Translations under genes and position numbers: made by a program
IMG/VR virus record: IMGVR_UViG_3300048861_000178
Span: 1-64,000 of that record
Source of the DNA: a virus
Lineage: Duplodnaviria; Caudoviricetes
Reading direction: 5' to 3' (one strand)
DNA: 64,000 nucleotides
Shown here: piece by piece, positions 1 to 64,000 of the stretch
Layout: every line of letters begins with the position of its first letter
Numbering within the stretch: position 1 is the first letter of the stretch
The notes under the pieces: generated by a model
The model's input: the letters and a program-made list of their open reading frames with translations, nothing else
Databases searched by the model: none
Told to the model about the DNA's origin: nothing

Positions 1-14
1 GCTTTGCAGGCACC

Positions 15-353
15 ATGGATACGGAAAAACGCATCCAGCACGTGCAAGGCATTATGGAGCGTGAAATCTTCCCGGAACTGCGGCGCATGGGCTTGGAAGG
101 TGGCAGCCTCTTCTTTAACGTGGAAGTGTTCGGCAACACCTCGATCCAGTACAACCTGCTGTTTGGGGCGAGCTATCGGGGTAAGCGGCACTTTGCTTCA
201 TATGCCGATGCGCTCACCTCGCCGCTGGTAGCGGAATCGCGCCCGAGCAGTCTGGCGCTTTCCGCTGATCTGTACGCGGTGCTCAATGCCGCGGTGGACG
301 CCACCCACAATGACGAAGAAAGCGATCCGTTTGTGATCGGGGAGAAACCGTGA
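15..353 (+). CDS. hypothetical protein
   Basis: 112-aa ORF with phage-like codon usage, followed by a micro-ORF and a terminator. Confidence 0.7.
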   Translation: MDTEKRIQHVQGIMEREIFPELRRMGLEGGSLFFNVEVFGNTSIQYNLLFGASYRGKRHFASYADALTSPLVAESRPSSLALSADLYAVLNAAVDATHNDEESDPFVIGEKP

Positions 354-418
354 CTGAAGTAGAAACGAAAGCCAGCGCGTATCTGCATGAGTTGTTCTAC
401 CGCGGCGTGAGTGATTAA
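350..418 (+). CDS. candidate 22-aa micro-protein (MTEVETKASAYLHELFYRGVSD)
   Basis: GTG start overlaps the upstream TGA (GTGA); GGAG RBS at 341-344; ends just before the hairpin; not in the ORF track. Confidence 0.4.
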   Translation: MTEVETKASAYLHELFYRGVSD

Positions 419-423
419 ACGAC

Positions 424-479
424 GGCATAGAGCGCGCTCCCTAGGGAGCGCGCCTATGACCCCGTACCTCTTTTTTTTT
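424..479. terminator. intrinsic terminator hairpin at a convergent gene junction
   Basis: GGCATAG-AGCGCGCTCCC-TA-GGGAGCGCGC-CTATGAC followed by a T-run at 471-479. Confidence 0.8.
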
Positions 480-495
480 GTTGCTTCTTATACTT

Positions 496-705
496 CTAGC
501 ACCGACGCGAGATGTCGGTGATGCTTTGACCCATCAGCTCGCTTTCGGTGAGCGTCAAGATCTTCCCCGGACGAGTTGCGTTGCGCTGTTGTTCGAGGTA
601 GTCCAACTGACGTCGGATACGCAACTCTTCTTCGACACGCGCCAGCTTAGCTCGCTCACCCCGAGCGAACCGCCAGTGCTGGTATTGCTTAATCAGCCAT
701 CGCAT
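496..705 (-). CDS. hypothetical protein
   Basis: 69-aa ORF, last gene of the minus-strand run, GGAG-like RBS upstream. Confidence 0.55.
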   Translation of the reverse strand: MRWLIKQYQHWRFARGERAKLARVEEELRIRRQLDYLEQQRNATRPGKILTLTESELMGQSITDISRRC

Positions 706-729
706 GGTTTGGTCTCCCGGCGCGATTTG

Positions 730-1188
730 TTACACAGGTACTACTCCCCGATAAATCCCCACCGGTAAATCGATCGGTCCAAAACAGCGCTGGATGATCG
801 GCCTTACCTTGTCCCAGGGCAGATCCACGTCACCGTAACCGATTTCGTTGATCGCCATGGACGAGATGCCATGCTGATGGTAGCTGGTGGCCACTACCAT
901 CAGGCTTTCTTCAAGATACTCGAGCTTCTCTTCAGCACTGTAGCGAGAGTGCTGCTTCATCGGCATGCAGACGATCTTGCGTACGTCCGATACATCGTAG
1001 ACGAATACGCTATCGTTTTCGAAGATGCCCTTCTTCATGGCCCAGCAATACGCTTTAAAGAGTCCGGGAAAGCCATAGCGAAACGCCGCAGGCAAACCCC
1101 CGCCTCCGACGGCGTCGATGTTGATGGGCGTGAGAAGGGCCTGCTCTTCTGCACGTAATTGTTCGCGCTCTGCTTCGTAGATGATCAT
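730..1188 (-). CDS. divergent macrodomain protein (paralog of the adjacent DarG-like gene)
   Basis: Collinear with 1205-1657 (MIIY start, FPGLF, FVYDV, PxK, W..VRP.I, PI.LPVGI); start moved to ATG 1188. Confidence 0.75.
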   Translation of the reverse strand: MIIYEAEREQLRAEEQALLTPINIDAVGGGGLPAAFRYGFPGLFKAYCWAMKKGIFENDSVFVYDVSDVRKIVCMPMKQHSRYSAEEKLEYLEESLMVVATSYHQHGISSMAINEIGYGDVDLPWDKVRPIIQRCFGPIDLPVGIYRGVVPV

Positions 1189-1204
1189 CGTCGTTCCCAG
1201 CCAG

Positions 1205-1657
1205 TTAGACTGCAAAGGGGCTTAAACAAATCCCCACTGGTAACGCGATAGGGTCCAGGTACTGATAGATCAGCGGGCGCACATCTGCCCAGCCTAACTG
1301 ACCTCGCCCGCAGCCTACCTCAGGAATCGCCAGTGAGGTAATCCCGTAGTTCTCATACTCTCTCGATAGATACCAAAGACCTTCTTCAATCCATTCCAAT
1401 CTGGAAGGATGACGCCATTCTCGCTTAGTCGGCAAACACAACACCTTGCGCGAAGCGTCAACGTCGTACACGAAGAAACCACGTCGCGTAAACACCTCTT
1501 GCTGGCACGCCTCGCGGTACTCTTCAAACAGACCCGGAAAGGTACTGCGAAAAGCCAGTGCTAAGCCAGCACCCATCACACCTTGCGTGTTAACGGGATT
1601 AACGAGCGTTTGCTCCGTTACTTCAAAGATGTTACGCGGTTCATCGTAAATGATCAT
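1205..1657 (-). CDS. macrodomain ADP-ribosylglycohydrolase, DarG/TARG1 (Poa1p)-like
   Basis: Motifs LVNPVNTQGVMGAGLA, LPTKREWRHPSRLEWIEEGL and SLAIPEVGCGRGQLGW match the DarG-type macrodomain. Confidence 0.85.
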   Translation of the reverse strand: MIIYDEPRNIFEVTEQTLVNPVNTQGVMGAGLALAFRSTFPGLFEEYREACQQEVFTRRGFFVYDVDASRKVLCLPTKREWRHPSRLEWIEEGLWYLSREYENYGITSLAIPEVGCGRGQLGWADVRPLIYQYLDPIALPVGICLSPFAV

Positions 1658-1669
1658 TGACGGCCCCGG

Positions 1670-2089
1670 TTAGTGCGGTGGTGGAGTCATGCCGCCGTTC
1701 TGAGATGCCAGCCCGGCGACTCGGTCCTCTAGGGCCTTGCCTTCCTTCACCAGTGTTGCGGTCTTATCCCGCAACACCTTGTCTGCGAGCTCCAGAATAT
1801 CCAGCACCATGTGGCGCGGATAGTTCAGAAAGACATGGAGCGGATCGTGTGTCACATCCCACACGTGTCGATCGTGATATTGCCTGATGCGCTCGGCCAG
1901 ATGACTACCCGTGTATGAATCCTCACGTGAATGCATCCGGATAAGGGCTAAGGGATTCCTCTCGAAATCAGAGATGTCGTGATTGTAAATCCCAAAGTCC
2001 GTCTCGTAGCGGTGCAGCAACAACTGTCGCGTGTCGGTCACGCACATCTTGGGCGCGCTGGCAATGAGTTCGCTCAGCTTCGCGACCAC
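1670..2089 (-). CDS. phiKZ gp76-like protein; probable -1 frameshift extension of the upstream ORF
   Basis: Weak GTG start; frame stays open upstream to a TGA at 2198-2200, across the T7 slippery site; position matches phiKZ synteny (from memory). Confidence 0.7.
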   Translation of the reverse strand: MVAKLSELIASAPKMCVTDTRQLLLHRYETDFGIYNHDISDFERNPLALIRMHSREDSYTGSHLAERIRQYHDRHVWDVTHDPLHVFLNYPRHMVLDILELADKVLRDKTATLVKEGKALEDRVAGLASQNGGMTPPPH

Positions 2090-2133
2090 ATCGACATGCT
2101 CGCCAAAGAATGGGTGACCGACGTGTTTTGCAA

Positions 2134-3762
2134 CTAGCTGCGCGCCCGGATCTGCGAGACCTTCTGGTCGAGTAGGGTAAAAAAAGTTGCCATCGCATCA
2201 ATCGGCAGCAAGCGCGGCCAGCGCGGATACTTCTGTTCTTCGCTGGCAGCCACCGTCGGCACGGCGATCATCGAGACCGTCGTATCTTCGATGTACTTCA
2301 CCACTGCATCCACGAACTTGTTGCGAATCGTGTCGTCAGCGGAGAGTGCGTCGATCGTCTGGTCGATGGTTTCCGGGTCTTCGACAATCGCGCCGTTCGA
2401 GAGCTCGATCGATTCGATCCAATGCCCGTACTGACGCATGTAGGTGGCCTGGCCCTGTTCGTAGATAAAGCGGTTACGCTCATCGACGTCTTGTTCCATG
2501 CCAAACACCTGGTCCGTCATCACGACGATCCCGTTAACCCACTTCTGGCCCGAGGCGATATGCTCGGCAAGCGTCGGTACCTTCAGCGTGATCGCGACCT
2601 TATCGGTGACTTGCACCTTACGCGGCGTCTGATTCAGGAACTCCTCGCGGTACTTCTTGATCGAGTCGTCCGTCATCGAGCCGGTCGTCACCGAGGTCAT
2701 GTGGTTGATCTGCCACTTCGACAGTTGCGACGTATCGGTAAACTGCAGCTTGCCGATGGCGATCTTGTCCTTCACCACCTTGTTCTGCGCGTCGGTTTCA
2801 CCCAGCACCGAGCGCACGTACTGGAAACCCGTCGGCCAGATGGCCGTGGCCAGGCCCCACGCCAGATGCTGGATGTCGTGCGAGACGATCTTGGAGAAGA
2901 TGTTCTCCTTGTTACGCAGCGACGTGTCGTACAGATGACGGATGGCAAATTCGACCAGGTACTCGGCAATGAACACCGACGTATTGGAAAAGAGCATGCC
3001 GTTGGTCATGCGACCGAGCAGCACCTTCTCGTCGGTAATGCGACGCTCCAGCTCCAGGATAGCTGCATCACCCGGTGTCTTCAGCGTAATGTGAAAGCCC
3101 GAGTGCCACAGCGGAATGCGGATGATGCCACCCAGCCCCACTTCTTGACGCACAGCCAGCACACCGGCTTCACCGCGCAGACTGACGCCTGCCGTATCGG
3201 CTTGCTTGGGACGCGAAGCCTGAATGCCGCCGCGCTCGGACTTGACCGCTTGTTCCCACAGCGAGCCTTCGCGCACGTCGATGTCGGTGAGCATCTTGCG
3301 CGGCGTGGCATTGCGGTAGCCTGCTTGGGCCACGGCAATCCATTCGCGGCCTTCAGCCGTCGCACCCAGATCGGTATTGGGCATCTTGGCCAGCGCTTCT
3401 TGCAGCTCGTCTTCACGTGCACCCGGCACAGCCAGCGTAATGCCGTTCGAATCGAACGCCACACCCAGCGGAATGAACACGGCCTGCTCTTGCTTGACGG
3501 TCGTCGTGTCCGCTTGCGGCAAGCGCTTGGGGGTTTCTTCGACCTTCAGTTCGCTGTCTTCCTGCGGTGCTACCGGTGCATCGCCCAGCGTATCTTCGGG
3601 CAACCCACCCAGCACTTCGTGTACGCCTTCCGAGGCGTCCGGTGCAGGCGGCTGGATCGACGCCGGTTCGACTGCTGTCGTGGGCGTGCGCAGTTCGGGC
3701 GGCACGTCTGCCGCAGTGGTCACTGACGGTGTATAAATGTTGCTGTTTTCTTGACCTTCCAT
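2134..3762 (-). CDS. phiKZ gp77-like conserved protein (putative tail/baseplate assembly chaperone)
   Basis: 542 aa; IPLWHSGFHITLK and EKVLLGRMTNG blocks as remembered for phiKZ-like gp77; located upstream of the vRNAP gene. Confidence 0.75.
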   Translation of the reverse strand: MEGQENSNIYTPSVTTAADVPPELRTPTTAVEPASIQPPAPDASEGVHEVLGGLPEDTLGDAPVAPQEDSELKVEETPKRLPQADTTTVKQEQAVFIPLGVAFDSNGITLAVPGAREDELQEALAKMPNTDLGATAEGREWIAVAQAGYRNATPRKMLTDIDVREGSLWEQAVKSERGGIQASRPKQADTAGVSLRGEAGVLAVRQEVGLGGIIRIPLWHSGFHITLKTPGDAAILELERRITDEKVLLGRMTNGMLFSNTSVFIAEYLVEFAIRHLYDTSLRNKENIFSKIVSHDIQHLAWGLATAIWPTGFQYVRSVLGETDAQNKVVKDKIAIGKLQFTDTSQLSKWQINHMTSVTTGSMTDDSIKKYREEFLNQTPRKVQVTDKVAITLKVPTLAEHIASGQKWVNGIVVMTDQVFGMEQDVDERNRFIYEQGQATYMRQYGHWIESIELSNGAIVEDPETIDQTIDALSADDTIRNKFVDAVVKYIEDTTVSMIAVPTVAASEEQKYPRWPRLLPIDAMATFFTLLDQKVSQIRARS

Positions 3763-3765
3763 CGT

Positions 3766-4329
3766 TTACTCCGCCTTCGGGTTGGTCTTATCGGCCGCGG
3801 CGATCCCGGCGGCGAGCGTGTCGGTGTGCTTGCTCGACTCGGTCACTTCGACGTCCGTAATGACGTTCGGATCGAGTACGGCGGCCTTGGCGATCACGCG
3901 CTTTTCGACTTCGCTTGTGATTTCCATGATGTGCGCGAGCGTCGGTTGCACGTTCGCTTGCATGAGCGAGAGCCATGCGGTGTACTTCTCCATGATCTCA
4001 AACGAGAGCATGATGTCGTTCTCGTCGCAGCCGCCGCGCTTGTCCGAGTGCGTGCCGTAGATCATCGTGAGCTCTTGGGCGCGCTCGTTCAAGTCCTTGG
4101 TGAGGAGCTGAACGTTGCTGATCACCGTCTGGGCTTCTTGCTTGGAAATTTCCCCCTGGATGTCCGGGCGCTCGAGGATTTCCCCCACACCCAGATGCAT
4201 CAGCAGCAGGTTGCGGCATTCCGCATAGCGCTCATGCAGCTCGTCCCAGTTGCGATTCTGGCTGAGCTCGTTCTTCGCGTCCTTCTTGATCGCGTCGCGC
4301 ATCAGCCGACCCTGACTCTTCTTCGTCAT
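3766..4329 (-). CDS. hypothetical helical protein (gp78 position)
   Basis: Strong codon bias, abuts the gp77-like gene; ATG 4329 preferred over TTG 4341. Confidence 0.75.
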   Translation of the reverse strand: MTKKSQGRLMRDAIKKDAKNELSQNRNWDELHERYAECRNLLLMHLGVGEILERPDIQGEISKQEAQTVISNVQLLTKDLNERAQELTMIYGTHSDKRGGCDENDIMLSFEIMEKYTAWLSLMQANVQPTLAHIMEITSEVEKRVIAKAAVLDPNVITDVEVTESSKHTDTLAAGIAAADKTNPKAE

Positions 4330-4531
4330 GCTAAACCCCAAATACCGTTTTAAATGTTAAGTGCTATCGGATAGCTCAATCATCTGACTATCCTCGAAAA
4401 GAACGACCCCGTTGTGTGGTTCGATTTCACAGAGGACTGTAGCTTCCGATGACGTAATCGCCTGATTGCGAACATGTTAGCTACAGCATGGCGACCGCAA
4501 GTAATTTCTTACAGGGTTTCTGGAGCACCGC

Positions 4532-5398
4532 ATGCTCGATATTCTTCGCGACTATCTGGTGGAAGCGACGTCCCCCGAGAACGTCGACGCCATCGAGAAG
4601 GCTCATGAAGCCTTCGACCGAATTGGGTTGCAAGATTACAACCCCGGATTTGAACAGCTGTTAATGATCAATGATGAGTCCGATCAGGGCGATACGCTCG
4701 GCGGGATTATCGACCTTACCAAGAGTCTCGCCAATGGGATTCTTAAGCAGCACAGCGTCACCGTGAGCGATGAGGCGACAGTGAGTATCCTGACGGAATT
4801 CATCGACGCCTTGGTGGAGCTGCAACAAGCCTCGGATCACATCCCGGAGATCCTCAAGATCTGTGCCCAGAAGCACGACCCCGAGGAGCTCTTCAGTGAG
4901 CTAGTAGCACTCGTCGGTAGCCAAGAAGCCGAGCACTATCTGGTCGATCTCGTCTATGTCTCAGACGCTTTGATCTCCCGGATCGAAGAGCTTGCGCGCT
5001 CGCAAGAGTTTGGCACCCACAATGAGGAAGATAGCGAACGCGAATTCCGTGAAGCTCGCATCACGCGCTTTAATCGCTTCATGCACTTTCTCACGGACCC
5101 GGAACTGGCGATCTCAAAGATTGCTCACATGGGCATCGACGCGGGTTACCCGTACGTGGTCTATGCCAACATGATCGGCCGGGAGTTCGAGGAGCTCGAT
5201 GCGACGACTGCTGCGCAGAACATGCTCGGCATGGCCTTCTACTCGGGTGACGGGTTTGGCAATCCGCAAGGCGTCATCAAGACCGAGATGGATAACCTGG
5301 TCTCGGATGTGAACAAGATCACGCAGATCGACATCGCCGTGAGTGACTTGATTGTGCGCTTCCAAGCGTACGAGAGTCGGCTCGACACGACGGCGTGA
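4532..5398 (+). CDS. phiKZ gp79-like protein
   Basis: 288-aa acidic ORF with GGAG RBS, immediately upstream of the RNAP beta-prime gene. Confidence 0.7.
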   Translation: MLDILRDYLVEATSPENVDAIEKAHEAFDRIGLQDYNPGFEQLLMINDESDQGDTLGGIIDLTKSLANGILKQHSVTVSDEATVSILTEFIDALVELQQASDHIPEILKICAQKHDPEELFSELVALVGSQEAEHYLVDLVYVSDALISRIEELARSQEFGTHNEEDSEREFREARITRFNRFMHFLTDPELAISKIAHMGIDAGYPYVVYANMIGREFEELDATTAAQNMLGMAFYSGDGFGNPQGVIKTEMDNLVSDVNKITQIDIAVSDLIVRFQAYESRLDTTA

Positions 5399-5406
5399 GG
5401 TGAACC

Positions 5407-6783
5407 ATGAAGAAACACGACTACTTTATCGCGGCGATGCAAGCGCAGATGTTTCGTCGACGCGCGTGGGTCATCTCCGCGTTCTCGATCATCAACGAAG
5501 GCCCGGAAGACTACCAGAAAGACATGTACCCGTATCGCATCGTGCAGACGCGTACCGGGTACTTCTTCGTCAATCCGGAGAACACCAACGAACTGTTGCC
5601 GCTGGAAGATTGTGATCCCGCGATTGCCCCGTTCAATCACAAGGACAAGTTCCTGCTGCAGGCTGGGCAGATTCCGAACTACACGGAGTCGACCCCGCAC
5701 CCCACGACCTACGGCCAGTACTTCTTTAACTGGGTGATCGTCGCCTATCCTTTCGGCAACAAGATCCCTTACCTCTCGGGTCGCATTAGCCCAGGGGCGA
5801 TCGAGAAGATGGTGCTGCCGCGCTTGCAGGATGATCCGACGCCCAATGCCCAAATGGTGCTCGCCGCCAATGCGGCTGTTGCGGATCAGACGGGTTCACC
5901 CGTGCTGGATATGGGTGACCCGCGTAAGCTACCCATCTACGTGAAAGAGTACCTGGTGATGGCGGACGCCGCTTTCTACCTGGCAGGCTTCACGCAGTTG
6001 TGGGTCCCGGCCGCAACCCGCAAAGCGATGACTGCACCCCCTGGCTTGGCGGAGCTTAAAGCACGGTTGCTCGAGCAGTACAAGGATAAGCTGCATGATC
6101 CAGCGGTGATTGCCAAGATCGACGCCGAGCTGATCAAGTTCGACTCCGAGTACCTGAAGGGTGACGATGCAGAAGGTTTCCTGATCGAGAACAAGTCCCG
6201 TAAGGTGGTGCGTCGTAAGCTCTTCCTGATGACGGGTGCTGAAGCCGGGCTGGATGACGGCATTGATGTGGACTTGATCCAGAACTCCCTGTCAGAAGGC
6301 TGGGACATCAACAAGTTCCCGATCATGAACGACTCATTGCGCGCCGGTTCGTACAATCGGGGTGCCGAGACGATGCTCGGGGGTGAGGCCGTGAAGTGGC
6401 TGCTGCGGGCCTCGTCGAACATGATGGTCACGCAAGAAGACTGTCAGTCGACCCTCGGTAATCCGGTGGCGCTCTCGGACGAGAACAAGAAGAAGTACAT
6501 GGGCTTTAGTGTAGTGACCGATGGCGGCAGCGAAAAGCTCACCGATGAAACCATTGGCAACTACCTCGGCAAGAAGGTGATGATTCGCTCACCAATGTTC
6601 TGTCGCCTGGAGAAGACCGATTACTGCGCTGTGTGCGTGGGGCCGCGTCTATCCATGAATCCCACCGCACTTTCTTCAGCGGTCTCGGAATACGGTTCGA
6701 AGTTCATGCTGTTGTTCATGAAGAAGATGCACGGCACGCAGCTCGCGCTCGCCCACATGGACTACAAGACAGCCATCCAGTAA
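5407..6783 (+). CDS. virion RNA polymerase beta-prime subunit, C-terminal part (phiKZ gp80-like)
   Basis: Bridge-helix-like GSYNRGAETMLGGEAVKWLLR, EDC, and Zn site IRSPMFC...YCAVCVG homologous to RpoC RSP..C...C..CYG. Confidence 0.9.
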   Translation: MKKHDYFIAAMQAQMFRRRAWVISAFSIINEGPEDYQKDMYPYRIVQTRTGYFFVNPENTNELLPLEDCDPAIAPFNHKDKFLLQAGQIPNYTESTPHPTTYGQYFFNWVIVAYPFGNKIPYLSGRISPGAIEKMVLPRLQDDPTPNAQMVLAANAAVADQTGSPVLDMGDPRKLPIYVKEYLVMADAAFYLAGFTQLWVPAATRKAMTAPPGLAELKARLLEQYKDKLHDPAVIAKIDAELIKFDSEYLKGDDAEGFLIENKSRKVVRRKLFLMTGAEAGLDDGIDVDLIQNSLSEGWDINKFPIMNDSLRAGSYNRGAETMLGGEAVKWLLRASSNMMVTQEDCQSTLGNPVALSDENKKKYMGFSVVTDGGSEKLTDETIGNYLGKKVMIRSPMFCRLEKTDYCAVCVGPRLSMNPTALSSAVSEYGSKFMLLFMKKMHGTQLALAHMDYKTAIQ

Positions 6784-6794
6784 GGAAGCTAATC

Positions 6795-7889
6795 ATGGGT
6801 AATATTCCTGTTGCACGTGTTCTTTATGAGAAGGAAGACGGCACGAAGGCCTACTATGTTTTGCAGGCGGGCGAATCGCACGATCCGGCAACGGGTTTGA
6901 TTCAGCCTGCTGGTCTGTCCGTTCTCGACGCCGCCAAGCGCCTGGACTTTACGCCGAATAACGGCTTGGTCAACGCGGCTGAACCGGCGGGAAACGCAAG
7001 TGCATCTGTCGACGTTGGCACGACGACCTCGGATGCTGCTGGTACCGATAACGGGAGTGCTGATGAATCCCAGTCCGTTTCAGGCGGTAGTGAACCGCAA
7101 AGTTCCGGTGTCAGTGAAGGTGACGCCATCCAAGCAACCAACCCCTCCGAAGGAGAAGAAGTGAGCACGCAAGACAATCAACCCCAGGACGAAGTGCAGC
7201 AACCGAACGAAGAGCAAGCCGCTAACGGCGTACTCAAGATCGAAACCATCACACCTGCACCGCAAGCCGCCCCGCAATCGACCGGCGTGTCCGGCACTGT
7301 GACCCAGACTGGTCCGTCGCAATCGGGCGCGGCTCAGATCGCTCCGGCGGTTCCGGTCGCTCCGGCCGCCCCTGCTACGGCAGCAGTCGTGACCGAAACG
7401 CCGGTGAAGCCCGCAGCCCCCGTGCTCGCCGAAATCGATGCGCTCATCGAGAAGGCCAAAGAAGAAGCCAGCACCTACGGCAAGATGGTGCTCGAGCAAC
7501 TGAAGGGCTACATCGACAGCATGGCACCGAAGAAGCTCCTGTCGACCGCTGACACGGTGCGCTGGCAAGTGCAGCTCTATCGCGTGCTGAGCAACACGGT
7601 CAACCGTCTGGACGACGACTTCTTCCTCGTCTGGGGCACGATCCTCAAGGCCTTCCATAGCCAGAAGGACGGCGTGTTCCACGAATCGTACGTGTTCCGT
7701 GCGATGGAGCATGTCACGCTCTCGAAGGAAGATCAGGCGGCCTTCCAGCGTCTGCTGAACCTGGTCAAACTCACGGCCAATCCGCAAGGTCGTCAGGCTG
7801 CCACGCGCCAAGTCGACTTCAAGAAGACGCTCGAATTCGGCGTGAACGAAGCAGGCAAACAGAAGCTCTTCAACTTCTACAACGTCTGA
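6795..7889 (+). CDS. hypothetical (likely virion) protein with low-complexity linker and helical C-terminal domain
   Basis: ATG 6795 after AAGGAAG; highly expressed-type codon usage; paralogous to the next gene. Confidence 0.75.
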   Translation: MGNIPVARVLYEKEDGTKAYYVLQAGESHDPATGLIQPAGLSVLDAAKRLDFTPNNGLVNAAEPAGNASASVDVGTTTSDAAGTDNGSADESQSVSGGSEPQSSGVSEGDAIQATNPSEGEEVSTQDNQPQDEVQQPNEEQAANGVLKIETITPAPQAAPQSTGVSGTVTQTGPSQSGAAQIAPAVPVAPAAPATAAVVTETPVKPAAPVLAEIDALIEKAKEEASTYGKMVLEQLKGYIDSMAPKKLLSTADTVRWQVQLYRVLSNTVNRLDDDFFLVWGTILKAFHSQKDGVFHESYVFRAMEHVTLSKEDQAAFQRLLNLVKLTANPQGRQAATRQVDFKKTLEFGVNEAGKQKLFNFYNV

Positions 7890-7905
7890 TCCTAGACGGG
7901 TTACA

Positions 7906-7960
7906 AGCATAAGCAAAATAAACTTCCAGCGCTCCAATTCTATGGAGCGCTGCTTATGCT
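7906..7960. promoter_or_regulatory. intergenic hairpin containing a late-promoter-like ATTCTATG
   Basis: AGCATAAGC/GCTTATGCT outer stem, CAGCGCTCCA/TGGAGCGCTG inner stem, ATTCTATG at 7937-7944. Confidence 0.55.
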
Positions 7961-7985
7961 CCATAACCCAACCAGGAGAGTAGTA

Positions 7986-9674
7986 ATGTCGGACGTGCAA
8001 GCGCAAACGCAAGACCAGCAAGCGGAAGCTGGTCAAACCAACAACATTCCAGCCGCAGATCAAGACCAGTCTGCGCCTGTTTCGTCCGCAAGCCAAATCG
8101 TCGTGACGTACCTCGATAGCAACGGCCAAGCGCAACAGTACTCGCTGCAAGAAGGGGAAGAGCTCGACAGTCACGGGCTGATTCAACCGGCAGGGATTAC
8201 GGTTGCACAAGCTGCTGCCAACGTCGCGCAAGCCGCCGCAGCTGCCGCAGCTGCTACCCCGGCCACGACGGACGTCGCTCCGGCAACGGACGATGCACAA
8301 GCCAATGCAACGCAAGAACAACCCGCCGCTGACGCAGGAGAAGGTTCTGCAGATGTGGATAGCAGCACGGTCGAACCGGGCGTGGCGCCTGAAGTTGCGC
8401 CCGCTGGAGCAGACCCGCTCGTCGCTGACGTACCTGCAGCGACGGATACCCCGGCAGTCGATGCTGGACAAGAGACGCAACCCGTTTCGGGAACCGACGC
8501 TGGCGATACAGCGGCTCAAGATCCGGCAGCTCCCGTAGCTGTCGATCCGGCCCAAGCTCCGGCACAATCGGATGAGCCGGTTGCTGTTCAACCTGTCCCG
8601 GCTTCACCCTCGGACCAAGAAGTGATCGAGCAAACCCAACCGACGGCGCCTGTCGTAGCACCGGACGCTCCGGTTGTCGAACCGGTTCCGTCGGAAGTAT
8701 CTCCCGGTGCACCGGCTGATGATCCACAACCGGCCGAAGTCCAGCCGGAAGTGCCTGCAGCTCCCGCCTCCGACCAAGTTGACCCGGCTCCTGCTGAAGT
8801 CGATCCGGCAGCCAATGCTGGCGTCGTGTCGGAAGAACCGGTAGCAGTGGACCCGGTCGCTGTTCAACCGGAAGCCCCTGCTGCATCGACGGATTCGAAT
8901 GATCCACAACCGGCCGCGGCAGATAGCGCTTCGACCGATGCTGCACCTGTCGTCCAAGATCCGTCGGCTGAAGCTCCGGCCGATGCACCCGCAGCAACGA
9001 CGGATGAACCGGCAGCTCCGGCTGCTGATCAAGACGTCGCTACGGGTGACGTTCCTGCCGCTCCCGAAGCTCCGGCTGGAGACAGCGATGCAGCGGCCGC
9101 TGGTCAAACCGCGGACCCAGTAGCCCCTGCTTCGACCGATACGCCTGCGGTTGACCCTGCTGCTCCGGTAGCAGATGCAGGTACCCCGGACGCCCAACCG
9201 GAAACCCCGGCAGAAGCTCCGACGGCTGATCCGGTTGCTGCTGATCCGAGCACCGATACGCCCGCCGCAGGTGGTGACGCCCCGGCACAAGAACCGACCG
9301 ATCCGACGGCAGGTGACGCCACGGACCCTTCGGCTCCGGCAACCGATGCTTCGACTGGTGGCGATGCTACTGGCGCTGCGCAACCGGCTGCTGGTGATAC
9401 GCCCGCTGATTCGACGCAACCGACGGACCCGGCCCAACCGGTCACGCCGGAAGTGCCGGTCGACCCGACCCCCGAACTGCCGCCCGAGCCGGAAACCCCG
9501 GCTGAACCGGAACATCAGGTGACGGAAGCCGGTCTCGGTCTGATCGACAAGATCGTGCAAGAAGCAGAAGAGTTCGAACACCGTGTGATTCACTCGGTCA
9601 TCGGCTTTCTCGAGAAGCTCGAGCCGAAGCACCGTCACGCTGTGATCGATCACTTGCAGTCGCTGGACAAGTAA
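7986..9674 (+). CDS. extremely acidic Ala/Pro/Asp-rich disordered protein
   Basis: AGGAG RBS then ATG 7986; about 500 aa of A/P/D/E/T/Q sequence followed by a short helical C-terminus. Confidence 0.8.
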   Translation: MSDVQAQTQDQQAEAGQTNNIPAADQDQSAPVSSASQIVVTYLDSNGQAQQYSLQEGEELDSHGLIQPAGITVAQAAANVAQAAAAAAAATPATTDVAPATDDAQANATQEQPAADAGEGSADVDSSTVEPGVAPEVAPAGADPLVADVPAATDTPAVDAGQETQPVSGTDAGDTAAQDPAAPVAVDPAQAPAQSDEPVAVQPVPASPSDQEVIEQTQPTAPVVAPDAPVVEPVPSEVSPGAPADDPQPAEVQPEVPAAPASDQVDPAPAEVDPAANAGVVSEEPVAVDPVAVQPEAPAASTDSNDPQPAAADSASTDAAPVVQDPSAEAPADAPAATTDEPAAPAADQDVATGDVPAAPEAPAGDSDAAAAGQTADPVAPASTDTPAVDPAAPVADAGTPDAQPETPAEAPTADPVAADPSTDTPAAGGDAPAQEPTDPTAGDATDPSAPATDASTGGDATGAAQPAAGDTPADSTQPTDPAQPVTPEVPVDPTPELPPEPETPAEPEHQVTEAGLGLIDKIVQEAEEFEHRVIHSVIGFLEKLEPKHRHAVIDHLQSLDK

Positions 9675-9692
9675 GTAGTACGGCTGTTTTAG

Positions 9693-9758
9693 CGGCATAG
9701 CGCCCTCGAGGTCATGGAATCCTATAGCGGGGTTCCATGCCTCGGGGGTTCTATTACG
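9693..9758. terminator. long intergenic hairpin (CGGCATAG family)
   Basis: CCCTCGAGG.CATGGAATCC pairs with GGTTCCATGCCTCGGGGG. Confidence 0.55.
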
Positions 9759-9772
9759 TTAAGGGAGTAGGG

Positions 9773-10621
9773 ATGACTCTGATCACACCAGTGAAGCTGG
9801 GTGCTGCGGTACCGAACCAGTTTGACATCGATTACACCAAGGGCATTCAGAAAGCACTGAATGAAAAACAGGGCATCACGCCTCCCTTGAAACCGGACGG
9901 TAACTTCGGTCCGCTCTCAATTGCGGCGCTTACCCAATACCAGACCAAGCAGGGTATTCCGGCTACAGGTCTTTACGACGCCTCGACCCAGAATCTGCTG
10001 GATGCGTTTATCACGGGCAAGTATTTGCAAACCCCGGACTACGTGGATGCCGCACAGTTGCTCGGTATTGGTCAGTCAGCCGTGCGGGCTGTGTGTATGA
10101 CCGAAACCAGTGGCGCGGGCTTCTTGCCCGATGGTCGCTGCATCATCCTGTTTGAGCGTCACAAGTTCTACGGCTATCTGGTGAAGAAGTACGGCCAGGC
10201 GCAAGTGAATAAACTGATGGCTGCGGGCAACAGCGACATCTGCAATCCGCAGTCAGGTGGCTACTCGGGTGGCGCCGGTGAGTATCCGCGCTTTAACCGG
10301 GCGTTTGCGATTGACCAGGAATGTGCGATGATGTCCGCTTCCTGGGGACTGTTCCAGATCATGGGCGAGAACTTCTCGTTCTGTGGTTACGCCGACGTGG
10401 GTTCCTTTGTGACGGCCATGCGTAAGTCCGAAGACGCACACCTGATGGCGTTCGTCTCGTTCTGCCAGAAGTACGCGAGCGGTCAATTGCAGACGGCCCT
10501 GAAGGCACGTAACTGGGCGCTCTTCGCGAAGGTCTACAACGGTCCGAACTACGCTGCCAATCAGTACGACATCAAGATGGCGAATAACTACAGCGCCTGC
10601 ACGTCACTTTACGGGGCATAA
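9773..10621 (+). CDS. modular endolysin: peptidoglycan-binding domain plus N-acetylmuramidase (DUF3380 type)
   Basis: PG_binding_1 motif IQKALN..DGNFGP..ALTQYQ..TG; catalytic motifs ETSGAGF, ILFERHKFY, SASWGLFQIMGEN, FAKVYNGPNY. Confidence 0.92.
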   Translation: MTLITPVKLGAAVPNQFDIDYTKGIQKALNEKQGITPPLKPDGNFGPLSIAALTQYQTKQGIPATGLYDASTQNLLDAFITGKYLQTPDYVDAAQLLGIGQSAVRAVCMTETSGAGFLPDGRCIILFERHKFYGYLVKKYGQAQVNKLMAAGNSDICNPQSGGYSGGAGEYPRFNRAFAIDQECAMMSASWGLFQIMGENFSFCGYADVGSFVTAMRKSEDAHLMAFVSFCQKYASGQLQTALKARNWALFAKVYNGPNYAANQYDIKMANNYSACTSLYGA

Positions 10622-10656
10622 TACCTGGGCGGGCCTACGGGCTCGCCTCTATGCCG
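10615..10656 (+). terminator. hairpin after the endolysin (GGCATA...TATGCCG family)
   Basis: GGCGGGCC-TACG-GGCTCGCC stem closed by GGCATA/TATGCC. Confidence 0.6.
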
Positions 10657-10679
10657 TCGATTCTAGAAGTTTTCGGATC

Positions 10680-10687
10680 TATATTAC
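10680..10687 (+). promoter_or_regulatory. phiKZ-type early promoter motif TATATTAC
   Basis: Exact match to the phiKZ early consensus in an AT-rich gap ahead of a cluster of small hypothetical genes. Confidence 0.7.
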
Positions 10688-10773
10688 ACAATTGTTACGC
10701 GGGAGACCCATCCAGTAGATGGGAACCAATTATAACCGTTTGAATAGAGTTGACTACAAGGGAACTAACCATC

Positions 10774-11409
10774 ATGATTCGTGCCCCCCAATTGCTGCAA
10801 CAACGTGACCCCCGTCGCACCGAGCGTACCGAACCGACGCTGCGCACGGAGCGTCCTGCGCTCAAGCGCGATGTGCGTCGCCCGTCCGAGACCCTCGAGC
10901 AGTTCGTCGAGGCCCTGGAAAAGCACCAGTGGTCCAACTTCACCAACACGTACTACGACTTCTGCACCCGCTACAAGGAGGAAGACCGTCTCTTTGCCCG
11001 TGCGATGCAGTTAGGTCCTCGCGGCGTGGATGCGTTTCATCAGGCCCGTGAAGAGATGATCATGGGCATCGTGCACGCAGCCGTGCGTCAGGCGCAACAG
11101 AACACCGCCGACATGTACAAGCAACGCATTGCCGAGATGCGGGAGAAATTCATGCGCCCGATCGATCACTTTAAGGAAAAGCTCGATCGCCACGACTGGA
11201 CTTACGAGTACAGCGATGACAACAAATCATGGAATGCTGCGGCTGCCAATGAAGACCTCTTGATCGCCGAAGCCCTCGCGGGCGGAGAGGAATTCATCGA
11301 GGCATTCAAGGCACGTTACAACCAGGCCTTCACCGACGGGCGTTTTTGTCCGTGGGATCACATGGTGCGTCGTCACAAGGCGAACAACCCCGGCAAGTAC
11401 ACCGCTTAA
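10774..11409 (+). CDS. early hypothetical protein with an internal domain duplication
   Basis: ATG 10774 after AAGGGAA; two copies of F.E.L..H.W...ED.L.A.A...G.....AF. Confidence 0.75.
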   Translation: MIRAPQLLQQRDPRRTERTEPTLRTERPALKRDVRRPSETLEQFVEALEKHQWSNFTNTYYDFCTRYKEEDRLFARAMQLGPRGVDAFHQAREEMIMGIVHAAVRQAQQNTADMYKQRIAEMREKFMRPIDHFKEKLDRHDWTYEYSDDNKSWNAAAANEDLLIAEALAGGEEFIEAFKARYNQAFTDGRFCPWDHMVRRHKANNPGKYTA

Positions 11410-11446
11410 ATATAGTTTGGGATGAGTTGATCACAGGAGAAACGAA

Positions 11447-12049
11447 ATGAATGAAGCCCAAAAAATCGAAGCCCAAGCATTTGAGAACGCGCGCGCTCAG
11501 GAAGATGAGCTGCTCAGCGAAATGACGCTGGCCGCCAAGGCTACGCCGCAAGCTTATCTGCTGCGGGTCTGGGGGAGTGCCCAAAGCTCGCCGCTTTTTA
11601 TCGCTCGCTATGGTGCACCCAATGAGCTTGACTTTGACGGCACTGCTGAGGTCCACGCGCGCTGGTTCAATACCAGTGAAGAACGGGATGCGTTTAAGTC
11701 GGAGCTACAAGAATTCTGCAAGCTGCTCCATCCCGATCAGTCGACCCTGGTGTATAGCCCCAATGACGAGACGCATAACCGCAAGCGCGTCATTGCGGTG
11801 GTGACGGTGACTTACCGTGGCCAGGAATACGTCATCAAGAAGGGATATGGTTACGGTTATCCGCTGCATGTGGCGATCTTCGACTGGGAAGAGAATAACA
11901 CGAGCTGCGATTGCAATCGCTTGCCGATGCTGTTGCGTCAGCATCCTGAGCTGGTCCTCACGGATGAGGAACAAGCACTCATGGATGGCAATTTCTGCTA
12001 CGAAGGCCGGGTCATGGTGAAAGATTTCCGTTTCGAACTGCTGGACTAA
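11447..12049 (+). CDS. hypothetical protein with a CDCNR motif
   Basis: AGGAG RBS; DWEENNTSCDCNR plus a later Cys suggests metal binding. Confidence 0.75.
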   Translation: MNEAQKIEAQAFENARAQEDELLSEMTLAAKATPQAYLLRVWGSAQSSPLFIARYGAPNELDFDGTAEVHARWFNTSEERDAFKSELQEFCKLLHPDQSTLVYSPNDETHNRKRVIAVVTVTYRGQEYVIKKGYGYGYPLHVAIFDWEENNTSCDCNRLPMLLRQHPELVLTDEEQALMDGNFCYEGRVMVKDFRFELLD

Positions 12050-12071
12050 ATCGGCCACAAGGGGAAATGAG

Positions 12072-12737
12072 GTGAGTAAAACAGCAGTGGATTATGCCCG
12101 TCAACAAGAGATCCTCTTTGACATCTCGATGGAGCTCGGCATGGTGTGGTCTAAAGCGGACCGCGAACTTAACGGTGCACTGATGGATTTGTTGAATGGT
12201 TCGCGGGGACTGTTTGACTTGGCCGTGAGCTGGACCGCGGAGTTTGATCGAGACTGGGAACACAGCCCGCATGATCCCGATCGTGATTACATCGAGAGTG
12301 TGCGCGGCTTCACCATGAAGAAGTACCGTGAATTAGTTGCGCGGGCTGAAGCCGCCATGGCGAAAGACAAAACCGAGAAAGCTCGTCGCACTTACCACCA
12401 GCGTTTTAAAGGGCATGTGAATCGAATTCGTGCGTTGCACAAACTCGATCAAGTGCTGACAGTCGAACAGTGGGCCTGGGTGACCGAGGCGGACAACACC
12501 ATCTACCTCAGTCGCGATGTTCAGCGGTCTAATCACTTGGTTCATTGCGCAGCCATGTTGCTCAGTAAGGTGATTCACAATCTGCATACCCGCGGTTTTA
12601 CGTACCTGACGATCTCGGCCGTGCTTGGGTTGAGTGCTGATCGCACCAGGGTGTTGGCAGGGCAGTACGCAGTGGCAGCGCGTCGCGAAGCTGAGCGTAA
12701 AGACACGGATAGTCCGTCCAGGATGCCGTGGTTGTAA
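12072..12737 (+). CDS. hypothetical protein with a possible C-terminal HTH
   Basis: GFTYLTISAVLGLSADRTRVL resembles a sigma region-4-like HTH. Confidence 0.7.
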   Translation: MSKTAVDYARQQEILFDISMELGMVWSKADRELNGALMDLLNGSRGLFDLAVSWTAEFDRDWEHSPHDPDRDYIESVRGFTMKKYRELVARAEAAMAKDKTEKARRTYHQRFKGHVNRIRALHKLDQVLTVEQWAWVTEADNTIYLSRDVQRSNHLVHCAAMLLSKVIHNLHTRGFTYLTISAVLGLSADRTRVLAGQYAVAARREAERKDTDSPSRMPWL

Positions 12738-12806
12738 TGACGTAACGGGAGGCTGCGGCCTCCCGCCTATGACCTTTAGAGTTGATCAATAATTCAGGAG
12801 AGTATC

Positions 12807-13286
12807 ATGAGTAACCAAGCTGCGTTGAATGCGCTGAACAAACTCATCCGTGCGGAAGACGGTTTTATCATTCGTGCTGCCAAGTGTGCGGGCGTACACA
12901 TGGAGTACAGTGCAGGCTTCGACAACGAAGAGAAGTTTTTGATGAGCACTGTCGAGCGTGATAAAGACGAGGATGGCAGCCGCACAGCGCTGATCGTGAG
13001 CACTGATGCGTTCGAATACCTCGACGTGCTCCTCGCGTGCTTCCTCGATAGCGTGGAGCCGTTCGGTGACGGTTCTACGGATGTTAGCGTCGAGCACAGT
13101 AAGGATGACCTGCGCTATCTCTGTCGTGCCTACGAACGCGAAAAGGCCAAGGGTCCGGATGTCGGCTATATGGAAGTTACCTTCCTCATCGATCGTGATT
13201 CGACGAAGATCGACATCTCAAACGACACGTTCTCGCTCACGGTTGATAACCTGAACTGGTGCGGCGACCTCTTCACGACGAAATAA
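12807..13286 (+). CDS. hypothetical acidic protein
   Basis: AGGAG RBS, 159 aa. Confidence 0.75.
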   Translation: MSNQAALNALNKLIRAEDGFIIRAAKCAGVHMEYSAGFDNEEKFLMSTVERDKDEDGSRTALIVSTDAFEYLDVLLACFLDSVEPFGDGSTDVSVEHSKDDLRYLCRAYEREKAKGPDVGYMEVTFLIDRDSTKIDISNDTFSLTVDNLNWCGDLFTTK

Positions 13287-13300
13287 GAAGTCACAGAATC

Positions 13301-13325
13301 GGAGGCTTCGGCCTCCTGCTGTTTT
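13301..13325 (+). terminator. UUCG hairpin terminator
   Basis: GGAGGC-TTCG-GCCTCC followed by TGCTGTTTT. Confidence 0.55.
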
Positions 13326-13367
13326 GGAATGAATTGATCAAAATCTAGAGTAGAAAAGGAAATTACA

Positions 13368-14225
13368 ATGAAGCCCTTTACCACCAAACAACGTCAAAGC
13401 ATCGAGCGCGGCGAAATCATGACGCAGCAGCTGGAGCTAAAAGTGACGGATGCGCTGAAGAAAACGGAGGTGAAGTTCCGTGCCAAGCGCCATCATTACA
13501 TTGTGGGACCGGCCGGGATTGGTAAATCCGTCACGGTGCGCAATACCGCCAAGAAGCACCGCATTCAGCTGGTCGAGATCATCGGTGTGGCCAGCATGAA
13601 CGCCATGGCAATTCAGCTTGCTTCGGCTGCTTACACGGCACAGGGTGAGGACGTCTTTGTCTGGATTGATGACTGCGACTCCGTCTTCATGGACCGCGTT
13701 TCGCTCTCCGTGATGAAGGGGGCCTTGGATGAAGATCGCAACGTGTTCGCCTGGAATAAGAACATGACGCATCAGATCCAGACCTACGAGAACAGCGAGA
13801 ACGAGAAAGAGCAGTTCCACGCTGAAGCGCTGCGTCACTATCAGACGAAGGACGGCGTGGGTTTGATGATCCCAACGGATAACATCAACTTCATCGTCAC
13901 ATCCAACCACCCGCTGGCTGCATCTAATCCGGCCCCGAAGAAACCTCGTCTGATCGACGAAGCTGCGATTCGTGATCGCGTCGCGTATGCTGAATATAGC
14001 TTTGATCGTGATCTGAGCTGGGGCTGGACAGCCTCGGTTACGATGAAGAATAACATCTTCGGCCTCACTAAGACCCAGAAACGTGAGCTGGTAGAGTTTC
14101 TGGATACGAGCTGGGAGCGTCTGCCGTCGACTAGCATGCGCGCCATCAAGGAACTCGCTGCCGAGATGGTAAATTATCCGGCTAACTATCCGGATCACTG
14201 GCTCTCGCATCTGCGCGCCGCCTAG
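13368..14225 (+). CDS. P-loop/AAA-type ATPase
   Basis: Walker A GPAGIGKS, Walker B VWIDDCD, sensor-1-like IVTSN, Arg-finger-like AIRDR. Confidence 0.85.
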   Translation: MKPFTTKQRQSIERGEIMTQQLELKVTDALKKTEVKFRAKRHHYIVGPAGIGKSVTVRNTAKKHRIQLVEIIGVASMNAMAIQLASAAYTAQGEDVFVWIDDCDSVFMDRVSLSVMKGALDEDRNVFAWNKNMTHQIQTYENSENEKEQFHAEALRHYQTKDGVGLMIPTDNINFIVTSNHPLAASNPAPKKPRLIDEAAIRDRVAYAEYSFDRDLSWGWTASVTMKNNIFGLTKTQKRELVEFLDTSWERLPSTSMRAIKELAAEMVNYPANYPDHWLSHLRAA

Positions 14226-14228
14226 CCT

Positions 14229-14284
14229 AGAGCGTTTGATAAATCTCCTCTATGCTGAGGGGGTTTATCAGATCGCTCTTTTTT
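14229..14284 (+). terminator. long hairpin with T-run
   Basis: AGAGCG.TTGATAAATCTCCTC pairs with GAGGGGGTTTATCAG.TCGCTCT, then TTTTT. Confidence 0.7.
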
Positions 14285-14298
14285 ACTAAGGACGAATT

Positions 14299-14841
14299 AT
14301 GGCCAAGTTCAGACCAAAGAACATCGATGAACTCAATGCGATGTTGGCAGAGATCTCGGAGAACTGGACGCCTGAGATAGATAAACAAATTCTCGACAAA
14401 ACTCGAGGTAGCCTAGGAGGCTTCACCAAGCGTGGGCGCACTCACTCCGAAGAAAGTAAGCAAAAGATTGCCCAAGCGCTGAAGAACAAAGTTAGAACTC
14501 AGACCCACTCGGAGAATATTTCGAAAGCCAAAAAAGGTCATGCTCACTCAGAGGCGACCAAAAAGAAAATAGGGCTGGCAGGACGAAATCGCGCCGTGGG
14601 TGAGGAGACTCGAGAGAAGCTACGGGCGAATTCTTTGGGCAGAAAACATTCCAAAGAGGATCTCAAGAAAATGATGTTATCGAACCCTAATAGAAAAGCA
14701 GTATGGGCAAACGGGATTCGTTATAGCAGCATGAATGAGGCCGCCCGCGCACTAGACGTTACGCTTTCTACGATTCAGTACCGGGTTAAAAGTCAGGCAG
14801 AGAAGTGGAAAGCGTATTTCATTATTGATGAGGAGAAGTAA
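14299..14841 (+). CDS. NUMOD3-repeat plus NUMOD1/HTH DNA-binding protein with no nuclease domain
   Basis: Repeats HSEESKQKI, HSEATKKKI, HSKEDLKKM; C-terminal YSSMNEAARALDV; lower GC than flanks. Confidence 0.8.
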   Translation: MAKFRPKNIDELNAMLAEISENWTPEIDKQILDKTRGSLGGFTKRGRTHSEESKQKIAQALKNKVRTQTHSENISKAKKGHAHSEATKKKIGLAGRNRAVGEETREKLRANSLGRKHSKEDLKKMMLSNPNRKAVWANGIRYSSMNEAARALDVTLSTIQYRVKSQAEKWKAYFIIDEEK

Positions 14842-14842
14842 G

Positions 14843-15076
14843 ATGGCAAAGACGCAAGCAGAACTCCAAACGGCGATTCTTGAAATTGCTGAAGTGTGCA
14901 AGAAGCACGGCATCATCATCGCAGGCACGAGCATGGAAAGCGGTCATGCGGGCGAGATCACGATCCTGGGGCGAGACGAAGTGCTTTGCCTCATTGATGG
15001 TGCAATCGACCACACTGACGTGAACAACCACGTCATCACTCGCGAAGGTAGAAGCTGGGTGAGTGTCATCGGCTAA
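14843..15076 (+). CDS. hypothetical protein
   Basis: ATG 14843 after AGGAG, 77 aa. Confidence 0.7.
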   Translation: MAKTQAELQTAILEIAEVCKKHGIIIAGTSMESGHAGEITILGRDEVLCLIDGAIDHTDVNNHVITREGRSWVSVIG

Positions 15077-15079
15077 CAA

Positions 15080-15135
15080 CGGCATAAGCCCTCCCCATTA
15101 CGGGGAGGGCGATTATGCTGTCCTCTTTTTTTTTT
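15080..15135. terminator. terminator at a convergent junction
   Basis: CGGCATAA-GCCCTCCCC...GGGGAGGGC-GATTATGCTG followed by T10. Confidence 0.8.
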
Positions 15136-15139
15136 GGCT

Positions 15140-15379
15140 TTAGAGACCGTGGATACGGTTATTCTCCGAGCGCAACTGCTGTAACAGGGCATCAGCCTGG
15201 ACCTTGTAGAGCTTCGCCAGGTTCGGATGCATACCTGCTTTGACCATCTTGTCCAACACAATCCCCATCTTGGTTAAATCCAGTGCCGTGCACAGATCGT
15301 AGTTGATTTTGCGGCGGTCATCTGCTTGAGTCTGAGTGAGCTGGTGCGGGTCCTGATTGAAGTATGTTTCATGCAACAT
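15140..15379 (-). CDS. hypothetical protein
   Basis: GAGGA RBS, 79 aa, downstream of the polymerase subunit. Confidence 0.7.
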   Translation of the reverse strand: MLHETYFNQDPHQLTQTQADDRRKINYDLCTALDLTKMGIVLDKMVKAGMHPNLAKLYKVQADALLQQLRSENNRIHGL

Positions 15380-15396
15380 GTTGTCCTCTCTGAACT

Positions 15397-17352
15397 TTAT
15401 ACGACCATCTGCTCGTCTTCAACGTCCGTCATGTCGATCCAGTTGCCATCGGCATCCAGCTCGCGGTGTGCACCAGGCAAGGTCATTGCCAGAGGCTGCT
15501 GATTCGGCAGGTGCTCCACCGGGTTCAGCGTTTCACCACGGGCAATCCAGGCTTGGATCTTCGCGAGATCGGCATCTTCCAGCGCATCACGCACCACCGG
15601 AATGCCGCGACTCTGACGGAAGGCAGTCAACCACTGTTCCATGTGGGGCAAGCCATACAGGTCCACACAGAACTCTACGGCATTGGTGTGGCCACCCGAG
15701 AGGTTAATACCCTGGGCACGCTGCAATTGCTCGGGTACCCCTTCGATCCGACACAGTTCCTTCTTGGTCGTACACTTGCCGATGTTAAACACCACCTCGC
15801 CATTCGGGTACGATGCTGACACGTCCAAGTCCGCCACGTGCACCCGGATATTGGTACGCAGTTCCGGATACTCCTCAATCAGCTTCAGGCCGTTGTCTGC
15901 CACCAGATGCGCAGGCAAGGTGACGATCCAGTTTTCCAGCCCGAGCGTGAGCTTATCAAGGTCCACCTGCATCTCATCGGAGGTCGACCCAATCACTTTA
16001 CCTAAGTCCAGCGCAAAGTAATGCAAGTCATCTACCGTCCGACGCGGCTGGCTCTTGAAGTTGCTGAAGTCCGAACAACCCGAACCCCCTGGCAAGGCCA
16101 CCTGTAAGTCCAGGGTGGTCTCATCGAGCATTTCCATCGACACGCAGTCAAACACGTTGTAGACGATATACTCGAGCTTGAAGTTCAGCTGCATGAACTG
16201 GTGCCACTCAAGCTTCGTGTACTGCTCGGCTTCCTTGAACTTTAGCTTGCGTGCGCCCAGGATCTTATCGAGAATCGCATCCAGGGCATAAGACGGCTCT
16301 TCCCCTTTGGCAATCCGGATCTTGCGGTACACGCACATCGCGTCGATAAAGTAAAACGAGGACGGCGTAAAGACACTGTGCCACTGATCCGCTGGCTTAA
16401 TCGGCGTGATCTTGCCCGACGCGGTCTTCTTTTGCTTTTGACCTTGCTTGTACTTAAAGTGCCGAAACGCAGGCGGAACCGACGGATCACTGAAGATGTG
16501 AGCAGGATCGTAACCCGCACGCTCACAGGCCTTGATCATCATCTGCATGTCGAAGTCGATGTTCCAGATCGCCACGAAGTCGGGCTTCCATTCATGCGCT
16601 TTCTTCATGCACTCGACAATCACGTCGATCTCACGATCAACGATAACGAGCTCCCACTCGAGGCCGCGCTTTTCAATCACATCCACTGTGATCGGCTCGC
16701 CCTTCTTGTCCTTCATGTCAATCGCCGACAGGTACTTCTTGAAGGTGTCGTGCGCACGCTCTTGCACATTCGACAGTCCTTCGACGAATGACTTCTGCAC
16801 AGCAGTGAATACCTTCTTGCCGAAGGAGAGCGTTGCCATGTTGATTTCTTCGGTACCGTAGACGACGTCCTTTTCCGTATCGAAGCAGGCCACCGAATAG
16901 CCCGACATCAGGTTAGGCCACTTCTGCTGGTACGTCTTCTTAAGTACCGCAGTCGACAAAATGTCCGAGCCGTACAGGTAAGGGCTGCGCGCTAACTGAC
17001 GCGGGTCGCCCTGGAACCAGCTCATGCCGAGCGCTTTGGCAATCGCACGATCGCGCTTACTGCGCGTCGATTCAAAGCGATCGAGCATCGTGAGCTCTTC
17101 CCACTCTTTTTTCTGCTCGTGGTTGCGACCCCCCTTCTTCGTGACCCAGAACGGGTACGTGTAATTCTTCACGAGCCGCGTGCGGGGCTCGCGACGCCCT
17201 TCGGGATGCGACGGGCTCGGAGCATAGTGGGCGATTTCTTTTACCAAATGCCAGTCATCTTCACTGCCATTTTGCGGCGGGCAATACACGGCGAACCGGC
17301 ACTCGTAGCCGATTGGCTTTTCCGCTGCCTGAAGGTTCGTTGCTTCGCTCAT
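15397..17352 (-). CDS. split family-B DNA polymerase, exonuclease/motif-A subunit (phiKZ gp82-like)
   Basis: ExoI FDTEKD, ExoII WNIDFD, ExoIII YNVFD, Pol motif A DLDVSASYP; motifs B and C not seen; ATG 17352 overlaps the upstream TGA. Confidence 0.88.
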   Translation of the reverse strand: MSEATNLQAAEKPIGYECRFAVYCPPQNGSEDDWHLVKEIAHYAPSPSHPEGRREPRTRLVKNYTYPFWVTKKGGRNHEQKKEWEELTMLDRFESTRSKRDRAIAKALGMSWFQGDPRQLARSPYLYGSDILSTAVLKKTYQQKWPNLMSGYSVACFDTEKDVVYGTEEINMATLSFGKKVFTAVQKSFVEGLSNVQERAHDTFKKYLSAIDMKDKKGEPITVDVIEKRGLEWELVIVDREIDVIVECMKKAHEWKPDFVAIWNIDFDMQMMIKACERAGYDPAHIFSDPSVPPAFRHFKYKQGQKQKKTASGKITPIKPADQWHSVFTPSSFYFIDAMCVYRKIRIAKGEEPSYALDAILDKILGARKLKFKEAEQYTKLEWHQFMQLNFKLEYIVYNVFDCVSMEMLDETTLDLQVALPGGSGCSDFSNFKSQPRRTVDDLHYFALDLGKVIGSTSDEMQVDLDKLTLGLENWIVTLPAHLVADNGLKLIEEYPELRTNIRVHVADLDVSASYPNGEVVFNIGKCTTKKELCRIEGVPEQLQRAQGINLSGGHTNAVEFCVDLYGLPHMEQWLTAFRQSRGIPVVRDALEDADLAKIQAWIARGETLNPVEHLPNQQPLAMTLPGAHRELDADGNWIDMTDVEDEQMVV

Positions 17353-17666
17353 GCTGATAGACCCTGATGTTTGTTGTAACGCCAATTATAAAACACCGCC
17401 ATCACAATCCACAGGCCGTTCACAGCCGTCAGCGCAATGGCTGCCGCAAAGCTGTAGACCTGGTGCAACGACGGGTAATACACCACATTGAACATGCCCC
17501 AGCCAAAAAAGAATAGGGCTGTAAAAATCGATCCTCCTACGAATCGCTTGGCCTGGTAGAGCCGGTAACAGTCCAGCGTCCGAAGCCCCGCCCCCGCGAG
17601 TTCCAGACAGGCATTGCACTGATCCAGTGGCAGACTACGCAGCCATTCCAACAACATTTGTAGCAT
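17349..17666 (-). CDS. small 3-TM membrane protein, PQ-loop/SemiSWEET-like
   Basis: Three hydrophobic helices; pattern RLYQAK..VGGS...FFFGWGMFNVVYYP; GGAG RBS. Confidence 0.65.
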   Translation of the reverse strand: MLQMLLEWLRSLPLDQCNACLELAGAGLRTLDCYRLYQAKRFVGGSIFTALFFFGWGMFNVVYYPSLHQVYSFAAAIALTAVNGLWIVMAVFYNWRYNKHQGLSA

Positions 17667-17684
17667 GTTCGCTCCGGCGGCTTC

Positions 17685-17693
17685 ATTTCTATG
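17685..17693 (+). promoter_or_regulatory. late-promoter-like motif (ATTTCTATG)
   Basis: TATG core of the phiKZ late consensus upstream of a structural operon; same extended context recurs at six other sites. Confidence 0.45.
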
Positions 17694-17761
17694 ACATTCA
17701 CGTCAGAAGATGGCCGCCTTCGGTATTTTCTGATTATTGATGAAATCACCCTAGGGAAATC

Positions 17762-19075
17762 ATGAAGAGTCAATCTCAACTTTTGACGGTCAAAAATCAG
17801 GCCGCGCTCGAGATGATCGAGTTCCAGGACGACAGCCTGCACAAGGAGCTCACTGCCATCTACGAGGCAATGAAAAAGCTCGACACCAAGGCCATGGCGG
17901 CCTCCAAAGAAGCCATTGCGATCGAAGACTTGCTCTTCAAGCGCACCGGCATCAAGGTCAAGTTCACGATGGACGACGGTGGCGCTTACTGCCTGCCGCC
18001 TACGGTCGACAAGAACAATCCGCTGATTCACAACGTGTATCGCGAATGGTACACCAACGCCCCCTCGCTCAAGATGATCGAAAAAGCAGGTGGGGCGATC
18101 CGCGGATCGGTGAACCTGGCCAAGAGCACGGTCTCAGGCGTATTCAGCGAGATGGAGTGTCTCGTCAATATGTCGGACTGGTGGGTCTCGGGCAAGTTCG
18201 CGGGCGGCGGCTTTACCGCTGCTGAACTCTCGGCGATTACCCTGCATGAGCTCGGCCATCTCTTCACGGGCTTCGAATACCTGTGGCACTCGGTCACCAC
18301 CAACCAGGTGCTCGCCGGAGTAGCCAAGGGTCTGGACGAAAGTACCGACGTGGGTGATCGTGAACTCGTTCTCATCTCGGCAGCTCGCGCACTGAACCTG
18401 GACGAGACCGCCATGAAGGAGCTGGCGCAAACCGCAGGTGGCAAAACAGCCACGGTGGTGATCATCCAGGAAATCACCAAGAACGCCCGTTCGGAAATCG
18501 GCTCGGAGCTCTACGACTTCAACAACTGGGAACAGCTCGCTGACCAGTTCGCCGCACGCCACGGCGCTCAGCGTGACCTCATCACGTCGCTGGACAAGGT
18601 CCATCACTTGGTGGGTGACATATCGGTGCGCTCCACTGGCATGTACGTGATGCTGGAATCCATCAAGGTGCTGATGCTGCTGGGTACGCTCTGGATGGCG
18701 GTGACGCCGCTGGTCGGTGCTATCCTGGTGCCGGTCTTCTTCCTCTGGGCTTGGATCTGTGCCGATGGTCCGGGTGACCCCATCTACGATCGACCGGGTG
18801 TGCGTCTGAAGCGCATTCGCGATCAGCTCGTCGAACAACTCAAAGACCGCGACCTCGCCAAGGAACTGGCTGTGCGCATCAAGGAAGACATCGTCGCGGT
18901 GGACAAGCTCCTCGCTACGGTGAAGGATCGCTTCCAGCTCTTTGACATCCTCGGCAACTTCCTCTCGGGCGAGAAGCGCAATCGTCTGAAGCAAGAGAAG
19001 CTCCAGCAAGAACTGGAAACCCTCGCTGCCAATGACTTGTTTGTCAAGTCAGCGGAACTCAAGGCACTGTTTTAA
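17762..19075 (+). CDS. virion/head protein with a zincin metallopeptidase motif (phiKZ gp84 region)
   Basis: LHELGH at 18242-18259, downstream EQLADQFA, a hydrophobic hairpin, and an N-terminal AALE cleavage-like site. Confidence 0.75.
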   Translation: MKSQSQLLTVKNQAALEMIEFQDDSLHKELTAIYEAMKKLDTKAMAASKEAIAIEDLLFKRTGIKVKFTMDDGGAYCLPPTVDKNNPLIHNVYREWYTNAPSLKMIEKAGGAIRGSVNLAKSTVSGVFSEMECLVNMSDWWVSGKFAGGGFTAAELSAITLHELGHLFTGFEYLWHSVTTNQVLAGVAKGLDESTDVGDRELVLISAARALNLDETAMKELAQTAGGKTATVVIIQEITKNARSEIGSELYDFNNWEQLADQFAARHGAQRDLITSLDKVHHLVGDISVRSTGMYVMLESIKVLMLLGTLWMAVTPLVGAILVPVFFLWAWICADGPGDPIYDRPGVRLKRIRDQLVEQLKDRDLAKELAVRIKEDIVAVDKLLATVKDRFQLFDILGNFLSGEKRNRLKQEKLQQELETLAANDLFVKSAELKALF

Positions 19076-19099
19076 CCCTCTGTCATTGGACTGAATAAC

Positions 19100-19555
19100 A
19101 TGGACATCAAGTTTCTGGGCTTCTCCCGCTACGCCGACACCTACATCAAGGACCCGAGCGAGCGTGGCAAGATTATCGGCGCCGCCGTCGGTATCGCGAT
19201 TGCCAACAAGCTGAGCCTGCCGTCGCTCGCGCTCGAAGTCGAACCGAGCAACTACTTCCTCACCCAAGTGGCACTGGGTGCGTCGAACTACATCGCCGAC
19301 TTCAACGAAGAAGTGGTGTTCGACACGCGCTACTGCCGTGAAGCCATGCGCGCTTTCTGGTTGCTGCGTTACTCGGCGGCCTATCCGGGCCTGCAGTACA
19401 ACGTGGAAGCCAAGCTCGGCTTCGTCGATTGCTGGGTAGGTGCCACGCTCTGGCTGGCGGACGACATGCACCAGTTCGTCAACGACCACAAGGACGAGAT
19501 CTTCAATCTCGTGCGCGAAGCGATGACCATCATCTCGGTGACGGAGCACGCGTAA
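19100..19555 (+). CDS. hypothetical virion protein
   Basis: 151 aa, strong codon bias, inside the structural operon. Confidence 0.75.
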   Translation: MDIKFLGFSRYADTYIKDPSERGKIIGAAVGIAIANKLSLPSLALEVEPSNYFLTQVALGASNYIADFNEEVVFDTRYCREAMRAFWLLRYSAAYPGLQYNVEAKLGFVDCWVGATLWLADDMHQFVNDHKDEIFNLVREAMTIISVTEHA

Positions 19556-21072
19556 TGGACCTGTCGGAATTCGGCCTCAATCACGGGGTCGAACTCGACG
19601 AAGAAGCAACGCTTGGCGATGACACCATCGAGGTGAAGTCTTTGCCTGAGGTGAGTGTCATGGATGAGCTCACCGCACATGACATCTTTAAGGAAGTCGT
19701 GCCGGGCGAAGTGCCCGAGCTCAAAGACGACCTGAGGATCATCGCAGCGGACTCCGCCTGCCTTGAAGATCTCCAGTACGTACTCGCCGACCTGAAAAAG
19801 GTCGGCGGTATGAACCAGTCTTTGGCGCAGGAAGCCAAGCGTCTTTACCCCGAGTTCGACGGCAATAAGCATCTGAACTATTACAGCAAGTCGACTACCC
19901 TCACGCGCTACAAGCCCGCGATGGAGTCGCTGTGGGATAAGCTTAAGAGCACCTTCGCCGATCTCATTCGACGGATTCGCGAAATGATCCGTCGCTTTGT
20001 GCTCTGGATCGTAGGTTCGCGGGACCCGAATGAAAAGCTCATGAGTAAGTCCAATGAGCAGATCATGGCGGAAGTCAGCCAGTCCGCGAAGAACCAGGAG
20101 TACCGCACTGACGAGATCGTCAAGGATCTGGAAGAGCTCAAGAACCTCGCCACGGCTGCGGTAAAGGAAATCAAGCGCGGCGTCGACCTGAAAGACCAGC
20201 ACGGCCAGACCCAGCACGTCAGTGACTTCGATAAGCTGGTGGCGCACTATCTGTACGACACCGAAGCCAGTGACGAAGTGCGTCAGTTCATGGAAGGTCG
20301 CAATCCGATCTTTCACGACATCGTCGATAGCGGCCCGTGGTCCCAAGCCACCGAAGCGCTGGTTGACACCATGGAGCAAGCGCTCTCGGTGATGAACCAG
20401 AAAGCCACTGCACTCTCGGGCGTGTTGGCCAATAAGGGTTCGACCTCCTTTGCTGATCAGCTCGTCGCCGGTCGCACGCTGGATGTATTGAACCAACGTG
20501 TGCAAGTGAGCTTTCAGGGTCGCCAGATGAGCTTGCAGGATGTGGCCTCGAACTATAACCACATCTACCTGCAAGCCAGCGAGGGTGAGCCGCACTTGGC
20601 GCTCTCCTTTGAGATGGTGTTTGCTTCGATGGCTCAGGCCCTCTCCACCGGGCCGACCAAGAAGCTGATTGAAACCGGCCGGGATGTAGCCTTCCGGTTG
20701 CTCACCATCGAAAAGTGGCTGGATCTGCTCGAAGTCGGCATTGGCAATATCTTGACCGATGGCGCAGAAGACATGCCCGAGCATTCAATGGCCTCGGAAA
20801 TGCGCGAAGCACTGGACTCGGTGCGGCAGGATGTGCGGGATCTTTCGATGATTGCCAACCGCATGAATGCGTACCGTTCCATCGTGGAAACCATGGCGGC
20901 ACGCGTGACCGGTTTTGCTTATCGGCTCGCGGTGGCGATCTATCGTGACCTCGAAGTGTCCTCGCATGACAGCAAGGCTCCAGAAGCCATCCAGGCGCTC
21001 GCTAAGCAGGCTGATCGCATGCGGCAACGCCATGCTGCCAGTACGGTGAAGAACCTCTTCAAAGCCTCGTAA
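19555..21072 (+). CDS. internal head protein (propeptide, A-M-E site, amphipathic helix)
   Basis: TAATG overlap start; PAMESLWDKLKSTFADLIRRIREMIRRF resembles phiKZ inner-head paralogs. Confidence 0.75.
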   Translation: MDLSEFGLNHGVELDEEATLGDDTIEVKSLPEVSVMDELTAHDIFKEVVPGEVPELKDDLRIIAADSACLEDLQYVLADLKKVGGMNQSLAQEAKRLYPEFDGNKHLNYYSKSTTLTRYKPAMESLWDKLKSTFADLIRRIREMIRRFVLWIVGSRDPNEKLMSKSNEQIMAEVSQSAKNQEYRTDEIVKDLEELKNLATAAVKEIKRGVDLKDQHGQTQHVSDFDKLVAHYLYDTEASDEVRQFMEGRNPIFHDIVDSGPWSQATEALVDTMEQALSVMNQKATALSGVLANKGSTSFADQLVAGRTLDVLNQRVQVSFQGRQMSLQDVASNYNHIYLQASEGEPHLALSFEMVFASMAQALSTGPTKKLIETGRDVAFRLLTIEKWLDLLEVGIGNILTDGAEDMPEHSMASEMREALDSVRQDVRDLSMIANRMNAYRSIVETMAARVTGFAYRLAVAIYRDLEVSSHDSKAPEAIQALAKQADRMRQRHAASTVKNLFKAS

Positions 21073-21078
21073 ACGCGT

Positions 21079-21112
21079 CATAGAGCCCAGGGGGAAACCC
21101 CTGGGCTCTATG
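21079..21112. terminator. perfect 15-bp GAAA-tetraloop hairpin at a convergent junction
   Basis: CATAGAGCCCAGGGG-GAAA-CCCCTGGGCTCTATG. Confidence 0.8.
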
Positions 21113-21115
21113 CCG

Positions 21116-21400
21116 TTAACACCAGACGATCTTGTTCTCCCACACCCAGTAGTGCGACTTGCAAGGCATCTGGAAGTTACCAATGGACGGATGCAACGTC
21201 ACGCGATTTTCTGCGTCTCGTGTGTAGGTCCAACCGCGATCGTTCGGGAAGTCTTTGAACGGCGTCACGGTCTTTTGCTTGCACCATCCGCACGCACACA
21301 GATGGATCGCCAGCTCGTACTCCTCTGACACATACAGCACCCCCTGCTCCAGCTCAGGGGGCATCTGTGTCACGAATACTGGTTTGAGTTCCGTATCCAT
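21116..21400 (-). CDS. DUF6527-like Cys/His protein
   Basis: Motifs LEQGVLYVS, HLCACGWC, TLHPSIGN...CKSHYWV....IVWC. Confidence 0.75.
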   Translation of the reverse strand: MDTELKPVFVTQMPPELEQGVLYVSEEYELAIHLCACGWCKQKTVTPFKDFPNDRGWTYTRDAENRVTLHPSIGNFQMPCKSHYWVWENKIVWC

Positions 21401-21445
21401 GTTAGCTCAGTTGGTGTTGGATGAAGGCAAAGATTAAATCAAACA

Positions 21446-21453
21446 TATATCAC
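21446..21453 (+). promoter_or_regulatory. early-promoter-like TATATCAC
   Basis: One mismatch to TATATTAC, AT-rich context, upstream of the GIY-YIG gene. Confidence 0.5.
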
Positions 21454-21487
21454 CAATGTAGGAGTGAGAATAAATTCTGAGGTAGCA

Positions 21488-22153
21488 ATGAAAATCCCTG
21501 AAGCACTTTTGAAGAATGCAACAGAATGGCGTCCCCTGATTGAATACGATCCAGTTTCTCGGATACGTGTCCCCTATACCACCCGCGGTCTAACTGATCT
21601 TTATCCGTGCGTTTACGTACTCAAACAGAGGACAACTGGCGAATACTACATTGGAAGTACCGGTAAAGCAACTACGCGAATTAAAGCACATGCTTCGTAT
21701 CTTCAAGGAAACCTAAGCCACAGTGTCAAGTTGCAGACGTCATTCAATCGAGACAAAGACTTCGAGTTCATGGTCATCTTCACAGAATCACGAGAAGAAG
21801 CTTATGAGTTCGAACAACTACTTCTTGACATGAATCGACATGATCCTCTTCTACTTAACGAGAGTATTGATGTAAAGAGACCAGGGCTGGGCCGTAAGCT
21901 CTCGCCTGAGCAGATTGCGGCCATGCAGCGAGGACAGAAGACAGAATCTGGACTAAGTAACAGACGTGCCTGGACAGACTCTCCCCAGTACTCTCAGAAG
22001 GCAAGGGAGCAGTTCTCTAAGCCTGCCGTAATTGATGGGGTTCAATACCCTTCAGCGACAGCAGCCGGGCTTGCTTTAGGTGTTCACAAGAACACGGTAA
22101 TACATCGTCTAAAAAGTGATAACCCAAAGTTCAAAGACTGGAACTGGCTCTAG
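21488..22153 (+). mobile_element. free-standing GIY-YIG homing endonuclease gene
   Basis: CVYVLKQ...YYIGST...RIKAH, EEAYEFEQ, LLN; C-terminal NUMOD1-like HTH; lower GC than flanks. Confidence 0.85.
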
Positions 22154-22155
22154 GC

Positions 22156-22205
22156 GACATAAGCCCTCCCCTTGCGGGGAGGGTGTTATGACCGTCTTTT
22201 TTTTT
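22156..22205. terminator. terminator at a convergent junction
   Basis: CATAA-GCCCTCCCC-TTGC-GGGGAGGGT-GTTATGACC followed by a T-run; near copy of 15080-15135. Confidence 0.8.
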
Positions 22206-22208
22206 GGT

Positions 22209-25118
22209 TTAAGAGAGCGCGTGCTGAATAAACACGACGGTGCAGTCTTCCTGTACAATCAGACTGTTATCCGACTGGGCAAAGAGACGCTTACGGATGC
22301 TCAACTTATTCGACGCATCAATCACGGTCATCACCGAGATCGAAGCCGAGCCACCCAGACCCGAGACTTCACAGTCAATCACATCCTCGCCGTAGATCTT
22401 CATCAGCGCTACCTTCAGCGCCGAATCAGCAACGGTCGCATTCTCCAGCTGCGCCGAGATCGTACTGATCGTGGTCTTGACCAGTTGATTCTGCAGATCG
22501 CTGTTGCTGTAGACCGAAGCCGGAACGTAGAGCGTGACCTTAAACGACTGACCGGCCGCGACGGTGGTTTTCAAGCCCCCGTTGATCATCACGTTGATGT
22601 TACCCGTGGTCGCTTTCGGATAGAAGTAGATGCGGGTCTGTTCCAGCAACTTCGCCTGGAAGCTCACCAAGTCTTCCGTCAGCCAGGCGAGCACCGTATC
22701 CACCAGCTCAGTGCGGTAGCCCGTGGCAATCGCATCAGTCGCGAACCAGTACACACCTTCAAGCAACATCAGGTCAATCTGACGCAGGGTGTCTTGCGTA
22801 CCGATTGGAATCGGCTTGCCATCCACGTCTCGCATCACATCACCTGCCGCATGCAGCAAGACTTGCTGGCCCGTGGCCGGATTAATCACCGGGTCGCCTG
22901 CATGGTGGAGGATGTTCTGCACCACCTGACCATTGACGATCGTCACTGCCGGGTCGCCATACACGTCGTTCGTGTAGTAGGAGAGCACATCCATCGGCCA
23001 GGTCCGATAGGTGACTGCATCATTTACCGTGCGTGTCGAAGCCCAGAGCGTGGTCAGCGACGAGCCGAACTTCACCCGGACTTGCTCGTGCGTCACGCCC
23101 ACTGCCGTCGCAGGCAAGAGGAACATGCCGAGCATCGCATCAATCTCACCTGGCTTCCACTGCGTATCCATCACCGCGTCCGCCGCGTACAGAATGTCGA
23201 ACGTTTGCGTGAGACTACAGGCGGTGAGCATCGGATCGGTCGTGTACATCAGGAACTTCTTCAACTGCAACATGTCGTTGGAGTCGACATTGAAGTTCGA
23301 CGACAGATCAAACGAGAAGGTCCGCTCGTTGGTGCTGGTGTTGGTGCCCACCAGGGTACCCATCAGGTAAGCATAGCCGCTCTCGCCTTCCGGGATGTAA
23401 GCCAGCTGCACATACACCTTGTCATCCGCCAGGGCCTTCCAGCCATCATTGGACGACGTGCTGATCGTCAGCGTATAGCCCGAACCATCCGCGTTCTTGG
23501 TGATCTGGTAGCTCTTGGTGCTCACCTGCAAGAGCGTCGTGTCATTCTCCGAAACGAAGAAGGTCGTGTCCGCCACCGGCGCATCCAGATAGTACGGACG
23601 CACTTCAAACTCCGGCCCCGTATTATCCAGCACGTAATGCCAGGGCGAATAGAAGTACTGGCCTTTGGTGACTGCCAGTGCCCGTTGATCGGGCGGCAGC
23701 GCCAGCAAGGCCTTCACGGCAGCAGTAGGCACCGCACTCACCACGCCACTGGTGCTCTGGTAGATGGTGTCCGGTGTGATCGTGAGCGAGTTGCCGTTAT
23801 TGATCACCGACTCGAGCGTGGTCAGCGCTGTGAGCGTCGTCGAGAGCGTCTCGATCGAAGCCGCTGCCGACGTAATCAAAGCCGGGTTGGTCGGGTCCGG
23901 CATGGCGCGCGTAGCCAAGAACACCCGGTTGGTGATGTTGTCCACGTTCTCGACCACATCGTAGCCGATGTTCTGCAAGGCGGCTTGTACCTGCACGTTG
24001 GTGATCGGCAGGTTTTGCGCACCGGTCGAATTCGTCATCACGCGCTGGCGCAACTGACTGAACGTCAAGCCGTTATTGCCATCCACGGTCCGATCATTGG
24101 ACCAGATCGCCAGCTGGTTAAAGCCCTTCAGCGGTGCCGAGAAGTTCGTCGGCAGATTGTCGTTCGCATCGATCGCCAGCCAGTTCGCCGAATAGGCGCT
24201 TTGCGGATACGACGACAGATCCATGTTGATGTCGCCCTTGGTCTGATACAGGTCCACCCGCACCGACGTCTTCACCTGACCGCTGGTGATATAGATCTGC
24301 GGGATCGTGACCGTGAGCGTCTGGTTCACCACTTGCAGGACTGCGGTCGGCGTGGTCGGATCGTAGACCTCGATCGAATGCGTCGTGACCATCTCGGTCC
24401 AGGTGCCGTCGCTATTTTCCGCCCACACACGCGCGTAGTAAAACTGATCGCTAAAGCTGATCGTGGTCTGCCACTTGGTGGCAAGCGACACCCCTTGCTG
24501 CGTGGAGAGGATATTGAACTGGTACAGCGGCACATCAAAGAAGAGCCAGTTCGTACCATTGACCGTACGGATTTCCCAGTCGATCACATTGGAGGTCAGT
24601 TCCTGCAACGGCGACGCCTGGCTGCCATCGTACGTCACATTCAGACCACCGTGTTGCATCTGGCGAATCACGATCGGGTACTGCAGACTAAACTGCACGC
24701 CCGAAATCATCACCACGGTGTTGCGCGGGATCACGATCTGCGACACCCCGGTGGTCGGATCGGTCACCAGTTTGGAGATCAACTCATCCTTATCGAAGAT
24801 GAAGGAAAACATTGCCACCGAGGGGGCGGCAAAGCGGTTGATGTAGTCCCAGTCCGACATGTGGTAATACAGGTCTTCCGGGGTTTGCGCCAATTGCGGA
24901 TACTGGCGCCGCGTATTGGTATCGCTCTTGCTCATCATGCCCGCGGTGCACACGGTCGCTGACTCCAGCCCGAACACAAACGGGTTGGACGGATCGACGA
25001 TGTTGACCCCACCACTGGTGACTACGTCCAGATGGTCCAGAATGTCCTGCTGAATCAACGCAGGGTTATTCTGGTAGTTCTGCATGTTCGAGAGCAATGC
25101 GCTGATGGTTGCAGCCAT
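22209..25118 (-). CDS. virion structural protein, baseplate-like (phiKZ gp87-like)
   Basis: 969 aa; DPSNPFVFGLE, YPQLAQT.EDLY.HMSD, DNITNRVFLA blocks; synteny (from memory). Confidence 0.8.
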   Translation of the reverse strand: MAATISALLSNMQNYQNNPALIQQDILDHLDVVTSGGVNIVDPSNPFVFGLESATVCTAGMMSKSDTNTRRQYPQLAQTPEDLYYHMSDWDYINRFAAPSVAMFSFIFDKDELISKLVTDPTTGVSQIVIPRNTVVMISGVQFSLQYPIVIRQMQHGGLNVTYDGSQASPLQELTSNVIDWEIRTVNGTNWLFFDVPLYQFNILSTQQGVSLATKWQTTISFSDQFYYARVWAENSDGTWTEMVTTHSIEVYDPTTPTAVLQVVNQTLTVTIPQIYITSGQVKTSVRVDLYQTKGDINMDLSSYPQSAYSANWLAIDANDNLPTNFSAPLKGFNQLAIWSNDRTVDGNNGLTFSQLRQRVMTNSTGAQNLPITNVQVQAALQNIGYDVVENVDNITNRVFLATRAMPDPTNPALITSAAASIETLSTTLTALTTLESVINNGNSLTITPDTIYQSTSGVVSAVPTAAVKALLALPPDQRALAVTKGQYFYSPWHYVLDNTGPEFEVRPYYLDAPVADTTFFVSENDTTLLQVSTKSYQITKNADGSGYTLTISTSSNDGWKALADDKVYVQLAYIPEGESGYAYLMGTLVGTNTSTNERTFSFDLSSNFNVDSNDMLQLKKFLMYTTDPMLTACSLTQTFDILYAADAVMDTQWKPGEIDAMLGMFLLPATAVGVTHEQVRVKFGSSLTTLWASTRTVNDAVTYRTWPMDVLSYYTNDVYGDPAVTIVNGQVVQNILHHAGDPVINPATGQQVLLHAAGDVMRDVDGKPIPIGTQDTLRQIDLMLLEGVYWFATDAIATGYRTELVDTVLAWLTEDLVSFQAKLLEQTRIYFYPKATTGNINVMINGGLKTTVAAGQSFKVTLYVPASVYSNSDLQNQLVKTTISTISAQLENATVADSALKVALMKIYGEDVIDCEVSGLGGSASISVMTVIDASNKLSIRKRLFAQSDNSLIVQEDCTVVFIQHALS

Positions 25119-25129
25119 GTTCTATTCCT

Positions 25130-26266
25130 TTAGCTCGTCGGGGAAGCGAGGCGTTGAATCAACCCCTGCTGGTAATTCAGTGTCGGCAGCATGCGCCCGT
25201 AAGTGGTCTTATCGACCCACCATTGCAGCTCGTAGGTGACCGGGTCGATGCGCGGATAGCCGGTGTGGTTAAAGAGCTCCACCTCGTTAAGCTGCAGCAG
25301 CCGATAATTCGGATTGGTCGTATTCTGACCGTAGCCCGAGAAGTTATTCGGGTGCATGTTGTTGTTGTGCAGCGCCTGCGTCCGGTTGAATTCGTCAATC
25401 AGGATGTCGTCGTTGTACATGGCCCCAGCACAGCGGAAGGTCACGCTGATTTGATCCATGTTCTTATTCAACGGTTGATCCGACTCGAAGTTAAACTTCG
25501 CCCCAATCGGACAGGTCACCGGAAAGCCTGCTCCGCACGCCGCGATGGCTTGCACCCGCCGCTTATCCGGGTCCATCACCAGGCGGTAAATCCGAGTCTG
25601 GTAATCGATCTCGTTATTGATCAGCATGTCCGGGTACGGCACGATCTCACCGAGGTAGACGTAGGACTCGTAAAAGAGCCACGACAACATCATCAGCGTG
25701 ACCGGATCGCCCGGTAGGTTCCGGAAATTGGCGGTTATATCGTATGTCTCATACCTGTCGACCACGCTATCCACGATGCTGAAGGACTCCTTGTATATGC
25801 CTTCATGCGCGGTGAATGTCTGGGCTTCCAGGTCCGGCCACCCGGACATGGACAGGAGGGTGTTCGAGAGAATTGGTATGAACGCTTGTTGTCGGTCCAC
25901 CAGCGAACACGTCACAGGCGTGTCTGCCCAGGCGAGCTCGGGATCAAGCGTGCAGCGCACGGCGCGTTGCCAGCTGTAATCCTGCTGCGAGAGCAGCGGA
26001 CCAAAGCGACGCTGTGTCCGAAGGTTCTCATCAGTCATGTTCATGCGGGGACGCGTAAAGAACGTATACCCGTAATGGTCACGATTGCTGAGGATCGCCG
26101 GAGGTTGTTGCCGATGGTTCAGCCCGAACACGGTGTTACCAATGGCTGTATCAAACGAGCCTGCCGGTCCAAGTTGGAAAACTCGATCGACCATATCGGA
26201 AACGGATTGACCAGTTGCGGCCGCCGTCAGGATGTCGTCTACAGTTATGTTGTATGGATCAGCCAT
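25130..26266 (-). CDS. virion structural protein (phiKZ gp88-like)
   Basis: GYTFFTRPRMNM, FIPILSN, IDYQTRIYRL; synteny (from memory). Confidence 0.8.
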   Translation of the reverse strand: MADPYNITVDDILTAAATGQSVSDMVDRVFQLGPAGSFDTAIGNTVFGLNHRQQPPAILSNRDHYGYTFFTRPRMNMTDENLRTQRRFGPLLSQQDYSWQRAVRCTLDPELAWADTPVTCSLVDRQQAFIPILSNTLLSMSGWPDLEAQTFTAHEGIYKESFSIVDSVVDRYETYDITANFRNLPGDPVTLMMLSWLFYESYVYLGEIVPYPDMLINNEIDYQTRIYRLVMDPDKRRVQAIAACGAGFPVTCPIGAKFNFESDQPLNKNMDQISVTFRCAGAMYNDDILIDEFNRTQALHNNNMHPNNFSGYGQNTTNPNYRLLQLNEVELFNHTGYPRIDPVTYELQWWVDKTTYGRMLPTLNYQQGLIQRLASPTS

Positions 26267-26297
26267 TTGAAAACCTTAATCTGAAAGAAGGAAAATC

Positions 26298-27407
26298 ATG
26301 ACCGGACTCGCCGCAGTCGCCGGTGCAAGCATCGGTATCAACGCTATCCGTGACGCCATCGGCGCAGTCGCTGCCATGCGTGCGGATTCGCTTGTCGAAT
26401 ACAGCAAACCCGCTCGCGTGGAACCGCTTTGCCTGGTCGACGCCGACGTGCTGTACCATGACGCTACGTACGATGCCATGCAAGCCTTGCAGTCGATGTT
26501 TGCGGGTTACTACCTGCAAGCGATCGCCCTCTCGGCCCACATCGGCAATGTCAACGTGATGGCCACGTTGGACAAGTTTAACCCCAGCCGTGATCCGATC
26601 ACGAGCGGCACCGCAGGTAACCTGTGGGGCAACATCGCCGGAAACGCTGCGGGTGCCATCTCGATGCTCTCGCAAGAAAGCTACAAAGATGCGCTGCCCG
26701 CCTTCGGCAAGCAAGTCGCGCTGGAAGACAGCGTCGGCGTCGGTAAGGATGCGATCAAGGAAGCCAAGGAAGTGGCGAGCCTCTCCGTAGGCAAGATGCT
26801 GTCCGTGGAAATCAGCGACAACGGTCAAAAGGGGATCATTCCGGTGGCGTTGCGACTGATCGCAATCGATACGCCCACAGAAGCCCTGGTTCATATTCTT
26901 AGCCTTGGCAACAAGCAGTCGACGAGTATGAAGGAGCGTTACCATGCGTGGCGCGCCGGTCGCATCGAATTCTTCCGCGATTTCCTGCTGTGTCTGGACC
27001 TGATCGACGCGCACAAGAAGCACCTGATGAGCGACGATGGCACCTACGCAAGCATCATCAAGCGTCAGCGTAGCAACCAGCTCTCGGCGATTCTGTCGGG
27101 CAACCCGTCGGTGGCGACTGCCTCCAACATGGTGGTCACCTCGACCAATACGATCGCCCAGCTTGAGCTCGAAATCAGCGCCAAGTTCAGCAACTTCGCC
27201 GTGCGTGAGAAGCTGTTCAAGGAAACCTCGCTGATGATCGTGGCCGTGCTCGATCCGCAGTGGGATCGCGTGACGTTCTACCACCGTTCGCTCCCGGAAG
27301 TGACGAGCCTGCCCTTTAAGGCGCTCAAGCAAGCTACCAAGGGCGACGGTCCGGACATCGGCGAGATCCTGAAAGCGTACCAGCTCGGTAACGCCCCGTC
27401 GTTCTGA
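26298..27407 (+). CDS. head/inner-body protein (phiKZ gp89-like)
   Basis: SLVEYSKPARVEP, LSVGKML, ER..AWRAGRI.F.RD; LSQE and VALE cleavage-like sites. Confidence 0.8.
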   Translation: MTGLAAVAGASIGINAIRDAIGAVAAMRADSLVEYSKPARVEPLCLVDADVLYHDATYDAMQALQSMFAGYYLQAIALSAHIGNVNVMATLDKFNPSRDPITSGTAGNLWGNIAGNAAGAISMLSQESYKDALPAFGKQVALEDSVGVGKDAIKEAKEVASLSVGKMLSVEISDNGQKGIIPVALRLIAIDTPTEALVHILSLGNKQSTSMKERYHAWRAGRIEFFRDFLLCLDLIDAHKKHLMSDDGTYASIIKRQRSNQLSAILSGNPSVATASNMVVTSTNTIAQLELEISAKFSNFAVREKLFKETSLMIVAVLDPQWDRVTFYHRSLPEVTSLPFKALKQATKGDGPDIGEILKAYQLGNAPSF

Positions 27408-27416
27408 TTCCCCTTT

Positions 27417-27450
27417 GTCGGCTGGGGTCCTCTTCAGTGGGGACCCGGCA
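27417..27450 (+). terminator. intergenic hairpin
   Basis: GCTGGGGTCCTC pairs with GGGGACCCGGC; no T-run. Confidence 0.4.
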
Positions 27451-27467
27451 TTCCTCAAGGTACAAAA

Positions 27468-28370
27468 ATGAGTTCCATTCGTGATTTCTTGCGTAATCTG
27501 CTGCCGACGTTCGGTCGCGATCGCATCATCGAGGATTGCCGTCTGACTCGGGCGGAAATCGAAGAAACCCTGAAACCCATGTACGGGCAAGCGGCTGTGT
27601 TCTTGAAGAACTGGTCGTTCAAGTCCGACGAGATGCAAGACCGCATCGAGACGTGGAAGGGCCTCGTGAAGAGCAATGGCGGCAACATCATCGTCACGAT
27701 CGATCGTGGCCTGCCCTTGATGGTGCAGAACCTGAACGACGTCGAAGAGCTGATCAAGGCTTCGATCGGCGACGAAGTGGTGACCGCAGGCCTGACCTAC
27801 AAGAAGGCGCAGCTCATCCAGTTCGTGACCAACGTGCAGTTCGTCTCGCGCTTCCTGGTGCAGTTCCTGAACTACGTCTACGTGTGCGAAACCGCCAAGG
27901 TGGAAAATAGCGGCATCACGTCGGTACGTGACGCGCTGGCTCCGGCGGAGAAGGCCTTCATCGAAGACAACTTCATCAGCTTTTGCACGGCCTTTGAAGT
28001 CGTGACGGAAAGCCCCGGCGAAGTGAAGAAGAAGCTCGCCGAAGTGCCCGACATCGTCGTTACCGACGACAACATCGACACGCTGCCGCAAACGATGGGC
28101 GCGGCCAAGCTCGACCCGCTCAAGCAGAACCTCATCATCGGCACCGGCACCTGGAGCCTGTGGTACGGCGTGGGCCTGCTGTGGGCCGAGTGGCAAGCGG
28201 CGCGCTACAAGCAAGCCAAGGAAACGCTCAAGATGGTGCAGCTGCGCAAGCTGAACCTCGAGCAAGTCAGCCAAGGCAAGCCGAACCCGAAGGTCCAGAA
28301 GGAAATCGAATATCTGGAACAACGGGCCAAGGATCTGCAGTACAAGATCACGAAGATGGAGGGCAAGTAA
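27468..28370 (+). CDS. head/inner-body protein (phiKZ gp90-like)
   Basis: 300 aa, C-terminal coiled coil, synteny. Confidence 0.78.
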   Translation: MSSIRDFLRNLLPTFGRDRIIEDCRLTRAEIEETLKPMYGQAAVFLKNWSFKSDEMQDRIETWKGLVKSNGGNIIVTIDRGLPLMVQNLNDVEELIKASIGDEVVTAGLTYKKAQLIQFVTNVQFVSRFLVQFLNYVYVCETAKVENSGITSVRDALAPAEKAFIEDNFISFCTAFEVVTESPGEVKKKLAEVPDIVVTDDNIDTLPQTMGAAKLDPLKQNLIIGTGTWSLWYGVGLLWAEWQAARYKQAKETLKMVQLRKLNLEQVSQGKPNPKVQKEIEYLEQRAKDLQYKITKMEGK

Positions 28371-28987
28371 TGGCTGGCCTCGTCTCCAATGCGGGGTTCA
28401 CGATTTATCCGCGGGGTTTCCTGGGCGCGATCCTCGCTCCGCGGATTGAGAAGTCTCCGGCACCGTTTCAGGACGAGTACCGGAAGCTCCAGAACAATCT
28501 GAGCCTCTTCCAGCCGAGCTCATCGACCATCGCAGTCAACGAGAACGTCGAGTCGCTGTACTCGAAGTACATCCGTAACACCTACAAAGCGGAAGCGTTT
28601 GAATTCCGTAAGCTGGTGCTGATTACGGCGTTGAATGCGTTTGGTACCGATGCGTTCGATTTCTGGTACCTCAAGCAGTTCGAAAGTGCCTCAGTGGGCG
28701 ACATGCATCGTCGCTTTCTCGAGGATTGTCTGCGCTTCATCCTGACTGGTCGTCGGGAGATGTCGCTGGAAACCTGGGACAGCTTGATCGATTATTCGGA
28801 CTCCGGCGAAATGCGCGGACCGGTAAGCGAGTACACGGCTGAGTTCTTCGGCATCACCACCAACGGCTACGTTCGTCAACGTCGCAATACGATGCTCGTG
28901 GATGTCCTGCAAGATTGGTGTGCACAACCCAACGGTCTGGAAGACCTGCTCCTGTCGCTGCACGTCCTGTTCGGTTCACGCTCGTAA
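28370..28987 (+). CDS. conserved phiKZ-like protein (gp91 position)
   Basis: TAATG overlap start; 205 aa. Confidence 0.72.
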   Translation: MAGLVSNAGFTIYPRGFLGAILAPRIEKSPAPFQDEYRKLQNNLSLFQPSSSTIAVNENVESLYSKYIRNTYKAEAFEFRKLVLITALNAFGTDAFDFWYLKQFESASVGDMHRRFLEDCLRFILTGRREMSLETWDSLIDYSDSGEMRGPVSEYTAEFFGITTNGYVRQRRNTMLVDVLQDWCAQPNGLEDLLLSLHVLFGSRS

Positions 28988-29109
28988 ACGAGTAAGTAAG
29001 CCGTAAATACTATAGTAACTCTAACCCAGGGTTATTAAGGACGTACCGCGCGGGTACTCTGCTGTAAAGTGCACTCCGATTTAAACCCTATCGATAGGAA
29101 GAAAGAACC

Positions 29110-31392
29110 ATGCGTAGCATTCGTACTGGCTTTGGCGCCCGTTTCCGTAAGGCGCTGGAACAAGCAGAACTGTCGCCCGAAGCCGCAGCAGCGATCGGTG
29201 CTGGCGACAAGAGCATCCCGGCTCCCAAGAAGGAAGGCGAAGTCCCGCCCCAACTGTCCAACGACAAAGATCCGGTCGCAGGCGACATGGACGGCACCAA
29301 GGGCAAAGACGAGCCCAAGGAAAAGAGCGACATCGGCAGCTCGGCGGTGAAGAAGGACGGCGAAGTCGATCCGCAACTCTCGAACGGCGAAGACCCGACG
29401 GTCTCGGTCGCCACCGGTGGCGAAGGCAAGGTCAAGGAACTCGTCGGCACGGCAGGCGCGCTGGAAAGCAAGCCCGTCAAGGCACCGAAGAAGGTGAAGT
29501 TCAGCCCGATCCAACGCGCGCGTATCAAGGTCGCGCTCGAAGACGACGGCCTGACCTCGGAAGAAGCCGAAGCTGAAATCCGCCGTCAAGAAGAAGGCGA
29601 GCTGGAAGCTCCGGCGCGCGCCGCTGAAGTCCCCGCTGCTGAAGTTCCGCCCGCAGGCGACGAAGGTCGCACCGCAGATGAAGTGCCGGAAGTCCCGGCT
29701 GTCGGCGAAGCCGGTGCAGAGCTGGGCGGTGAACAACCCGCTGCTGAATTGACGGGTGACCCCGCTGAAGCTGCTGCAGGCGCAGAAGCCGCCGCAGGTG
29801 AAGTCCCCGGTCAAGATCCGGCAGGTGCTGTTGCTGAAGTTCCGGCCGCTGGCACGGAAGCTGGCGCTGAACTCGGTGCCGATCTCGGTGGCGAAGCTGG
29901 TGCAGCCGACGTCGGTGCGATTCCCCCGGCAGGTGAAGAAGGCGGTGAAGTCGCAGCTGTGGTGGTCGACGAAGTGATCGATCCGGTCGAACTCGAAAAC
30001 GCACGCCGTCTGGTGGCGCGCGCTGACGAACAAGCCGGTCGTGCAGAAGGCCGTGAAGTTCCGGCTGCTGATGCTAGTGCTGAAACCGCTGGTCTGGACG
30101 CTGGTGCTGAGCTCGCCGGTGGCGAAGGCGCAGAACTGGGCGCCCTGCCGACGCAAGTCGAAGCTGAAGCTGAGCAAGTCGAAGACAGCGCCTCGGGTCT
30201 GGAAACGGAACTGCTGGACATCGCGGAATCGGAAGGCGAAGTCGACGAAGTCAACCGTCGTGTCGAAGATGGTTTCGAAGTCGTCGAATCGATGGAAGCC
30301 TATCGCGAAGCCCTGTCGACGGCTGTCGAGTCGGGTGGTCTGAACCGTCACGGCGCGCGCATGATGCATATCGGTCTGGAAGCGCTTTATCAGCGCCTCG
30401 ACATGGAAATGCCGCGTCCGATCTCGCTCGAATCGTTCGGTGGTGCATCGAAGCAAATCAGCGCGTCGCAACTGTCGCTCGAATCGCTCGGCGAACAGAT
30501 CAAGAAGATCTGGGAAAAGATCTACCAGGCCTTCGTGGTCGGCATCCAAATGGCAAGTGAGCTCTACGAGCGCATCACCGACGGTGCAGCTCAGCTCGAA
30601 GCCAAGGCCAAGCAAGTCGAGCAGAAAGCCAAGGCAGTTCAGGGCCAGCCGACGGTGCGTGAAATCGCCGACGAGAACCTGGTCAATGCACTGCAATCGG
30701 GCGGCGCTACGCCGTTGCAAGGTCTCGCTGCGGTGAGCAAGGTGGCACAAGGTCTGTACGCAGCGTATCCGCAGATGGTGAAGCTCGCCGACCAAGGTCT
30801 CGCGCAACTGGGTGCACCGGAAGGCAATCCGACCGTGGCATTCCCGTGGCAAGCTCAGCTGGTTTCGAGCTTCACGAAGTCGGGCGGTCAAAACGGCGGC
30901 GTGGTGAGCGAAGTGTTGCCGGGTGGTGTCTACATGTTCTTCGACATCAGCCAAGACCTCGGCGCATGCGACTGCGGCATGGACAGCAACGAAAACGCCT
31001 CCCCGGCGAAGAAGCTTGCGATCCTGGCTCCGCAACAAATGGTCGCCATGACCCAGCAGGTTGCACAACTGGCAGGCATGGTGAAGAACGCCAAGCAATC
31101 GTACGGTGTCGCTCTGCAAGCCGCGAAGGAAGCCGCGAAAATCGCTCGCGTCATGGCTCAAGGCGCAAACCTGTCGGAAACCGACGAGCAGCGTAGCAGC
31201 TACGAAGCGAAGCGCACCGGAATGCTGGCGATCAAGAAGGCACTGGAAGAGCCGTTCAAGTCTTTCAACGTCTACGCGATCAAGACCGGCAACGCAGCAC
31301 TGATGTACGTCGAGAAGTCGATCGCCGCACACGGTAAAGCTGCACCGGCTGCAGCAGCACCGGCTGCGGGCGCAGCTCCGGCGAAAGCCTAA
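29110..31392 (+). CDS. internal head protein (phiKZ gp93-97 family) with a long acidic propeptide
   Basis: VALE, ISLESF, LSLESLGEQIKKIWEKI motifs; long Ala/Glu/Pro/Gly-rich region. Confidence 0.82.
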   Translation: MRSIRTGFGARFRKALEQAELSPEAAAAIGAGDKSIPAPKKEGEVPPQLSNDKDPVAGDMDGTKGKDEPKEKSDIGSSAVKKDGEVDPQLSNGEDPTVSVATGGEGKVKELVGTAGALESKPVKAPKKVKFSPIQRARIKVALEDDGLTSEEAEAEIRRQEEGELEAPARAAEVPAAEVPPAGDEGRTADEVPEVPAVGEAGAELGGEQPAAELTGDPAEAAAGAEAAAGEVPGQDPAGAVAEVPAAGTEAGAELGADLGGEAGAADVGAIPPAGEEGGEVAAVVVDEVIDPVELENARRLVARADEQAGRAEGREVPAADASAETAGLDAGAELAGGEGAELGALPTQVEAEAEQVEDSASGLETELLDIAESEGEVDEVNRRVEDGFEVVESMEAYREALSTAVESGGLNRHGARMMHIGLEALYQRLDMEMPRPISLESFGGASKQISASQLSLESLGEQIKKIWEKIYQAFVVGIQMASELYERITDGAAQLEAKAKQVEQKAKAVQGQPTVREIADENLVNALQSGGATPLQGLAAVSKVAQGLYAAYPQMVKLADQGLAQLGAPEGNPTVAFPWQAQLVSSFTKSGGQNGGVVSEVLPGGVYMFFDISQDLGACDCGMDSNENASPAKKLAILAPQQMVAMTQQVAQLAGMVKNAKQSYGVALQAAKEAAKIARVMAQGANLSETDEQRSSYEAKRTGMLAIKKALEEPFKSFNVYAIKTGNAALMYVEKSIAAHGKAAPAAAAPAAGAAPAKA

Positions 31393-31410
31393 CACGTAGC
31401 TTGCGTGTGA

Positions 31411-31450
31411 TTGCCCCCTCCTGGGTCCTCAGGGGCCTGGGAGGGGGTTA
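31411..31450 (+). terminator. hairpin after the major internal head gene
   Basis: GCCCCCTCCTGGGTCCT pairs with GGGGCCTGGGAGGGGGT. Confidence 0.55.
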
Positions 31451-31478
31451 TTGCTGCTAAGACAAGGATACAGAGAAC

Positions 31479-32843
31479 ATGCGTAAAACAATGGCCGCGA
31501 CTGTGCGTGTGGTTCAGGTGCCCAAAGCAGCCCCGCCAGTCCGTCGTTTGTCGCTGGAAGAGGAAGCCCTGGTCCTCGACCAAGCACACCGGGACATGAC
31601 GTCGTGCACGTCCGGTCTCCAAGAAGTCAACAAGCAGCTCGAACTCTCCGATGCGCTGGAAGATCTGGCCGCCGTTGCCCAAAACATCCGTGAAGCCTCG
31701 CCCACGGAACTGCAACTCATCGCTACCGCCAGTCAAGCCGGTGTCGCTGGAACGGACAACGAGCCGGAGCTGATGCTGCCTGCGATGGAAGGCTTCCAAG
31801 AAGGCAAGGCAATCGCCTTCGAAAGCCTCGCTGAAAAAGCGAAGACGCTGTGGAAGAACATCCTCGCGTTCATCGCGCGGCTGTGGGAAAAGTTCATGGC
31901 TTTCTTCCGTATCCACGTAGTGGTGCGGGAACTGAAATCCAAGATCAAGCAGATGCAAGTCGCGCTGCAAGACGAAACCAAGTACCGGTTCCGGCCGCCG
32001 ACTGAAGCAGGTCGGGCTGAATCGCTGAGCCAACTGGGCGAGTGGTTCTCCTTCGAAGGCGAGCAGCTGAAGACGGAAGAAGACACCATCAAGGCTTTGC
32101 ATTCGACGGCCAAGGTGGCGGGTTTCATTTACGACACCTACGCCAACGAAATCGAAGCTACGGGCCAGCGTCTGGAAACCATCCTTGGCAGCGTGACGCC
32201 GCAAAACGTCGACGACGTGTTGCAGAACGTCGTGAAGCAACTCGGCCGTCTGAACTTTGGTGGCCTGCCGATGGCAGTCTCGGAAGGTAATGACAACGGT
32301 TACGAAGTCGCGACATGCCAGTCGTTTCTCGGCAATGGCATGCTGATCGGGAAGACCTTCAAGGTCCAGCCGAACATGCCTGCTGCGCAAGCCCTCGACG
32401 CGATTCGTCATTCGGGTATCACGCTCGAAAAGGGTGACGCCGATCGCATGACGCACAACGGCTACACGCAAGGCCACCAGGCAATCTTCTACCTGTCGGA
32501 TCGCGCGATGTTGCAACAAGCGCTCAAGGGTGCCGAAACGCTGCTGGCGGTGATCGAGAACTTCCACAGCCAACATGCACCGAAGTTGAAGAGCGTGTCG
32601 GATCGCCTGAAGGCAGTTTCTGATAAGGCCGTCGCGGCTTTCTCGGGCACGGTGCAAGGTGAAGGCGCAGCGGAAGCTGAGCACGAACTCAAGGCCGCAC
32701 TGAACCTGAATGCGATGTTCGCCCGTTGGGCGCAAGTGCCGACCCTGCCGTTCTACAGCTACATCGTCAGTGCTTGCCGGTTCGTGCTGGCCTGGTGTCA
32801 GCTGAGCATCGACGGTAAAGTCGTTCTCGGCAAGTCCGCCTAA
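31479..32843 (+). CDS. internal head protein paralog
   Basis: LSLEE, ALEDLA, PAME, IAFESLAEKAKTLWKNILAFIARLWEKF. Confidence 0.82.
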   Translation: MRKTMAATVRVVQVPKAAPPVRRLSLEEEALVLDQAHRDMTSCTSGLQEVNKQLELSDALEDLAAVAQNIREASPTELQLIATASQAGVAGTDNEPELMLPAMEGFQEGKAIAFESLAEKAKTLWKNILAFIARLWEKFMAFFRIHVVVRELKSKIKQMQVALQDETKYRFRPPTEAGRAESLSQLGEWFSFEGEQLKTEEDTIKALHSTAKVAGFIYDTYANEIEATGQRLETILGSVTPQNVDDVLQNVVKQLGRLNFGGLPMAVSEGNDNGYEVATCQSFLGNGMLIGKTFKVQPNMPAAQALDAIRHSGITLEKGDADRMTHNGYTQGHQAIFYLSDRAMLQQALKGAETLLAVIENFHSQHAPKLKSVSDRLKAVSDKAVAAFSGTVQGEGAAEAEHELKAALNLNAMFARWAQVPTLPFYSYIVSACRFVLAWCQLSIDGKVVLGKSA

Positions 32844-32859
32844 CAAGGAGCACGTCAAC

Positions 32860-34227
32860 ATGCTGCGTAAACACTTTGCTCCGACGCCCCCGTCGGAGGA
32901 CGTGCGCTCGACTTTTCGAGTGTCACTCGAGGAACAGATCATCCTCGTGGACCAAGCCAATGAACAAGCGGCCAAGTCTGAAGATCTGCTGTGCGAAACC
33001 GAACGCATGACGGACCTGGCGAAAGCCATCGAAGATCTCGCCGTCATCGCGGATGGAATCGAAAAGCCGAGTGCGACTGAGCTCGACCTGATCGACAACG
33101 TCGCGCAAATGGCCTGTGCCGGTACGGACATGCCGCCCGAACAGTTGCTCGGTGGTCCTGAGCTGGCCGTGGGTCAGCAGATCGCCACGGAGAACTGGCG
33201 GGAAACGGCGGGTAAGCTCTGGGCGGCCATCAAGGCGCTCTGTGCGAAGATCTGGGAAGCGATTGACAAGTTCTTCAAGGTTCACGTGATTCTGCCGACG
33301 ATCTATGCGAAGCTGCAGCTGCTCGTCAAGCAGATGAAGAACCGCACGGGTCAACTGAAGTACGGCGCGAATCCGGCGATGAATGTCGAGCACGGGATGA
33401 ACTACTTCTCGAACGGCATTCGTGTCACGCGTTCGATGCCGGAGTTCACCAAAGAGCTCGAGCGTTTCGTGAGCGCGGTGAACTTCGTCTACGTCGACAA
33501 TCCGCAACGCGTGGTCACGCTGACCGATGCACTGGCGGCTGCCATTGTGAAGTGGACGCCGGAGACGACTGATGACGTCGCTGCTGCAATGCGTCAGGCC
33601 TTGGTGCAGTCGCAAAAGCTGCGCAGTAGCTTCCCGCTGCCGTTCCTGTCGAACGAGGGCGAGTTCACGCTCATGTCCTGCCAGGAAGTGCTCGGCTGTA
33701 CGTACTTCCAGTTCCGTGAGTTCAAGGACAGCGGTAGCGTCGGTAACTTCGAAGCGATCGAACGTCTGCGTCACGGCGGTCTCACCATGCTCGAAGGCGA
33801 AGAGCCGAAGAGCGACGACGTGGTCTTCAAGCACGCGACTGCAGCGGTCTACGAGCATGCGGTCCAGCTCATGAACGATGCGTTGCAGAAGATCGCGCAG
33901 TTCAATGGTTCGCACGGTGGCCTGAAGCAACTCAAGGCAGCACGTGCAAAGCTCGAACAAGCGGCAGATCACGTCGTCATCGAGGCAGGCAAGATGGCCG
34001 AGCAACAACCGGTCGAAGCCGCCATGGTGAAGAGCATGCTCGACTTTAACTCGGCGCTTGCGCGCTGGGTACAACAGCCGAGCGTGGCGTTCTACACCAA
34101 GGTGATTGGCGTCGCTCGTACGCTGATGATGATCATCGCGCATTACAACTCGGTGTACGAAGTGGCTGATCCGAACAAGGAAAAGTCGCTCGTCGGCGAG
34201 CTGCAAGGTCAAGCACAACCGGCCTAA
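32860..34227 (+). CDS. internal head protein paralog
   Basis: VSLEE, AIEDLA, IATENWRETAGKLWAAIKALCAKIWE; collinear with 31479-32843. Confidence 0.82.
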   Translation: MLRKHFAPTPPSEDVRSTFRVSLEEQIILVDQANEQAAKSEDLLCETERMTDLAKAIEDLAVIADGIEKPSATELDLIDNVAQMACAGTDMPPEQLLGGPELAVGQQIATENWRETAGKLWAAIKALCAKIWEAIDKFFKVHVILPTIYAKLQLLVKQMKNRTGQLKYGANPAMNVEHGMNYFSNGIRVTRSMPEFTKELERFVSAVNFVYVDNPQRVVTLTDALAAAIVKWTPETTDDVAAAMRQALVQSQKLRSSFPLPFLSNEGEFTLMSCQEVLGCTYFQFREFKDSGSVGNFEAIERLRHGGLTMLEGEEPKSDDVVFKHATAAVYEHAVQLMNDALQKIAQFNGSHGGLKQLKAARAKLEQAADHVVIEAGKMAEQQPVEAAMVKSMLDFNSALARWVQQPSVAFYTKVIGVARTLMMIIAHYNSVYEVADPNKEKSLVGELQGQAQPA

Positions 34228-34235
34228 GCCCCAAG

Positions 34236-34286
34236 GGCATAATGGAGGCAGGACTTCGGTCCTGCCTCTATGACGCCGATCCTATG
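34236..34286 (+). terminator. UUCG hairpin followed by a late-promoter-like ATCCTATG
   Basis: GGCATA..GAGGCAGGAC-TTCG-GTCCTGCCTC-TATGACG; ATCCTATG at 34279-34286. Confidence 0.65.
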
Positions 34287-34311
34287 ATGAAATTATAGCC
34301 GGGGAACAGAA

Positions 34312-35940
34312 ATGCCCAAAATCATGGTGGAGCTTCACGAGACGTACGAGAGCATTACGCGCCCGGTGGTGTACAACATCGTGCGCGATATGATCAAGCG
34401 TACGGGCTTGCCGAAGGACATCCGCATCAACTATCCGGGTGACATTGAGCGCGCCATGCAAGATGGCTCGTCGATTACCTCGACGCATCCCGAAGCGACG
34501 AAGTTTGCGTACACCTCGCAACTGACGATCGAAGTGGATGAGCAGTACCAGGAAGACCGCTTGCTCTCGTCGGCCGTATGGCGGCCGGAGAATCCCTTTA
34601 TCTTTCGTGATGACGCGCTGGGTGTGGGGATCAAGCCGGTGTACGGTTCGTGCGACACCACGGTGACGGTGAAGTTCCGAGCCCGCAGTAAGCAACAGGC
34701 TACGCGCTGGCGCGATGAAATCAAGAACCGCACCGCCCAGGGCCGTGAGCAGTTTGTGCATCAGATCGCCTATCACTACCTGGTGCCCGAAGAGATGTTT
34801 GTGGTGCTCAGCGAGATTCATCGACTGCGTGAGAATGTGGCCGGGTACGATGAGGATTTCGCAACCTACTTTAAGAACCACCGCACCAGTAAGGCGCGCT
34901 TCTTAACCGACCAGGCCGGACGCAATGGTCGCTGGGGGATTGCGGAGTCACAGATCCGTGTGCTGGGTTGGTTTGACTGGGAAGGTCAGCCCGAGCAAGG
35001 CAGCAAGGAAGACGATGGCTCGACCTGGACCATTGGCTTCTCGTACAAGTTCAAGTACGACAAACCGAACGCCTGCGCGATGCAGTATCCGCTGATCGTC
35101 CACAACCAGATGATCAAGTACCATCCGGAGCCACCCGATCAACCGATGTACCAAATCGAAAACCAGCTGCGTCGTTATGCGCTCTCAGCGAAGATGTTTG
35201 CGTATTTCGAGACGGGTGGTCCGATGCACTACATGCAACGGCGTCAAGGCTATCAGGTGCCCTCCTACGACGAGTTTATCCCGTTTAGTGTGGTACCGAA
35301 TACGCTGCGCTTGATGACCGCGCTTGTAAGGATCGATCCGGCAAACCCACGCGCGCTCTTTAACCTCACGGATAATATCGGTGGGGACATCATGATGGAC
35401 CCTGACATCCGGTGCTGTCTGGAAAAAGAGTGGCCGTACATGACGCAGCCGATGCAGTCGATCTTTAACGTGAGCCTCTATACGGGTCAGCTCCTGCAAA
35501 CCCCCGATAAGCTGACGGTCGACGCCGATCTGAATGTGAAGACGACGTTTGACATGGATCTGCGTCAGACCTATCACGTGCGCATCAGTCTGGTGAAGAA
35601 CCTGCGGCTCATTCCACGCGCGGCACTCGATCGCTTGCGTGATTGCGCGCCGTGTCTTATCAAGCTGCTCGATGCGATTGATCCGACGCTCAAGGGTCGA
35701 GGATTGCTGCCGTGTATTGTGGGCGACACCTGGGTCACCTGGCCGTGTCTCGAAAAAGCAATCAACGCGATCAATGGGGCGACGGCGGCGCAGCAGAACG
35801 CACCGACTGGCTGGAACGTGGGCACCCTCTTTATCCAGACGGGTCGGGCTGTGGATGGTGTGAATACCAATGCCGCGACGTGGGGCTATGTGCCGGGCTT
35901 GGCTCCGGCTGATCCGCATGACGACGGCTGCTCTTGCTAA
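34312..35940 (+). CDS. virion structural protein (phiKZ gp98-like)
   Basis: 542 aa; SITRPV, F.YDKP...YP...HNQ; synteny. Confidence 0.75.
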   Translation: MPKIMVELHETYESITRPVVYNIVRDMIKRTGLPKDIRINYPGDIERAMQDGSSITSTHPEATKFAYTSQLTIEVDEQYQEDRLLSSAVWRPENPFIFRDDALGVGIKPVYGSCDTTVTVKFRARSKQQATRWRDEIKNRTAQGREQFVHQIAYHYLVPEEMFVVLSEIHRLRENVAGYDEDFATYFKNHRTSKARFLTDQAGRNGRWGIAESQIRVLGWFDWEGQPEQGSKEDDGSTWTIGFSYKFKYDKPNACAMQYPLIVHNQMIKYHPEPPDQPMYQIENQLRRYALSAKMFAYFETGGPMHYMQRRQGYQVPSYDEFIPFSVVPNTLRLMTALVRIDPANPRALFNLTDNIGGDIMMDPDIRCCLEKEWPYMTQPMQSIFNVSLYTGQLLQTPDKLTVDADLNVKTTFDMDLRQTYHVRISLVKNLRLIPRAALDRLRDCAPCLIKLLDAIDPTLKGRGLLPCIVGDTWVTWPCLEKAINAINGATAAQQNAPTGWNVGTLFIQTGRAVDGVNTNAATWGYVPGLAPADPHDDGCSC

Positions 35941-35949
35941 AGGAATACC

Positions 35950-37320
35950 ATGCCTGTTTTTGACGAAGTGCCGAACTCGCCGATTGCGACGCCTGTTCCG
36001 GCTACCATTCAGATCTCTAAACCTGCCTACCGTGGCGTGGTGGTCGACACGACCCTCATCCCGCAGCAATCGCTCTTGACGAACATCGAGGGCATGAGCA
36101 TGACGGTCGATTACTTCTCGCAAGTGATCGATGAGGACAATGCGCTCACCGGCCAGTCGGTCGACAAGGAAGGGATCTATCAGCAGTACCGACGGATTCA
36201 GAACCTTGAACTGAAGGTGATGCAGGATCTGAAGAGCACGCAGGACGGCAACCAAAAGACCATGGCGGTCACTGGTAACGCGAACATGTATCCGTTCGTG
36301 GTGCCCAATGAAGGCGACATGTTCGTGGTCGCGCTGCTCGACGGCCGCGCAGGCATCTGTCAGATTACGCACTCAGAAGAGCGCTCGATCTATAAGGACA
36401 CCTGCTACTACATCGAGTACGTCCTGGTCGATGAAGCGACCAAGGAACGCATGAGCGACCTGGTCAGCAAGACCGTGCAGAATCTGTACTTCCTGCGCGA
36501 CTTTCTGATCCATGGCCAGAACCCCCTGATTCAGGAAGAGGACTGGCATGACCTGAACGAGCTCGGTGATCGTTACCGCGATCTGGTGGCGATGTACTTC
36601 AAGATGTTCTCGTCCAACGAGTACAAGACCCTGGTGTTGCCTGGTCAACCCGAGCCGACGTACGATCACTTTGTCATGAAGGCGGTGATGAAGTTCTTCA
36701 CCACCTGGGACACGTACCTGATCCGTCAGAACCGGATTCTCAACTGTGATGACGACGATGTGATGAAGTCGATCACGATCTGGGATGCGCTGGTCAATCG
36801 CGATGACCACCTGATGAAGTTTGTGAACAAGCGTGCTGGGCTCGTCCCGGCTTGCCTCTTCACGCGCAACGCCATGCTCGAAGGGATTCACTATTCCGGC
36901 ATTCGGCGGGTGGTGTATCCGATCGACCCGGAGCTCACGGTGGACTTTGCAGCCTTGCCTGCGATTAAGAGCGCCGACGGCACGATCGCCTTGAGCCCAG
37001 TGCAGTCGCGTAAGGGTACGCTTAAAGACCTGCTCGATCCGACGCAGGAGCAGGGTCTGCAGATCTACGGCAATGCCCCATTGATCAATCCGGTGTTGTG
37101 TGACGATTACTACGTGTTCTCGGAAGCCTTCTACAACAACTACCCGGACGGTCAGTCCAAGCTGGAACTGTGTGTTCGAGATTTCCTCCAAGGTAAGGCG
37201 ATCAATCGCAAGCTGCTCTTGCAGTTCTGCGACACCTACCATGCCTGGGGTGGGCTCGAGCGTTTTTATTACCTCCCCGTCGTGCTAGTCCTGATCAACG
37301 CAGCGATTCGCGCGGTATAA
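35950..37320 (+). CDS. virion structural protein (phiKZ gp99-like)
   Basis: LLTNIEG, VDYFSQ, QQY.RI, PNEGDMF, FY..P; synteny. Confidence 0.78.
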   Translation: MPVFDEVPNSPIATPVPATIQISKPAYRGVVVDTTLIPQQSLLTNIEGMSMTVDYFSQVIDEDNALTGQSVDKEGIYQQYRRIQNLELKVMQDLKSTQDGNQKTMAVTGNANMYPFVVPNEGDMFVVALLDGRAGICQITHSEERSIYKDTCYYIEYVLVDEATKERMSDLVSKTVQNLYFLRDFLIHGQNPLIQEEDWHDLNELGDRYRDLVAMYFKMFSSNEYKTLVLPGQPEPTYDHFVMKAVMKFFTTWDTYLIRQNRILNCDDDDVMKSITIWDALVNRDDHLMKFVNKRAGLVPACLFTRNAMLEGIHYSGIRRVVYPIDPELTVDFAALPAIKSADGTIALSPVQSRKGTLKDLLDPTQEQGLQIYGNAPLINPVLCDDYYVFSEAFYNNYPDGQSKLELCVRDFLQGKAINRKLLLQFCDTYHAWGGLERFYYLPVVLVLINAAIRAV

Positions 37321-37336
37321 TAAGGAAGGCCCCATC

Positions 37337-38023
37337 ATGCCTATTGTTATCAACGAAACCTTTACCACGGACTACTACATCTTTGAAAAGTTGTGGTGGT
37401 GTCGTGTGCCGTTTAACGCCTCGCGCTCCGTCGAGCACATCAAACACTTCGGCACACCCATGTCGGGTGACCCGGATCGAGATCGCGCGACGGCCAATGA
37501 GCTGGTGGATCGGATGCTCACCATTGAACGGATGGTCGAGTACACCAAGACGGGCGTGCATGTCTACGTCAAGAACCGCAACGATTGCAAGGAGATTTAC
37601 GAGGCCATCAGTTTGCATCTGCAAGGCTGGAAGAAGCACCTGGAGTCGAGCCTGAATACGGGTGACGCCCCCTTGCAGGATCTGGTGGATCTGGATCAGT
37701 TTGCCAACCTCGTCTACTCGCACGCCAAGTACCAGTTCACCAACCAGTGGATGGAAGACGTGTTGCAGCGTCACATCTCCAGCTCGTTGCGTGTCTCGCG
37801 GGGCAACATGTTCGTCGCCAAGCCCTCGATCCAGCCGCAGGATACCCGTACCGATGAGGAGAAACTCGCCGAGCAATATCCGGACCGTCAGGACATGTCG
37901 GATGTGTTTGCTCGCCGCCTGCAGGCGGGCTCTTTGAACCGCGGCCTGTTGCCCCAACAGAGGCTGCCGGAAAAGAGTGGCGAGCGTATCCCCGTGCCGG
38001 GCTTAAGCGACAAGTGGAAGTAA
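37337..38023 (+). CDS. conserved phiKZ-like protein (gp100-like)
   Basis: IYEAI..HL..W, APLQDL..LD.FA; synteny. Confidence 0.75.
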   Translation: MPIVINETFTTDYYIFEKLWWCRVPFNASRSVEHIKHFGTPMSGDPDRDRATANELVDRMLTIERMVEYTKTGVHVYVKNRNDCKEIYEAISLHLQGWKKHLESSLNTGDAPLQDLVDLDQFANLVYSHAKYQFTNQWMEDVLQRHISSSLRVSRGNMFVAKPSIQPQDTRTDEEKLAEQYPDRQDMSDVFARRLQAGSLNRGLLPQQRLPEKSGERIPVPGLSDKWK

Positions 38024-38032
38024 GGAGCCCCT

Positions 38033-39394
38033 ATGGAACTGGAACAGTCGGGATTGTATCAAGAGGTGCAAGCGATCACCGCTGCGCCCAATCCCGTGCA
38101 CTTTGCATGGTCCGCGATCATTCACCTGAATGCGACGGGTGTGGACCTGGTGCCGCTTAAGCTGGTGTCCTATGACATCCAGGCGGACTATGAGCTGAAC
38201 TACGGTGACGTGGTGATGGTGGAGCTCCTGATCCCAGCAGGGAAGTACGCGTATCAGGTCTACCCCAACCAGAGCAATCTGGACATCACGATCATCAAGA
38301 CGCCCTTGAGTGAAACCAGGGACACGACCAACACCGCCCAGCAAGTGCAGCAACAGCGCTTTACAGCCACGCTGGTGGATCGGGGTAACCCGACCTTAAG
38401 TGGTAATGGTCGGAACGTGGTGTCCGAAGACGATCTGGATCGCGTCTCGCTCCTGAACATCAACTTCCAGTTGGTGGATAAGGCCCTCGAGCAATTGCGC
38501 ATGCGCACCTACGGCAACATCTTTCGCTACATGACGCCGCAAGACGTCATCACTGGTGTGCTCACCCAGCAGTCGAGCAACATCATGGTGAATGGCGCGC
38601 AAGCCGTGCAGGGTGTGCAAATGGTGCCAGCGGATAATACCACCAGGCGCGATCATCTGGTAATTCCGCAGGGTACGAAGCTCGTGAACCTGCCGAAGTA
38701 CGTGCAGGAGAAGTGCGGCGGTGTGTACGGTGCAGGGATGGGGTATTACCTGCAAGACGGCTTCTGGCATGTCTATCCGCTTTACGATCCGACTCGCTAC
38801 AGTCAGGCGTTCTCGCAGGCGACGATTATCATCATCCCGGAGAACAAGTATCCGAACCTGGATCGTACTTATCGGCAGGACGGCAGCAACCTCGTCATTC
38901 TGGCAACCGGCACTGTCAAGACCCAGGATAGCTCTGACTCCAAGCAGCTCTCGCAAGGCAACGGCTTGCGCTTTGCGGATGCCAGCAAGATGATGGAGGG
39001 CTTTGTCTACACCCAGGACAATAAGACCCTCGCCGCACGAGGTTCGATCAACAGTGAGTTTGTCTCGACGCAGCGTCCCAATGGCATGAATAATGTGCAG
39101 GTATCGCCTAACCGCATCACTGCCAATCCTTATCTGGAATACTCGGCATTGGCTCAGCGTAATGGCGGCCTGGTGGGGCTTGTGTGGGAACACACCGATC
39201 CTTCGTTGATTGTGCCTGGCATGATGCTGCGTATTCTGTATCTGTCCGATGACTCCATTGAACAGATGTACGGGGTTCTCCTGAAGGCTCACCACTCCGT
39301 GCAAATGGCGGCTCCAGGTTTGACCGTAGCGCGACACGTCACGCGTACTGCGCTTACGATCTTTACGCAAGGCCAGTCTCAGGGGACGTCCTAG
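38033..39394 (+). CDS. virion structural protein, putative baseplate hub (phiKZ gp101-like)
   Basis: LP.YVQ...GGVY..G.G.Y.Q...W.VYPLY, W...DP.LI.PGM; synteny. Confidence 0.75.
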   Translation: MELEQSGLYQEVQAITAAPNPVHFAWSAIIHLNATGVDLVPLKLVSYDIQADYELNYGDVVMVELLIPAGKYAYQVYPNQSNLDITIIKTPLSETRDTTNTAQQVQQQRFTATLVDRGNPTLSGNGRNVVSEDDLDRVSLLNINFQLVDKALEQLRMRTYGNIFRYMTPQDVITGVLTQQSSNIMVNGAQAVQGVQMVPADNTTRRDHLVIPQGTKLVNLPKYVQEKCGGVYGAGMGYYLQDGFWHVYPLYDPTRYSQAFSQATIIIIPENKYPNLDRTYRQDGSNLVILATGTVKTQDSSDSKQLSQGNGLRFADASKMMEGFVYTQDNKTLAARGSINSEFVSTQRPNGMNNVQVSPNRITANPYLEYSALAQRNGGLVGLVWEHTDPSLIVPGMMLRILYLSDDSIEQMYGVLLKAHHSVQMAAPGLTVARHVTRTALTIFTQGQSQGTS

Positions 39395-39433
39395 TCGAGC
39401 ACGATAGCGTCGACGTTTTACGAGGGGAGCAAC

Positions 39434-39685
39434 ATGCGTCAGCTACTGGCCCGAGCGCTCGTGATGTCAGCGCTTGTCTATGTGGTGGTTGCCGCAACGG
39501 CTGGCACCATATCCTTTATCACTCCGCTTCTGCCCGAGGCTACGCCGTTGATCCCGGTGGCAGAGTTCGCGCGGTTACTCGTAGCCGATCTCGAACACGG
39601 AGCGATTTTGCAGGTGTGTCAGCCCTTTCGCTGTTTCAAGGAAGACACTCACGGCTATCAAGGGTTGCGTGCTTTAACGCCCTGA
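39434..39685 (+). CDS. small protein with an N-terminal hydrophobic segment
   Basis: GGGGAG RBS; 83 aa. Confidence 0.55.
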   Translation: MRQLLARALVMSALVYVVVAATAGTISFITPLLPEATPLIPVAEFARLLVADLEHGAILQVCQPFRCFKEDTHGYQGLRALTP

Positions 39686-39690
39686 CCTAG

Positions 39691-39758
39691 GGGGAGAGCT
39701 TCGGCTCTCCCTTTATGCCGTTGACAGGGCCCAGTAAGAAAATATCGTCAATTCTATG
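39691..39758 (+). promoter_or_regulatory. UUCG terminator hairpin followed by a late-promoter-like ATTCTATG
   Basis: GGGAGAGC-TTCG-GCTCTCCC-TTTATGCCG; ATTCTATG at 39751-39758. Confidence 0.6.
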
Positions 39759-39787
39759 ATTAATTATTCAATCTCGGGACCAACACC

Positions 39788-40327
39788 ATGGCCACACCTA
39801 AGCCTTACGGTGGATTGAGTAGCGATCGTTTGACCGCTTTGATTAGCGTCTACAATCCTGGTTTGCATCGGGTTGAGCACGTTGATTTTACGTACGGACA
39901 ACCCCAAGAGTACACAGATGCTCAGGGACGGAATACCCAGGTGACGCTCACCCCGGTGGCAGGGACTGACTACGTGGGGCCGGAGGACATCCATTACAGG
40001 CGTCTACCATTAAGCGTACTGTCGTTGCTGCCTGCGGGCTATGTTAAGCCCGTCGTCATCGAGGCGTTTCCGTTTTCTATTCATGCTTCGTTGGATGCGA
40101 TCAACGAAGCGTTGGGCCTTAACCTGACGCCTGACGAAGTTGAAGACACAGTCTACAGCGAAGAACAAAGCACCTACCAGTTGACTGCGATCGGTGCCAA
40201 TTCCCTAGCGTGGCTGGACTCGACTTATGAGTTCCAGGTTCAATTGCCGGGGGCCTTAATTCCCCTCGATTCGGTGATTGTGCGTCCTACGCTGAGTGGT
40301 CTGGTCTACGTCCAGCCCCTTGTGTAA
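39788..40327 (+). CDS. tail-fibre family A protein (anchor module only)
   Basis: L..LI...N, NT.VTL, Y.G....Y.RL.L, ends LDSVI..PTLSGLVY. Confidence 0.8.
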   Translation: MATPKPYGGLSSDRLTALISVYNPGLHRVEHVDFTYGQPQEYTDAQGRNTQVTLTPVAGTDYVGPEDIHYRRLPLSVLSLLPAGYVKPVVIEAFPFSIHASLDAINEALGLNLTPDEVEDTVYSEEQSTYQLTAIGANSLAWLDSTYEFQVQLPGALIPLDSVIVRPTLSGLVYVQPLV

Positions 40328-40402
40328 GCAATAAAAATTGGCGCATCCTATGCGAATGTGTTTTTTCCTTCGACTCCATTAACCTTCCAGAAGGTATCGA
40401 AA

Positions 40403-40933
40403 ATGGCATGGCAACTTGACTTTACCAAAGACCCCGATCAGGTCCTTCTGGATCAGATCAACCACGACAACGCCAGTGCCCTGACGCTCGCGCTCATCTC
40501 CTTCGGCATTCCGACGGCCATGACGGGCACCAATCCGAACCCGGACACGCAGATCACCGTGTCCTCGCAAGCTGGTTCGGGCTATACGGGTAGCGTGGTG
40601 GTGAACTACAACCGCGTCGACCTGTCGACGATTCCGGGCGCGCGCAGCACCGTCTACGCACTGGGCAATGCAGCGAACATTTCGGATATGATTCCGGAAG
40701 TGAACGCTGCGTACCAGATCAACCTGACGGCGGCTGACTACACGGACGGCCCGCTGCCGACCTTCACCGGCGGCATCCCGAACGAAGAGCACAACTTCCA
40801 GATCGCGGCTACGGCGGATTCGGTCGTCTACGAAGGCGTGATGACCCTCACGCTGCGCTCCAACGACATCCCGCTGTCGAGCGTCATTACGTCGCCGACG
40901 CTCACGGGTCTGGTGTACGTCCAACCGTCCTAA
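40403..40933 (+). CDS. tail-fibre family A protein (anchor module only)
   Basis: YTGSVVVNYNRVDL; ends LSSVITSPTLTGLVYVQPS; ATCCTATG at 40345 upstream and a UUCG terminator at 40961-40987 downstream. Confidence 0.82.
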   Translation: MAWQLDFTKDPDQVLLDQINHDNASALTLALISFGIPTAMTGTNPNPDTQITVSSQAGSGYTGSVVVNYNRVDLSTIPGARSTVYALGNAANISDMIPEVNAAYQINLTAADYTDGPLPTFTGGIPNEEHNFQIAATADSVVYEGVMTLTLRSNDIPLSSVITSPTLTGLVYVQPS

Positions 40934-41005
40934 GTCGTTTTGTTGGCTCAGACCTAAAACGAGAGGGGACCTTCGGGTCCCCTCTTTATTCGTTAAGGGG
41001 TAAGC

Positions 41006-41836
41006 ATGTCTTTTGTGCCAGTCGCTTCCGACCGGCTGTTGGCACTCATCAATCAGGCAAACCCGCACCTTCCGACACCGGTTACCAAGAGTAACCTGTA
41101 TCTGGGTGGCGCGCGCCTGGACCCGAGTGCTTCGGACGGCAAGTCTTCTATCGTCCCGACCACCGGGGTGTTGGGGACCGTGTATCACGGGTATCAAGAT
41201 TTCAAGTATCAGCGCATTAACCTCACGCAAGCTTACGACTATATTCCGGTCATGCGCAGCGTGGGTGCCGATACGTTGTACAACATGCTCGACATTGTCA
41301 ATGCGTATCTGGGGTTGAACTTCACACAGGACGACGTTGTTGACACCAATGTTGCGCGTGTCGATGCAGGTGCCTCAGTCAACATCAATATCATTGCCAA
41401 GCCAACCTCACTCGGTTATACCGGCTCGATGGTATTGGAATTTCAGCGGATCACGCCCGAGCTGTCTTCAGTGATTCGTAGCGTGAGTTTGGACACGCAA
41501 AACTACGACCAGATCGACCCAACGCTGAACAAGCTCGACATTGGCATGCAGATGTGGAATGTCGATATGTCGCCGTTCTTTAGCACCACTGCCTCAGCCA
41601 ATGCCTTGGCCGTCTCAAGCAACGGGACGTGGGCCAACCTGGCGTTGCTGAAGGCTGCGATTCAGAAACAGTTTGGCTACACGGACTGGCCCACGCCAGC
41701 AGCGAACACGGTGACCGATTACGCGACTTCGAAGTATCCTGGCGCGAACACCAACTTCGAACGGGTCGTGGTTCAGAAAAACGTGGTGGGTGGCACCTAC
41801 GTCGGTGCGGCGCTCTTCCACTATAACCAGAGCTAG
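41006..41836 (+). CDS. tail-fibre family A protein with tip domain
   Basis: Anchor module plus C-terminal DYATS..P.AN.NF.RVVV...FHYN (phiKZ gp131-like pattern from memory). Confidence 0.82.
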   Translation: MSFVPVASDRLLALINQANPHLPTPVTKSNLYLGGARLDPSASDGKSSIVPTTGVLGTVYHGYQDFKYQRINLTQAYDYIPVMRSVGADTLYNMLDIVNAYLGLNFTQDDVVDTNVARVDAGASVNINIIAKPTSLGYTGSMVLEFQRITPELSSVIRSVSLDTQNYDQIDPTLNKLDIGMQMWNVDMSPFFSTTASANALAVSSNGTWANLALLKAAIQKQFGYTDWPTPAANTVTDYATSKYPGANTNFERVVVQKNVVGGTYVGAALFHYNQS

Positions 41837-41844
41837 GATTAGTC

Positions 41845-43389
41845 ATGGCGCAAACGCTTTATCCCGCACCACTGACTGCGATTCTGACTGCGATTGCGGC
41901 TCAGAACAAGGGCGTGACACTCGTCCCCAGTCAGTACACCTTTGGCAATCCTGTCGTCTATCAGGACCCCCAGGGGATTGAAAACACGTCGTTGCTGATT
42001 ACGGTCAATGACGTGAGCGCGCCATACCAAGGTGCACAAACGGTTTACTATCGCCGCCTGAATCTCGCTGATCTGGCGATCCTCTTGCCGCAGCCGATCT
42101 TCGGCAACGGCTGGACCACGGTCGCGGACTTTTGGGCCGTGCTCAATGCGAACTTCGGTCTGAACTTTGTCGCCGGGGACCTCAACGACAGCACGCCGCT
42201 CGTGATCAATCCGGACGGCTCAGGCTCAGTCACGCTGGTGGCACAAGCGAATTCGCTCGGCTGGATTGGTTCGGTAACATTACCGTTCCAAGCGGGTAAC
42301 TACGATCTAGCTACAGTGGCGACCGGCACAACGCTCTCGGGCCTGTTGTATCCGAATACCGACGCAGGCAAGCCCTTCGGTGAGTTGTATTCGTACTTCC
42401 GCGACATGACGCCGTATCAGGCGCATCTGCAGAACTACAACACCTCGAGCAATGATCTCACGCAATTGACGTTGGATCTGAAAGCACTGACCGGTAACAA
42501 CTGGACCAACGTTGCAGCGGCGCAGTACAGTTTGCAAGGCGCCTCGGTGGTGTACAACGGACTGGTGTCGGATTTTGTGCCGCTGGGTGATTCCATCTGC
42601 ACGCCCAATCCGGCTTATCAGTACGTGCTGATTGTCAAGCTAAACAATTCGTACTCGCTGGGTTACTCGGGCTACATGTTCCTGCATTATGGTCTCATCG
42701 ACCCGTATGCAAACACGGATGTGTTGCCACCTGTGAAGACTGCGATGCTGTTGCGCTTTGACGGCATCAATGGCTCGACCATTTTGCACGACCAGGCTTA
42801 TCCGTCGCGAGTGCTGAACGCCAATGCACCGGCTGCGATCTCCACCGCTCGGTCGCTCTGGGGTGGTTCTTCGTTGGCCGCGTTGGCTGCAGGTGCAAAC
42901 GTGACGACGGCGGACTCCGCTGAGCTGCGTCTCACCTCAGACTTCACCATCGAGTTCGATCAGTATCTGCTCGCGAACAACGCCGTCCAGGTGCTGGCCA
43001 TGAAGGCGCCGGATGACGCCAGTTCGGGTGGTCGCATTCAGGTGTATAGCGACGGGACCTTGGTGGTCTATGCGGATCAGGACGCTATTACGCCGGGTAG
43101 CCAGACACTCACGGTGCCTGCTAACAAGCTAGTGCTCAATCAGTGGCAGCACATCGCGCTGGTCAGCAAAGTAGGCGTGTGGACGCTCTATGTGGATGGT
43201 GTACCGCAAGCCACCGCAACGGCAACCGGCAAGACCTGGGGTAACAACGCAGGGATGCTGTCGATTGGTGGCGACCCCTTCGTGACGACTGCGCCTGCGC
43301 AAGCGTACCTCGAGGAATTCCGCATCAGTAATGTCGCCCGGTATTCGGCCCTCTTCACGCCGATCACCGATCAGTTCTATGTTGATTAA
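41845..43389 (+). CDS. tail-fibre family A protein with tip domain and LamG/ConA-like lectin domain
   Basis: Anchor module; FLHY tip; LLRFDG...DFTIEF...WQHIALV...YVDG...EEFRISNVARY. Confidence 0.85.
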   Translation: MAQTLYPAPLTAILTAIAAQNKGVTLVPSQYTFGNPVVYQDPQGIENTSLLITVNDVSAPYQGAQTVYYRRLNLADLAILLPQPIFGNGWTTVADFWAVLNANFGLNFVAGDLNDSTPLVINPDGSGSVTLVAQANSLGWIGSVTLPFQAGNYDLATVATGTTLSGLLYPNTDAGKPFGELYSYFRDMTPYQAHLQNYNTSSNDLTQLTLDLKALTGNNWTNVAAAQYSLQGASVVYNGLVSDFVPLGDSICTPNPAYQYVLIVKLNNSYSLGYSGYMFLHYGLIDPYANTDVLPPVKTAMLLRFDGINGSTILHDQAYPSRVLNANAPAAISTARSLWGGSSLAALAAGANVTTADSAELRLTSDFTIEFDQYLLANNAVQVLAMKAPDDASSGGRIQVYSDGTLVVYADQDAITPGSQTLTVPANKLVLNQWQHIALVSKVGVWTLYVDGVPQATATATGKTWGNNAGMLSIGGDPFVTTAPAQAYLEEFRISNVARYSALFTPITDQFYVD

Positions 43390-43404
43390 TCCAAGGAGAG
43401 AGTG

Positions 43405-44277
43405 ATGACAGGCATTACGTCACAGCCGACGACTCTCTCCGGAGAGCAGCTGATTATCCTGCTCAATGAGACGTTCACTCCGAATCCGATCTTCTCGGAT
43501 AAGAACCTGATCTTTGGTACGCCGCAAGCTGCGCCCGATGGTGCAGTGGGTTACGATACCACGGTGGACGTCACAGGGGTGCCAGGCCGAGGCTATTACG
43601 GGGACGCGGTGATTCAATACACCCGTGTCCCGCTCTCCAATCTGGCAGGTCGGGTCTCGCTCGCCTCGCTGGATAACTTTACGCTGGCGAGCATTGCGAC
43701 GCTGATGAATGCGTCGTTGGGGACGTTCCTGCAAGAGGAGGATTTTGTTCCGCAGGACATCACCACACCGCCGCTGCTCGGTTCGAGCACAGTGACGTTG
43801 GTGGCAGCCGATGACTCGCTCGGGTGGAAAGGCTCAGTCGACATCACGATCACGCACGATAAGCCGCACCTGAATGTGGTGATCGCGAGTAATCGACTGA
43901 ACACGATGTTTGACGACTATAGCGCCGCCGTGGTGAACCATGTCCCGTATCGACTCAATGGTCGGGATTACCTATGGAACTACGACTTCACGTCGATGCG
44001 TGATGCGCTGGCGATTAAGTACTACGCGCTCAATCAGAACGTCGGCTACAACGGCATTGCGGACTACGCGACGCTTAGCGCAGCCTGTGCGAAAGTCGGG
44101 ATTCCTTACTTTCCAAACGCCCAGTATGGTCGTACCGGCGCAAGCGATTACGCGACCTCGCAGATTGCTGACAGCAACAAGAATTTTGATCGGGTAGTGA
44201 TTCTCGGTACGATTTGGGGCGGTGTCTTCTATGGCAGTGCCTTGTACTTTCACTACAACGTCCTCGAAAATCGTTAG
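43405..44277 (+). CDS. tail-fibre family A protein with tip domain
   Basis: GYYGDAVIQYTRVPL; DYATS...SNKNFDRVV...YFHYN. Confidence 0.82.
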   Translation: MTGITSQPTTLSGEQLIILLNETFTPNPIFSDKNLIFGTPQAAPDGAVGYDTTVDVTGVPGRGYYGDAVIQYTRVPLSNLAGRVSLASLDNFTLASIATLMNASLGTFLQEEDFVPQDITTPPLLGSSTVTLVAADDSLGWKGSVDITITHDKPHLNVVIASNRLNTMFDDYSAAVVNHVPYRLNGRDYLWNYDFTSMRDALAIKYYALNQNVGYNGIADYATLSAACAKVGIPYFPNAQYGRTGASDYATSQIADSNKNFDRVVILGTIWGGVFYGSALYFHYNVLENR

Positions 44278-44287
44278 GGCTTGAACC

Positions 44288-45259
44288 ATGTCTCTTTATC
44301 CCAAGCAGTCCATGCAGATGCTGGTTGACCTGATCAACCAAGCGAATCCGTCTCTGCCTGTACCGCTGACCACGACGAATGCGCTCTACGGGACGCCGAC
44401 CGCCGTCACCCCCACGGGTGGTAACGTTCAGAATACGTCGATCAAGGTCACCGCACAGGCTGGGACGAAATACGTGGGTAACACCACGTTGCTGTATCGT
44501 CGGTTGGACTTCGGCATTTTGTTTCGCAATCTGCCGATCGTTATTTACAAGTATTCGCCTAATGCCGGGTCGCCGTACAAGATCTCGGATCTGTTGCCCT
44601 CGATCAACGCCAAGTATGGTCTCAGTCTCACGACGGCCGACGTCGTGGATGGCAGCTTACCCACAGGTAACACCAACGCAGTGGCGGCCATCGGTCTAGC
44701 CGCCGGTACGCGCAATAGCTCGATTACGGTCACTGCGCAAACCAGCAGTCCTGGCTTCATCGGAAGCTTTACGCTTTACTGGGTCCAGGCACCGCAGGAC
44801 ATCGGTTCGATGATTTCGGTAACGAGTCTGGAAAACGCGCGCGTGTTCCCTGGCGCGCGTAACGTGGTCGACAACTCGATCTACGTGCCGGATCTGGACT
44901 TCTACTCGATTGACTGGACGAATGCGCTTAACCAGGCCGCGGCGGCGGCGAGCCAGAGTCTGGCTATAGCCATTGGTTTCTTAACTAGTTACGGCTTGGG
45001 TACTCAAACTGGCGCACCCGCGACGGTCCATAGCTCGTTGCTTGCTTCGATCAATGCAGCGATTACCACGCAGTACAACCTGACCAATCCGGTCTCGACC
45101 CCGTACAGTCTGTATGGCATCAAGTTCACGAACGTGATCCTGCCAAGCGCGACCTTGCCGGAAGCAGACAGCAAGTACTTCAACCGTGCGTTGTATATGG
45201 ATCTGCCTGCGGGAGCTTCGTGGGGTGCGGGCCGTATCATCATGCACTACAACGTTTAA
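44288..45259 (+). CDS. tail-fibre family A protein with tip domain
   Basis: LVDLINQANP, YVGNTTLLYRRLD, ends MHYNV. Confidence 0.82.
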   Translation: MSLYPKQSMQMLVDLINQANPSLPVPLTTTNALYGTPTAVTPTGGNVQNTSIKVTAQAGTKYVGNTTLLYRRLDFGILFRNLPIVIYKYSPNAGSPYKISDLLPSINAKYGLSLTTADVVDGSLPTGNTNAVAAIGLAAGTRNSSITVTAQTSSPGFIGSFTLYWVQAPQDIGSMISVTSLENARVFPGARNVVDNSIYVPDLDFYSIDWTNALNQAAAAASQSLAIAIGFLTSYGLGTQTGAPATVHSSLLASINAAITTQYNLTNPVSTPYSLYGIKFTNVILPSATLPEADSKYFNRALYMDLPAGASWGAGRIIMHYNV

Positions 45260-45268
45260 GGGTGAGAT

Positions 45269-46162
45269 ATGTCGACTTTTCAACTCCCATCCTTGACTGA
45301 TTTGCTGAACGCGATCAATGCGGCCAACGCGACGACGTTTACGGCGTCCGATCTGTCGTTCTCGAATCCGAAAGTGGTGTCGGGAACCTGGCAGGGTCTA
45401 TCAAGCGATCGCAATACCGCTGTGAAAGTGACAGCGGCTTCAGCGAATTATCAAGGCTCCCAGGTGATTCTTTACAATCGCCTGGACTTGGCCCAGCTGG
45501 CCAATCTGTCCGGCGTCACGGATTTGGCCGTGAGCAATCCGCAACACACCTGGGATATCTTGCCGCAGCTGGCTTACTACCTGGGTATTCAGTTCGTGCA
45601 GGGTGATTTGCAGAATCTGCCGATCACGCTCAATGGCGACGGCACGGGTCAGGTGCAGCTCTCGGCTGATCCGAATTCGCTCGGCTGGCAAGGTAGTGTG
45701 ATGCTCAATGTGGTGCCGGGCGGTGTATTGCTCGATGCGGCCGCGGCGACTACGCAACTGCCGGGTATTAACTATCCGGTGGCAGATGCGTCAGCACCGC
45801 CTGCGTCGGCCGTGTACGGCCCGGCCTATCTGTATCCGTACGACTTCACCTCCTGGCAGTCGACGTTCCTGTCGTACGCGCCGGGTGCGATGACGCAGAC
45901 TCAGCTCGATGCTGTGTTGGCGGCCATTCAAGCTGTGGATGTGGGTGCAGGTAAGTCGTTGTGGGTGGACACGGGTGCCAACACGACCTGGAATTTGACG
46001 GGGGCAACCATCGTCTCGAACGGCCTGAATGATGCGGTGAATAACCCAACCAATCCGGCCTACAAGTACGTGATGGCTATTCAGTTGGCGGCGAACCAGA
46101 CGACGCCTTCGGGTCTGCTGTATCTGCACTACAACGATCCGTTCGACCCGAACAACTTCTAA
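45269..46162 (+). CDS. tail-fibre family A protein with tip domain
   Basis: YQGSQVILYNRLDL, NSLGWQGSV, NPAYKYV...LYLHYN. Confidence 0.82.
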   Translation: MSTFQLPSLTDLLNAINAANATTFTASDLSFSNPKVVSGTWQGLSSDRNTAVKVTAASANYQGSQVILYNRLDLAQLANLSGVTDLAVSNPQHTWDILPQLAYYLGIQFVQGDLQNLPITLNGDGTGQVQLSADPNSLGWQGSVMLNVVPGGVLLDAAAATTQLPGINYPVADASAPPASAVYGPAYLYPYDFTSWQSTFLSYAPGAMTQTQLDAVLAAIQAVDVGAGKSLWVDTGANTTWNLTGATIVSNGLNDAVNNPTNPAYKYVMAIQLAANQTTPSGLLYLHYNDPFDPNNF

Positions 46163-46214
46163 GTCGAGAGCATAGGGGAGTGGGTCACCCCCACTCCCTG
46201 AAACGAGGTGTTGA

Positions 46215-47099
46215 ATGTACCCATTTCTTGACACGCAGTTGAACACCTTGCTCGGGTTGATTAACACGTCGAATCCCGGTCTGAAGGTGCCTCTGACGAC
46301 CGCGATGCTACGCTCGTTGGTGCCAACTGCAGTAACGCCTGGGTCGGGACAGATCCAGGACACGAGTCTTAGACTGCTCTCAGTGCCGGGTAACCTCGGC
46401 AAGTATATCGGGACGCAGACGCTGTACTACCGGCGAATTAACTTCGCCAATCTTTTCCGCAGCATGACGTTGACGCTGGATAACTATCTCGGCTCAACCA
46501 CCATGACAGCAGCGCAGTTCTGTACGGCGTTCAATACAAAGTACGGCACGGAATTGGTGCCGACGGACTTTAGCAACCCCTCCTTCACCTCTGGGACGTC
46601 CTACACGCTCACTATGGTGTCGACGTCCCTGTGTTACGAAGGGTCGTTCACCTTCAAGTGGACGCAGGGTGTGCCGTACATGAGCCAGGTCATCGCGAGC
46701 CAGGTATTGACGGGTAAGTTGTATCCGGGTGGCAACACCTTCGGCGGGGGTCGTAAGCCCCAAGCGGATGTGTTGAGCTACGCGCTGGACTGCTCGAAGA
46801 TTCGCACGCAGCTTTTGGCGCTGAGCTCGTCCTCGACGCCGACCCCGTCAAACTGGCTCACTGCAGGTAGTGCGCTGGCAGGTATTCTGGCTTTTCTGCA
46901 ACAGAGCCTGCCAAGTCTGAATCTGAGCGGGCAGGATTCGGCCACCGCGGGTGGCTTAGGCAATCTGTTGGTGTCGCGCTATACGCTGCCTTCGGCGTCA
47001 GTGCCGGGCGCGAATAGCAACAAGTTTGCGTCTGTAGTGACGATCACCGCGGTGGCGGGGTCCTGGTTTCAGGGCACCTTCTATCTGCACTTTAACTAA
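46215..47099 (+). CDS. tail-fibre family A protein with tip domain
   Basis: LLGLINTSNP, YIGTQTLYYRRIN, ends FYLHFN. Confidence 0.82.
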   Translation: MYPFLDTQLNTLLGLINTSNPGLKVPLTTAMLRSLVPTAVTPGSGQIQDTSLRLLSVPGNLGKYIGTQTLYYRRINFANLFRSMTLTLDNYLGSTTMTAAQFCTAFNTKYGTELVPTDFSNPSFTSGTSYTLTMVSTSLCYEGSFTFKWTQGVPYMSQVIASQVLTGKLYPGGNTFGGGRKPQADVLSYALDCSKIRTQLLALSSSSTPTPSNWLTAGSALAGILAFLQQSLPSLNLSGQDSATAGGLGNLLVSRYTLPSASVPGANSNKFASVVTITAVAGSWFQGTFYLHFN

Positions 47100-47111
47100 A
47101 GGGAGGTCGAA

Positions 47112-47612
47112 GTGAGTCTGTATCAAAATTCGAGCGACGACCTCGCTGCGTTAATCAGTGCTGCCGCTGGCGTGACAGTGACATCCAGTCAGTTTACAGT
47201 AGTGGCGTTAAAGCCCACTACGACCGCTGAGCAGGCTGGAGTGGCGAACGGTAAGAACACCAAGGTTCACGTGTCGATGAACGCCGGAGCACCGCTTCGG
47301 GGTGAAATGACGCTGTACTACGACCGACTCGATTTGGGCGCGTGGGCGAACTTTAGTCCAGTGTTGCTGGTGGCCGCGCCCAATAACGACGTCTCGACAG
47401 TATTGAACACGATTCGTGACCAGTACGGTTTTACACTGACCATGAACGACATCGCTGACGTCTCGACGACAGTCGGAGGCGATGGCAATACCCACGTGGC
47501 GTTGACGGCGCTCGCGAGCTCACCCGGCTACATCGGTAGCTTTGATTGTGTATTCGCGCCGCTCCCGAACATCAGCAATCTGTTCTACTCCAGTACGCTG
47601 AGTGGCTTCTAA
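47112..47612 (+). CDS. tail-fibre family A protein (anchor module only)
   Basis: KNTKV, GEMTLYYDRLDL, ends STLSGF. Confidence 0.8.
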   Translation: MSLYQNSSDDLAALISAAAGVTVTSSQFTVVALKPTTTAEQAGVANGKNTKVHVSMNAGAPLRGEMTLYYDRLDLGAWANFSPVLLVAAPNNDVSTVLNTIRDQYGFTLTMNDIADVSTTVGGDGNTHVALTALASSPGYIGSFDCVFAPLPNISNLFYSSTLSGF

Positions 47613-47626
47613 AACAAGGATGTGAG

Positions 47627-47974
47627 ATGGCAACGACTTTTTGGCCGAACTATCTCTTCTTCACAGACTTTTCCAGTGACGGCGACGAGCTGTCCAAAGT
47701 ACCTGTGGGAGTACTCAGTGCGTCGGATGCGACGTTGCTGGCTGCCTCACTGAGCACGCATGACAAGGGTGCGCATGGTGCTAACTGGACGGACAAGGAA
47801 GAAGAGCCTTACACGCTGGCAGGCGCCACTGTGCTCTTTAACGGCGAGAACCACACGCACCTGCCTTCGAACGCGCTGTTCAAGTATGCGTTGATTGTGC
47901 AATTGCCGTGGGCAGAGGGTCCGCACAACCTGCTGGTGCTGCAGTACAACGAAACACCTGCGCCGGTGTTGTAA
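47627..47974 (+). CDS. stand-alone tail-fibre tip domain
   Basis: Collinear with the C-terminal half of 45269-46162 (YL...DF, L.GAT...NG.N, N...KY...QL, L.YN). Confidence 0.75.
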   Translation: MATTFWPNYLFFTDFSSDGDELSKVPVGVLSASDATLLAASLSTHDKGAHGANWTDKEEEPYTLAGATVLFNGENHTHLPSNALFKYALIVQLPWAEGPHNLLVLQYNETPAPVL

Positions 47975-48045
47975 TGCCGATTCTGGGAAAGCTTCCCAGA
48001 GGCTTTCCTGGCATACGCATTTCGATTTACTCCTAAGAGGCAATC

Positions 48046-49752
48046 ATGACGCTTCGCGCATTAATCTCGTTTGATCATGTTCCGCTCAATACCAATTTCA
48101 CCTTGCCTGTTGGGACCACGTACGCTTCGAATACCCTGAACACTCAGTACGGTATGCCAGGTGGTGTGATGACTGGCTTAAATGCTGCGGCGGCGGCGAT
48201 TTATACGCCCACCAATGCGATCGCGCTTGGGCCCTCCCCTAATTCTGGCTATAACGCCGGATACGTCGTTTCTCTGGCTGACCTGGGGTGGTTGCAAAAC
48301 GGCGCGACCCAGGGTTGGATGGGTTTTCGCACCTATGCGTCTTCGAGCGGTTCGACGACCGCTTCAGTGGCGGGTTTTCTCACTGCGCTATCGGGATTGA
48401 CCAATTCCGGGTCCGGTATTGCCTCGGTGCTCACGGAAGCTCAGCTGGCACGACCGGGTTACGGGGCGACAGCGTTGCAATATGTCGAAGTCTTTGTCGA
48501 CATGACAGCCCTGACGTATCAGACATATGTCAACGGTATCCAGACGGCTTCCGGTTCACTGCCCTCAGGATGCCAGTATGTCGTGTTTGGGGGTACGTAC
48601 TACACGGCAGCGGGTGGCGGCATGCAGGCCTATCGGGATTTCTACTTCCTCGATGTGGATGCGACTAAGCCCAATGGTCGACTGGGTCCGATTACCAGCA
48701 CGGCGCTCGCACCGAGCGTGAGTACCAGCCAGCTGGCGAACTACGGGAACTTTTCCTTTGCCCTGAATGGCAGCGCTACGGTCTCCAATGCGCAAGCCAA
48801 GTTCGGTACTGCGTCGCTCTACCCGACCCCATCCACCAATGGCGCGGTGGTCATCACAGATGCGCCCCAGTACCGTGCGGTGACTGGCGACATGACCTAC
48901 GAATGCTGGGCCATGTGCACGAATGCGAGTCAGTCAGCGGGTTTTCTGTGTAAGGATTCCGGCGCAGCCCCATGGGCACGATTGCAGTACGTCTCAGGTG
49001 TGTGGCAGTTGCTGACTGACCAGGCCTCGGGTACGCCTGCGCTCAGCGCTACAGGTAACCCAACCGTGAATCAGTGGTTCCATCTGGCCTTGGTGCGGTA
49101 TCAAGGTACCTGGACCATTTACCAGAACGGCGTCGCAATCGGTAGCGTCGCTGGCGGCACCTTTGGTAACAATACAGCCAATCTGGTGCTCGGCAATAAT
49201 AACAATCTGTCCAGCGTGTGGACTGGCTATATTGACGAGTTCCGGGTGTCGAACATCGCACGTTACACGGCGAACTTCACTCCGTCAACGCAGCCATTTG
49301 CAACCGACGCGAACACCATGTTGTTGATGCATTTTGATTCGGTGGTCGGTGCGTCAGTCGCGGACTACAGTAACAATGAGCCGTCGGCATTTCAGACTGC
49401 TTATGGCGCTACCCCGACGATGACACCTCTGGTGCAAAACGGCGCAGACAATCAACCGATTGCGCTGAACTTCGCCCCCAGCGTGCCAGCCGGTCAGAAG
49501 GTTGTCGCGATGCAGTACAAGCTCGCGGCTCAAGTGCCGTTTGCGATGAACTTGCTCGCCTCCATGCAAGAAGGTCAGACCACCAAGACGTTGGCGACGT
49601 ATCAATTCCGTGACACGACCGCTCAGTATGCGCGTGATCTCGCCGGAATTCAGGTGACTGCACCGGACGGCAATGGCTGGACGAGTACCAATATTGCGGC
49701 GACTAACCTCGTGTTGCAACCGCAGTCGACCACAGCGGCGAATACCAACTAA
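48046..49752 (+). CDS. family B lectin-like virion protein with an internally inserted LamG domain
   Basis: LRALISFDH, GFRT, YVEV, YRDFYFLD.D...RLGPI, LamG block, APDG..W. Confidence 0.82.
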   Translation: MTLRALISFDHVPLNTNFTLPVGTTYASNTLNTQYGMPGGVMTGLNAAAAAIYTPTNAIALGPSPNSGYNAGYVVSLADLGWLQNGATQGWMGFRTYASSSGSTTASVAGFLTALSGLTNSGSGIASVLTEAQLARPGYGATALQYVEVFVDMTALTYQTYVNGIQTASGSLPSGCQYVVFGGTYYTAAGGGMQAYRDFYFLDVDATKPNGRLGPITSTALAPSVSTSQLANYGNFSFALNGSATVSNAQAKFGTASLYPTPSTNGAVVITDAPQYRAVTGDMTYECWAMCTNASQSAGFLCKDSGAAPWARLQYVSGVWQLLTDQASGTPALSATGNPTVNQWFHLALVRYQGTWTIYQNGVAIGSVAGGTFGNNTANLVLGNNNNLSSVWTGYIDEFRVSNIARYTANFTPSTQPFATDANTMLLMHFDSVVGASVADYSNNEPSAFQTAYGATPTMTPLVQNGADNQPIALNFAPSVPAGQKVVAMQYKLAAQVPFAMNLLASMQEGQTTKTLATYQFRDTTAQYARDLAGIQVTAPDGNGWTSTNIAATNLVLQPQSTTAANTN

Positions 49753-49838
49753 GCATGAGCGGGCACTTGATCTCTTCTCCTTGTGAGGAGAGGGGGTTGG
49801 GTGTCTGCTTATGCCATCGAATTACATTGGAGTAGGTT

Positions 49839-51515
49839 ATGGCAATCCATGACTTGTGGTCGTTTGATAATGCGCCAGTGGGTACGAGTTTGCTCACCGG
49901 CACGACTGACCTCACCTCAACAACGGGTCCGAGCAACGTTTACAACTACTATACGGGCAATCCCGGTTGCACGTACACCTATACCAGCAGTCCGTTTGCA
50001 GTGGATGCGAACGGCTTTGCTAACTCGACGAATAACTCGAGCGGCAACGGCAGCATGATCTGGTTTAAGCTCGCCCAAGTACTGAATTTCACGACCTCGA
50101 CGAAGTGGGCGATTGGTTTTCGGACCAAGTCCAGTCAGGCAGTAACTGGTTCGACAGCGGGTCGTGTGTTTTGTACCACGGCAGGCTGGGCGACCGCTAT
50201 ATTGCGCACTTGGATCGCCGAAGCCGACCTCGTAGCCCCGGCCAACACGGAGCTGTATGTTGAGCTCGTGGTGGATTCTTCCCTGTTGACCTATTGGCTC
50301 TATATCAACGGCAGTCTCGTGCGCCAGACCGCCTATACGTCGGGGAATTTCCCCTCAACGGGTTATGCTGCTTTTGGCACCGGTAGTACGGTGGGAACTG
50401 CCAACGCCACACGCGGTTATCGGGACTTCTACTTCCTGGATTTTGATAGCACTGACACGACGCGCTTGGGTCCGATCCGTTCCTCGATCGCTTCCCTCTC
50501 GAACATTTCGGGTTCGGAATGGACGCTCAATAGTGCGGCCGACCTGCCGACCGCTTTGAATACCGTGTTGCAAAACCCGCCGATCACCACACCGAGTGCC
50601 TCGGCTCCGGCAGACAATCAGCCGATTACAGCCACCCTCGGGACAAGCCTGGCGGCGAATGTATCCATCATTGCAGTGCAGCCCATGATCTCCTTTATTG
50701 GGGATAGCGCACTGAATACGCTTGATCTGACGCTGACACAAAATGCTCAAGCGCTGGATCTCGGTAAGCTCGCGCCGCCCGTGTCTGCTAACCAGTTTAA
50801 TCAAAAGTGGGCGATTAGTCGTAAAGCTCCCGATGGCGGGATTTGGACCCCTACCAAGCTGGGTCAGACGTCGGCGTCCTTGACACCTGCGGCTCAGCGT
50901 ACTGTTGTCTTGCTGCACATGGAGAATACTACGGACGCCGCCGTATCGCGCACGTGGACACTCAATGGCACTGCAGCTATCTCTACGGCGCAAACAAAGT
51001 TCGGTTCTTCTTCGCTCACTTCGGGCAGCTCAGGCTATCTAAGCGCCCCCGTAGATGCGACCGAGGTCTTTGGTTCAACCTTCACGTTTGAATGCTGGGC
51101 GTATCGTAACTCCGGATTTGGTGATACCAATATCCTGAGCATGTCGACGCAGAACGATTCGACGCACCAAACCGGTATCGGTCAGCAGTCGAATATGGGT
51201 CTGGCGATTTACTTGACCGATGGTAAAGCCTGGCAGTCCTTGGCACCAACCTCGGCATTTCCGCTGAATCAGTGGAATCACGTCGCAGTGGTGTATAACA
51301 ACGGAGTCTACACAGGTTACATCAACGGCGTGGCACAGGGTAGCATTACCTCGGCTTCCACCTTCGGTTTGGCGGGTGCAACCTGTACGATTGGCGGAAT
51401 CCGCTACAACAGCGTTTCGCAGTTCCCTGGCTATCTCGACGAGGTCCGACTCAGTAATGTGGCGCGCTACACCGCTAACTTTACACCCCCGACTGCGGCC
51501 TTCGTGCTGGACTAA
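49839..51515 (+). CDS. family B lectin-like virion protein with a C-terminal LamG domain
   Basis: IHDLWSFDN, YRDFYFLD...RLGPI, APDGGIWTP, then FTFECW...WNHVAVV...DEVRLSNVARY. Confidence 0.82.
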   Translation: MAIHDLWSFDNAPVGTSLLTGTTDLTSTTGPSNVYNYYTGNPGCTYTYTSSPFAVDANGFANSTNNSSGNGSMIWFKLAQVLNFTTSTKWAIGFRTKSSQAVTGSTAGRVFCTTAGWATAILRTWIAEADLVAPANTELYVELVVDSSLLTYWLYINGSLVRQTAYTSGNFPSTGYAAFGTGSTVGTANATRGYRDFYFLDFDSTDTTRLGPIRSSIASLSNISGSEWTLNSAADLPTALNTVLQNPPITTPSASAPADNQPITATLGTSLAANVSIIAVQPMISFIGDSALNTLDLTLTQNAQALDLGKLAPPVSANQFNQKWAISRKAPDGGIWTPTKLGQTSASLTPAAQRTVVLLHMENTTDAAVSRTWTLNGTAAISTAQTKFGSSSLTSGSSGYLSAPVDATEVFGSTFTFECWAYRNSGFGDTNILSMSTQNDSTHQTGIGQQSNMGLAIYLTDGKAWQSLAPTSAFPLNQWNHVAVVYNNGVYTGYINGVAQGSITSASTFGLAGATCTIGGIRYNSVSQFPGYLDEVRLSNVARYTANFTPPTAAFVLD

Positions 51516-51595
51516 AGCGCGGCTAATGATGTGTATTCTGGCGGTTCTTATTCATCGAGGACCGTCAGTGCTGGGTTATTTTAAGAGGATTGAAC

Positions 51596-52672
51596 ATGAC
51601 TTTGCGAGCCTTGTGGACGTACGATCACATTGCCAACGCATCCGCTATTACCCTGACGTCACTGGCTGCCTATACGCCTAATAACGCGTACAATCTGCTC
51701 ACGGGTAATCCCGGTACGCCGATTCTACGCGCGGGTACAGCCAACGTGGTGATCAATGCGCTGGTGGCGGGTGCAGCACCTGGCGCGTATCGGGGTGGTG
51801 GTATTGGGTTTGGTAACAGCACCTCGCAGGCCCAGGCGCTGGTGGTCGCGCTTGCGGATGTACCGCTGCTGCAGGGCGGAGTGACCAAAGCGTATATCGG
51901 TTTTCGGACCTGGAGCTCGGTCATTCCGGCGCCGGGTACTTCTTCGGTCTTTGGGGTGGCGTCTTCCGCCACGGCTGTGCCGACTGCGCTGGTGAATGAA
52001 ACCCAACTGGCGCGCGTGGTGAATGTGACGCAGTACGTGGAGGTGATGCTCGACATTGCCAATAACCAGTACTCGGCCTGGGTGGATGGGCTTAAGATTG
52101 TCGATAAGGCGGCGCTTGTCGCAGGCTTTACGTATCTGGTGTTTGGCTCCAATGCGGTGACAACGAACTCCTGTAACTTCTCGTTTCAGGATTTCTACTT
52201 TGTCGACGCCGATGCGACGCTGCCCAATACGCGACTCGGTCCGATCCAGTCGGCTTTGGCAACCATTGCTGCGGTCAGTGCGCCGAACTATACTTCCAGT
52301 GACGCAAAGACGCCGCTGGCGGACTTCACCACTGCGTATAGTGCCGCGCCTGCTGCGACGCCAAACATTACCAATGCGGCGACCAATGATCCTGTCACGG
52401 TGAACTTCACTTCACAAGCCCCTGCTGGGGCAGGCATGATTGCGGTGCAGTACAAGATGGCAGCCAGCGTCACAGCAACTGCGCAGATGTCAGCACAGCT
52501 CAAGCAGGCCTCGACCACCAAGAACTTGCCCACCTACACGTTTAGCGACCTCACGATGGACTTTGGTCGTGATTTGTCGGGCGTGCAGACGACGGACCCG
52601 AGCGGCAATGCTTGGAGCGATGCAGGACTGGCGGCCACTGCGCTGATTGTTCAGCCGGTCTCGCTCACCTAA
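51596..52672 (+). CDS. family B lectin-like virion protein
   Basis: LRALWTYDH, GFRT, YVEV, FQDFYFVD...RLGPI, DPSGNAW. Confidence 0.82.
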   Translation: MTLRALWTYDHIANASAITLTSLAAYTPNNAYNLLTGNPGTPILRAGTANVVINALVAGAAPGAYRGGGIGFGNSTSQAQALVVALADVPLLQGGVTKAYIGFRTWSSVIPAPGTSSVFGVASSATAVPTALVNETQLARVVNVTQYVEVMLDIANNQYSAWVDGLKIVDKAALVAGFTYLVFGSNAVTTNSCNFSFQDFYFVDADATLPNTRLGPIQSALATIAAVSAPNYTSSDAKTPLADFTTAYSAAPAATPNITNAATNDPVTVNFTSQAPAGAGMIAVQYKMAASVTATAQMSAQLKQASTTKNLPTYTFSDLTMDFGRDLSGVQTTDPSGNAWSDAGLAATALIVQPVSLT

Positions 52673-52755
52673 GCAGCGGCATTGAGAGCCCTGTCGCTCT
52701 CCCCAAGGGAGGGTGGCGGGGTTCTTATGTTCGTTCTATCAAGAGAGTTAAGAGA

Positions 52756-53805
52756 ATGGCTATTCGAGATTTTTGGGGCTTTGACAATATCCCCCCTTAC
52801 ACGAGCGGTGCCACGGCGCTCAACTACTTACGGCCCGATATTACGGTCTCTAACTATTACCTTAGCTACGGAACCGTGTTGAAGGGTACTGGTAGCTGGG
52901 CGAACTGGCTTGTGTGCACCGGCGGCACTAACCCGTATCCGAACACGAACTACGGGACCTACAATCCGCTCATTTCTGTCCCCTATCAGAACCTCAGCGA
53001 TTTCACCACGACGCGTAGCTTTATGGGGATGCGGTTTCAGATCAATAACAACTCATTCTCTACCCAGGTGCTGTACCTACAGAACACGGCAGGCACCAAA
53101 CAGACGCTGTTGCTCAATACCCAGCTCGCCCTGAACACCTCGCAGTACGTCGAGGTGATGATTGATCGCACTAACACGCAGATTGTGGTATGGGTCGACG
53201 GCGTGCAGGTCTCGAGCACGTTCTTTGACTTCAATGCGTTTGTGTCGGCGGATGGTAATGCGTGGCTGGTATTCGGTTGTAACACTGGTTCTGCGCTTTA
53301 CACCTGGTACATGCGTGATGCGTACTTCCTCGATGACACCCAGGATGCCACGCAATGTAATCGTCTGGGTCCGGTGGATGTGCGCGCTCAAGCGCTCGCT
53401 TCGGTAACTGCACCGAACTGGGTGTCAAGCGACAGTGCAACCGCATTGGCGGATTTGTCGAGTCCCTTTACGACGACCGCTGGCTCACTCACTGCACCGA
53501 CGCTCACGGAACCATCGACGATGGACCCGGTGCAGTTTACGCTTTCCAACGCGAACCTCATCGCAGGCGAGAGCATTCTGGGCGTGAAAGCGGATATCAC
53601 CGGACAGCGCATCGGTGGTTACGCGTACGCGCCTCAGATCTCGATGAAGTGGAATAACCAGACTGTGAACGGCAAGCAAATGAAGTATGCGACCCCGAGC
53701 ACCTGGAACTACAACCAGAATGCTTTCCTGCTGGAAAAAGCGCCTGACGGGACACCCTGGACGCCGCAGGCGGTAGCAGGCGCCGTGGCAATCCTCACCC
53801 CGTAA
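52756..53805 (+). CDS. family B lectin-like virion protein
   Basis: IRDFWGFDN, YVEV, MRDAYFLD...RLGPV, APDGTPWTP. Confidence 0.82.
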   Translation: MAIRDFWGFDNIPPYTSGATALNYLRPDITVSNYYLSYGTVLKGTGSWANWLVCTGGTNPYPNTNYGTYNPLISVPYQNLSDFTTTRSFMGMRFQINNNSFSTQVLYLQNTAGTKQTLLLNTQLALNTSQYVEVMIDRTNTQIVVWVDGVQVSSTFFDFNAFVSADGNAWLVFGCNTGSALYTWYMRDAYFLDDTQDATQCNRLGPVDVRAQALASVTAPNWVSSDSATALADLSSPFTTTAGSLTAPTLTEPSTMDPVQFTLSNANLIAGESILGVKADITGQRIGGYAYAPQISMKWNNQTVNGKQMKYATPSTWNYNQNAFLLEKAPDGTPWTPQAVAGAVAILTP

Positions 53806-53820
53806 TCCAAGGGATCGAAC

Positions 53821-54903
53821 ATGGCTCTTCACGATTTATGGCATTTTGAAAATGCCCCGGTTGGCCAGAACTTGGTGTCGACGTTGTGGTCGTCCAGTGT
53901 GGCCTATACCGGAAGCGGCGGGCTCTATAATCAGAACACTGGGTTGCCGGGTATGTTGACCTATCAGGGCACCACGGCCAATACCTGGGCTGTGTCCGCC
54001 GATGGCTTTCTGGTCAATACAGCCAATGCGTCTGGTGCAGCGGGTTCGCTCTTTATTGCGACAGCCTCGGTGATGGATTTCACCACGCCGACGCAGTACT
54101 GGTTTGGCTTTCGCACCAAGCTGGTGGCAGGCACGCCGAGCGCGACGGCGAACTTCTTGATCGTCTCCAATACAGCAGGCTATGGTACCTGGTCTTCACT
54201 CCTGAGCGAGACCCAACTGATCAATGCAGGCTTGGCGGTGATTGGGGTCGAGCATTTTGTTGAATGCTTTATCAATCGCACGGCGCTTACGTTCCAGGTA
54301 TATGTGGATGGCTTGTTGGTGAATTCCGGCTCACTAACCAGTACCACCTTTTCGAGCACTAGCTTCCTGACCTTTGGCGCGGCCAACGGATCAGCCGGTG
54401 CGAATATGGCGCGGGGCTTCCGGGACTTCTACTTCTTGGACGTGGACGCCAGCACTCCTGGACGGTTAGGTTCAATCCGAGCAAAAGCGACGACGACCGC
54501 CGCCGCCAACGGTTCGGAATGGACCCCGAATGGTGCCGCCGATCTCGTCACAGCACTCAATACAGCCAACGCCAATCCCCCGGTGGTGACGCCTTATGTG
54601 CAAGCACCTACGGATAACCAACCACTCGCGCTGACGATGGCGACTAACATCGCTGCGGCGGGCAACAAGATTATTGCCGTGCAACCGTCGCTGTCTTATC
54701 AGTCCAGCGGCGCCGGGGTGGTAAAGGTAAACGCGAGCTTGCAAGATAGCGCCAGTAACACTACAGCGCTTGGTCAGTTTGTTAATGGGGGTGGGTTGCA
54801 GCTTAATCAGCGGCTACCCTTTGCTACCATGGCGCCGGATGGGTCCAGTTGGACACCGGCTAAGATTAACCAGAGTCAGTTTGTGCTGACTCCTACCTCA
54901 TAA
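53821..54903 (+). CDS. family B lectin-like virion protein
   Basis: LHDLWHFEN, GFRTK, FRDFYFLD...RLGSI, APDGSSWTP. Confidence 0.82.
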   Translation: MALHDLWHFENAPVGQNLVSTLWSSSVAYTGSGGLYNQNTGLPGMLTYQGTTANTWAVSADGFLVNTANASGAAGSLFIATASVMDFTTPTQYWFGFRTKLVAGTPSATANFLIVSNTAGYGTWSSLLSETQLINAGLAVIGVEHFVECFINRTALTFQVYVDGLLVNSGSLTSTTFSSTSFLTFGAANGSAGANMARGFRDFYFLDVDASTPGRLGSIRAKATTTAAANGSEWTPNGAADLVTALNTANANPPVVTPYVQAPTDNQPLALTMATNIAAAGNKIIAVQPSLSYQSSGAGVVKVNASLQDSASNTTALGQFVNGGGLQLNQRLPFATMAPDGSSWTPAKINQSQFVLTPTS

Positions 54904-54913
54904 GGGGGCGTGA

Positions 54914-56542
54914 ATGACGACAACCGTTCGCTATTTTGCCCCGCTCGTCTGGCAGGGTACAACCAGTTACGCGCAAGTCCGTCAGGCCTCGCCCGTAGCG
55001 TGGTCGCAGCAAAGCGTGAGCGCCTATCTGCGTAATGTGCAAGCGGTGCAGTGGTTTCAAAGCCCGACACCGGTGAATCTGCGCAAGGTGAGTGCGCTGC
55101 AATGGGCTCAGGACGCGTCGCTGGTCAACATGCGTCGTGCCGTGGCGTTGCAGTGGACGCAAGACGTGCTCGGCTTGAAACTGCGTAACGCGCAGGCGGT
55201 GACCTGGACGAAATCGTCTACGCGCGGTGTGTTGCGTCAAGCCTCCGCGTTTACCTTGCAGAAGTCTTCCACGCAAGGGGCATTGCGGCAAATCAGTGCG
55301 TTTACCTTGCAAAAGACCACGGTAGCCACCACCAAGGGCGGTCTCACCGGTTTGTGGGCGCTGATCCAGGCAGATGCGAAACAGACTATTTTGCAGTCAC
55401 AGCTTACAGTCAGTGCCCCGGTTGCGGACACCTCGAAGCTGAACTGCAATACGTACGTGACAGTGGCGCCGACCGGTGCATTGTTGCAGCAGTACTCGGG
55501 CACCACCAAGCTCTACTACAATCGCGTCGACATCAATAACGCTTTTCTGGGCGGCACCAATAACACCTGGAAGCTCGGCACGATAGCTTCAGCCACCACC
55601 ATCCGCGCGCTGATCCCCCAGATCAACACGCAGTATGGCTTGACGCTTGATCCGACCGATGTAGTAGACGGTCCGGTTGCAGCAGGGGCGACCAAGTTGC
55701 AGCTGGTGGCCGACCCGAACAGCTACGTGTTTAATCCGGGTACCTCTTTGTACCTGATGAATGCAACGTCGCTGGCGGCGGCCGTGACGGCAGTGAACTT
55801 GGCTGGTTTTGACAATGCAGCAGGTCAAGGCCCGCTGTCTTACCCGAATGTGGTGTTGAGCGACGCACCTTATGCCTACTACCGTCTGAATGAAACCAGC
55901 GGTACGGTGGCGAAGGATAGCTCAGGCAATGCGCGCAATGGGACGTACACCGGCGCACTGACCTTGGGTAACGCCACGCTGCTCACGCATGATACTGCCA
56001 AGTACCCGCAGTTCCCTGGTTCGGCGACTGCCTATGTGGACGTAACGGCGGCAAAGAACTTCTGTGCGGGTTCGCAATGGACGTTCGAAGCCTGGGTGAA
56101 TGTGACCTCGTATTCGACCAAGGGCGGCTACACAGGTTCGGCCAGCGGTCCAGCCATGCTCACTGACGTGGGCGATACGGGCAGTACGTCACCTGCTACG
56201 GGTCTTGAGCTCTCGTTGCTCGCGCTGGGCAACACGCAGCAAGGGTATTACTACTGGCCTGCGGACAACGTTTCGAGCGCAGCCACGGGCACCCCGATGC
56301 CGGTGGTAGGAACGGCCGTGCATATCGTCTTTACCTACAACGCCGGAACGGTGAGTATGTACAAGAATGGTGCCCTGATCCAGAGCTTCACGGGCGCTAC
56401 AGCGGCGACGATTCGTTCGTTCCTGCGGATCGGTGCAGGTGCATGGGTAGGCGGTCCGATGAACGGCATGATTGGTGAGGTGGCGTTGTACACGAAGGCT
56501 CTTTCAGCAGCCCGCATTCAGGTTCACTACAACAGCAATTAA
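54914..56542 (+). CDS. tail-fibre protein: eight 17-aa repeats, family A anchor module and LamG domain
   Basis: N-terminal repeats; YSGTTKLYYNRVDI; YYRLNETSGT.A.DSSGN...WTFEAWV...EVALY..ALS. Confidence 0.85.
   Translation: MTTTVRYFAPLVWQGTTSYAQVRQASPVAWSQQSVSAYLRNVQAVQWFQSPTPVNLRKVSALQWAQDASLVNMRRAVALQWTQDVLGLKLRNAQAVTWTKSSTRGVLRQASAFTLQKSSTQGALRQISAFTLQKTTVATTKGGLTGLWALIQADAKQTILQSQLTVSAPVADTSKLNCNTYVTVAPTGALLQQYSGTTKLYYNRVDINNAFLGGTNNTWKLGTIASATTIRALIPQINTQYGLTLDPTDVVDGPVAAGATKLQLVADPNSYVFNPGTSLYLMNATSLAAAVTAVNLAGFDNAAGQGPLSYPNVVLSDAPYAYYRLNETSGTVAKDSSGNARNGTYTGALTLGNATLLTHDTAKYPQFPGSATAYVDVTAAKNFCAGSQWTFEAWVNVTSYSTKGGYTGSASGPAMLTDVGDTGSTSPATGLELSLLALGNTQQGYYYWPADNVSSAATGTPMPVVGTAVHIVFTYNAGTVSMYKNGALIQSFTGATAATIRSFLRIGAGAWVGGPMNGMIGEVALYTKALSAARIQVHYNSN
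54926..55333 (+). repeat. eight tandem 51-bp (17-aa) coding repeats
   Basis: Each unit starts [VLM]R; six have W at position 9; the last two units are similar at DNA level (GCGTTTACCTTGCA). Confidence 0.85.
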
Positions 56543-56639
56543 GTGAGTGAGAGAGTAAAAAAATACTTGCATCCTATGCCGGGTCCGTATAAGAAGGACC
56601 CGGCAGTGCAGTAGATCACTTCTCCTTTAAGGAACGGAA

Positions 56640-57182
56640 ATGGCAAAAATCAACGCATCGTTGTCGGCGTTGGACAACCTGCTCGCGCTCGTCAATGCTG
56701 CTAATACCGGCCAAACGATCACGAACACGCAAGTGACTGCAGGTGCGCCCAGCGTCAAATCCGATACGGGTGACGGTCGTAACACCACGGTGGCACTGAC
56801 GGCTGTCGGTGGCCAAGGCTACACGGGTTCGGTCTCCGTCAACTACACGCGCCGGGGTCTGAACGACTCGGTGCTCAGCCCGGTCGATAGCTACACCGCG
56901 ACCACCGGTACCACGGCAGCTGCGCTCGTGACGGCGCTCGCCGCCCAGCTCGGCCTCGTGGAGTCGGAAGTCCACCTCGAAGATCCGGCTGACCCCGGTG
57001 TGGCGCTGTCGGGCGCACAGAGCGGCAATCAGGCCACGCTCGATCTGGTGGCTAACGCAGGTTCGCTGCTGTATGTGGATGGTTCGCTGCAAGCGATCAC
57101 CATGACCTGGCAGGCTCCGCAGGTCGCGCTGTCCACGGCTGTTGCGACGACGGACCTCACGGGTTTCGACGCCGCCAGCTAA
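56640..57182 (+). CDS. tail-fibre family A protein (anchor module only)
   Basis: LLALVNAAN, RNTTV, YTGSVSVNYTRRGL, ends LSTAVATTDLTGFD; ATCCTATG at 56571 upstream. Confidence 0.82.
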   Translation: MAKINASLSALDNLLALVNAANTGQTITNTQVTAGAPSVKSDTGDGRNTTVALTAVGGQGYTGSVSVNYTRRGLNDSVLSPVDSYTATTGTTAAALVTALAAQLGLVESEVHLEDPADPGVALSGAQSGNQATLDLVANAGSLLYVDGSLQAITMTWQAPQVALSTAVATTDLTGFDAAS

Positions 57183-57199
57183 GCATTTCAGTGCTGAGG

Positions 57200-57233
57200 A
57201 AAAGCGGGGCTTCGGCTCCGCTTTTTTATGCCG
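57200..57233 (+). terminator. UUCG terminator
   Basis: AAAAGCGGGGC-TTCG-GCTCCGCTTTTTT-ATGCCG. Confidence 0.8.
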
Positions 57234-57283
57234 TCAATTTCCACATGGTCATTTTATGACCTTTCCCTATTCTGGCGACAAGT

Positions 57284-58369
57284 ATGCAAATTGATCCGAC
57301 AAAGAGCGCTATCCAGAACCTGCTCGCGCTTGTCGATGGTTCGAACCCATCAGCACCTAATTTACCCAATGAAGTCACAGTGAGTGGCATCACCACAGGA
57401 AGCTTTGCCAACGGGACTGATACGAAAGTCACTTTGACGGGCACGGGCCCGCAGGGTAATTATGCCAACTTTACCGGTAGCGTTGACGTAACGTATAAAC
57501 GTCTCACCCTGGCGACTGAAGCTGCCAGCCCGACAGGCCCAGTCTCGCTGTCGCTCGGTACCAGTAAAGACGCTGCGCTGGCGACGGTGGCCCAATACTT
57601 TGGTTTTATTCCGACGGAGATCAGTGCACCCAGTTTCACGCCACAGGGTGCAGCGGGCAACCAGACAGTGACCTTGCAGGCCAGTGGTTCCTTGATTTAC
57701 GAGGACGGTTCAACCGACATCACGATTAATTGGACGTCGCCGAAGACGGTACTGCTGACTCACTTCGATGGTGCAGTCACGGATACCTCGGTGCCGGATG
57801 TTGCTTCGGGTGGGTCGATTGCCCTCAGTGGTGGAGCAACACTCACGACCACTACCAAGGTGTTTGGTACGGCGGCCTTCCAGGGTAGTGCCAGCAATCC
57901 AGCCTCGTGCGCGAGTGCTGGAGCGAACAACAAGTACATCATGTCGGGCGACTTCACGTTCGAGTGTTTCTTCATCCCGAACGCTGCCGACCTCTCCGGC
58001 GAGAGTATCCTGTTCTCCGAAGGTACGGGTTCTTATATCGATCTCTTCCACAATACGTGGTACGTGTCGCTTGGAACCACAAATGTGCACTTGATCAATG
58101 GCGTAGCTGCGAACCTGGTCGCTGGTACGACCTACCACGTGGCGCTGACACGTCAAGGCACGACCGTGACAATCTGGGTAAACGGGGTTTCGGTTACTAC
58201 GGCCAGTTCGTCATTGCCGTTTGGTGTGTCGGGCGCAAATATGAACATTGGCAATTACAACTCTAATGGCTACGGCGTGAAGGGCGTGCTGGATGAGGCC
58301 CGAATCTCCAATGTTGCTCGCTACACGGCTGCTTTCACCCCGCCGTCTGCACCGTTCACGTTGGACTAA
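57284..58369 (+). CDS. tail-fibre family A protein with LamG domain
   Basis: LLALVDGSNP, FTGSVDVTYKRLTL; LLTHFDG...DFTFECF...YHVAL.R...DEARISNVARY. Confidence 0.85.
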   Translation: MQIDPTKSAIQNLLALVDGSNPSAPNLPNEVTVSGITTGSFANGTDTKVTLTGTGPQGNYANFTGSVDVTYKRLTLATEAASPTGPVSLSLGTSKDAALATVAQYFGFIPTEISAPSFTPQGAAGNQTVTLQASGSLIYEDGSTDITINWTSPKTVLLTHFDGAVTDTSVPDVASGGSIALSGGATLTTTTKVFGTAAFQGSASNPASCASAGANNKYIMSGDFTFECFFIPNAADLSGESILFSEGTGSYIDLFHNTWYVSLGTTNVHLINGVAANLVAGTTYHVALTRQGTTVTIWVNGVSVTTASSSLPFGVSGANMNIGNYNSNGYGVKGVLDEARISNVARYTAAFTPPSAPFTLD

Positions 58370-58378
58370 GCTCACTGC

Positions 58379-58417
58379 GGCATAAAACGAGGCAGGCTTC
58401 GGCCTGCCTCTATGACG
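58379..58417 (+). terminator. UUCG hairpin ending the fibre array
   Basis: GGCATA...GAGGCAGGC-TTCG-GCCTGCCTC-TATGACG; near copy of 34236-34275. Confidence 0.7.
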
Positions 58418-58440
58418 CTGATTCTAAAAGATTTCAGCCC

Positions 58441-58448
58441 TATATAAC
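58441..58448 (+). promoter_or_regulatory. early-promoter-like TATATAAC
   Basis: One mismatch to TATATTAC; upstream context (ATTCTA.AAG.TTTC.G) resembles that of 10680. Confidence 0.6.
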
Positions 58449-58519
58449 AAACCTAGCAATTAGGGAAGTTAAATCATTTCCCTTATTCTTTCCATGAGTT
58501 GATCAATCAGGAGTTCATC

Positions 58520-58798
58520 ATGCAACAAGCACAAGCTGCACGTCTGAAGCACTACATCGTCTTTGGTCCGGTGAACCTCACCGAAGTGACCGAATGCCTG
58601 CAGCTCACGATGGCGCGCGCACAAGAAATCCGTGAACACTTCAATCGGTTGGGTGATGCGATCCCCGAGCAGATGAAGGGTGAGCTCAACCTGCTCAAAG
58701 ACCTGGCCGACCAGGCCCTCGAATACGGCGAACAGATCCTCGCCAATGCAAAGGCATCCTGTGGTGCACAACGTGTACCCTCTGTCACCCTGCATTAA
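58520..58798 (+). CDS. early hypothetical protein
   Basis: AGGAG RBS, ATG 58520. Confidence 0.7.
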   Translation: MQQAQAARLKHYIVFGPVNLTEVTECLQLTMARAQEIREHFNRLGDAIPEQMKGELNLLKDLADQALEYGEQILANAKASCGAQRVPSVTLH

Positions 58799-58809
58799 GG
58801 AGTCTGGCA

Positions 58810-58902
58810 ATGCCGCCACGTTGGAAGAAGTGGGCCATCGAATGGGGCGTCGCTTTGGGCGTGCTCGTCGTGTGGCTCGTCTCAACTCGTTTAAAGATGT
58901 AA
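58810..58902 (+). CDS. 30-aa single-TM micro-protein (MPPRWKKWAIEWGVALGVLVVWLVSTRLKM)
   Basis: TAAGGAG RBS 7 nt upstream; hydrophobic core with basic flanks; not in the ORF track. Confidence 0.6.
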   Translation: MPPRWKKWAIEWGVALGVLVVWLVSTRLKM

Positions 58903-59004
58903 TTTGTAGGGGGCGTCACGCGACTTTACCTGGCGGCTGAGGCTTCGGTCTCCCGCCAGGCTCTTTTTCGCTTTTATGCCGCCCCTTCATTTTCGGAGAA
59001 GGTC

Positions 59005-59319
59005 ATGCCGCGGGCTGAAGATTTTGAAGCGTGTCGTACGCACTATCGCCGCTGCGGTAGTACTTCGACGATTCTGAACGACATCGAGGGCTTGGCAGTG
59101 CAGATTCGCGAGCTCCAACAACAGCATCTGCACAAAGACGGCGAACTGAGTGCGTTTGGCCACGCCCTCAAAGGCAACCCAGTGATCAACAATCGCCTGG
59201 CGCTCTTTACGGGCTTGCTAAAAGCGCACTGCTTTACGGCCGCACGCAGCCAAGCGGTGTTGTTACTCTTTACCTATCGCAAACTGGTGCAGCAGTACAC
59301 CACCCAAAGCGATCAGTAA
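59005..59319 (+). CDS. hypothetical protein
   Basis: GGAG RBS, 104 aa. Confidence 0.6.
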   Translation: MPRAEDFEACRTHYRRCGSTSTILNDIEGLAVQIRELQQQHLHKDGELSAFGHALKGNPVINNRLALFTGLLKAHCFTAARSQAVLLLFTYRKLVQQYTTQSDQ

Positions 59320-59341
59320 ACGGATTTTTACCGAGCTGGTT

Positions 59342-59349
59342 CATATTAC
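59342..59349 (+). promoter_or_regulatory. early-promoter-like CATATTAC
   Basis: One mismatch to TATATTAC, intergenic. Confidence 0.45.
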
Positions 59350-59373
59350 GGTAAACCACATCAAGGACTGGAT

Positions 59374-59568
59374 ATGAAGAAGGATGTCCCTGTACTGGAT
59401 GATCCGCGCGAACGCGCTGCGACTGATCCGTATATTCTCGGTCAGCCCATGGGGTCGGTCGCCGCAGTGATTTTCGTGTGTCTGATGTTTGTTTTTCCTA
59501 TCGGGGCGGCAGTGTATTTCTACTACCACCCGATGACCCATGCTTGCACTCAGGACAAGTGCAAGTAA
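59374..59568 (+). CDS. small single-TM protein
   Basis: AAGGA RBS; hydrophobic VAAVIFVCLMFVFPIGAAVYFYY. Confidence 0.65.
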   Translation: MKKDVPVLDDPRERAATDPYILGQPMGSVAAVIFVCLMFVFPIGAAVYFYYHPMTHACTQDKCK

Positions 59569-59626
59569 GTTAGACCAAGTCCACTATCGCAACAACCTTT
59601 TACAACGTAAACAAGGAGTAATTAAA

Positions 59627-60187
59627 ATGGGTTTCTGGAGCAAATTTTTGGGTCGTGACGAAATCAACATCGACCAGCTCGAAGTCCTCTTCCACACAGA
59701 AGCCGCGTACTTCGGTGAACATGGCCGCCTCATTGCCAGCAACCGTTCGCTCGGCATCATCGAGAAGGAAGTGATCTTCTGCCTGAAGGGTCACACCAAG
59801 CCGCTGCCGCTGAACCATCGTCTGTTCGCGCACATCTGGAAGGAAGCGCAAGCGCAGGGCTTCATCCCCCTCGAACTCGCCAAGTACGGTTCGGTCATCG
59901 AGTCCGCGGAACCCGATGCCCTGGCTGCACACAAGCGCGTGCTGGCGATCATGGTCGAACACGGTCAGGCTCCGGCACTCGCCGATGGCCGTCAGGTGCT
60001 GCACATGAACCTGGGTGACAAGTCGGCAGCCGAAGCGGAAGCCGCTGTCTCGGGTGCGATGGCTTCGGCCGCTGCAACCAGCGGGCGTGATTACAGCAAT
60101 GTCGAAGTGCCTGCGTATCTGCGCAAGCAACAGGCTGAAGGCGAAGGCTTCCAGACGGCAGGCTTCGCAGCCGCTGCACAAAGCTAA
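59627..60187 (+). CDS. early protein with an N-terminal amphipathic helix and an FtsZ C-terminal-peptide-like motif
   Basis: AAGGAG RBS, ATG 59627; MGFWSKFLG start; DYSNVEVPAYLRKQ at 60089-60130. Confidence 0.8.
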   Translation: MGFWSKFLGRDEINIDQLEVLFHTEAAYFGEHGRLIASNRSLGIIEKEVIFCLKGHTKPLPLNHRLFAHIWKEAQAQGFIPLELAKYGSVIESAEPDALAAHKRVLAIMVEHGQAPALADGRQVLHMNLGDKSAAEAEAAVSGAMASAAATSGRDYSNVEVPAYLRKQQAEGEGFQTAGFAAAAQS

Positions 60188-60273
60188 GTAAGCCAAGTCG
60201 AGGTGCTTCCTCTGGGGAGCACCTCCGCTGGGCTTCACTTTTTATTTCCGTTATTGCAACGAGGAGAATTACC

Positions 60274-60849
60274 ATGTTGAGCAAACAGGTCAAGCAGCGT
60301 ATCGCATACAACAAGACAAAACGACAAGTGCCCGGCTGGAAGCGCGACTTGCGTGCTTTCTTCATCTCGCAGTTGCCCCCCGCCCAATCCATCCTGTCGT
60401 CCAAGCATTTCGTGGTGAAGGTGAGTGTACTGGGCGATGATGTTCTGACCCAAGAGTATCAGAACAAGCAGGCTGATGAAATCTTCAACAAGATCACCAC
60501 CTGGACACGCCATGACTGGCATGCCTACATCCGTTCGGGCGATGAAGCATACGCCCAGTACGTCGATCGTCGTGGTCGCATGCTGTCGGCTTATCGTTAT
60601 CGCCGAGCCGTTGTTCTGCCTGCTGATCCGGAGCAACTGGCTAAGGACTTCGAAGGCGACATGCTCAACGATCTGGCAGCCTGCGAATGCGGTCTCACGA
60701 TCGGCGAGCACAATCTCGGCGTGGTCTGCAAGGCTTGTAATACCGAAGTTCGCCATCCGACCCTTCGTCCGCCGACGCTCGACATCTACGGCCGGGAAAG
60801 CGACTACAAGAAGTTCCCCGACATCGATAAACCCGTGGAAGGAGAATGA
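60274..60849 (+). CDS. hypothetical protein with a zinc-ribbon motif
   Basis: GAGGAG RBS; CECG...VVCKAC. Confidence 0.75.
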   Translation: MLSKQVKQRIAYNKTKRQVPGWKRDLRAFFISQLPPAQSILSSKHFVVKVSVLGDDVLTQEYQNKQADEIFNKITTWTRHDWHAYIRSGDEAYAQYVDRRGRMLSAYRYRRAVVLPADPEQLAKDFEGDMLNDLAACECGLTIGEHNLGVVCKACNTEVRHPTLRPPTLDIYGRESDYKKFPDIDKPVEGE

Positions 60850-61529
60850 ACATGACGCTCAAGTACATGCGGAGCTTTGATAGCTACAGTGTTCGCGTCA
60901 AAGAGTCGCAGCGCCGCTACCGCATGATAGTCGATGAGGTGCTCTTTGCTAACGAGCCCGATCGCATCAAGCTGCGCAATGCGAACTTCACTGCCCGTGA
61001 GAAGCGTCACCGCATCGAGATCGTCTACGGCACGCAGTGCGCCCAGTGGATTCTGGATGAACTGCGCTATGTGGCTCCCAAGCAGCGTGGTCCGATTCAG
61101 GATTGGTTGGATGACTTCGATGTACAGTTGGCTCGGGAGAATCTGACGGGCGCAGTATTGTCATCGAAACATTTGGCTGCTGATCACTTTTCTACCGGTG
61201 CCTATCCGGATCTCGTTCCGATTCGCCACTGGGAGCCGCGTCCGTATCAGAAGGCGGCGATCGACTTCATCAAGAATGATGCGAGGGGAGGTGTGTTGTT
61301 CAACGGTGGTCGACGCCTGCCACGCTATCTTTTCAGCACACCGCAAGTGACGCTGAAGGATCTGGCGGACTTCGATCATCCTTTCGAAAAGAAGGTGCTG
61401 GAATTGACGGAGACGTACCATGAAGTGAAAGCGCGCAGTGTCGGTAATCCGCGCGCCATCACTCAGCTGCCGTTTCTCACGACCCAGGTGCTGGGTCAGT
61501 GGCTGCGTAACAACTCCGTGAGGAAATGA
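60846..61529 (+). CDS. hypothetical protein containing a helicase Q-motif-like fragment
   Basis: ATGA overlap; WEPRPYQKAAIDFI but no Walker A. Confidence 0.7.
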   Translation: MNMTLKYMRSFDSYSVRVKESQRRYRMIVDEVLFANEPDRIKLRNANFTAREKRHRIEIVYGTQCAQWILDELRYVAPKQRGPIQDWLDDFDVQLARENLTGAVLSSKHLAADHFSTGAYPDLVPIRHWEPRPYQKAAIDFIKNDARGGVLFNGGRRLPRYLFSTPQVTLKDLADFDHPFEKKVLELTETYHEVKARSVGNPRAITQLPFLTTQVLGQWLRNNSVRK

Positions 61530-61855
61530 TGCATCTCGTTCTGAGTGAAGCTCGTAAGACCCGCAGCTTTCAGCGTGGTGACGCGCCGTTTCTTCAACCT
61601 GACTTTCATGCGCCCATAGACGAATTTGATGTCATTCGTCTTGAAGGTGTGCTGCGCTTCTATCAGGCGGATCGTGGTTTCTACGTGACGTTTGATACGG
61701 AAGAAAACGCCTGGGCAGCGCACGAGAAGACGGGTTGGTTGCAGGATGAAACGCAACCGCACGTGACCCTCTACACGAGCTTTGACTGGGGCGCAGGTGG
61801 GGCGATCTACATCAATCAGAAAGCTTACATGAACTTCCGTGTGGAGCAACCATAA
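61526..61855 (+). CDS. hypothetical protein
   Basis: ATGA overlap, 109 aa. Confidence 0.7.
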   Translation: MMHLVLSEARKTRSFQRGDAPFLQPDFHAPIDEFDVIRLEGVLRFYQADRGFYVTFDTEENAWAAHEKTGWLQDETQPHVTLYTSFDWGAGGAIYINQKAYMNFRVEQP

Positions 61856-62028
61856 TGGGACTGAAGATCAAGGGTCTGCCCAGTACCCGTCTGAATCAGC
61901 CGCGCCGTGTCGGCTTTGGGCATCTGAAGTACATCACCGAGTGCGACAAGTATTTCGGTTTTGGTGACACACGGCAAGAATCGTTCAAAGCCTGGGAAGA
62001 AGCCAAGCAAAAGGGCGAGCAGCAGTAA
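61855..62028 (+). CDS. 57-aa hypothetical protein (MGLKIKGLPSTRLNQ...)
   Basis: TAATG overlap, GGAG RBS, fills the gap in the operon; not in the ORF track. Confidence 0.6.
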   Translation: MGLKIKGLPSTRLNQPRRVGFGHLKYITECDKYFGFGDTRQESFKAWEEAKQKGEQQ

Positions 62029-62068
62029 CTTTCATCAACGCGTAGTTAATTAGAATGAGGTGATCACG

Positions 62069-62431
62069 ATGGACATGATTTTTGATTTGCCTGGTGTAAA
62101 GAAGATCGTCAAGTCGTTTCAATGCGGCTTTGATGACACGCAGGATACGGGCGTTACCGATGACAACATCCCGATGGATCACGCGACCAACTTTCGGGTG
62201 GCGCAATTGCCGCTGTACTTGACGGCGATCCAGCATGCCGGGCTGAACCCGGCGGACTTCGGGATCGCTGATCAGGCGTATGGTAACAACTCCGACACTG
62301 GAGTACGCTGGGCGTGTGATCCGGACGTCTACAAGGGCTTTTACTATGCGTGTGGTGATGACGACATGCAAAAGTTCTACGCCGCGATGGCCGATGTGAT
62401 CAAAGCCCATCCCACCTTCGCTCACGCTTAA
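62069..62431 (+). CDS. hypothetical protein
   Basis: GAGGTG RBS, ATG 62069. Confidence 0.7.
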   Translation: MDMIFDLPGVKKIVKSFQCGFDDTQDTGVTDDNIPMDHATNFRVAQLPLYLTAIQHAGLNPADFGIADQAYGNNSDTGVRWACDPDVYKGFYYACGDDDMQKFYAAMADVIKAHPTFAHA

Positions 62432-62442
62432 AGGAGACGACG

Positions 62443-62760
62443 ATGCTCTTCAAGTTGCTTGACTACCTCGGTTTTCACGATAACTCGGTGCAGCTCGGTG
62501 TCTCCGCACAGATGAGCAAAGACAAGCGCCACGGCGTGGTGCACTACGACACGCAAGAGGGTGTACGCCACATCGGCTTTCTCGCGGACAAGCCCCACCG
62601 CTTGAGCCCGTATGATCGTACGATGAACGATCGACTCTTCCGGCAGCTCGATCGCATGTCGATGCCCGCGACGACGCTTGAAGTCAAGCGCGGGCGCAGT
62701 GCCTTTCTGATCAAACGTCTCTCCGGCAGCCTCGCGGCTGCACGCCTGCGCATCCGGTAA
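62443..62760 (+). CDS. hypothetical protein
   Basis: AAGGAG RBS, 105 aa; followed by the terminator AAGAGTGTC/GACACTCTT plus T-run (about 62775-62803). Confidence 0.7.
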   Translation: MLFKLLDYLGFHDNSVQLGVSAQMSKDKRHGVVHYDTQEGVRHIGFLADKPHRLSPYDRTMNDRLFRQLDRMSMPATTLEVKRGRSAFLIKRLSGSLAAARLRIR

Positions 62761-62829
62761 CGGAGGCGTGGGCGAAGAGTGTCCTGACCGACACTCTTTT
62801 TTTTGTCTTATTACAAAAGAAGCTGGCGA

Positions 62830-62837
62830 TATATTAC
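62830..62837 (+). promoter_or_regulatory. early promoter motif TATATTAC
   Basis: Exact match, intergenic, downstream of a terminator. Confidence 0.65.
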
Positions 62838-62872
62838 TACTCTAGCCTTATAACCACCGTTTGGGGATTATT

Positions 62873-63712
62873 GTGTCTTACCTTGAATTGTTAATGCAGG
62901 ACTTTACACCCTTGGTGACTCAGGCCAAGAGTCAGTTGCGTGCGACCGATCTGTACTGGCGCATTGCGTTTATTCTCTACGTGGTCAGTAGCCTGCAATT
63001 TACCAAACGCCAGGTCCGACGTTTGGTGCGTGCCCTGCCGATGCCTGTCCCGCCCAACCCCGAGGATCAGTTCATCAGTGTCACGGCCGAGGAGCTGCGT
63101 TGCTATCGGGATCGCTCCGGCAACTACGATGTGCCACGGGAGTTTCCGCCCACGCTGGAAAAGTACACGACCAAGCCGACCCCGGCAGATTTCGCGCAAT
63201 GGATTCTTGAACTCGGTCACATGGACGAGGCCGCGTTGCTGGATACCAAACGCGCTATAACGGCGTCTGCGGCCTTCCATGACGTACGCATACCCAAGGT
63301 CCTCCGTATGGTGGACAGCCGCACCAAGGCCCTCTGGGTGCGTCTGGGATTCGATATGGCACTGCGGGCTGTGGATGAACACCAAGTCCGTCAGGAAGTG
63401 ACTAACTTACTAGGTAAACGGGAGTGTCCTGATCTGGATGCGCGTACCTATGCGTACCTGATGCCCAGTGTCGGCGCCTTGATTCTCGCGGCAGCCCAAG
63501 CCGATGAATTTCCCTGTCTGTCGGTCTTCTCGAGAAATCTTACCGGCTACCGTGATGTACTGAAGGGTGTCACGTTGCTCAATACCAATGTGATCCAGTC
63601 CCTCGCGACCGCTTACGCTGTGATGTCTGACATCAAGATCCCGGCCTCGTATGTCCGTTGCGATCATCTGACGCTGCAGCTCCTGGAGACCCCAGAACCT
63701 GCGGTGGTTTAA
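62873..63712 (+). CDS. hypothetical protein
   Basis: About 280-aa ORF; start uncertain (62861, 62873 or 62894). Confidence 0.7.
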   Translation: MSYLELLMQDFTPLVTQAKSQLRATDLYWRIAFILYVVSSLQFTKRQVRRLVRALPMPVPPNPEDQFISVTAEELRCYRDRSGNYDVPREFPPTLEKYTTKPTPADFAQWILELGHMDEAALLDTKRAITASAAFHDVRIPKVLRMVDSRTKALWVRLGFDMALRAVDEHQVRQEVTNLLGKRECPDLDARTYAYLMPSVGALILAAAQADEFPCLSVFSRNLTGYRDVLKGVTLLNTNVIQSLATAYAVMSDIKIPASYVRCDHLTLQLLETPEPAVV

Positions 63713-63784
63713 CCCGTTTCATGGAGGCGCTTCTAGCACAGGAGTTGGGGTGTCTCCCTTTTTATTCTTTTGGTGAAAAAAGCA

Positions 63785-64000
63785 ATGAGTAATACTCGGG
63801 GTATTTGGATCGCGTTTGAAGGACCGGATGGCGCAGGTAAGACCACGTCGTTAAACGCCACGTACGAGCGTTTGAAGAAACAGGGCTACAAAGTCCTGAA
63901 GACACGGGAGCCTGGTGGCACACCCGTGAGCGAAGAGATTCGCGAGATCATCCTGCAGAAGTACTGTGTGCCGCGTTGCGAAATGTTGTTGTTTGCAGCG
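63785..64000 (+). CDS. tmk: thymidylate kinase (5' part, truncated by the window end)
   Basis: Translated manually: IAFEGPDGAGKTT...TREPGGTPVSEEIR...EMLLFAA. Confidence 0.92.
   Translation, partial: MSNTRGIWIAFEGPDGAGKTTSLNATYERLKKQGYKVLKTREPGGTPVSEEIREIILQKYCVPRCEMLLFAA

Follow-up and report, generated by a model that had tools for sequence, protein, structure and literature searches.

A conserved T-run that looks like a family-wide -1 frameshift site joining the gp077 and gp076 products of Chimalliviridae

The lambda G/GT frameshift, reportedly described by Xu, Hendrix and Duda in 2004, takes place at the slippery site G_GGA_AAG, unlike the T_TTT_TTT of the locus analysed here. In lambda, a low-level -1 shift sets the ratio between a short and an extended non-structural chaperone, and the slip site is kept across very divergent phages (PMC5009743). 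The contractile-tailed phage P2 makes E and E+E', two products sharing an N-terminus, by frameshifting on TTTTTTG without a downstream RNA structure (PMC3091744). P2 E has 91 aa and is encoded between the tail tube and tape-measure genes. Bacterial translation of E. coli dnaX likewise yields two products, tau and gamma, from one gene with a homopolymeric heptamer; its A_AAA_AAG has an SD-like element before it and a hairpin after it, and shifting there yields a truncated protein (PMC5009743). T4 gene 26 also gives two nested products, gp26 and gp26', but by internal initiation rather than frameshifting. The hub-assembly chaperones gp26 and gp51 (PF12322, phrog_150) have 200-250 aa, end 2-3 residues past a C-terminal FF and carry Cys pairs that form a presumed zinc site.

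We compared these systems with a gene pair of the Chimalliviridae, an intensively studied family that includes phiKZ, PhiPA3, 201phi2-1 and Goslar. The window, that is, the whole stretch of DNA analysed, spans 64 kb of a 315-kb genome. A sequence-only reading had assigned two of its minus-strand ORFs to the phiKZ gp077 and gp076 families, and phrog_4585, phrog_12109 and the PhiPA3 annotation bear out both identities (Table 1). The gp077 family is Chimalliviridae core gene cg18, given as 'hypothetical protein' (PMC10299810), and in the literature on phiKZ-like phages we found no reported frameshift or tail chaperone. From the sequence evidence set out below we consider it likely that a -1 frameshift gives a 542-aa and a ~697-aa product with a role as a hub-assembly chaperone.

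Table 1 Features of the gp077/gp076 locus in the window
Feature	Position	Strand	Basis or remark
Frame-0 gene, 542 aa (P0001)	2134..3762	-	phiKZ gp077 / PhiPA3 gp074 / Goslar gp081 family; phrog_4585 E 3.6e-97
T4 gp26/gp51-like domain (PF12322), residues ~211-536	2155..3132	-	hhalign, BFVD folds, ESM Atlas clusters
Putative slippery run T_TTT_TTT (Thr526 third base, Phe527, Phe528)	2179..2185	-	T5-T8 kept in 53/53 loci
-1-frame TGA stop, from conserved Asp codon (ATT GAT)	2198..2200	-	Upstream limit for shift
Frame-0 TAG stop ending the short product	2134..2136	-	ORF translation
Predicted -1 extension, 169 codons + TAA, Y-P-T-R-P-E... after slip	1670..2179	-	gp076-like domain, phrog_12109 E 5e-26
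gp076-family motif K-H-V-G-H-P-F-F-G	2102..2128	-	Past frame-0 stop, ahead of any canonical start
GTG, first canonical -1-frame start, without clear ribosome-binding site	2087..2089	-	Would remove conserved N-terminal motif
gp078-like upstream ORF, 191 aa	3766..4341	-	Syntenic in 31/32 lineages; unrelated to gp26/gp51

The 542-aa ORF starts with ATG and reads ...GCA ACT TTT TTT ACC... near its 3' end, so that the heptamer T_TTT_TTT (A7 on the plus strand) lies in the correct phase, 14 codons from the frame-0 stop. The -1 frame is open from the TGA through to the TAA at 1670-1672 (175 codons), and the GTG is the sole ATG, GTG or TTG among its first 44 codons. These positions agree with those given in the sequence-only reading, as does its description of the gp076-like ORF as having only a weak GTG. 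The predicted fusion would consist of residues 1-528 followed by the 169 residues read from 2179, 697 aa in all, with the junction ...MATFFYPTRPEG; the predicted junction peptide of the gp077-gp076 fusion in this phage is ...ATFFYPTRPEGLADPGAQLVAK. Within the window, the T7 run is the only intra-coding homopolymer of at least 7, the other five being intergenic and four of those (T8-T10) lying in terminator-like hairpin-plus-T-run contexts. It is also the only TTTTTT among the 20 Phe-Phe dicodons of the window's long ORFs, in which TTT makes up 35% of Phe codons and TTC 65%. By these counts, the run exceeds chance expectation.

Junctions were aligned across 53 related loci, which form 32 clusters below 60% amino-acid identity and are as little as ~20% identical to the query; whole-protein tblastn, in which the motif played no part, supplied the 18 diverse GenBank phages of this set. 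A run of T5-T8 sits on the same conserved Phe-Phe in every locus, 10-39 codons ahead of the stop. This alignment had been set beforehand as a check on the proposed ~697-aa fusion of the two ORFs, and in 32/32 lineages (all 53 loci) it returned both the run and a -1 frame that stays open from there through the gp076-like ORF. Of the two Phe codons, the first is invariably TTT (31/31 clusters); 24 clusters have TTT at the second and 6 have TTC. At other conserved two-fold-degenerate codons, the commonest codon accounts for only 55-73%. A canonical in-phase heptamer (T_TTT_TTT, T_TTT_TTC or T_TTT_TTG) is present in 25/32 clusters. The remaining seven, six with a phase-0 T6 of the form (G/A)_TTT_TTT and pVa-21 with only T5, would need single-tRNA slippage. 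Run length varies by substitution rather than indel (ACT TTT TTT in the window, ACG TTT TTT in FLC9), which preserves the frame relation, and the -1-frame TGA recurs 5 codons ahead of the run end in 12/32 lineages. Across this family, the T-run looks like a -1 frameshift site joining gp077 to the gp076 product.

Homopolymers are classic sites of indel error, and a sequencing or assembly error in the run, or a recently broken gene, would make the true gene a single in-frame ORF. We regard this as so improbable as to be negligible. The same frame break is found in all 53 loci, which were sequenced independently, and is implied by 101 metagenomic gp077 homologues (420-604 aa), every one of which ends 13-22 residues past FF; the in-frame version occurs nowhere among them (0/101 fused). 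An absence of this kind is what one would predict were both proteins, and the proportion between them, important. We also looked for natural in-frame fusions as longer relatives of gp076 and found none, which is weak evidence. Moreover, conservation extends to the frame-0 tail past the run (FFTLLxQKxxxIxxR), for which the model shows a helix.

GenBank annotations all treat gp077 and gp076 as two genes. Read in this way, gp076 would start independently, at GTG 2089, at a non-canonical codon or by re-initiation past the gp077 stop, and the T-run and open -1 frame would be by-products of encoding Phe-Phe-Thr-Leu. Part of the similarity in the -1-frame overlap (FFYP) does follow automatically from frame-0 conservation, and a few lineages have an ATG just past the frame-0 stop (TGATG in RP31; at +26 in the L026-L033 group), where independent initiation may add to gp076 expression. 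Amino-acid conservation, however, cannot explain the invariant first TTT or a preceding wobble T in 25/32 lineages, and T4 gp26 encodes the same FF motif as TTC TTT. Nor is an open frame the rule over this span: the +1 frame is closed in 23/32 clusters and open in 9/32, against 32/32 for the -1 frame.

The sequence ahead of the candidate starts bears on the same question. The phrog_12109 match begins at residue 24 of the -1 frame. H, F and G are nearly invariant in the gp076 motif, and these residues (H21, F27 and G28 in alignment A2) precede the first ATG, GTG or TTG in 15 of the 21 lineages where the motif can be recognised; in lineage L011, the first start codon lies 368 nt beyond the stop. 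Substitutions in this pre-start region number 57, 39 and 101 at -1-frame codon positions 1, 2 and 3, which is a coding signature. Annotators were forced to shorten gp076 to its first ATG at +221 (PA7) or to overlap it by 136 nt (Simmy50) to obtain a start. Conserved coding-type sequence ahead of any start argues against two ordinary genes, a reading that we hold to be very unlikely.

Stimulatory elements (hairpin, pseudoknot or SD-like) are common at -1 sites but not obligatory. The GACC-AGAA-GGTC hairpin noted in the sequence-only reading does exist downstream of the run; its proposed place in the shift finds no backing, since it has only 4 bp, shuffled sequences fold at least as well as the 70 nt downstream of the run in the window (z +0.85) and the closest relative, FLC9, lacks the hairpin. 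Over the 32 lineages, RNA structure downstream of the run is not conserved (mean z -0.57; below -2 in 5/32), and no conserved upstream SD-like element or anti-SD pairing was detected. A missing stimulator fits phage chaperone frameshifts, because the P2 site is also without downstream structure (PMC3091744).

A homopolymer conserved without RNA structure or an SD-like stimulator could also act in transcription, with phage or host RNA polymerase adding one U at the T-run in some mRNAs and standard translation then giving the same fusion. Transcription of these genes falls to unusual multisubunit RNA polymerases of the phage. Consistent with slippage of this kind, 6/32 lineages carry T8, one base beyond what the heptamer needs, and X_XXY_YYZ does not describe the lineages with a phase-0 T6. 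Efficient slippage by bacterial RNA polymerases, however, is seen mainly with runs of some 9 bases or longer, and the runs here are short (T5-T8, with only T5 in pVa-21). The T6C and T7C variants (T_TTT_TTC) preserve the logic of the heptamer rather than maximal run length, the run is never lengthened 3'-ward, and P2 uses the same TTTTTTG ribosomally (PMC3091744). We therefore judge transcriptional slippage to be unlikely, and the recoding event to be most likely ribosomal.

In the ribosomal mechanism that we infer, most ribosomes would pass T_TTT_TTT in frame 0 and terminate at the TAG, producing the 542-aa protein, whose last 14 residues would complete the conserved C-terminal helix. A minority would slip back by one base on the U-run, where tRNA-Phe can re-pair perfectly on UUU. 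Continuing with UAC CCU... in the -1 frame, these ribosomes would add the gp076-like domain of 169 aa and so complete the fusion. Many lineages offer no gp076 start ahead of its conserved N-terminus, which suggests that the gp076 domain is made mainly or only as an extension of gp077.

We then considered what the short product may be. Residues 1-86 of the 542-aa protein are predicted to be disordered, and its AF2 model has a pLDDT of 74.6. By profile comparison, the C-terminal two thirds of the gp077 protein appear distantly homologous to gp26/gp51, the T4 hub-assembly chaperones. Against a 131-sequence gp26/gp51 profile, hhalign gave a probability of 95.9% (E 5.1e-9) over 226 columns and the whole profile, and a repeat gave 95.0% (E 3.9e-8); controls, a reversed template among them (E 0.32), gave E 0.3-0.7. 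Single T4 gp26 or gp51 sequences matched the gp077 profile only over a short C-terminal stretch (probability 2-17%), so that the link is clear only with the 131-sequence profile. In BFVD, Foldseek matched gp077 to at least 15 predicted structures carrying the annotation baseplate hub subunit, assembly protein or chaperone; their E-values range from 5e-5 to 6e-2 and their target-normalised TM-scores lie mostly at 0.4-0.55, over about 280-330 aligned columns. In ESM Atlas, 6 of 30 matches are PF12322 clusters. The C-terminal GLxxFF of gp26/gp51 aligns with gp077 ..D..xTFF, that is, with the slip site itself, and the conserved ..FF.LL motif marks the end of the gp26/gp51-like domain. In 28/32 gp077 lineages, two pairs of Cys (C..C and CxxC) align with those of gp26/gp51; the window's own protein and its clade lack the four Cys.

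Direct searches place a limit on this assignment. Pfam, run on 21 gp077 family members, reported no family at E<=1, PF12322 included; phrog_150 reached a best E of 0.046, in 2 of the 21, and PHROG matches were only to families given as unknown function. A strong profile match without a direct Pfam hit makes gp077 a distant relative of PF12322 rather than a formal member. Against solved structures, the gp077 profile found nothing below E 0.3 and its model nothing clear in the PDB with Foldseek or VIA-align (E at least 0.36, Z at most 5.3); no solved gp26/gp51-family structure is among the PDB matches. We found no closer PF12322 gene elsewhere in the genome, a weak result since control queries were also silent. 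The gp078-like ORF was tried as a second gp26/gp51 paralogue and rejected (probability 0.1).

For the gp076-like extension, AF2 predicts a mostly helical domain (pLDDT 68). Its model had no PDB match by Foldseek (E at least 3.2), its profile found nothing below E 0.3 among solved structures, and it is unrelated to the gp26/gp51 family. The earlier proposal that LHVFLNYPRHMVLDILE resembles T-domain helices is thus not supported, as neither the gp076 model nor its profile matches anything known. HEPN-like leads from ESM Atlas were sub-threshold (0.86) and were dismissed.

How far the pair resembles the known tail chaperones depends on the level of comparison. It had been proposed to be a tail assembly chaperone of the G/GT kind; what survives is the remote homology to gp26/gp51, two proteins that the sequence-only reading had listed for comparison, and membership of the lambda or P2 families does not, since gp077 has no Pfam or PHROG chaperone match and no sequence or profile similarity to them. 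From lambda G/GT the pair differs in fold, size and genomic position. The gp077 gene does not lie between tail tube and tape-measure genes as P2 E does but far from tail genes, belongs to another family and encodes 542 aa, against about 90-150 aa for a typical upstream chaperone ORF. The shared feature is the predicted production of two proteins with a common N-terminus by a -1 shift near the 3' end, at a site kept across divergent phages. The window site differs from that of dnaX in having no conserved stimulators and in a predicted shift that extends the protein. Compared with gp26/gp51, gp077 is longer by ~200 residues at the N-terminus, contains insertions and carries a tail of 14 residues as well as the predicted frameshift extension; its FF is encoded TTT TTT in the window, against TTC TTT in T4 gp26, and a slip site is absent at T4 gene 26/25. 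T4 gp51 is a non-virion protein, and the Goslar structure paper likewise names neither gp81, the gp077 homologue, nor gp82 among the virion proteins it models.

Genomic context and timing leave room for another function. The gp077-like gene sits among early or replication-type genes rather than tail genes: the gp078-like ORF and two macro-domain genes lie next to it in the window, and in relatives a helicase or DNA polymerase lies near the pair. The Churi homologue is among the early-expressed proteins (PMC11849849). Early detection and a replication-type neighbourhood could mean that an ancient, family-wide recoding event serves an early infection step instead of tail assembly, with a gp26/gp51-derived scaffold recruited together with its long acidic disordered N-terminus and the ratio of short to long form set either by slipping ribosomes or by a stuttering phage RNA polymerase. 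We think this rather unlikely; stuttering of the phage's non-canonical RNA polymerase, if real, would be this enzyme's first case of programmed transcriptional recoding. The distant homology to gp26/gp51 instead suggests that the gp077 and gp077-gp076 pair is most likely a two-form, fixed-ratio, non-structural assembly chaperone for the tail hub, by analogy with lambda G/GT and P2 E/E+E'.

If the proposed frameshift holds, every genome of the family would gain a missing gp077-gp076 fusion species of about 700 aa, and many shortened or artificially overlapped gp076 annotations would be corrected. Core gene cg18 would receive its first functional lead, as a relative of the T4 hub-assembly chaperones. 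The two-form frameshift rule for tail chaperones would then cover, besides G/GT and E/E', another protein family, from giant phages with contractile tails, a hint that having two forms counts for more than the fold.

The window is part of a jumbo phage genome of 315 kb; in GenBank, Burkholderia phage FLC9 is its closest relative (~75% DNA identity). On the minus strand, its gp077-like ORF (P0001) reads GCA ACT TTT TTT ACC 14 codons ahead of the stop, and slippage into the -1 frame at this T7 run is predicted to join residues 1-528 to 169 residues of the gp076-like ORF, yielding a 697-aa product. The run is the sole homopolymer of at least 7 nt within coding regions of the window, the other five all being intergenic. 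TTC supplies 65% of Phe codons in the window, and TTTTTT occurs at only 1 of 20 Phe-Phe dicodons in the long ORFs, which is the slip site itself. Re-reading the minus strand confirmed all coordinates and sequences of the sequence-only reading. Separately, four intergenic T8-T10 runs follow hairpins with similar stem sequences (for example, GGGGAGGG...CCTC TTTTTTTTT) and look like intrinsic terminators for plus-strand transcription.

Features of the window at and around the predicted frameshift
Feature	Position	Strand	Remarks
gp077-like ORF (P0001)	2134..3762	-	542 aa; TAG stop
P0001 residues 1-86	3505-3762	-	acidic, Pro/Thr-rich, predicted disordered, pLDDT about 30
T7 run	2179-2185	-	inside the gp077-like ORF; A7 on the plus strand
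-1 frame	opens after TGA 2198-2200, ends at TAA 1670-1672	-	175 codons
GTG codon	2089	-	first ATG/GTG/TTG of the -1 frame; no clear ribosome-binding site
Two adjoining macro-domain genes	730-1657	-	directly downstream of the gp076-like ORF
Macro-domain gene confirmed by Pfam Macro	1205-1657	-	
Intergenic T8-T10 runs	471-479, 15126-15135, 22197-22205, 62797-62804		each behind a GC-rich hairpin

We gathered 53 loci, forming 32 clusters below 60% amino acid identity, in three groups: 7 phages from GenBank, recovered with the gp076 part; 27 IMG/VR contigs retrieved by a peptide pattern on the FF motif, a search biased toward FF but not toward any codon; and an unbiased set of 18 very diverse GenBank Chimalliviridae picked from whole-protein tblastn (including LucasX, SPFM2, Xoo-sp14, SA002, Simmy50, the phiKZ-like PA7, Viktualia, FBKp24, pVa-21, Goslar, Moabite, CR5, JM-2012 and two Vibrio phages). 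A further 101 metagenomic gp077 homologues (420-604 aa) were examined as proteins only.

Aligning the junction across Chimalliviridae showed that the same conserved Phe-Phe carries a T5-T8 run in all 53 loci, 10-39 codons ahead of the stop. Between the run and the gp076-like ORF's end, stops are absent from the -1 frame in 32/32 clusters and close the +1 frame in 23. TTT encodes the first Phe in 31/31 clusters, and the second position is TTT in 24, TTC in 6 and TTG (Leu) in 2. At every other conserved two-fold-degenerate position (Asp, Cys, Gln, Tyr, His), the favoured codon accounts for just 55-73%. Because the wobble base ahead of the run is also T in 25/32 clusters, these carry a canonical in-phase heptamer (T_TTT_TTT, T_TTT_TTC or T_TTT_TTG); T6 stands in phase 0 in six of the remainder, and pVa-21 has T5. 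Close relatives differ in run length by substitution rather than indel (ACT TTT TTT in the window, ACG TTT TTT in FLC9). In 12/32 clusters, a conserved Asp codon (xxT GAy) creates a -1-frame stop 5 codons before the run's end, so a shift would have to fall at the run or a few codons to either side. The T7 of KpXa_1, FBKp24 and Moabite (L043, L044, L047) sits 39 codons before the frame-0 stop, compared with 10-23 elsewhere; the frames of this clade thus overlap by ~130 nt, with the -1 frame still open.

The proposed fusion of the two ORFs is strongly supported by this conservation. None of the 101 metagenomic homologues is an in-frame fusion, all ending 13-22 residues past FF, and a sequencing error at the run is excluded by these proteins together with the 53 loci. 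The frame-0 tail FFTLLxQKxxxIxxR, modelled as the end of a helix, is itself conserved. Given this tail and the lack of in-frame fusions, both the short and the fused products appear to be under selection.

That gp077 and gp076 are instead two independent genes is unlikely, judging by the codon choice, the open -1 frame and a coding pattern that extends ahead of the available starts. The -1 ORF matches phrog_12109 (E 5e-26) from -1-frame residue 24, 13 codons upstream of GTG 2089. Among the 21 lineages with a recognisable gp076 N-terminal motif (H-V-x-x-P-x-F-G; in the family alignment A2, its H21, F27 and G28 hardly vary), 15 have no ATG, GTG or TTG ahead of it, and first starts lie up to +221 nt (PA7) and +368 nt (L011) beyond the frame-0 stop. 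Between stop and start, closely related pairs show 57/39/101 substitutions at -1-frame positions 1/2/3, which is the pattern expected of protein-coding sequence. GenBank annotations of gp076 disagree: in Simmy50 (L040, 2601-3149) it overlaps the gp077 homologue gp272 by 136 nt, in PA7 (L041, 3036-3278) it is truncated to 80 aa, and in RP31 (L002, 2561) it begins at an ATG overlapping the stop (TGATG). These discrepancies look like symptoms of a missing start codon.

We infer the efficiency and mechanism of the shift from sequence, and favour ribosomal -1 slippage since the heptamer is in phase in 25/32 lineages, T_TTT_TTC variants retain its logic and tRNA-Phe could re-pair perfectly. In the phase-0 T6 and T5 lineages, a single tRNA-Phe would slip on T_TTT, again with perfect re-pairing. 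Transcriptional slippage, which would add one U at the run and yield the same fusion protein, is a less probable alternative. Unusual phage RNA polymerases transcribe these genes; however, a run of 5-8 is short for such slippage (PMC5009743 and general background). As for stimulators of ribosomal slippage, the 4-bp GACC/GGTC hairpin noted earlier behind the slip site is present but weak, and is not supported in this role: shuffled sequences fold at least as well as the 70 nt downstream (z +0.85), and FLC9 lacks the hairpin. Across the 32 clusters, neither a conserved downstream RNA structure (mean z -0.57, with 5/32 below -2) nor a conserved upstream SD-like element turned up. Such a lack is usual among chaperone frameshifts of phages; in P2 E/E+E', the -1 shift on TTTTTTG likewise proceeds with no structure at all (PMC3091744).

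Pfam and PDB sequence searches with gp077 returned nothing, as did Foldseek and VIA-align searches of its AF2 model (pLDDT 74.6, pTM 0.74, residues 1-86 disordered) against the PDB. Three independent approaches, by fold, language model and profile, pointed to the T4 gp26/gp51 family. Beyond gp077's own family, Foldseek against BFVD matched many ~250-aa baseplate-hub proteins (E 5e-5 to 6e-2; TM-score (target) about 0.5) labelled 'baseplate hub assembly protein, T4-like', 'baseplate hub subunit' or 'hub assembly chaperone'. In the ESM Atlas, PF12322 (T4_baseplate) clusters made up 6/30 feature matches (score 0.90). With hhalign, gp077 profile positions 197-534 aligned to an entire gp26/gp51 profile of 131 sequences, gathered with T4 gp26 as the seed of a full HMMER search (probability 95.9%, E 5.1e-9, 226 columns; on repetition with an in-house tool, 95.0%, E 3.9e-8). 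Weak control scores support this result (reversed template, E 0.32; gp078-like and gp076-like alignments, E 0.1-0.7).

Four Cys kept in 28/32 gp077 lineages (PCxADxxKC ... CPxC; family alignment A3) line up with the two Cys pairs of gp26/gp51 and are presumably a zinc site common to both families; the four are lost in the clade of the window phage, FLC9, L008 and L009. The gp077 N-terminal segment varies in length among lineages and has no counterpart in gp26/gp51. The C-terminal GLxxFF of gp26/gp51 aligns with the slip-site FF, so the frameshift would add the gp076 domain precisely where the gp26/gp51-like domain ends. Whereas gp26/gp51 proteins stop 2-3 residues after FF, the 101 metagenomic gp077 homologues continue for 13-22, and T4 gp26 encodes FF as TTC TTT, without a T-run. 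T4 gene 25 (L053; genes 26 and 25 at 3803-4429 and 3405-3803, -) begins in the -1 frame just past FFELL, its start overlapping the gene 26 stop (TAATG); we rejected this junction as a slip site in favour of ordinary coupling. The gp076 domain is predicted to be helical, with a long helix at its C-terminal end and, in many cases, a basic tail. Profile comparison with solved structures, a fold search with its model and the ESM Atlas detected no relatives, leaving the suggested T-domain-like helices unsupported.

The 542-aa ORF matches phrog_4585 (E 4e-97), and PhiPA3 annotation notes equate the pair with PhiPA3 gp074/gp073, 201phi2-1 gp136/gp135 and phiKZ gp077. The latter is cg18, a core gene of the nucleus-forming phage family (Goslar gp081, RAY gp267) carried as 'hypothetical protein' (PMC10299810, supplement). 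The genes near it are of replication type or early: the window has two macro-domain genes, and relatives have a helicase or a DNA polymerase. A macro-domain gene, gp083, also follows Goslar gp082, overlapping its annotated end, so this linkage recurs in a distant lineage. The Churi gp077 homologue is listed among early-detected proteins, a list made equivocal by the virion-protein homologues also on it (PMC11849849). Both the neighbourhood and the Churi listing are caveats on the assigned function.

PMC3004832 lists T4 gp26 and gp51 as chaperones of hub assembly, with gp51 missing from the finished particle; the NCBI name for the family is 'gp26 family baseplate hub assembly chaperone'. In the Goslar virion structure paper, the hub is closely similar to the T4 hub, and the modelled virion proteins named there do not include gp81 or gp82. 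The tail-chaperone proposal seems right in spirit: profile, fold and ESM Atlas matches suggest an assembly chaperone made in two forms, gp077 and gp077-076, and related to T4 gp26/gp51. Membership of G/GT or E/E' did not hold up, as we found no similarity to either family; the upstream product is 542 aa here versus about 100 aa there, and the gene is not placed between tube and tape-measure genes. The literature searched, with partial coverage, mentions neither a frameshift in phiKZ-like phages nor a link between gp077/cg18 and gp26/gp51. The class of -1 frameshift in phage tail-assembly chaperone genes is already known; the protein family, size, genomic position and phage family are new for such a frameshift.

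What the first reader, a model, noticed from the sequence alone, without database searches (positions are those of the whole stretch)
48046..56542. Candidate scaffoldin-like receptor-binding system: eight 17-aa docking repeats next to five anchor-less lectin paralogs
Seen: gene 54914 begins with eight 17-aa-period units (VRYFAPLVWQGTTSYAQ, VRQASPVAWSQQSVSAY, LRNVQAVQWFQSPTPVN, LRKVSALQWAQDASLVN, MRRAVALQWTQDVLGLK, LRNAQAVTWTKSSTRGV, LRQASAFTLQKSSTQGA, LRQISAFTLQKTTVATT), followed by a family A anchor and a LamG. The five genes immediately upstream are mutual paralogs that lack the anchor and share a conserved C-terminal lobe (RLGPI...APDG..W...L.P). Inference: each repeat is a donor beta-strand that completes the C-terminal lobe of one family B subunit. 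This would load several different glycan-binding heads on one fibre, as in pilus donor-strand exchange or a cellulosome, with repeat variants setting subunit order. I am not aware of this being described for jumbo phages.
Basis: partly seen in the sequence, partly recalled or inferred. Interest (0 to 1): 0.85.

Follow-up and report, generated by a model that had tools for sequence, protein, structure and literature searches.

The report
Peptide-repeat adaptor beside lectin-like fibre paralogs
A jumbo-phage fibre protein starts with eight real 17-residue repeats and always sits directly after a block of lectin-like paralogs; the same two-part gene module recurs in other jumbo phages and in Chi-like siphoviruses, so the repeats probably recruit those proteins, although the proposed donor-strand mechanism has no support.

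Summary
Gene 54914-56542 encodes 4 residues, then eight 17-aa units (h-R-x-h-x-A/P-h-x-W/L-x-Q/K; lag-17 z about 23), then the N-terminal half of DUF7941 and a LamG domain. The five upstream genes are true paralogs (PHROG 2448) and lack DUF7941.

- In every relative examined, a family-B block is directly followed by the one DUF7941 protein that carries the units. The other roughly 10-19 DUF7941 paralogs never carry them.
- Paralogs:units are 5:8 or 6:8 in the FLC9 clade and 2:4 or 3:4 in ~245-kb relatives.
- In Xanthomonas jumbo phage Xoo-sp14 the ratio is 1:3, with the units on a stand-alone 69-aa protein next to a DUF7941 gene.
- In Chi-like siphoviruses it is 4:4, 4:6 or 5:7, where B homologues gp32-35 precede gp36, which starts with ~17-19-aa units.
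- Units never number fewer than paralogs (Spearman 0.86, uncorrected for phylogeny).

The specific mechanism is not supported. A family-B protein folds as a complete two-domain monomer (pLDDT 91), the ratio is not 1:1, and near-identical units can accompany divergent paralogs.

My best reading (0.45) is a multivalent adaptor that recruits B proteins onto DUF7941 fibres. I found no publication describing this. The scan's earlier notes cover only this same stretch, with none on other DNA.

The parts
48046..49752 (+). Family B paralog 1 (568 aa): ConA-like N domain, LamG inserted at residues 264-406, C-terminal lobe at about 440-563
49839..51515 (+). Family B paralog 2 (558 aa): N domain plus C lobe (1-351), with LamG appended at 396-543
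51596..52672 (+). Family B paralog 3 (358 aa from ATG 51596; the ORF list starts at TTG 51590)
52756..53805 (+). Family B paralog 4 (349 aa from ATG 52756; the ORF list starts at TTG 52612)
53821..54903 (+). Family B paralog 5 (360 aa, P0006). Folded model: ConA-like lectin domain 1-220 plus a beta-sandwich lobe 225-359
54914..56542 (+). Unit-bearing DUF7941/LamG fibre protein (542 aa, P0001); starts 10 nt after the stop of paralog 5
54926..55333 (+). Eight tandem 17-aa units (residues 5-140)
55352..55828 (+). DUF7941 N-terminal globular module (residues 147-305), followed by its own linker motif
   Evidence: role of the module from preprint 10.64898/2026.04.21.720040
56024..56521 (+). Laminin_G_3 (ConA-like) head, residues 371-536; exchanged between relatives (20% identity in some orthologues)
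39788..47612 (+). Context: nine DUF7941 paralogs without units, upstream of the B block
56640..58369 (+). Context: two further DUF7941 paralogs without units (180 aa; 361 aa with LamG)

Best explanation
The window lies in a chimallivirus-type jumbo phage related to Burkholderia phage FLC9. P0001 is a subunit of the DUF7941 fibres, which in phage Goslar polymerise head to tail from the peripheral baseplate. Its N-terminal array of eight 17-aa units is a multivalent adaptor. The units recruit the lectin-like family-B proteins encoded just upstream, which have no DUF7941 module of their own. Roughly one B protomer binds per unit, and some units are taken by repeated copies of the same paralog. 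One fibre subunit therefore carries a bundle of ConA-like heads.

Shown: the repeat; the paralogy; the lectin-like complete fold of B; the strict gene adjacency in three lineages; the count relation; and virion presence of B homologues in phage AchV4.

Inferred: physical binding, its stoichiometry and its structural mode. If binding occurs, edge-strand augmentation or a peptide-in-groove contact is more likely than completion of an incomplete fold.
For: 1. Exclusive adjacency. In 19 related loci, each B block is directly followed by the single DUF7941 protein that has N-terminal units. None of the other DUF7941 paralogs has them. The 315-kb genome has no other unit array.
2. The constant parts of the unit-bearing protein are the units and the DUF7941 module. 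The LamG head can be missing (L013, 233 aa) or swapped: units are 57-64% identical and the module 65-83%, but the head only 20% in some orthologues.
3. Counts (paralogs:units). 5:8 or 6:8 in the FLC9 clade; two modules of 2:4 and 3:4 in L009; 2:4 in L011; 3:4 in L013, L016 and L019.
4. Fission and fusion. In Xoo-sp14 one B gene (combined B profile E 6.5e-16; PHROG 2448 E 6.7e-12) is followed by a 69-aa protein made only of about three 17-aa units, then by a DUF7941 gene.
5. Casjensviridae. Chi gp32-35 and their orthologues are B homologues (my profile 1e-10 to 1e-18; Chi gp33 is PHROG 2448 at 2e-135, the same PHROG that four of the five window B proteins match). They are always followed by gp36-type proteins that start with ~17-19-aa tandem units: Enc34, XAP3 and Stilesk 4:4, Chi 4:6, JS26 5:~7, AchV4 3:at least 5.
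6. Across 12 arrangements, Spearman is 0.86 and units are never fewer than paralogs (permutation 0.01).
7. Each unit is conserved position by position between orthologues, at the level of a folded domain.
8. B homologues AchV4_0025 and AchV4_0026 were detected in virions by LC-MS/MS (PMC7996906).
9. B has a lectin/CBM-like N domain (Z 11-14 to sialidase lectin domains, legume lectins and others).
Against: - No direct evidence of binding exists.
- The count statistics are not phylogenetically independent. There are effectively about three lineages and a few transitions, and unit counts in JS26, AchV4 and pPM_01 are approximate.
- The ratio is not fixed (1:3 to 4:4).
- A stand-alone 69-aa array in Xoo-sp14 cannot by itself tether anything to a fibre.
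- Two phages with a single B-like gene (Pseudomonas phage HRDY3 and Vibrio phage VpV262) show no recognisable unit array next to it.
- The unit profile of the window clade does not detect the Casjensviridae or Xoo-sp14 units. Homology of the arrays across lineages is therefore unproven, and the parallel rests on position and period.
- AchV4 proteomics did not list the gp36-type protein or the third B-like protein as virion components.
Confidence: 0.45

Rival explanations
1. The units form a self-contained repeat fold, such as a two-strand-per-coil beta-solenoid, a beta-ribbon or an oligomeric shaft. This fold serves as a stalk, spacer or oligomerisation element of the fibre subunit. The B genes are merely part of the same fibre gene cassette and do not bind unit by unit.
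For: - A 17-residue period with ladders of identical residues (Arg2, Ala6, Trp9, Gln11) is typical of solenoid coils.
- The low-confidence AF2 model places two short strands in most units.
- The stand-alone 69-aa array in Xoo-sp14 suggests an autonomous module.
- The paralog:unit ratio is variable.
Against: - AF2 gives pLDDT 27-41 for the region, whereas solenoids are often predicted well. The alignment had only 8 rows, however.
- This reading does not explain why only the DUF7941 paralog that follows a B block has the array, in three lineages and with different anchor domains.
- It does not explain why unit number rises with paralog number.
Confidence: 0.25
2. The array is an assembly template or chaperone-like element. 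It helps B proteins fold or oligomerise, or orders their incorporation, but it is not the final attachment site. B proteins attach elsewhere on the baseplate or fibre.
For: - The stand-alone small protein form occurs in Xoo-sp14.
- AchV4 proteomics lists two B homologues but not the gp36-type protein.
- Gene order immediately after the B genes resembles that of tail-fibre assembly factors.
Against: - In most lineages the array is fused to a structural protein, either a DUF7941 fibre module or the gp36 body.
- P0006 is predicted to fold confidently on its own.
Confidence: 0.1
3. The units mimic the DUF7941 linker, which docks on the N-terminal module of the next protomer. P0001 would then be a branching hub that nucleates up to eight DUF7941 filaments.
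For: - Goslar work reports that a disordered linker of one protomer docks on the N-terminal module of another.
- The window has 12 DUF7941 paralogs around P0001.
- Units 7 and 8 faintly resemble the linker motif, by my reading.
Against: - The linker motif (h..hh....L.G[FL]) lacks the invariant Arg and the Trp of the units.
- This reading does not explain the adjacency to B blocks.
- It does not explain the same arrangement in Casjensviridae, which have no DUF7941.
Confidence: 0.06
4. One reading: each unit is a donor strand that completes an incomplete C-terminal beta-sandwich of one specific B paralog, with unit variants fixing the subunit order.
For: - The units are strand-like, and each is individually conserved between orthologues.
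- The C lobe is the shared part of all B paralogs.
Against: - The C lobe is predicted complete and confident without a partner.
- Paralog and unit numbers differ (5:8, 6:8, 1:3).
- A duplicated paralog arose without a new unit.
- Near-identical units accompany divergent paralogs in Stilesk.
Confidence: 0.05

Closest known systems
DUF7941 'fibre cloud' of Chimalliviridae (Goslar gp22/gp23; PhiKZ gp126/gp127), preprint 10.64898/2026.04.21.720040, also Sci Adv 2026 (PMC13742148)
   Same: P0001 and 12 further genes of this genome carry the DUF7941 N-terminal module. Several have carbohydrate-binding heads (LamG), as in Goslar gp86, gp92 and gp161. The array lies among late structural genes.
   Different: In the passages I read, that work describes no N-terminal tandem peptide array and no separate anchor-less lectin-like family. 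Goslar and PhiKZ gave no family-B match by sequence or in the top fold hits.
Chi-like siphovirus (Casjensviridae) genes gp32-gp35 plus gp36 (PHROG 2448 plus PHROG 7226), function unknown
   Same: The lectin-like paralogs are homologous. They are directly followed by a protein whose N-terminus is a tandem array of ~17-19-aa units. Unit number is at least the paralog number.
   Different: The rest of gp36 is unrelated to DUF7941 and LamG. The unit sequences differ (h..h.E[AV][LM] against hR...Ah.W) and are not detected by the window-clade profile. The host phage is a siphovirus with a single long fibre made by another protein (YSD1_29; PMC12264135).
Branched multi-RBP complexes built on an adaptor protein (Ackermannviridae CBA120 TSP1-4; phage G7C gp66/gp63.1; Klebsiella phage anchor-branch systems). 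From my own knowledge, not checked here
   Same: One virion-anchored protein carries several different receptor-binding proteins that lack their own virion anchor.
   Different: Those adaptors use folded docking domains on trimeric proteins, not an array of 17-aa peptide units. No such domain is detected here (Pfam).
Chaperone-usher pilus donor-strand exchange
   Same: A short strand-like peptide on one subunit is proposed to bind a beta-sandwich of another.
   Different: The defining incomplete Ig fold is not seen. There are many donor units on one chain instead of one per subunit, and there is no chaperone or usher.
Cellulosome scaffoldin (cohesin-dockerin)
   Same: A multivalent scaffold loads several different carbohydrate-active or carbohydrate-binding subunits.
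   Different: Cohesins are ~150-aa domains and dockerins ~70-aa Ca-binding modules. Here the repeated element is a 17-aa peptide, and B proteins have no dockerin-like match.

Membership tests
DUF7941 (PF25613) fibre proteins | Match to the Pfam model above its gathering score | tested here: met
   P0001 scores 69.1 bits against a cut-off of 27, residues 147-305, model positions 12-176 only (N-terminal module plus linker; no C-terminal tip domain)
DUF7941 (PF25613) fibre proteins | Head-to-tail oligomerisation into filaments attached to the peripheral baseplate | not testable with these tools
   Known only from Goslar gp22 electron microscopy and AlphaFold models.
Laminin_G_3 / ConA-like lectin superfamily | Pfam match; jelly-roll fold | tested here: met
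   PF13385 E 1.8e-20 in P0001, and 2.9e-18 and 2.2e-21 in B1 and B2. The N domain of the P0006 model matches lectin and CBM domains at Z 11-14.
PHROG 2448 (Chi gp33-type virion proteins) | Profile match over both domains | tested here: met
   P0006 3.9e-13 (145-354), P0005 6.5e-7, P0002 1.2e-8, P0004 2.6e-4. Chi gp33 2.4e-135. My B profile hits Chi gp33 and gp34 at about 1e-16. P0003 is placed by 39% identity to P0006.
Chaperone-usher donor-strand exchange | Acceptor subunit has an incomplete Ig-like fold lacking its last strand | tested here: not met
   The AF2 monomer of P0006 has pLDDT 91 and pTM 0.89, with the C lobe at 80-96 and nine strands. This is a prediction only, and self-complementation in the model cannot be excluded.
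Chaperone-usher donor-strand exchange | One donor strand per subunit with strictly alternating hydrophobic residues | tested here: not met
   Eight units lie on one chain. Hydrophobic positions are 1, 4, 7 and 9, with a kink-prone A/P/G at position 6.
Cellulosome cohesin-dockerin | Cohesin domains on the scaffold and dockerin modules on the cargo | tested here: not met
   No Pfam cohesin or dockerin match in P0001 or the B proteins. The units are only 17 aa long.
Beta-solenoid or triple beta-spiral fibre repeats | Repeats fold as stacked coils, alone or as a trimer | tested here: inconclusive
   The AF2 monomer with an 8-row alignment gives pLDDT 27-41 over the units. There is no PDB sequence match. 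Atlas look-alikes score 0.77 or less and TM is 0.36 or less. The trimer was not tested.

The most novel reading that the evidence does not exclude
A phage 'scaffoldin': a tandem array of 17-residue docking peptides, portable between unrelated virion anchors (fused to DUF7941 in jumbo phages, fused to gp36 in Chi-like siphoviruses, or free-standing in Xoo-sp14). It loads a defined bundle of lectin-like PHROG-2448 proteins, one protomer per unit, onto host-recognition fibres. Array length would set how many heads a fibre carries.
Probability: 0.33. Interest if true: 0.85.

Novelty: new variant of a known kind. Interest (0 to 1): 0.64.

Why it matters
How jumbo phages mount many different receptor-binding heads is an open question. 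DUF7941 fibres were recognised only in 2026, and their peripheral baseplate is unresolved. In Chi-like flagellotropic phages, the role of gp32-gp36 is not described in anything I could find.

A conserved two-part module (lectin-like paralog block plus peptide-unit array) gives a concrete hypothesis for both groups, and it is cheap to test. If the units are docking sites, array length and unit identity become handles for predicting, and in laboratory phage-host pairs for studying, how many and which heads a virion displays. It would also add a peptide-array scaffold to the known ways of building branched receptor-binding complexes.

Tried and rejected
1. Complex prediction of P0006 (43-row alignment) with the unit array (8-row alignment) gave score 0.00, 'no answer', and controls were not run. 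This counts neither for nor against binding.
2. The AF2 monomer of full-length P0001 with an 8-row alignment had mean pLDDT 37. Even the LamG part was poor, so it is unusable for the fold of the units.
3. Megablast of the region against phage records gave no match.
4. TRF on the DNA found no tandem repeat.
5. PDB sequence searches with a DUF7941 paralog, P0006, the unit profile, Chi gp33, Chi gp36 and the B profile gave nothing significant.
6. An exhaustive profile search with the unit array found only four real clusters, all close relatives. The weak hits were unrelated tandem repeats.
7. The ESM Atlas look-up of the array gave no usable lead.
8. The unit profile found nothing in Casjensviridae or Xoo-sp14 arrays, so I do not claim homology of the arrays across lineages.
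9. I considered that the conserved B N-terminal strand (M-x-h-x-x-h-W-x-F-D/E) is related to the units, for example 'YAFD' in some B N-termini against 'GYAFE' units in L009 and L013. The spacing does not match and no test was available, so this was dropped as a claim.
10. I considered flagellotropism as a link, since Chi is flagellotropic and so is Burkholderia jumbo phage S13. S13 is a Chiangmaivirus described as genetically distinct from FLC9, and no B homologue was seen there. This was not pursued.
11. The promoter and terminator scan gave nothing beyond chance, apart from one long hairpin.
12. They share 29 of 51 nt.
Full report
**What the window is.** The window is the first 64 kb of a 315-kb virus record. 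It carries phiKZ-type internal head proteins at 29-34 kb and a head-tail joining protein at 35.9 kb. There are 12 DUF7941 (PF25613) genes between 39.8 and 58.4 kb, and one more elsewhere in the genome. The nearest named relative is Burkholderia phage FLC9 (321 kb). Its gp310 is 64.5% identical to the protein of gene 54914, and its gp311-gp316 correspond to the upstream genes. A 2026 study of phage Goslar shows that DUF7941 is specific to chimalliviruses. In that phage DUF7941 proteins are very abundant in virions, and gp22 forms filaments in negative stain. AlphaFold models have the linker and C-terminal domain of one protomer docking on the N-terminal module of the next. PhiKZ gp126 and gp127 sit at the outer peripheral baseplate. 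Several DUF7941 proteins carry carbohydrate-binding domains.

**The observation.**
- The period is highly significant. The BLOSUM62 self-score at lag 17 is 229, against -25 +/- 11 for the best lag of shuffled sequences.
- The consensus is h-R-x-h-x-A/P-h-x-W/L-x-Q/K, with Arg2 invariant.
- At DNA level the units are only 16-33/51 identical and TRF sees nothing, so the array is ancient rather than a recent expansion.
- The units are followed by the N-terminal half of DUF7941 (147-305) and a LamG domain (371-536).
- The five upstream genes are mutual paralogs without DUF7941.
- Their conserved features are the N-terminal strand, FGFR, YVEV..D, RDFYFLD.D, RLGPI and APDG..W.
- Two of the five carry an extra LamG, inserted in one and appended in the other.
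- Genes 3 and 4 most likely start at ATG 51596 and ATG 52756.

**Fold of family B.** With a 43-row alignment, AF2 gives a confident single-chain model of P0006 (pLDDT 91, pTM 0.89). Residues 1-220 form a ConA-like lectin or CBM jelly roll (Z 11-14 to sialidase lectin domains, legume lectins, GH131 and alginate lyases). Residues 225-359 form a nine-strand beta lobe with pLDDT 80-96. Nothing suggests a missing strand. In the viral structure library, the whole two-domain architecture matches proteins of Chi-like siphoviruses and other phages at TM 0.6-0.7. By sequence, four of the five B proteins match PHROG 2448, whose core is Chi gp33 (2.4e-135).

**Distribution of the units.** An exhaustive profile search of 1.8 billion representatives found only four real clusters, all FLC9-clade orthologues. 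Nine orthologues keep eight units without a single indel, and each unit is conserved in its own right. One variant has nine units (L007). The unit region is 57-64% identical between orthologues and the DUF7941 module 65-83%. The LamG head drops to 20% in some, which indicates head swapping. More distant ~245-260-kb phages have a four-unit version with a period of 16-17.

**The key comparative result.** I annotated all fetched loci with profiles for family B and for the DUF7941 N-terminal module, and counted units before that module.
- In every locus the B block is followed immediately by a DUF7941 protein with units. No other DUF7941 paralog has them.
- Paralogs:units are 5:8 in the window, L002, L004 and L005, and 6:8 in FLC9 and L008.
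- L009 has two separate modules, 2:4 and 3:4.
- L011 is 2:4. L013, L016 and L019 are 3:4.
- A tree of the B N-terminal domains shows five conserved orthologue groups in the eight-unit clade. The sixth gene of FLC9 and L008 is a duplicate of the B2 type.
- In L013 the unit-bearing protein is only 233 aa, with units plus the DUF7941 module and no LamG. The constant partners of the B block are therefore the units and the module.

**Outside this clade.**
- Following the fold hits, I found that Serratia phage JS26 (Casjensviridae) has five B-like paralogs followed by a 707-aa protein with N-terminal tandem units.
- The same holds for Chi (gp32-35, then gp36), Enc34, XAP3, Stilesk, pPM_01 and AchV4. 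Counts are 4:4 for Enc34, XAP3 and Stilesk (17-aa units), 4:6 for Chi, 5:~7 for JS26, about 3:3 for pPM_01 and 3:at least 5 for AchV4.
- In Xanthomonas jumbo phage Xoo-sp14, a single B gene is followed by a 69-aa protein made of about three 17-aa units, then by a DUF7941 gene. This is a split form of P0001.
- Across 12 arrangements, Spearman is 0.86 and units never number fewer than paralogs (permutation 0.01).

There are caveats. Lineages are few and not independent, and some unit counts are approximate. The window-clade unit profile does not detect the other arrays. Two phages with one B-like gene (HRDY3 and VpV262) show no array.

**Other facts.**
- AchV4 B homologues 0025 and 0026 were found in virions by LC-MS/MS (PMC7996906).
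- The long fibre of Chi and YSD1 is made by another protein (YSD1_29; PMC12264135).
- I found no description of gp32-gp36 function and no solved structure.

**Interpretation.**
- The exclusive adjacency recurs with three different anchor contexts: fused to DUF7941, fused to gp36, or free next to DUF7941.
- Unit number also scales with paralog number.
- Together these make a functional coupling of the unit array and the B proteins the best reading. The most economical mechanism is that the array is a multivalent adaptor recruiting anchor-less lectin-like proteins to the fibre (confidence 0.45).
B is predicted as a complete fold, the ratio is not 1:1, a paralog duplicated without a new unit, and Stilesk has near-identical units with divergent paralogs.
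- The main rival is a self-folding repeat stalk (0.25). My models cannot exclude it, because the fold of the units is undetermined.
- Lesser rivals are an assembly-template role (0.10), a hub for DUF7941 filaments (0.06) and the strict donor-strand model (0.05).

**Novelty.** The DUF7941 fibres and LamG heads are known. The unit array, its linkage to PHROG-2448 paralog blocks, and the recurrence of this module from Chi-like siphoviruses to jumbo phages are, as far as the searched literature and PDB show, undescribed. I file it as a new variant of adaptor-based multi-RBP systems. If the peptide-array docking is confirmed, it would be a new kind of scaffold.

Noticed in passing
window 47112-47974: A DUF7941 paralog is reduced to the N-terminal module (166 aa). 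It is followed by a small separate ORF with no Pfam hit here. The same gene pair is conserved in all relatives, where the small ORF (111-122 aa) shows a DUF7941 hit (weak in L009 and L013, unmarked in L011). This looks like a stable split gene rather than decay.
   Followed up: partly
L001 16001-19231 (FLC9 gp310) and L008 10001-13240: Orthologues of P0001 in FLC9 and one metagenomic phage are about 1076 aa. They carry an extra Gly-rich region and a second LamG-like domain after the first. In other relatives the LamG head is replaced (20% identity), while the units and the DUF7941 module stay conserved.
   Followed up: partly
L001 9185-12655 (FLC9 gp314): One family-B paralog in FLC9 is 1156 aa, with three LamG-type domains separated by short conserved linker modules that resemble the DUF7941 linker region.
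   Followed up: no
L007 4472-6112: A variant of the unit-bearing protein has nine units instead of eight, with extra copies resembling units 2 and 4/5. The contig is too short to count its B genes fully.
   Followed up: partly
L028 10647-10856 (Xanthomonas phage Xoo-sp14): A 69-aa ORF consists almost only of about three 17-aa units. It lies between a PHROG-2448 gene and a DUF7941 gene, and is annotated as hypothetical.
   Followed up: partly
window 52683-52727: A long GC-rich hairpin (20 pairs) followed by a T-rich tail lies in the 83-nt gap between family-B genes 3 and 4. It may be an internal terminator or attenuator within the block.
   Followed up: no
L027 (Pseudomonas phage HRDY3, 313 kb) 9596-12550; L022 (VpV262) 31888-32967: Single PHROG-2448-like genes occur here without a recognisable tandem-unit array in the next gene. 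These are exceptions to the module rule, or the arrays have diverged beyond recognition.
   Followed up: partly
window 29110-34227: Three adjacent phiKZ_IP (PF12699) internal head protein paralogs identify the phage as chimallivirus-like.
   Followed up: no

Follow-up and report, generated by a model that had tools for sequence, protein, structure and literature searches.

An FtsZ-tail-like motif on a putative membrane-bound jumbo phage protein, a candidate decoy for the anchors of the division ring

Introduction

Among the small phage proteins which block the Z-ring, Qin DicB acts through MinC. Together with DicB, this group comprises T7 Gp0.4, the Kil proteins of lambda and Rac, and P1 Icd (PMC13423816, PMC3961180, PMC11897509). 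Gp0.4, Kil and Icd bind FtsZ itself, and for none of the group has mimicry of the FtsZ tail been described.

This tail, the conserved C-terminal peptide of FtsZ (residues 370-383 in E. coli; PDB 2vaw, 9isk, 8h1o), follows a flexible and poorly conserved linker and has the core [DE]-[IV]-P-A-[FY]-L-R-K-Q. FtsA, ZipA, MinC, SlmA, ZapD and ClpX all dock on it (PMC4835091). Ile374, Phe377 and Leu378 drive the binding of ZipA (PMC8669495), Ile374 and Leu378 that of FtsA, ZipA and MinC, and the D373E and I374V substitutions likely lower MinC binding, with FtsA and ZipA binding kept (PMC4117426). The interaction of a single tail peptide is weak (Kd approx. 20 µM for ZipA, 50 µM for FtsA and 81 µM for SlmA; PMC4117426) and brief, since the peptide stays on FtsA for about 90 ms (PMC9098913). 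FtsZ fragments 354-383 inhibit the growth of E. coli (PMC10769210).

Here we describe a phage protein which carries a copy of this core behind a divergent linker, with the key hydrophobic and basic positions kept. Unlike in FtsZ, the copy is found on a non-tubulin protein, it is internal and is followed by a second motif; it has E-V-..-Y in place of D-I-..-F, and its front half reads as the upstream copy of betaproteobacterial FtsZ. Membership in the FtsZ/tubulin family was considered and rejected (186 aa, no Pfam match, no GGGTG signature). It is highly probable that the partner of the protein is some reader of the FtsZ tail. That the protein serves as a membrane-concentrated decoy for FtsA and ZipA and delays septation, the reading we favour, has in our judgement an even chance of being right. 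The proposed outcome, block of the Z-ring by a small phage protein, would be the same as for Gp0.4, Kil, Icd and DicB.

Results

The window, i.e. the whole stretch of DNA analysed, covers the opening 64 kb of a virus record 315,190 nt long, that of a jumbo phage close to Burkholderia phage FLC9. Among the sequencing runs listed, the best match was a soil metagenome, which may be the source, and none was an RNA data set. On its forward strand the ORF at 59627-60187 encodes a protein of 186 amino acids, the translation of which begins with MGFWSKFLG, as had been given in the first-pass annotation. The gene, which includes the PHROG 19581 core, is the ortholog of gp303 of Burkholderia phage FLC9, the nearest named relative of the protein. 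It is present in a single copy in its own genome and likewise in FLC9, RP31, FLC8 and one IMG/VR genome; in the phiKZ-like phage PA7 the family profile finds no homolog of it. In the relatives the gene stays between the DUF7941 block and thymidylate kinase. FLC9 gp303, ORF222 of RP12 and RP31, FLC1-1B gp244 and FLC8 gp177 have the same core in the same genomic position, and all are annotated as hypothetical; among these named phages only FLC9 gp303 has both tail motifs described below, the others end after the core or carry unrelated tails. Since a chimallin homolog (293360-295270 of the record, E 5e-33) and a PhuZ-like ORF of 334 aa with a tubulin-type signature (279634-280638 of the record) are encoded in the genome, the phage is a nucleus-forming one. 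All 13 of the 13 phage matches to the protein come from phages of Burkholderia or Ralstonia, and one relative is listed with an assembly of Paraburkholderia; thus, from the relatives only, we infer that the host is a member of the Burkholderiaceae.

Just upstream of the gene, tail-fibre-like genes (of the concanavalin/laminin G type or DUF7941-like) follow one another over 50000-58369 of the window, and this block precedes the gene in every relative examined as well. On the other side, at 60274-60849 of the window, a 191-aa ORF with a four-cysteine zinc-ribbon-like segment matches the N-terminal part of the phage RNA polymerase beta' family PHROG 2987 (E 2e-8). A similar zinc ribbon is fused to the PHROG 19581 core in the relative P0038. 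At G000:C1 158709-158878 a tRNA-His (anticodon atg) and a tRNA-Phe (anticodon aaa) are called by ARAGORN; such anticodons are unusual in bacteria and phages, and the calls may be wrong.

The strong ribosome-binding site noticed previously could be located as AAGGAG at 59613-59618, 8 nt 5' of the ATG. It closes a conserved leader (59586-59618, forward strand), which is nearly identical in FLC9 and in two IMG/VR relatives. A longer in-frame start at 59540 was rejected, since both the ribosome-binding site and all the homologs point to 59627, and a sigma-70 scan match at 59599-59628 is not credible, as it overlaps the ribosome-binding site and the start codon. Directly 3' of the stop codon there is a terminator-like hairpin with 21-nt arms and a 4-nt loop, followed by a T-rich run (60190-60235, forward strand). 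The 64-aa ORF upstream (59374-59568, forward strand), which has one hydrophobic segment and is the ortholog of FLC9 gp304 in the same place, is probably on one transcript with the 186-aa gene. The gene had also been assigned to an early cluster, and here the only sign encountered was a weak box at 59342-59349 (forward strand), which differs by one mismatch from the early promoter box of the phiKZ type. The 7-letter core of this box occurs in the genome about as often as chance would predict or less, and early expression is a conjecture. A perfect TATATTAC box lies at 62830-62837 of the window; it is probably the phage early promoter for the 62861/62894 gene. The genome contains 11 such boxes, six of them not more than 200 nt upstream of likely genes.

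The first 11 residues (59627-59659, forward strand) form an amphipathic segment with a hydrophobic moment of 0.50, a putative membrane-targeting helix. The median moment is 0.47 for the N-termini of the family as compared with 0.36 for the other N-termini of the same genome, and a moment of at least 0.5 together with a net positive charge is found in 41% of the family versus 10% of the control N-termini. In seven relatives a transmembrane-like segment replaces the amphipathic N-terminus. The N-terminal pattern (G-hydrophobic-hydrophobic-x-K/R-hydrophobic-F-G-x-K) matches the C-termini of host MinD and the N-termini of host MinE, and the MinD ends are nearly interchangeable with those of some members; unlike in MinD, the phage helix is generic, it is at the N-terminus and is not linked to a MinD ATPase. 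Mimicry of MinE was rejected (profile-profile probability 2.7%, A-K-E-R contact residues absent). The sequence has the high moment and the basic flank of membrane-targeting helices, and the protein would sit on the membrane through this helix; the idea of a MinD-like membrane helix, put forward in the first-pass annotation, finds support across the family.

Residues 14-95 (59666-59911, forward strand) were folded with high confidence by AlphaFold, using an alignment of 150 sequences, into three strands, a helix and a strand (pLDDT 84-98 for approx. 14-95, mean pLDDT 86 for residues 1-115), in agreement with the globular core noted before. Pfam gave no meaningful match either for the protein or for the 150 core sequences, and no sequence relation to Gp0.4, Kil, Icd or DicB emerged from the Pfam searches; the only family matched by the core was PHROG 19581, the function of which is unknown. 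A Foldseek comparison of the core with the PDB yielded no clear match, which does not establish a new fold. With respect to the folds of MinE, SepF and T7 Gp2, the best VIA-align result, T7 Gp2 (Z 3.7, rmsd 3.3 over 54 residues), is at the noise level, the BFVD fold search returned family members only, and in the Atlas fold search TM did not exceed 0.42. ESM Atlas features named after FtsZ scored below 0.9 and are a lead only. The core profile had no match in five host genomes. A link of the core to chimallin was rejected: the relative P0121 gave a weak tblastn match inside the chimallin of phiKZ-like phages (E 0.07), for which the family profile reached only 1.7 bits. The core is followed by the variable linker (residues 96-154, 59912-60088, forward strand), modelled with low confidence (pLDDT below 50 at 117-133 and 142-154), and the tail is of low confidence in AlphaFold as well.

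The FtsZ-tail-like motif comprises 14 residues (155-168; 60089-60130, forward strand) and exactly 18 further residues lead to the end of the protein, both figures being identical with those of the first-pass annotation. Its sequence fits the pattern [DE][IV]P.[FY]LR[KR], with the equivalents of Ile374, Phe377, Leu378 and Arg379. As in the case of the FtsZ C-terminal peptide, a flexible and poorly conserved linker stands ahead of it; due to the 18 trailing residues it is not located at the extreme C-terminus. The first-pass annotation had made conservation among homologs the test of the motif, and this came out strongly in its favour, since none of the 18 close homologs (48-89% identity) has lost the motif although their linkers have diverged, and P162 and R166 are invariant. 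Mean column conservation among these 18 homologs was 0.77 for the core, 0.31 for the linker, 0.80 for residues 160-167 and 0.66 for residues 169-183.

A profile made from the phage tails only, used in a blind search, gave three matches among 177,635 PDB sequences, and all three were FtsZ C-termini (E-values 0.019, 0.12 and 0.12). When the same profile was run on five Burkholderiales genomes, the ftsZ tail was the best match in four and the runner-up in the fifth, and in two of the five the upstream ftsZ copy was found, too. Matrices were also derived from host FtsZ tails only, the terminal one from loci picked by a fixed pattern and later checked on an unbiased sample. Under these, the score of the query tail was reached by 0 and 1 of 20,000 shuffled versions of it, and ORF 59627-60187 ranked first of the 1,875 six-frame ORFs of the genome with both matrices; 32 of the 131 distant representatives reached p<=0.01 as compared with approx. 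3 expected. Each single match is short and the E-values are modest, but the tests agree, and on these sequence comparisons the motif is more than a product of chance.

In the one Burkholderiales genome where the ftsZ tail came second, it was outscored by a 3-hydroxybutyryl-CoA dehydrogenase-like segment. Two dehydrogenase-like proteins (L128:1417-2691 and L134:1372-2682, both on the reverse strand) have a stretch near their ends which is nearly identical to the phage motif and which was taken as a chance look-alike. The likeness of the phage motif to FtsZ might also be that of a convergent, proline-capped short helix, by which the protein docks another phage protein or packs on its own core. 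The shortness of the match and the dehydrogenase stretch speak for this explanation, which we nevertheless hold to be quite unlikely. It is weakened by the fact that no other ORF of the same genome carries the motif, so that it is not a shared tag here, and the motif-less relatives do not have a copy of it elsewhere in their genomes either. Moreover, the motif variants track both host copies, the close relatives L138 and L139, with F in place of Y164, being even nearer to the host, and the terminal motif of the host is also found at the end of an unrelated CsrA-like phage protein (see below).

For the comparison with the host, 30 ftsZ genes of Burkholderiaceae were sampled without bias. Nearly all of them have D-I-P-A-F-L-R-K-Q as the terminal copy. 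A second copy, D-Y-G/S-A/N-L-D-T-P-A-V-W-R, is situated approx. 35 residues from the end of FtsZ in 26 of the 30; in the literature no description of a partner of this upstream copy was found. Relative to the proline, the phage consensus corresponds to the upstream host copy from -7 to -2 and to the terminal copy from 0 to +6. By its sequence the phage motif is thus a hybrid, the front half of one host copy joined to the back half of the other. In the first-pass annotation it had been matched with E. coli FtsZ; the likeness to the tail holds, but the D-Y is two residues out of register in that match and falls in register with the upstream copy of betaproteobacterial FtsZ. Some distant relatives carry two motif copies, like host FtsZ, and several have the upstream-type form only, with V-W-R. 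The equivalents of E. coli I374, F377, L378, R379 and K380 are V/I, Y/F, L/M, R and K in the phage proteins. The query has E-V where the hosts have D-I, and V is present in 16 of 18 phage copies, compared with 28 of the 30 terminal copies of the hosts having I; this V may originate from the upstream host copy and not from selection against MinC. The motif may have arisen either by capture from ftsZ or by convergence.

The front half, which follows the upstream host copy, and the relatives with the upstream-type form only, also bear on the identity of the partner. The motif could be aimed at ClpX (as a decay timer or a ClpXP decoy), at MinC, at ZapD or at the reader of the upstream copy. The FtsZ tail is indeed a listed ClpXP degron (PMC8138137) and MinC, SlmA, ZapD and ClpX dock on it (PMC4835091). 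We consider this unlikely, since throughout the family the motif lies inside the protein, whereas the degron is C-terminal, the E-V pair argues against MinC if the E. coli genetics carries over, and sequestration of MinC or ClpX would favour division. FtsA and ZipA remain the preferred targets.

The core is common to 147 representatives (50% clustering), and the tails behind it vary from none to more than 300 residues. The strict motif pattern, for which two regular expressions were written after seeing the data, occurs in 16 of the 147 versus 0.015 expected; the family members are related and these counts are not independent events. In these proteins the motif sits 27-121 residues past the core and 17-210 residues from the protein end, in tails otherwise unrelated. 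On the core tree, which rests on only 94 columns, the strict motif requires nine changes, and at least five gains or losses are forced by supported branches. About three quarters of the core family lack the motif, among them ORF222 of RP12 and RP31, FLC1-1B gp244 and FLC8 gp177. Since most relatives have the core without the motif, the FtsZ-like tail is an add-on, probably acquired by an older core which would be bound to the membrane and have a separate job.

A second motif, G[FH]x[ST]xGFxAA, is found at residues 174-183 (60146-60175, forward strand) and in 17 of the 18 close homologs. At least seven distant relatives have it, in some of them without the FtsZ-like motif or ahead of it, and the G[FH]x[ST]xGF part moves independently of the FtsZ-like motif among the relatives. 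No consistent host match to it was obtained in five Burkholderiales genomes. Taken together, the interpretation in the first-pass annotation is partly supported, as to the conservation, the likeness to the FtsZ tail and the membrane helix, and it had overlooked the widespread and mostly motif-less core, the second motif, the hybrid make-up and the substitutions which in E. coli likely weaken MinC binding.

That the core is conserved, syntenic and mostly motif-less indicates that it has a job of its own, and these same features would suit a motif which binds FtsA or ZipA in order to bring the core to the midcell or septal membrane. In this case division need not stop, and the core or the second motif would do the actual work, e.g. 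in organising the membrane beside the phage nucleus, or through an effect on some component of the divisome. The low one-to-one affinity of the tail fits localisation better than competition, and several relatives carry the motif mid-protein with 100-200 more residues behind it. However, motif-less orthologs would miss their address, yet they persist in related phages, and FtsZ tail fragments are inhibitory when expressed. A purely localising role thus seems rather unlikely to us, and the decoy for FtsA and ZipA is preferred.

FtsZ-like tails were also seen on other scaffolds. A pattern scan of IMG/VR revealed a CsrA-like family, represented by a 67-aa protein (L150:7365-7568, reverse strand; IMGVR_UViG_3300044262_000062, 40 kb) with the exact 11-residue host FtsZ terminus at its end. 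The match of this protein to Pfam CsrA is weak (E 0.085), its scaffold is unrelated to the PHROG 19581 core, and in eight homologs the last residues are D-L-P-L-F-L-R-K-Q-A-D or a variant of this. A viral ORF of 174 aa (L147:10728-11252, forward strand; IMGVR_UViG_3300002220_001492) has an exact internal D-I-P-A-F-L-R-K-Q and no Pfam match. With the CsrA-like family also carrying the terminal motif of the host at its end, imitation of the FtsZ tail looks recurrent among phage proteins.

Discussion

The phage protein probably either jams or rides the host division ring. In the decoy model, the N-terminal helix would place the protein on the cytoplasmic membrane, at the inner face occupied by FtsA and ZipA; of the steps proposed, this one is well supported. 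The linker would then present the copy of the FtsZ peptide, which would fill the tail site of FtsA and/or a ZipA-like protein. The weak one-to-one affinity would be offset by concentration on the membrane, by high expression and, perhaps, by association of the core with itself. If the genetics of E. coli is a guide, the exchange of D-I for E-V would spare MinC, so that the inhibitor of the Z-ring would stay free with the anchors blocked. Assembly or constriction of the Z-ring would be delayed, and the infected cell would not divide during the time in which the phage nucleus is located at midcell. We favour this model because the ZipA-binding positions are kept, the E-V pair is present, FtsZ tail fragments are inhibitory and the candidate hosts encode FtsA, ZipA_C and MinC_C proteins.

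A complex of Paraburkholderia FtsA (residues 1-382, alignment of 45 rows) and the phage tail (alignment of 18 rows) was predicted with a score of 0.20, under the mark of 0.32, in a run made with no controls, and this score was counted neither for nor against the model. Since the binding of a single peptide is weak and brief, a one-copy decoy must beat the avidity of the FtsZ polymer, and this needs local concentration or oligomers.

A role in clearing midcell for the phage nucleus is a suggestion. As about three quarters of the family are without the motif, nucleus-forming phages as a whole do not need it. The nucleus of phiKZ is misplaced when SulA causes strong elongation (PMC10328376), thus a long block of division is not plainly useful for the phage.

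In its widest form, the proposal would be that a family of nucleus-forming phages has repeatedly grafted the FtsZ tail on a membrane scaffold and tuned it to block FtsA and ZipA and to spare MinC, and that betaproteobacterial FtsZ has an unstudied second docking site; this we put forward tentatively, as a somewhat doubtful possibility. In the literature, the coverage of which was incomplete, no paper on a phage FtsZ-tail mimic or on the motif string was found. FLC9 is a cultured phage with an ortholog, and the orthologs of RP12, RP31 and FLC8 are natural motif-less controls.

The known phage division inhibitors seize FtsZ itself, and imitation of its tail, directed at the anchors, would be a different route. 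If the model is true, the protein would be a natural selective probe that discriminates FtsA and ZipA from MinC, and it would give a handle on the second motif copy of betaproteobacterial FtsZ. It would also be a first candidate to explain how some nucleus-forming phages keep the septum off their nucleus at midcell.
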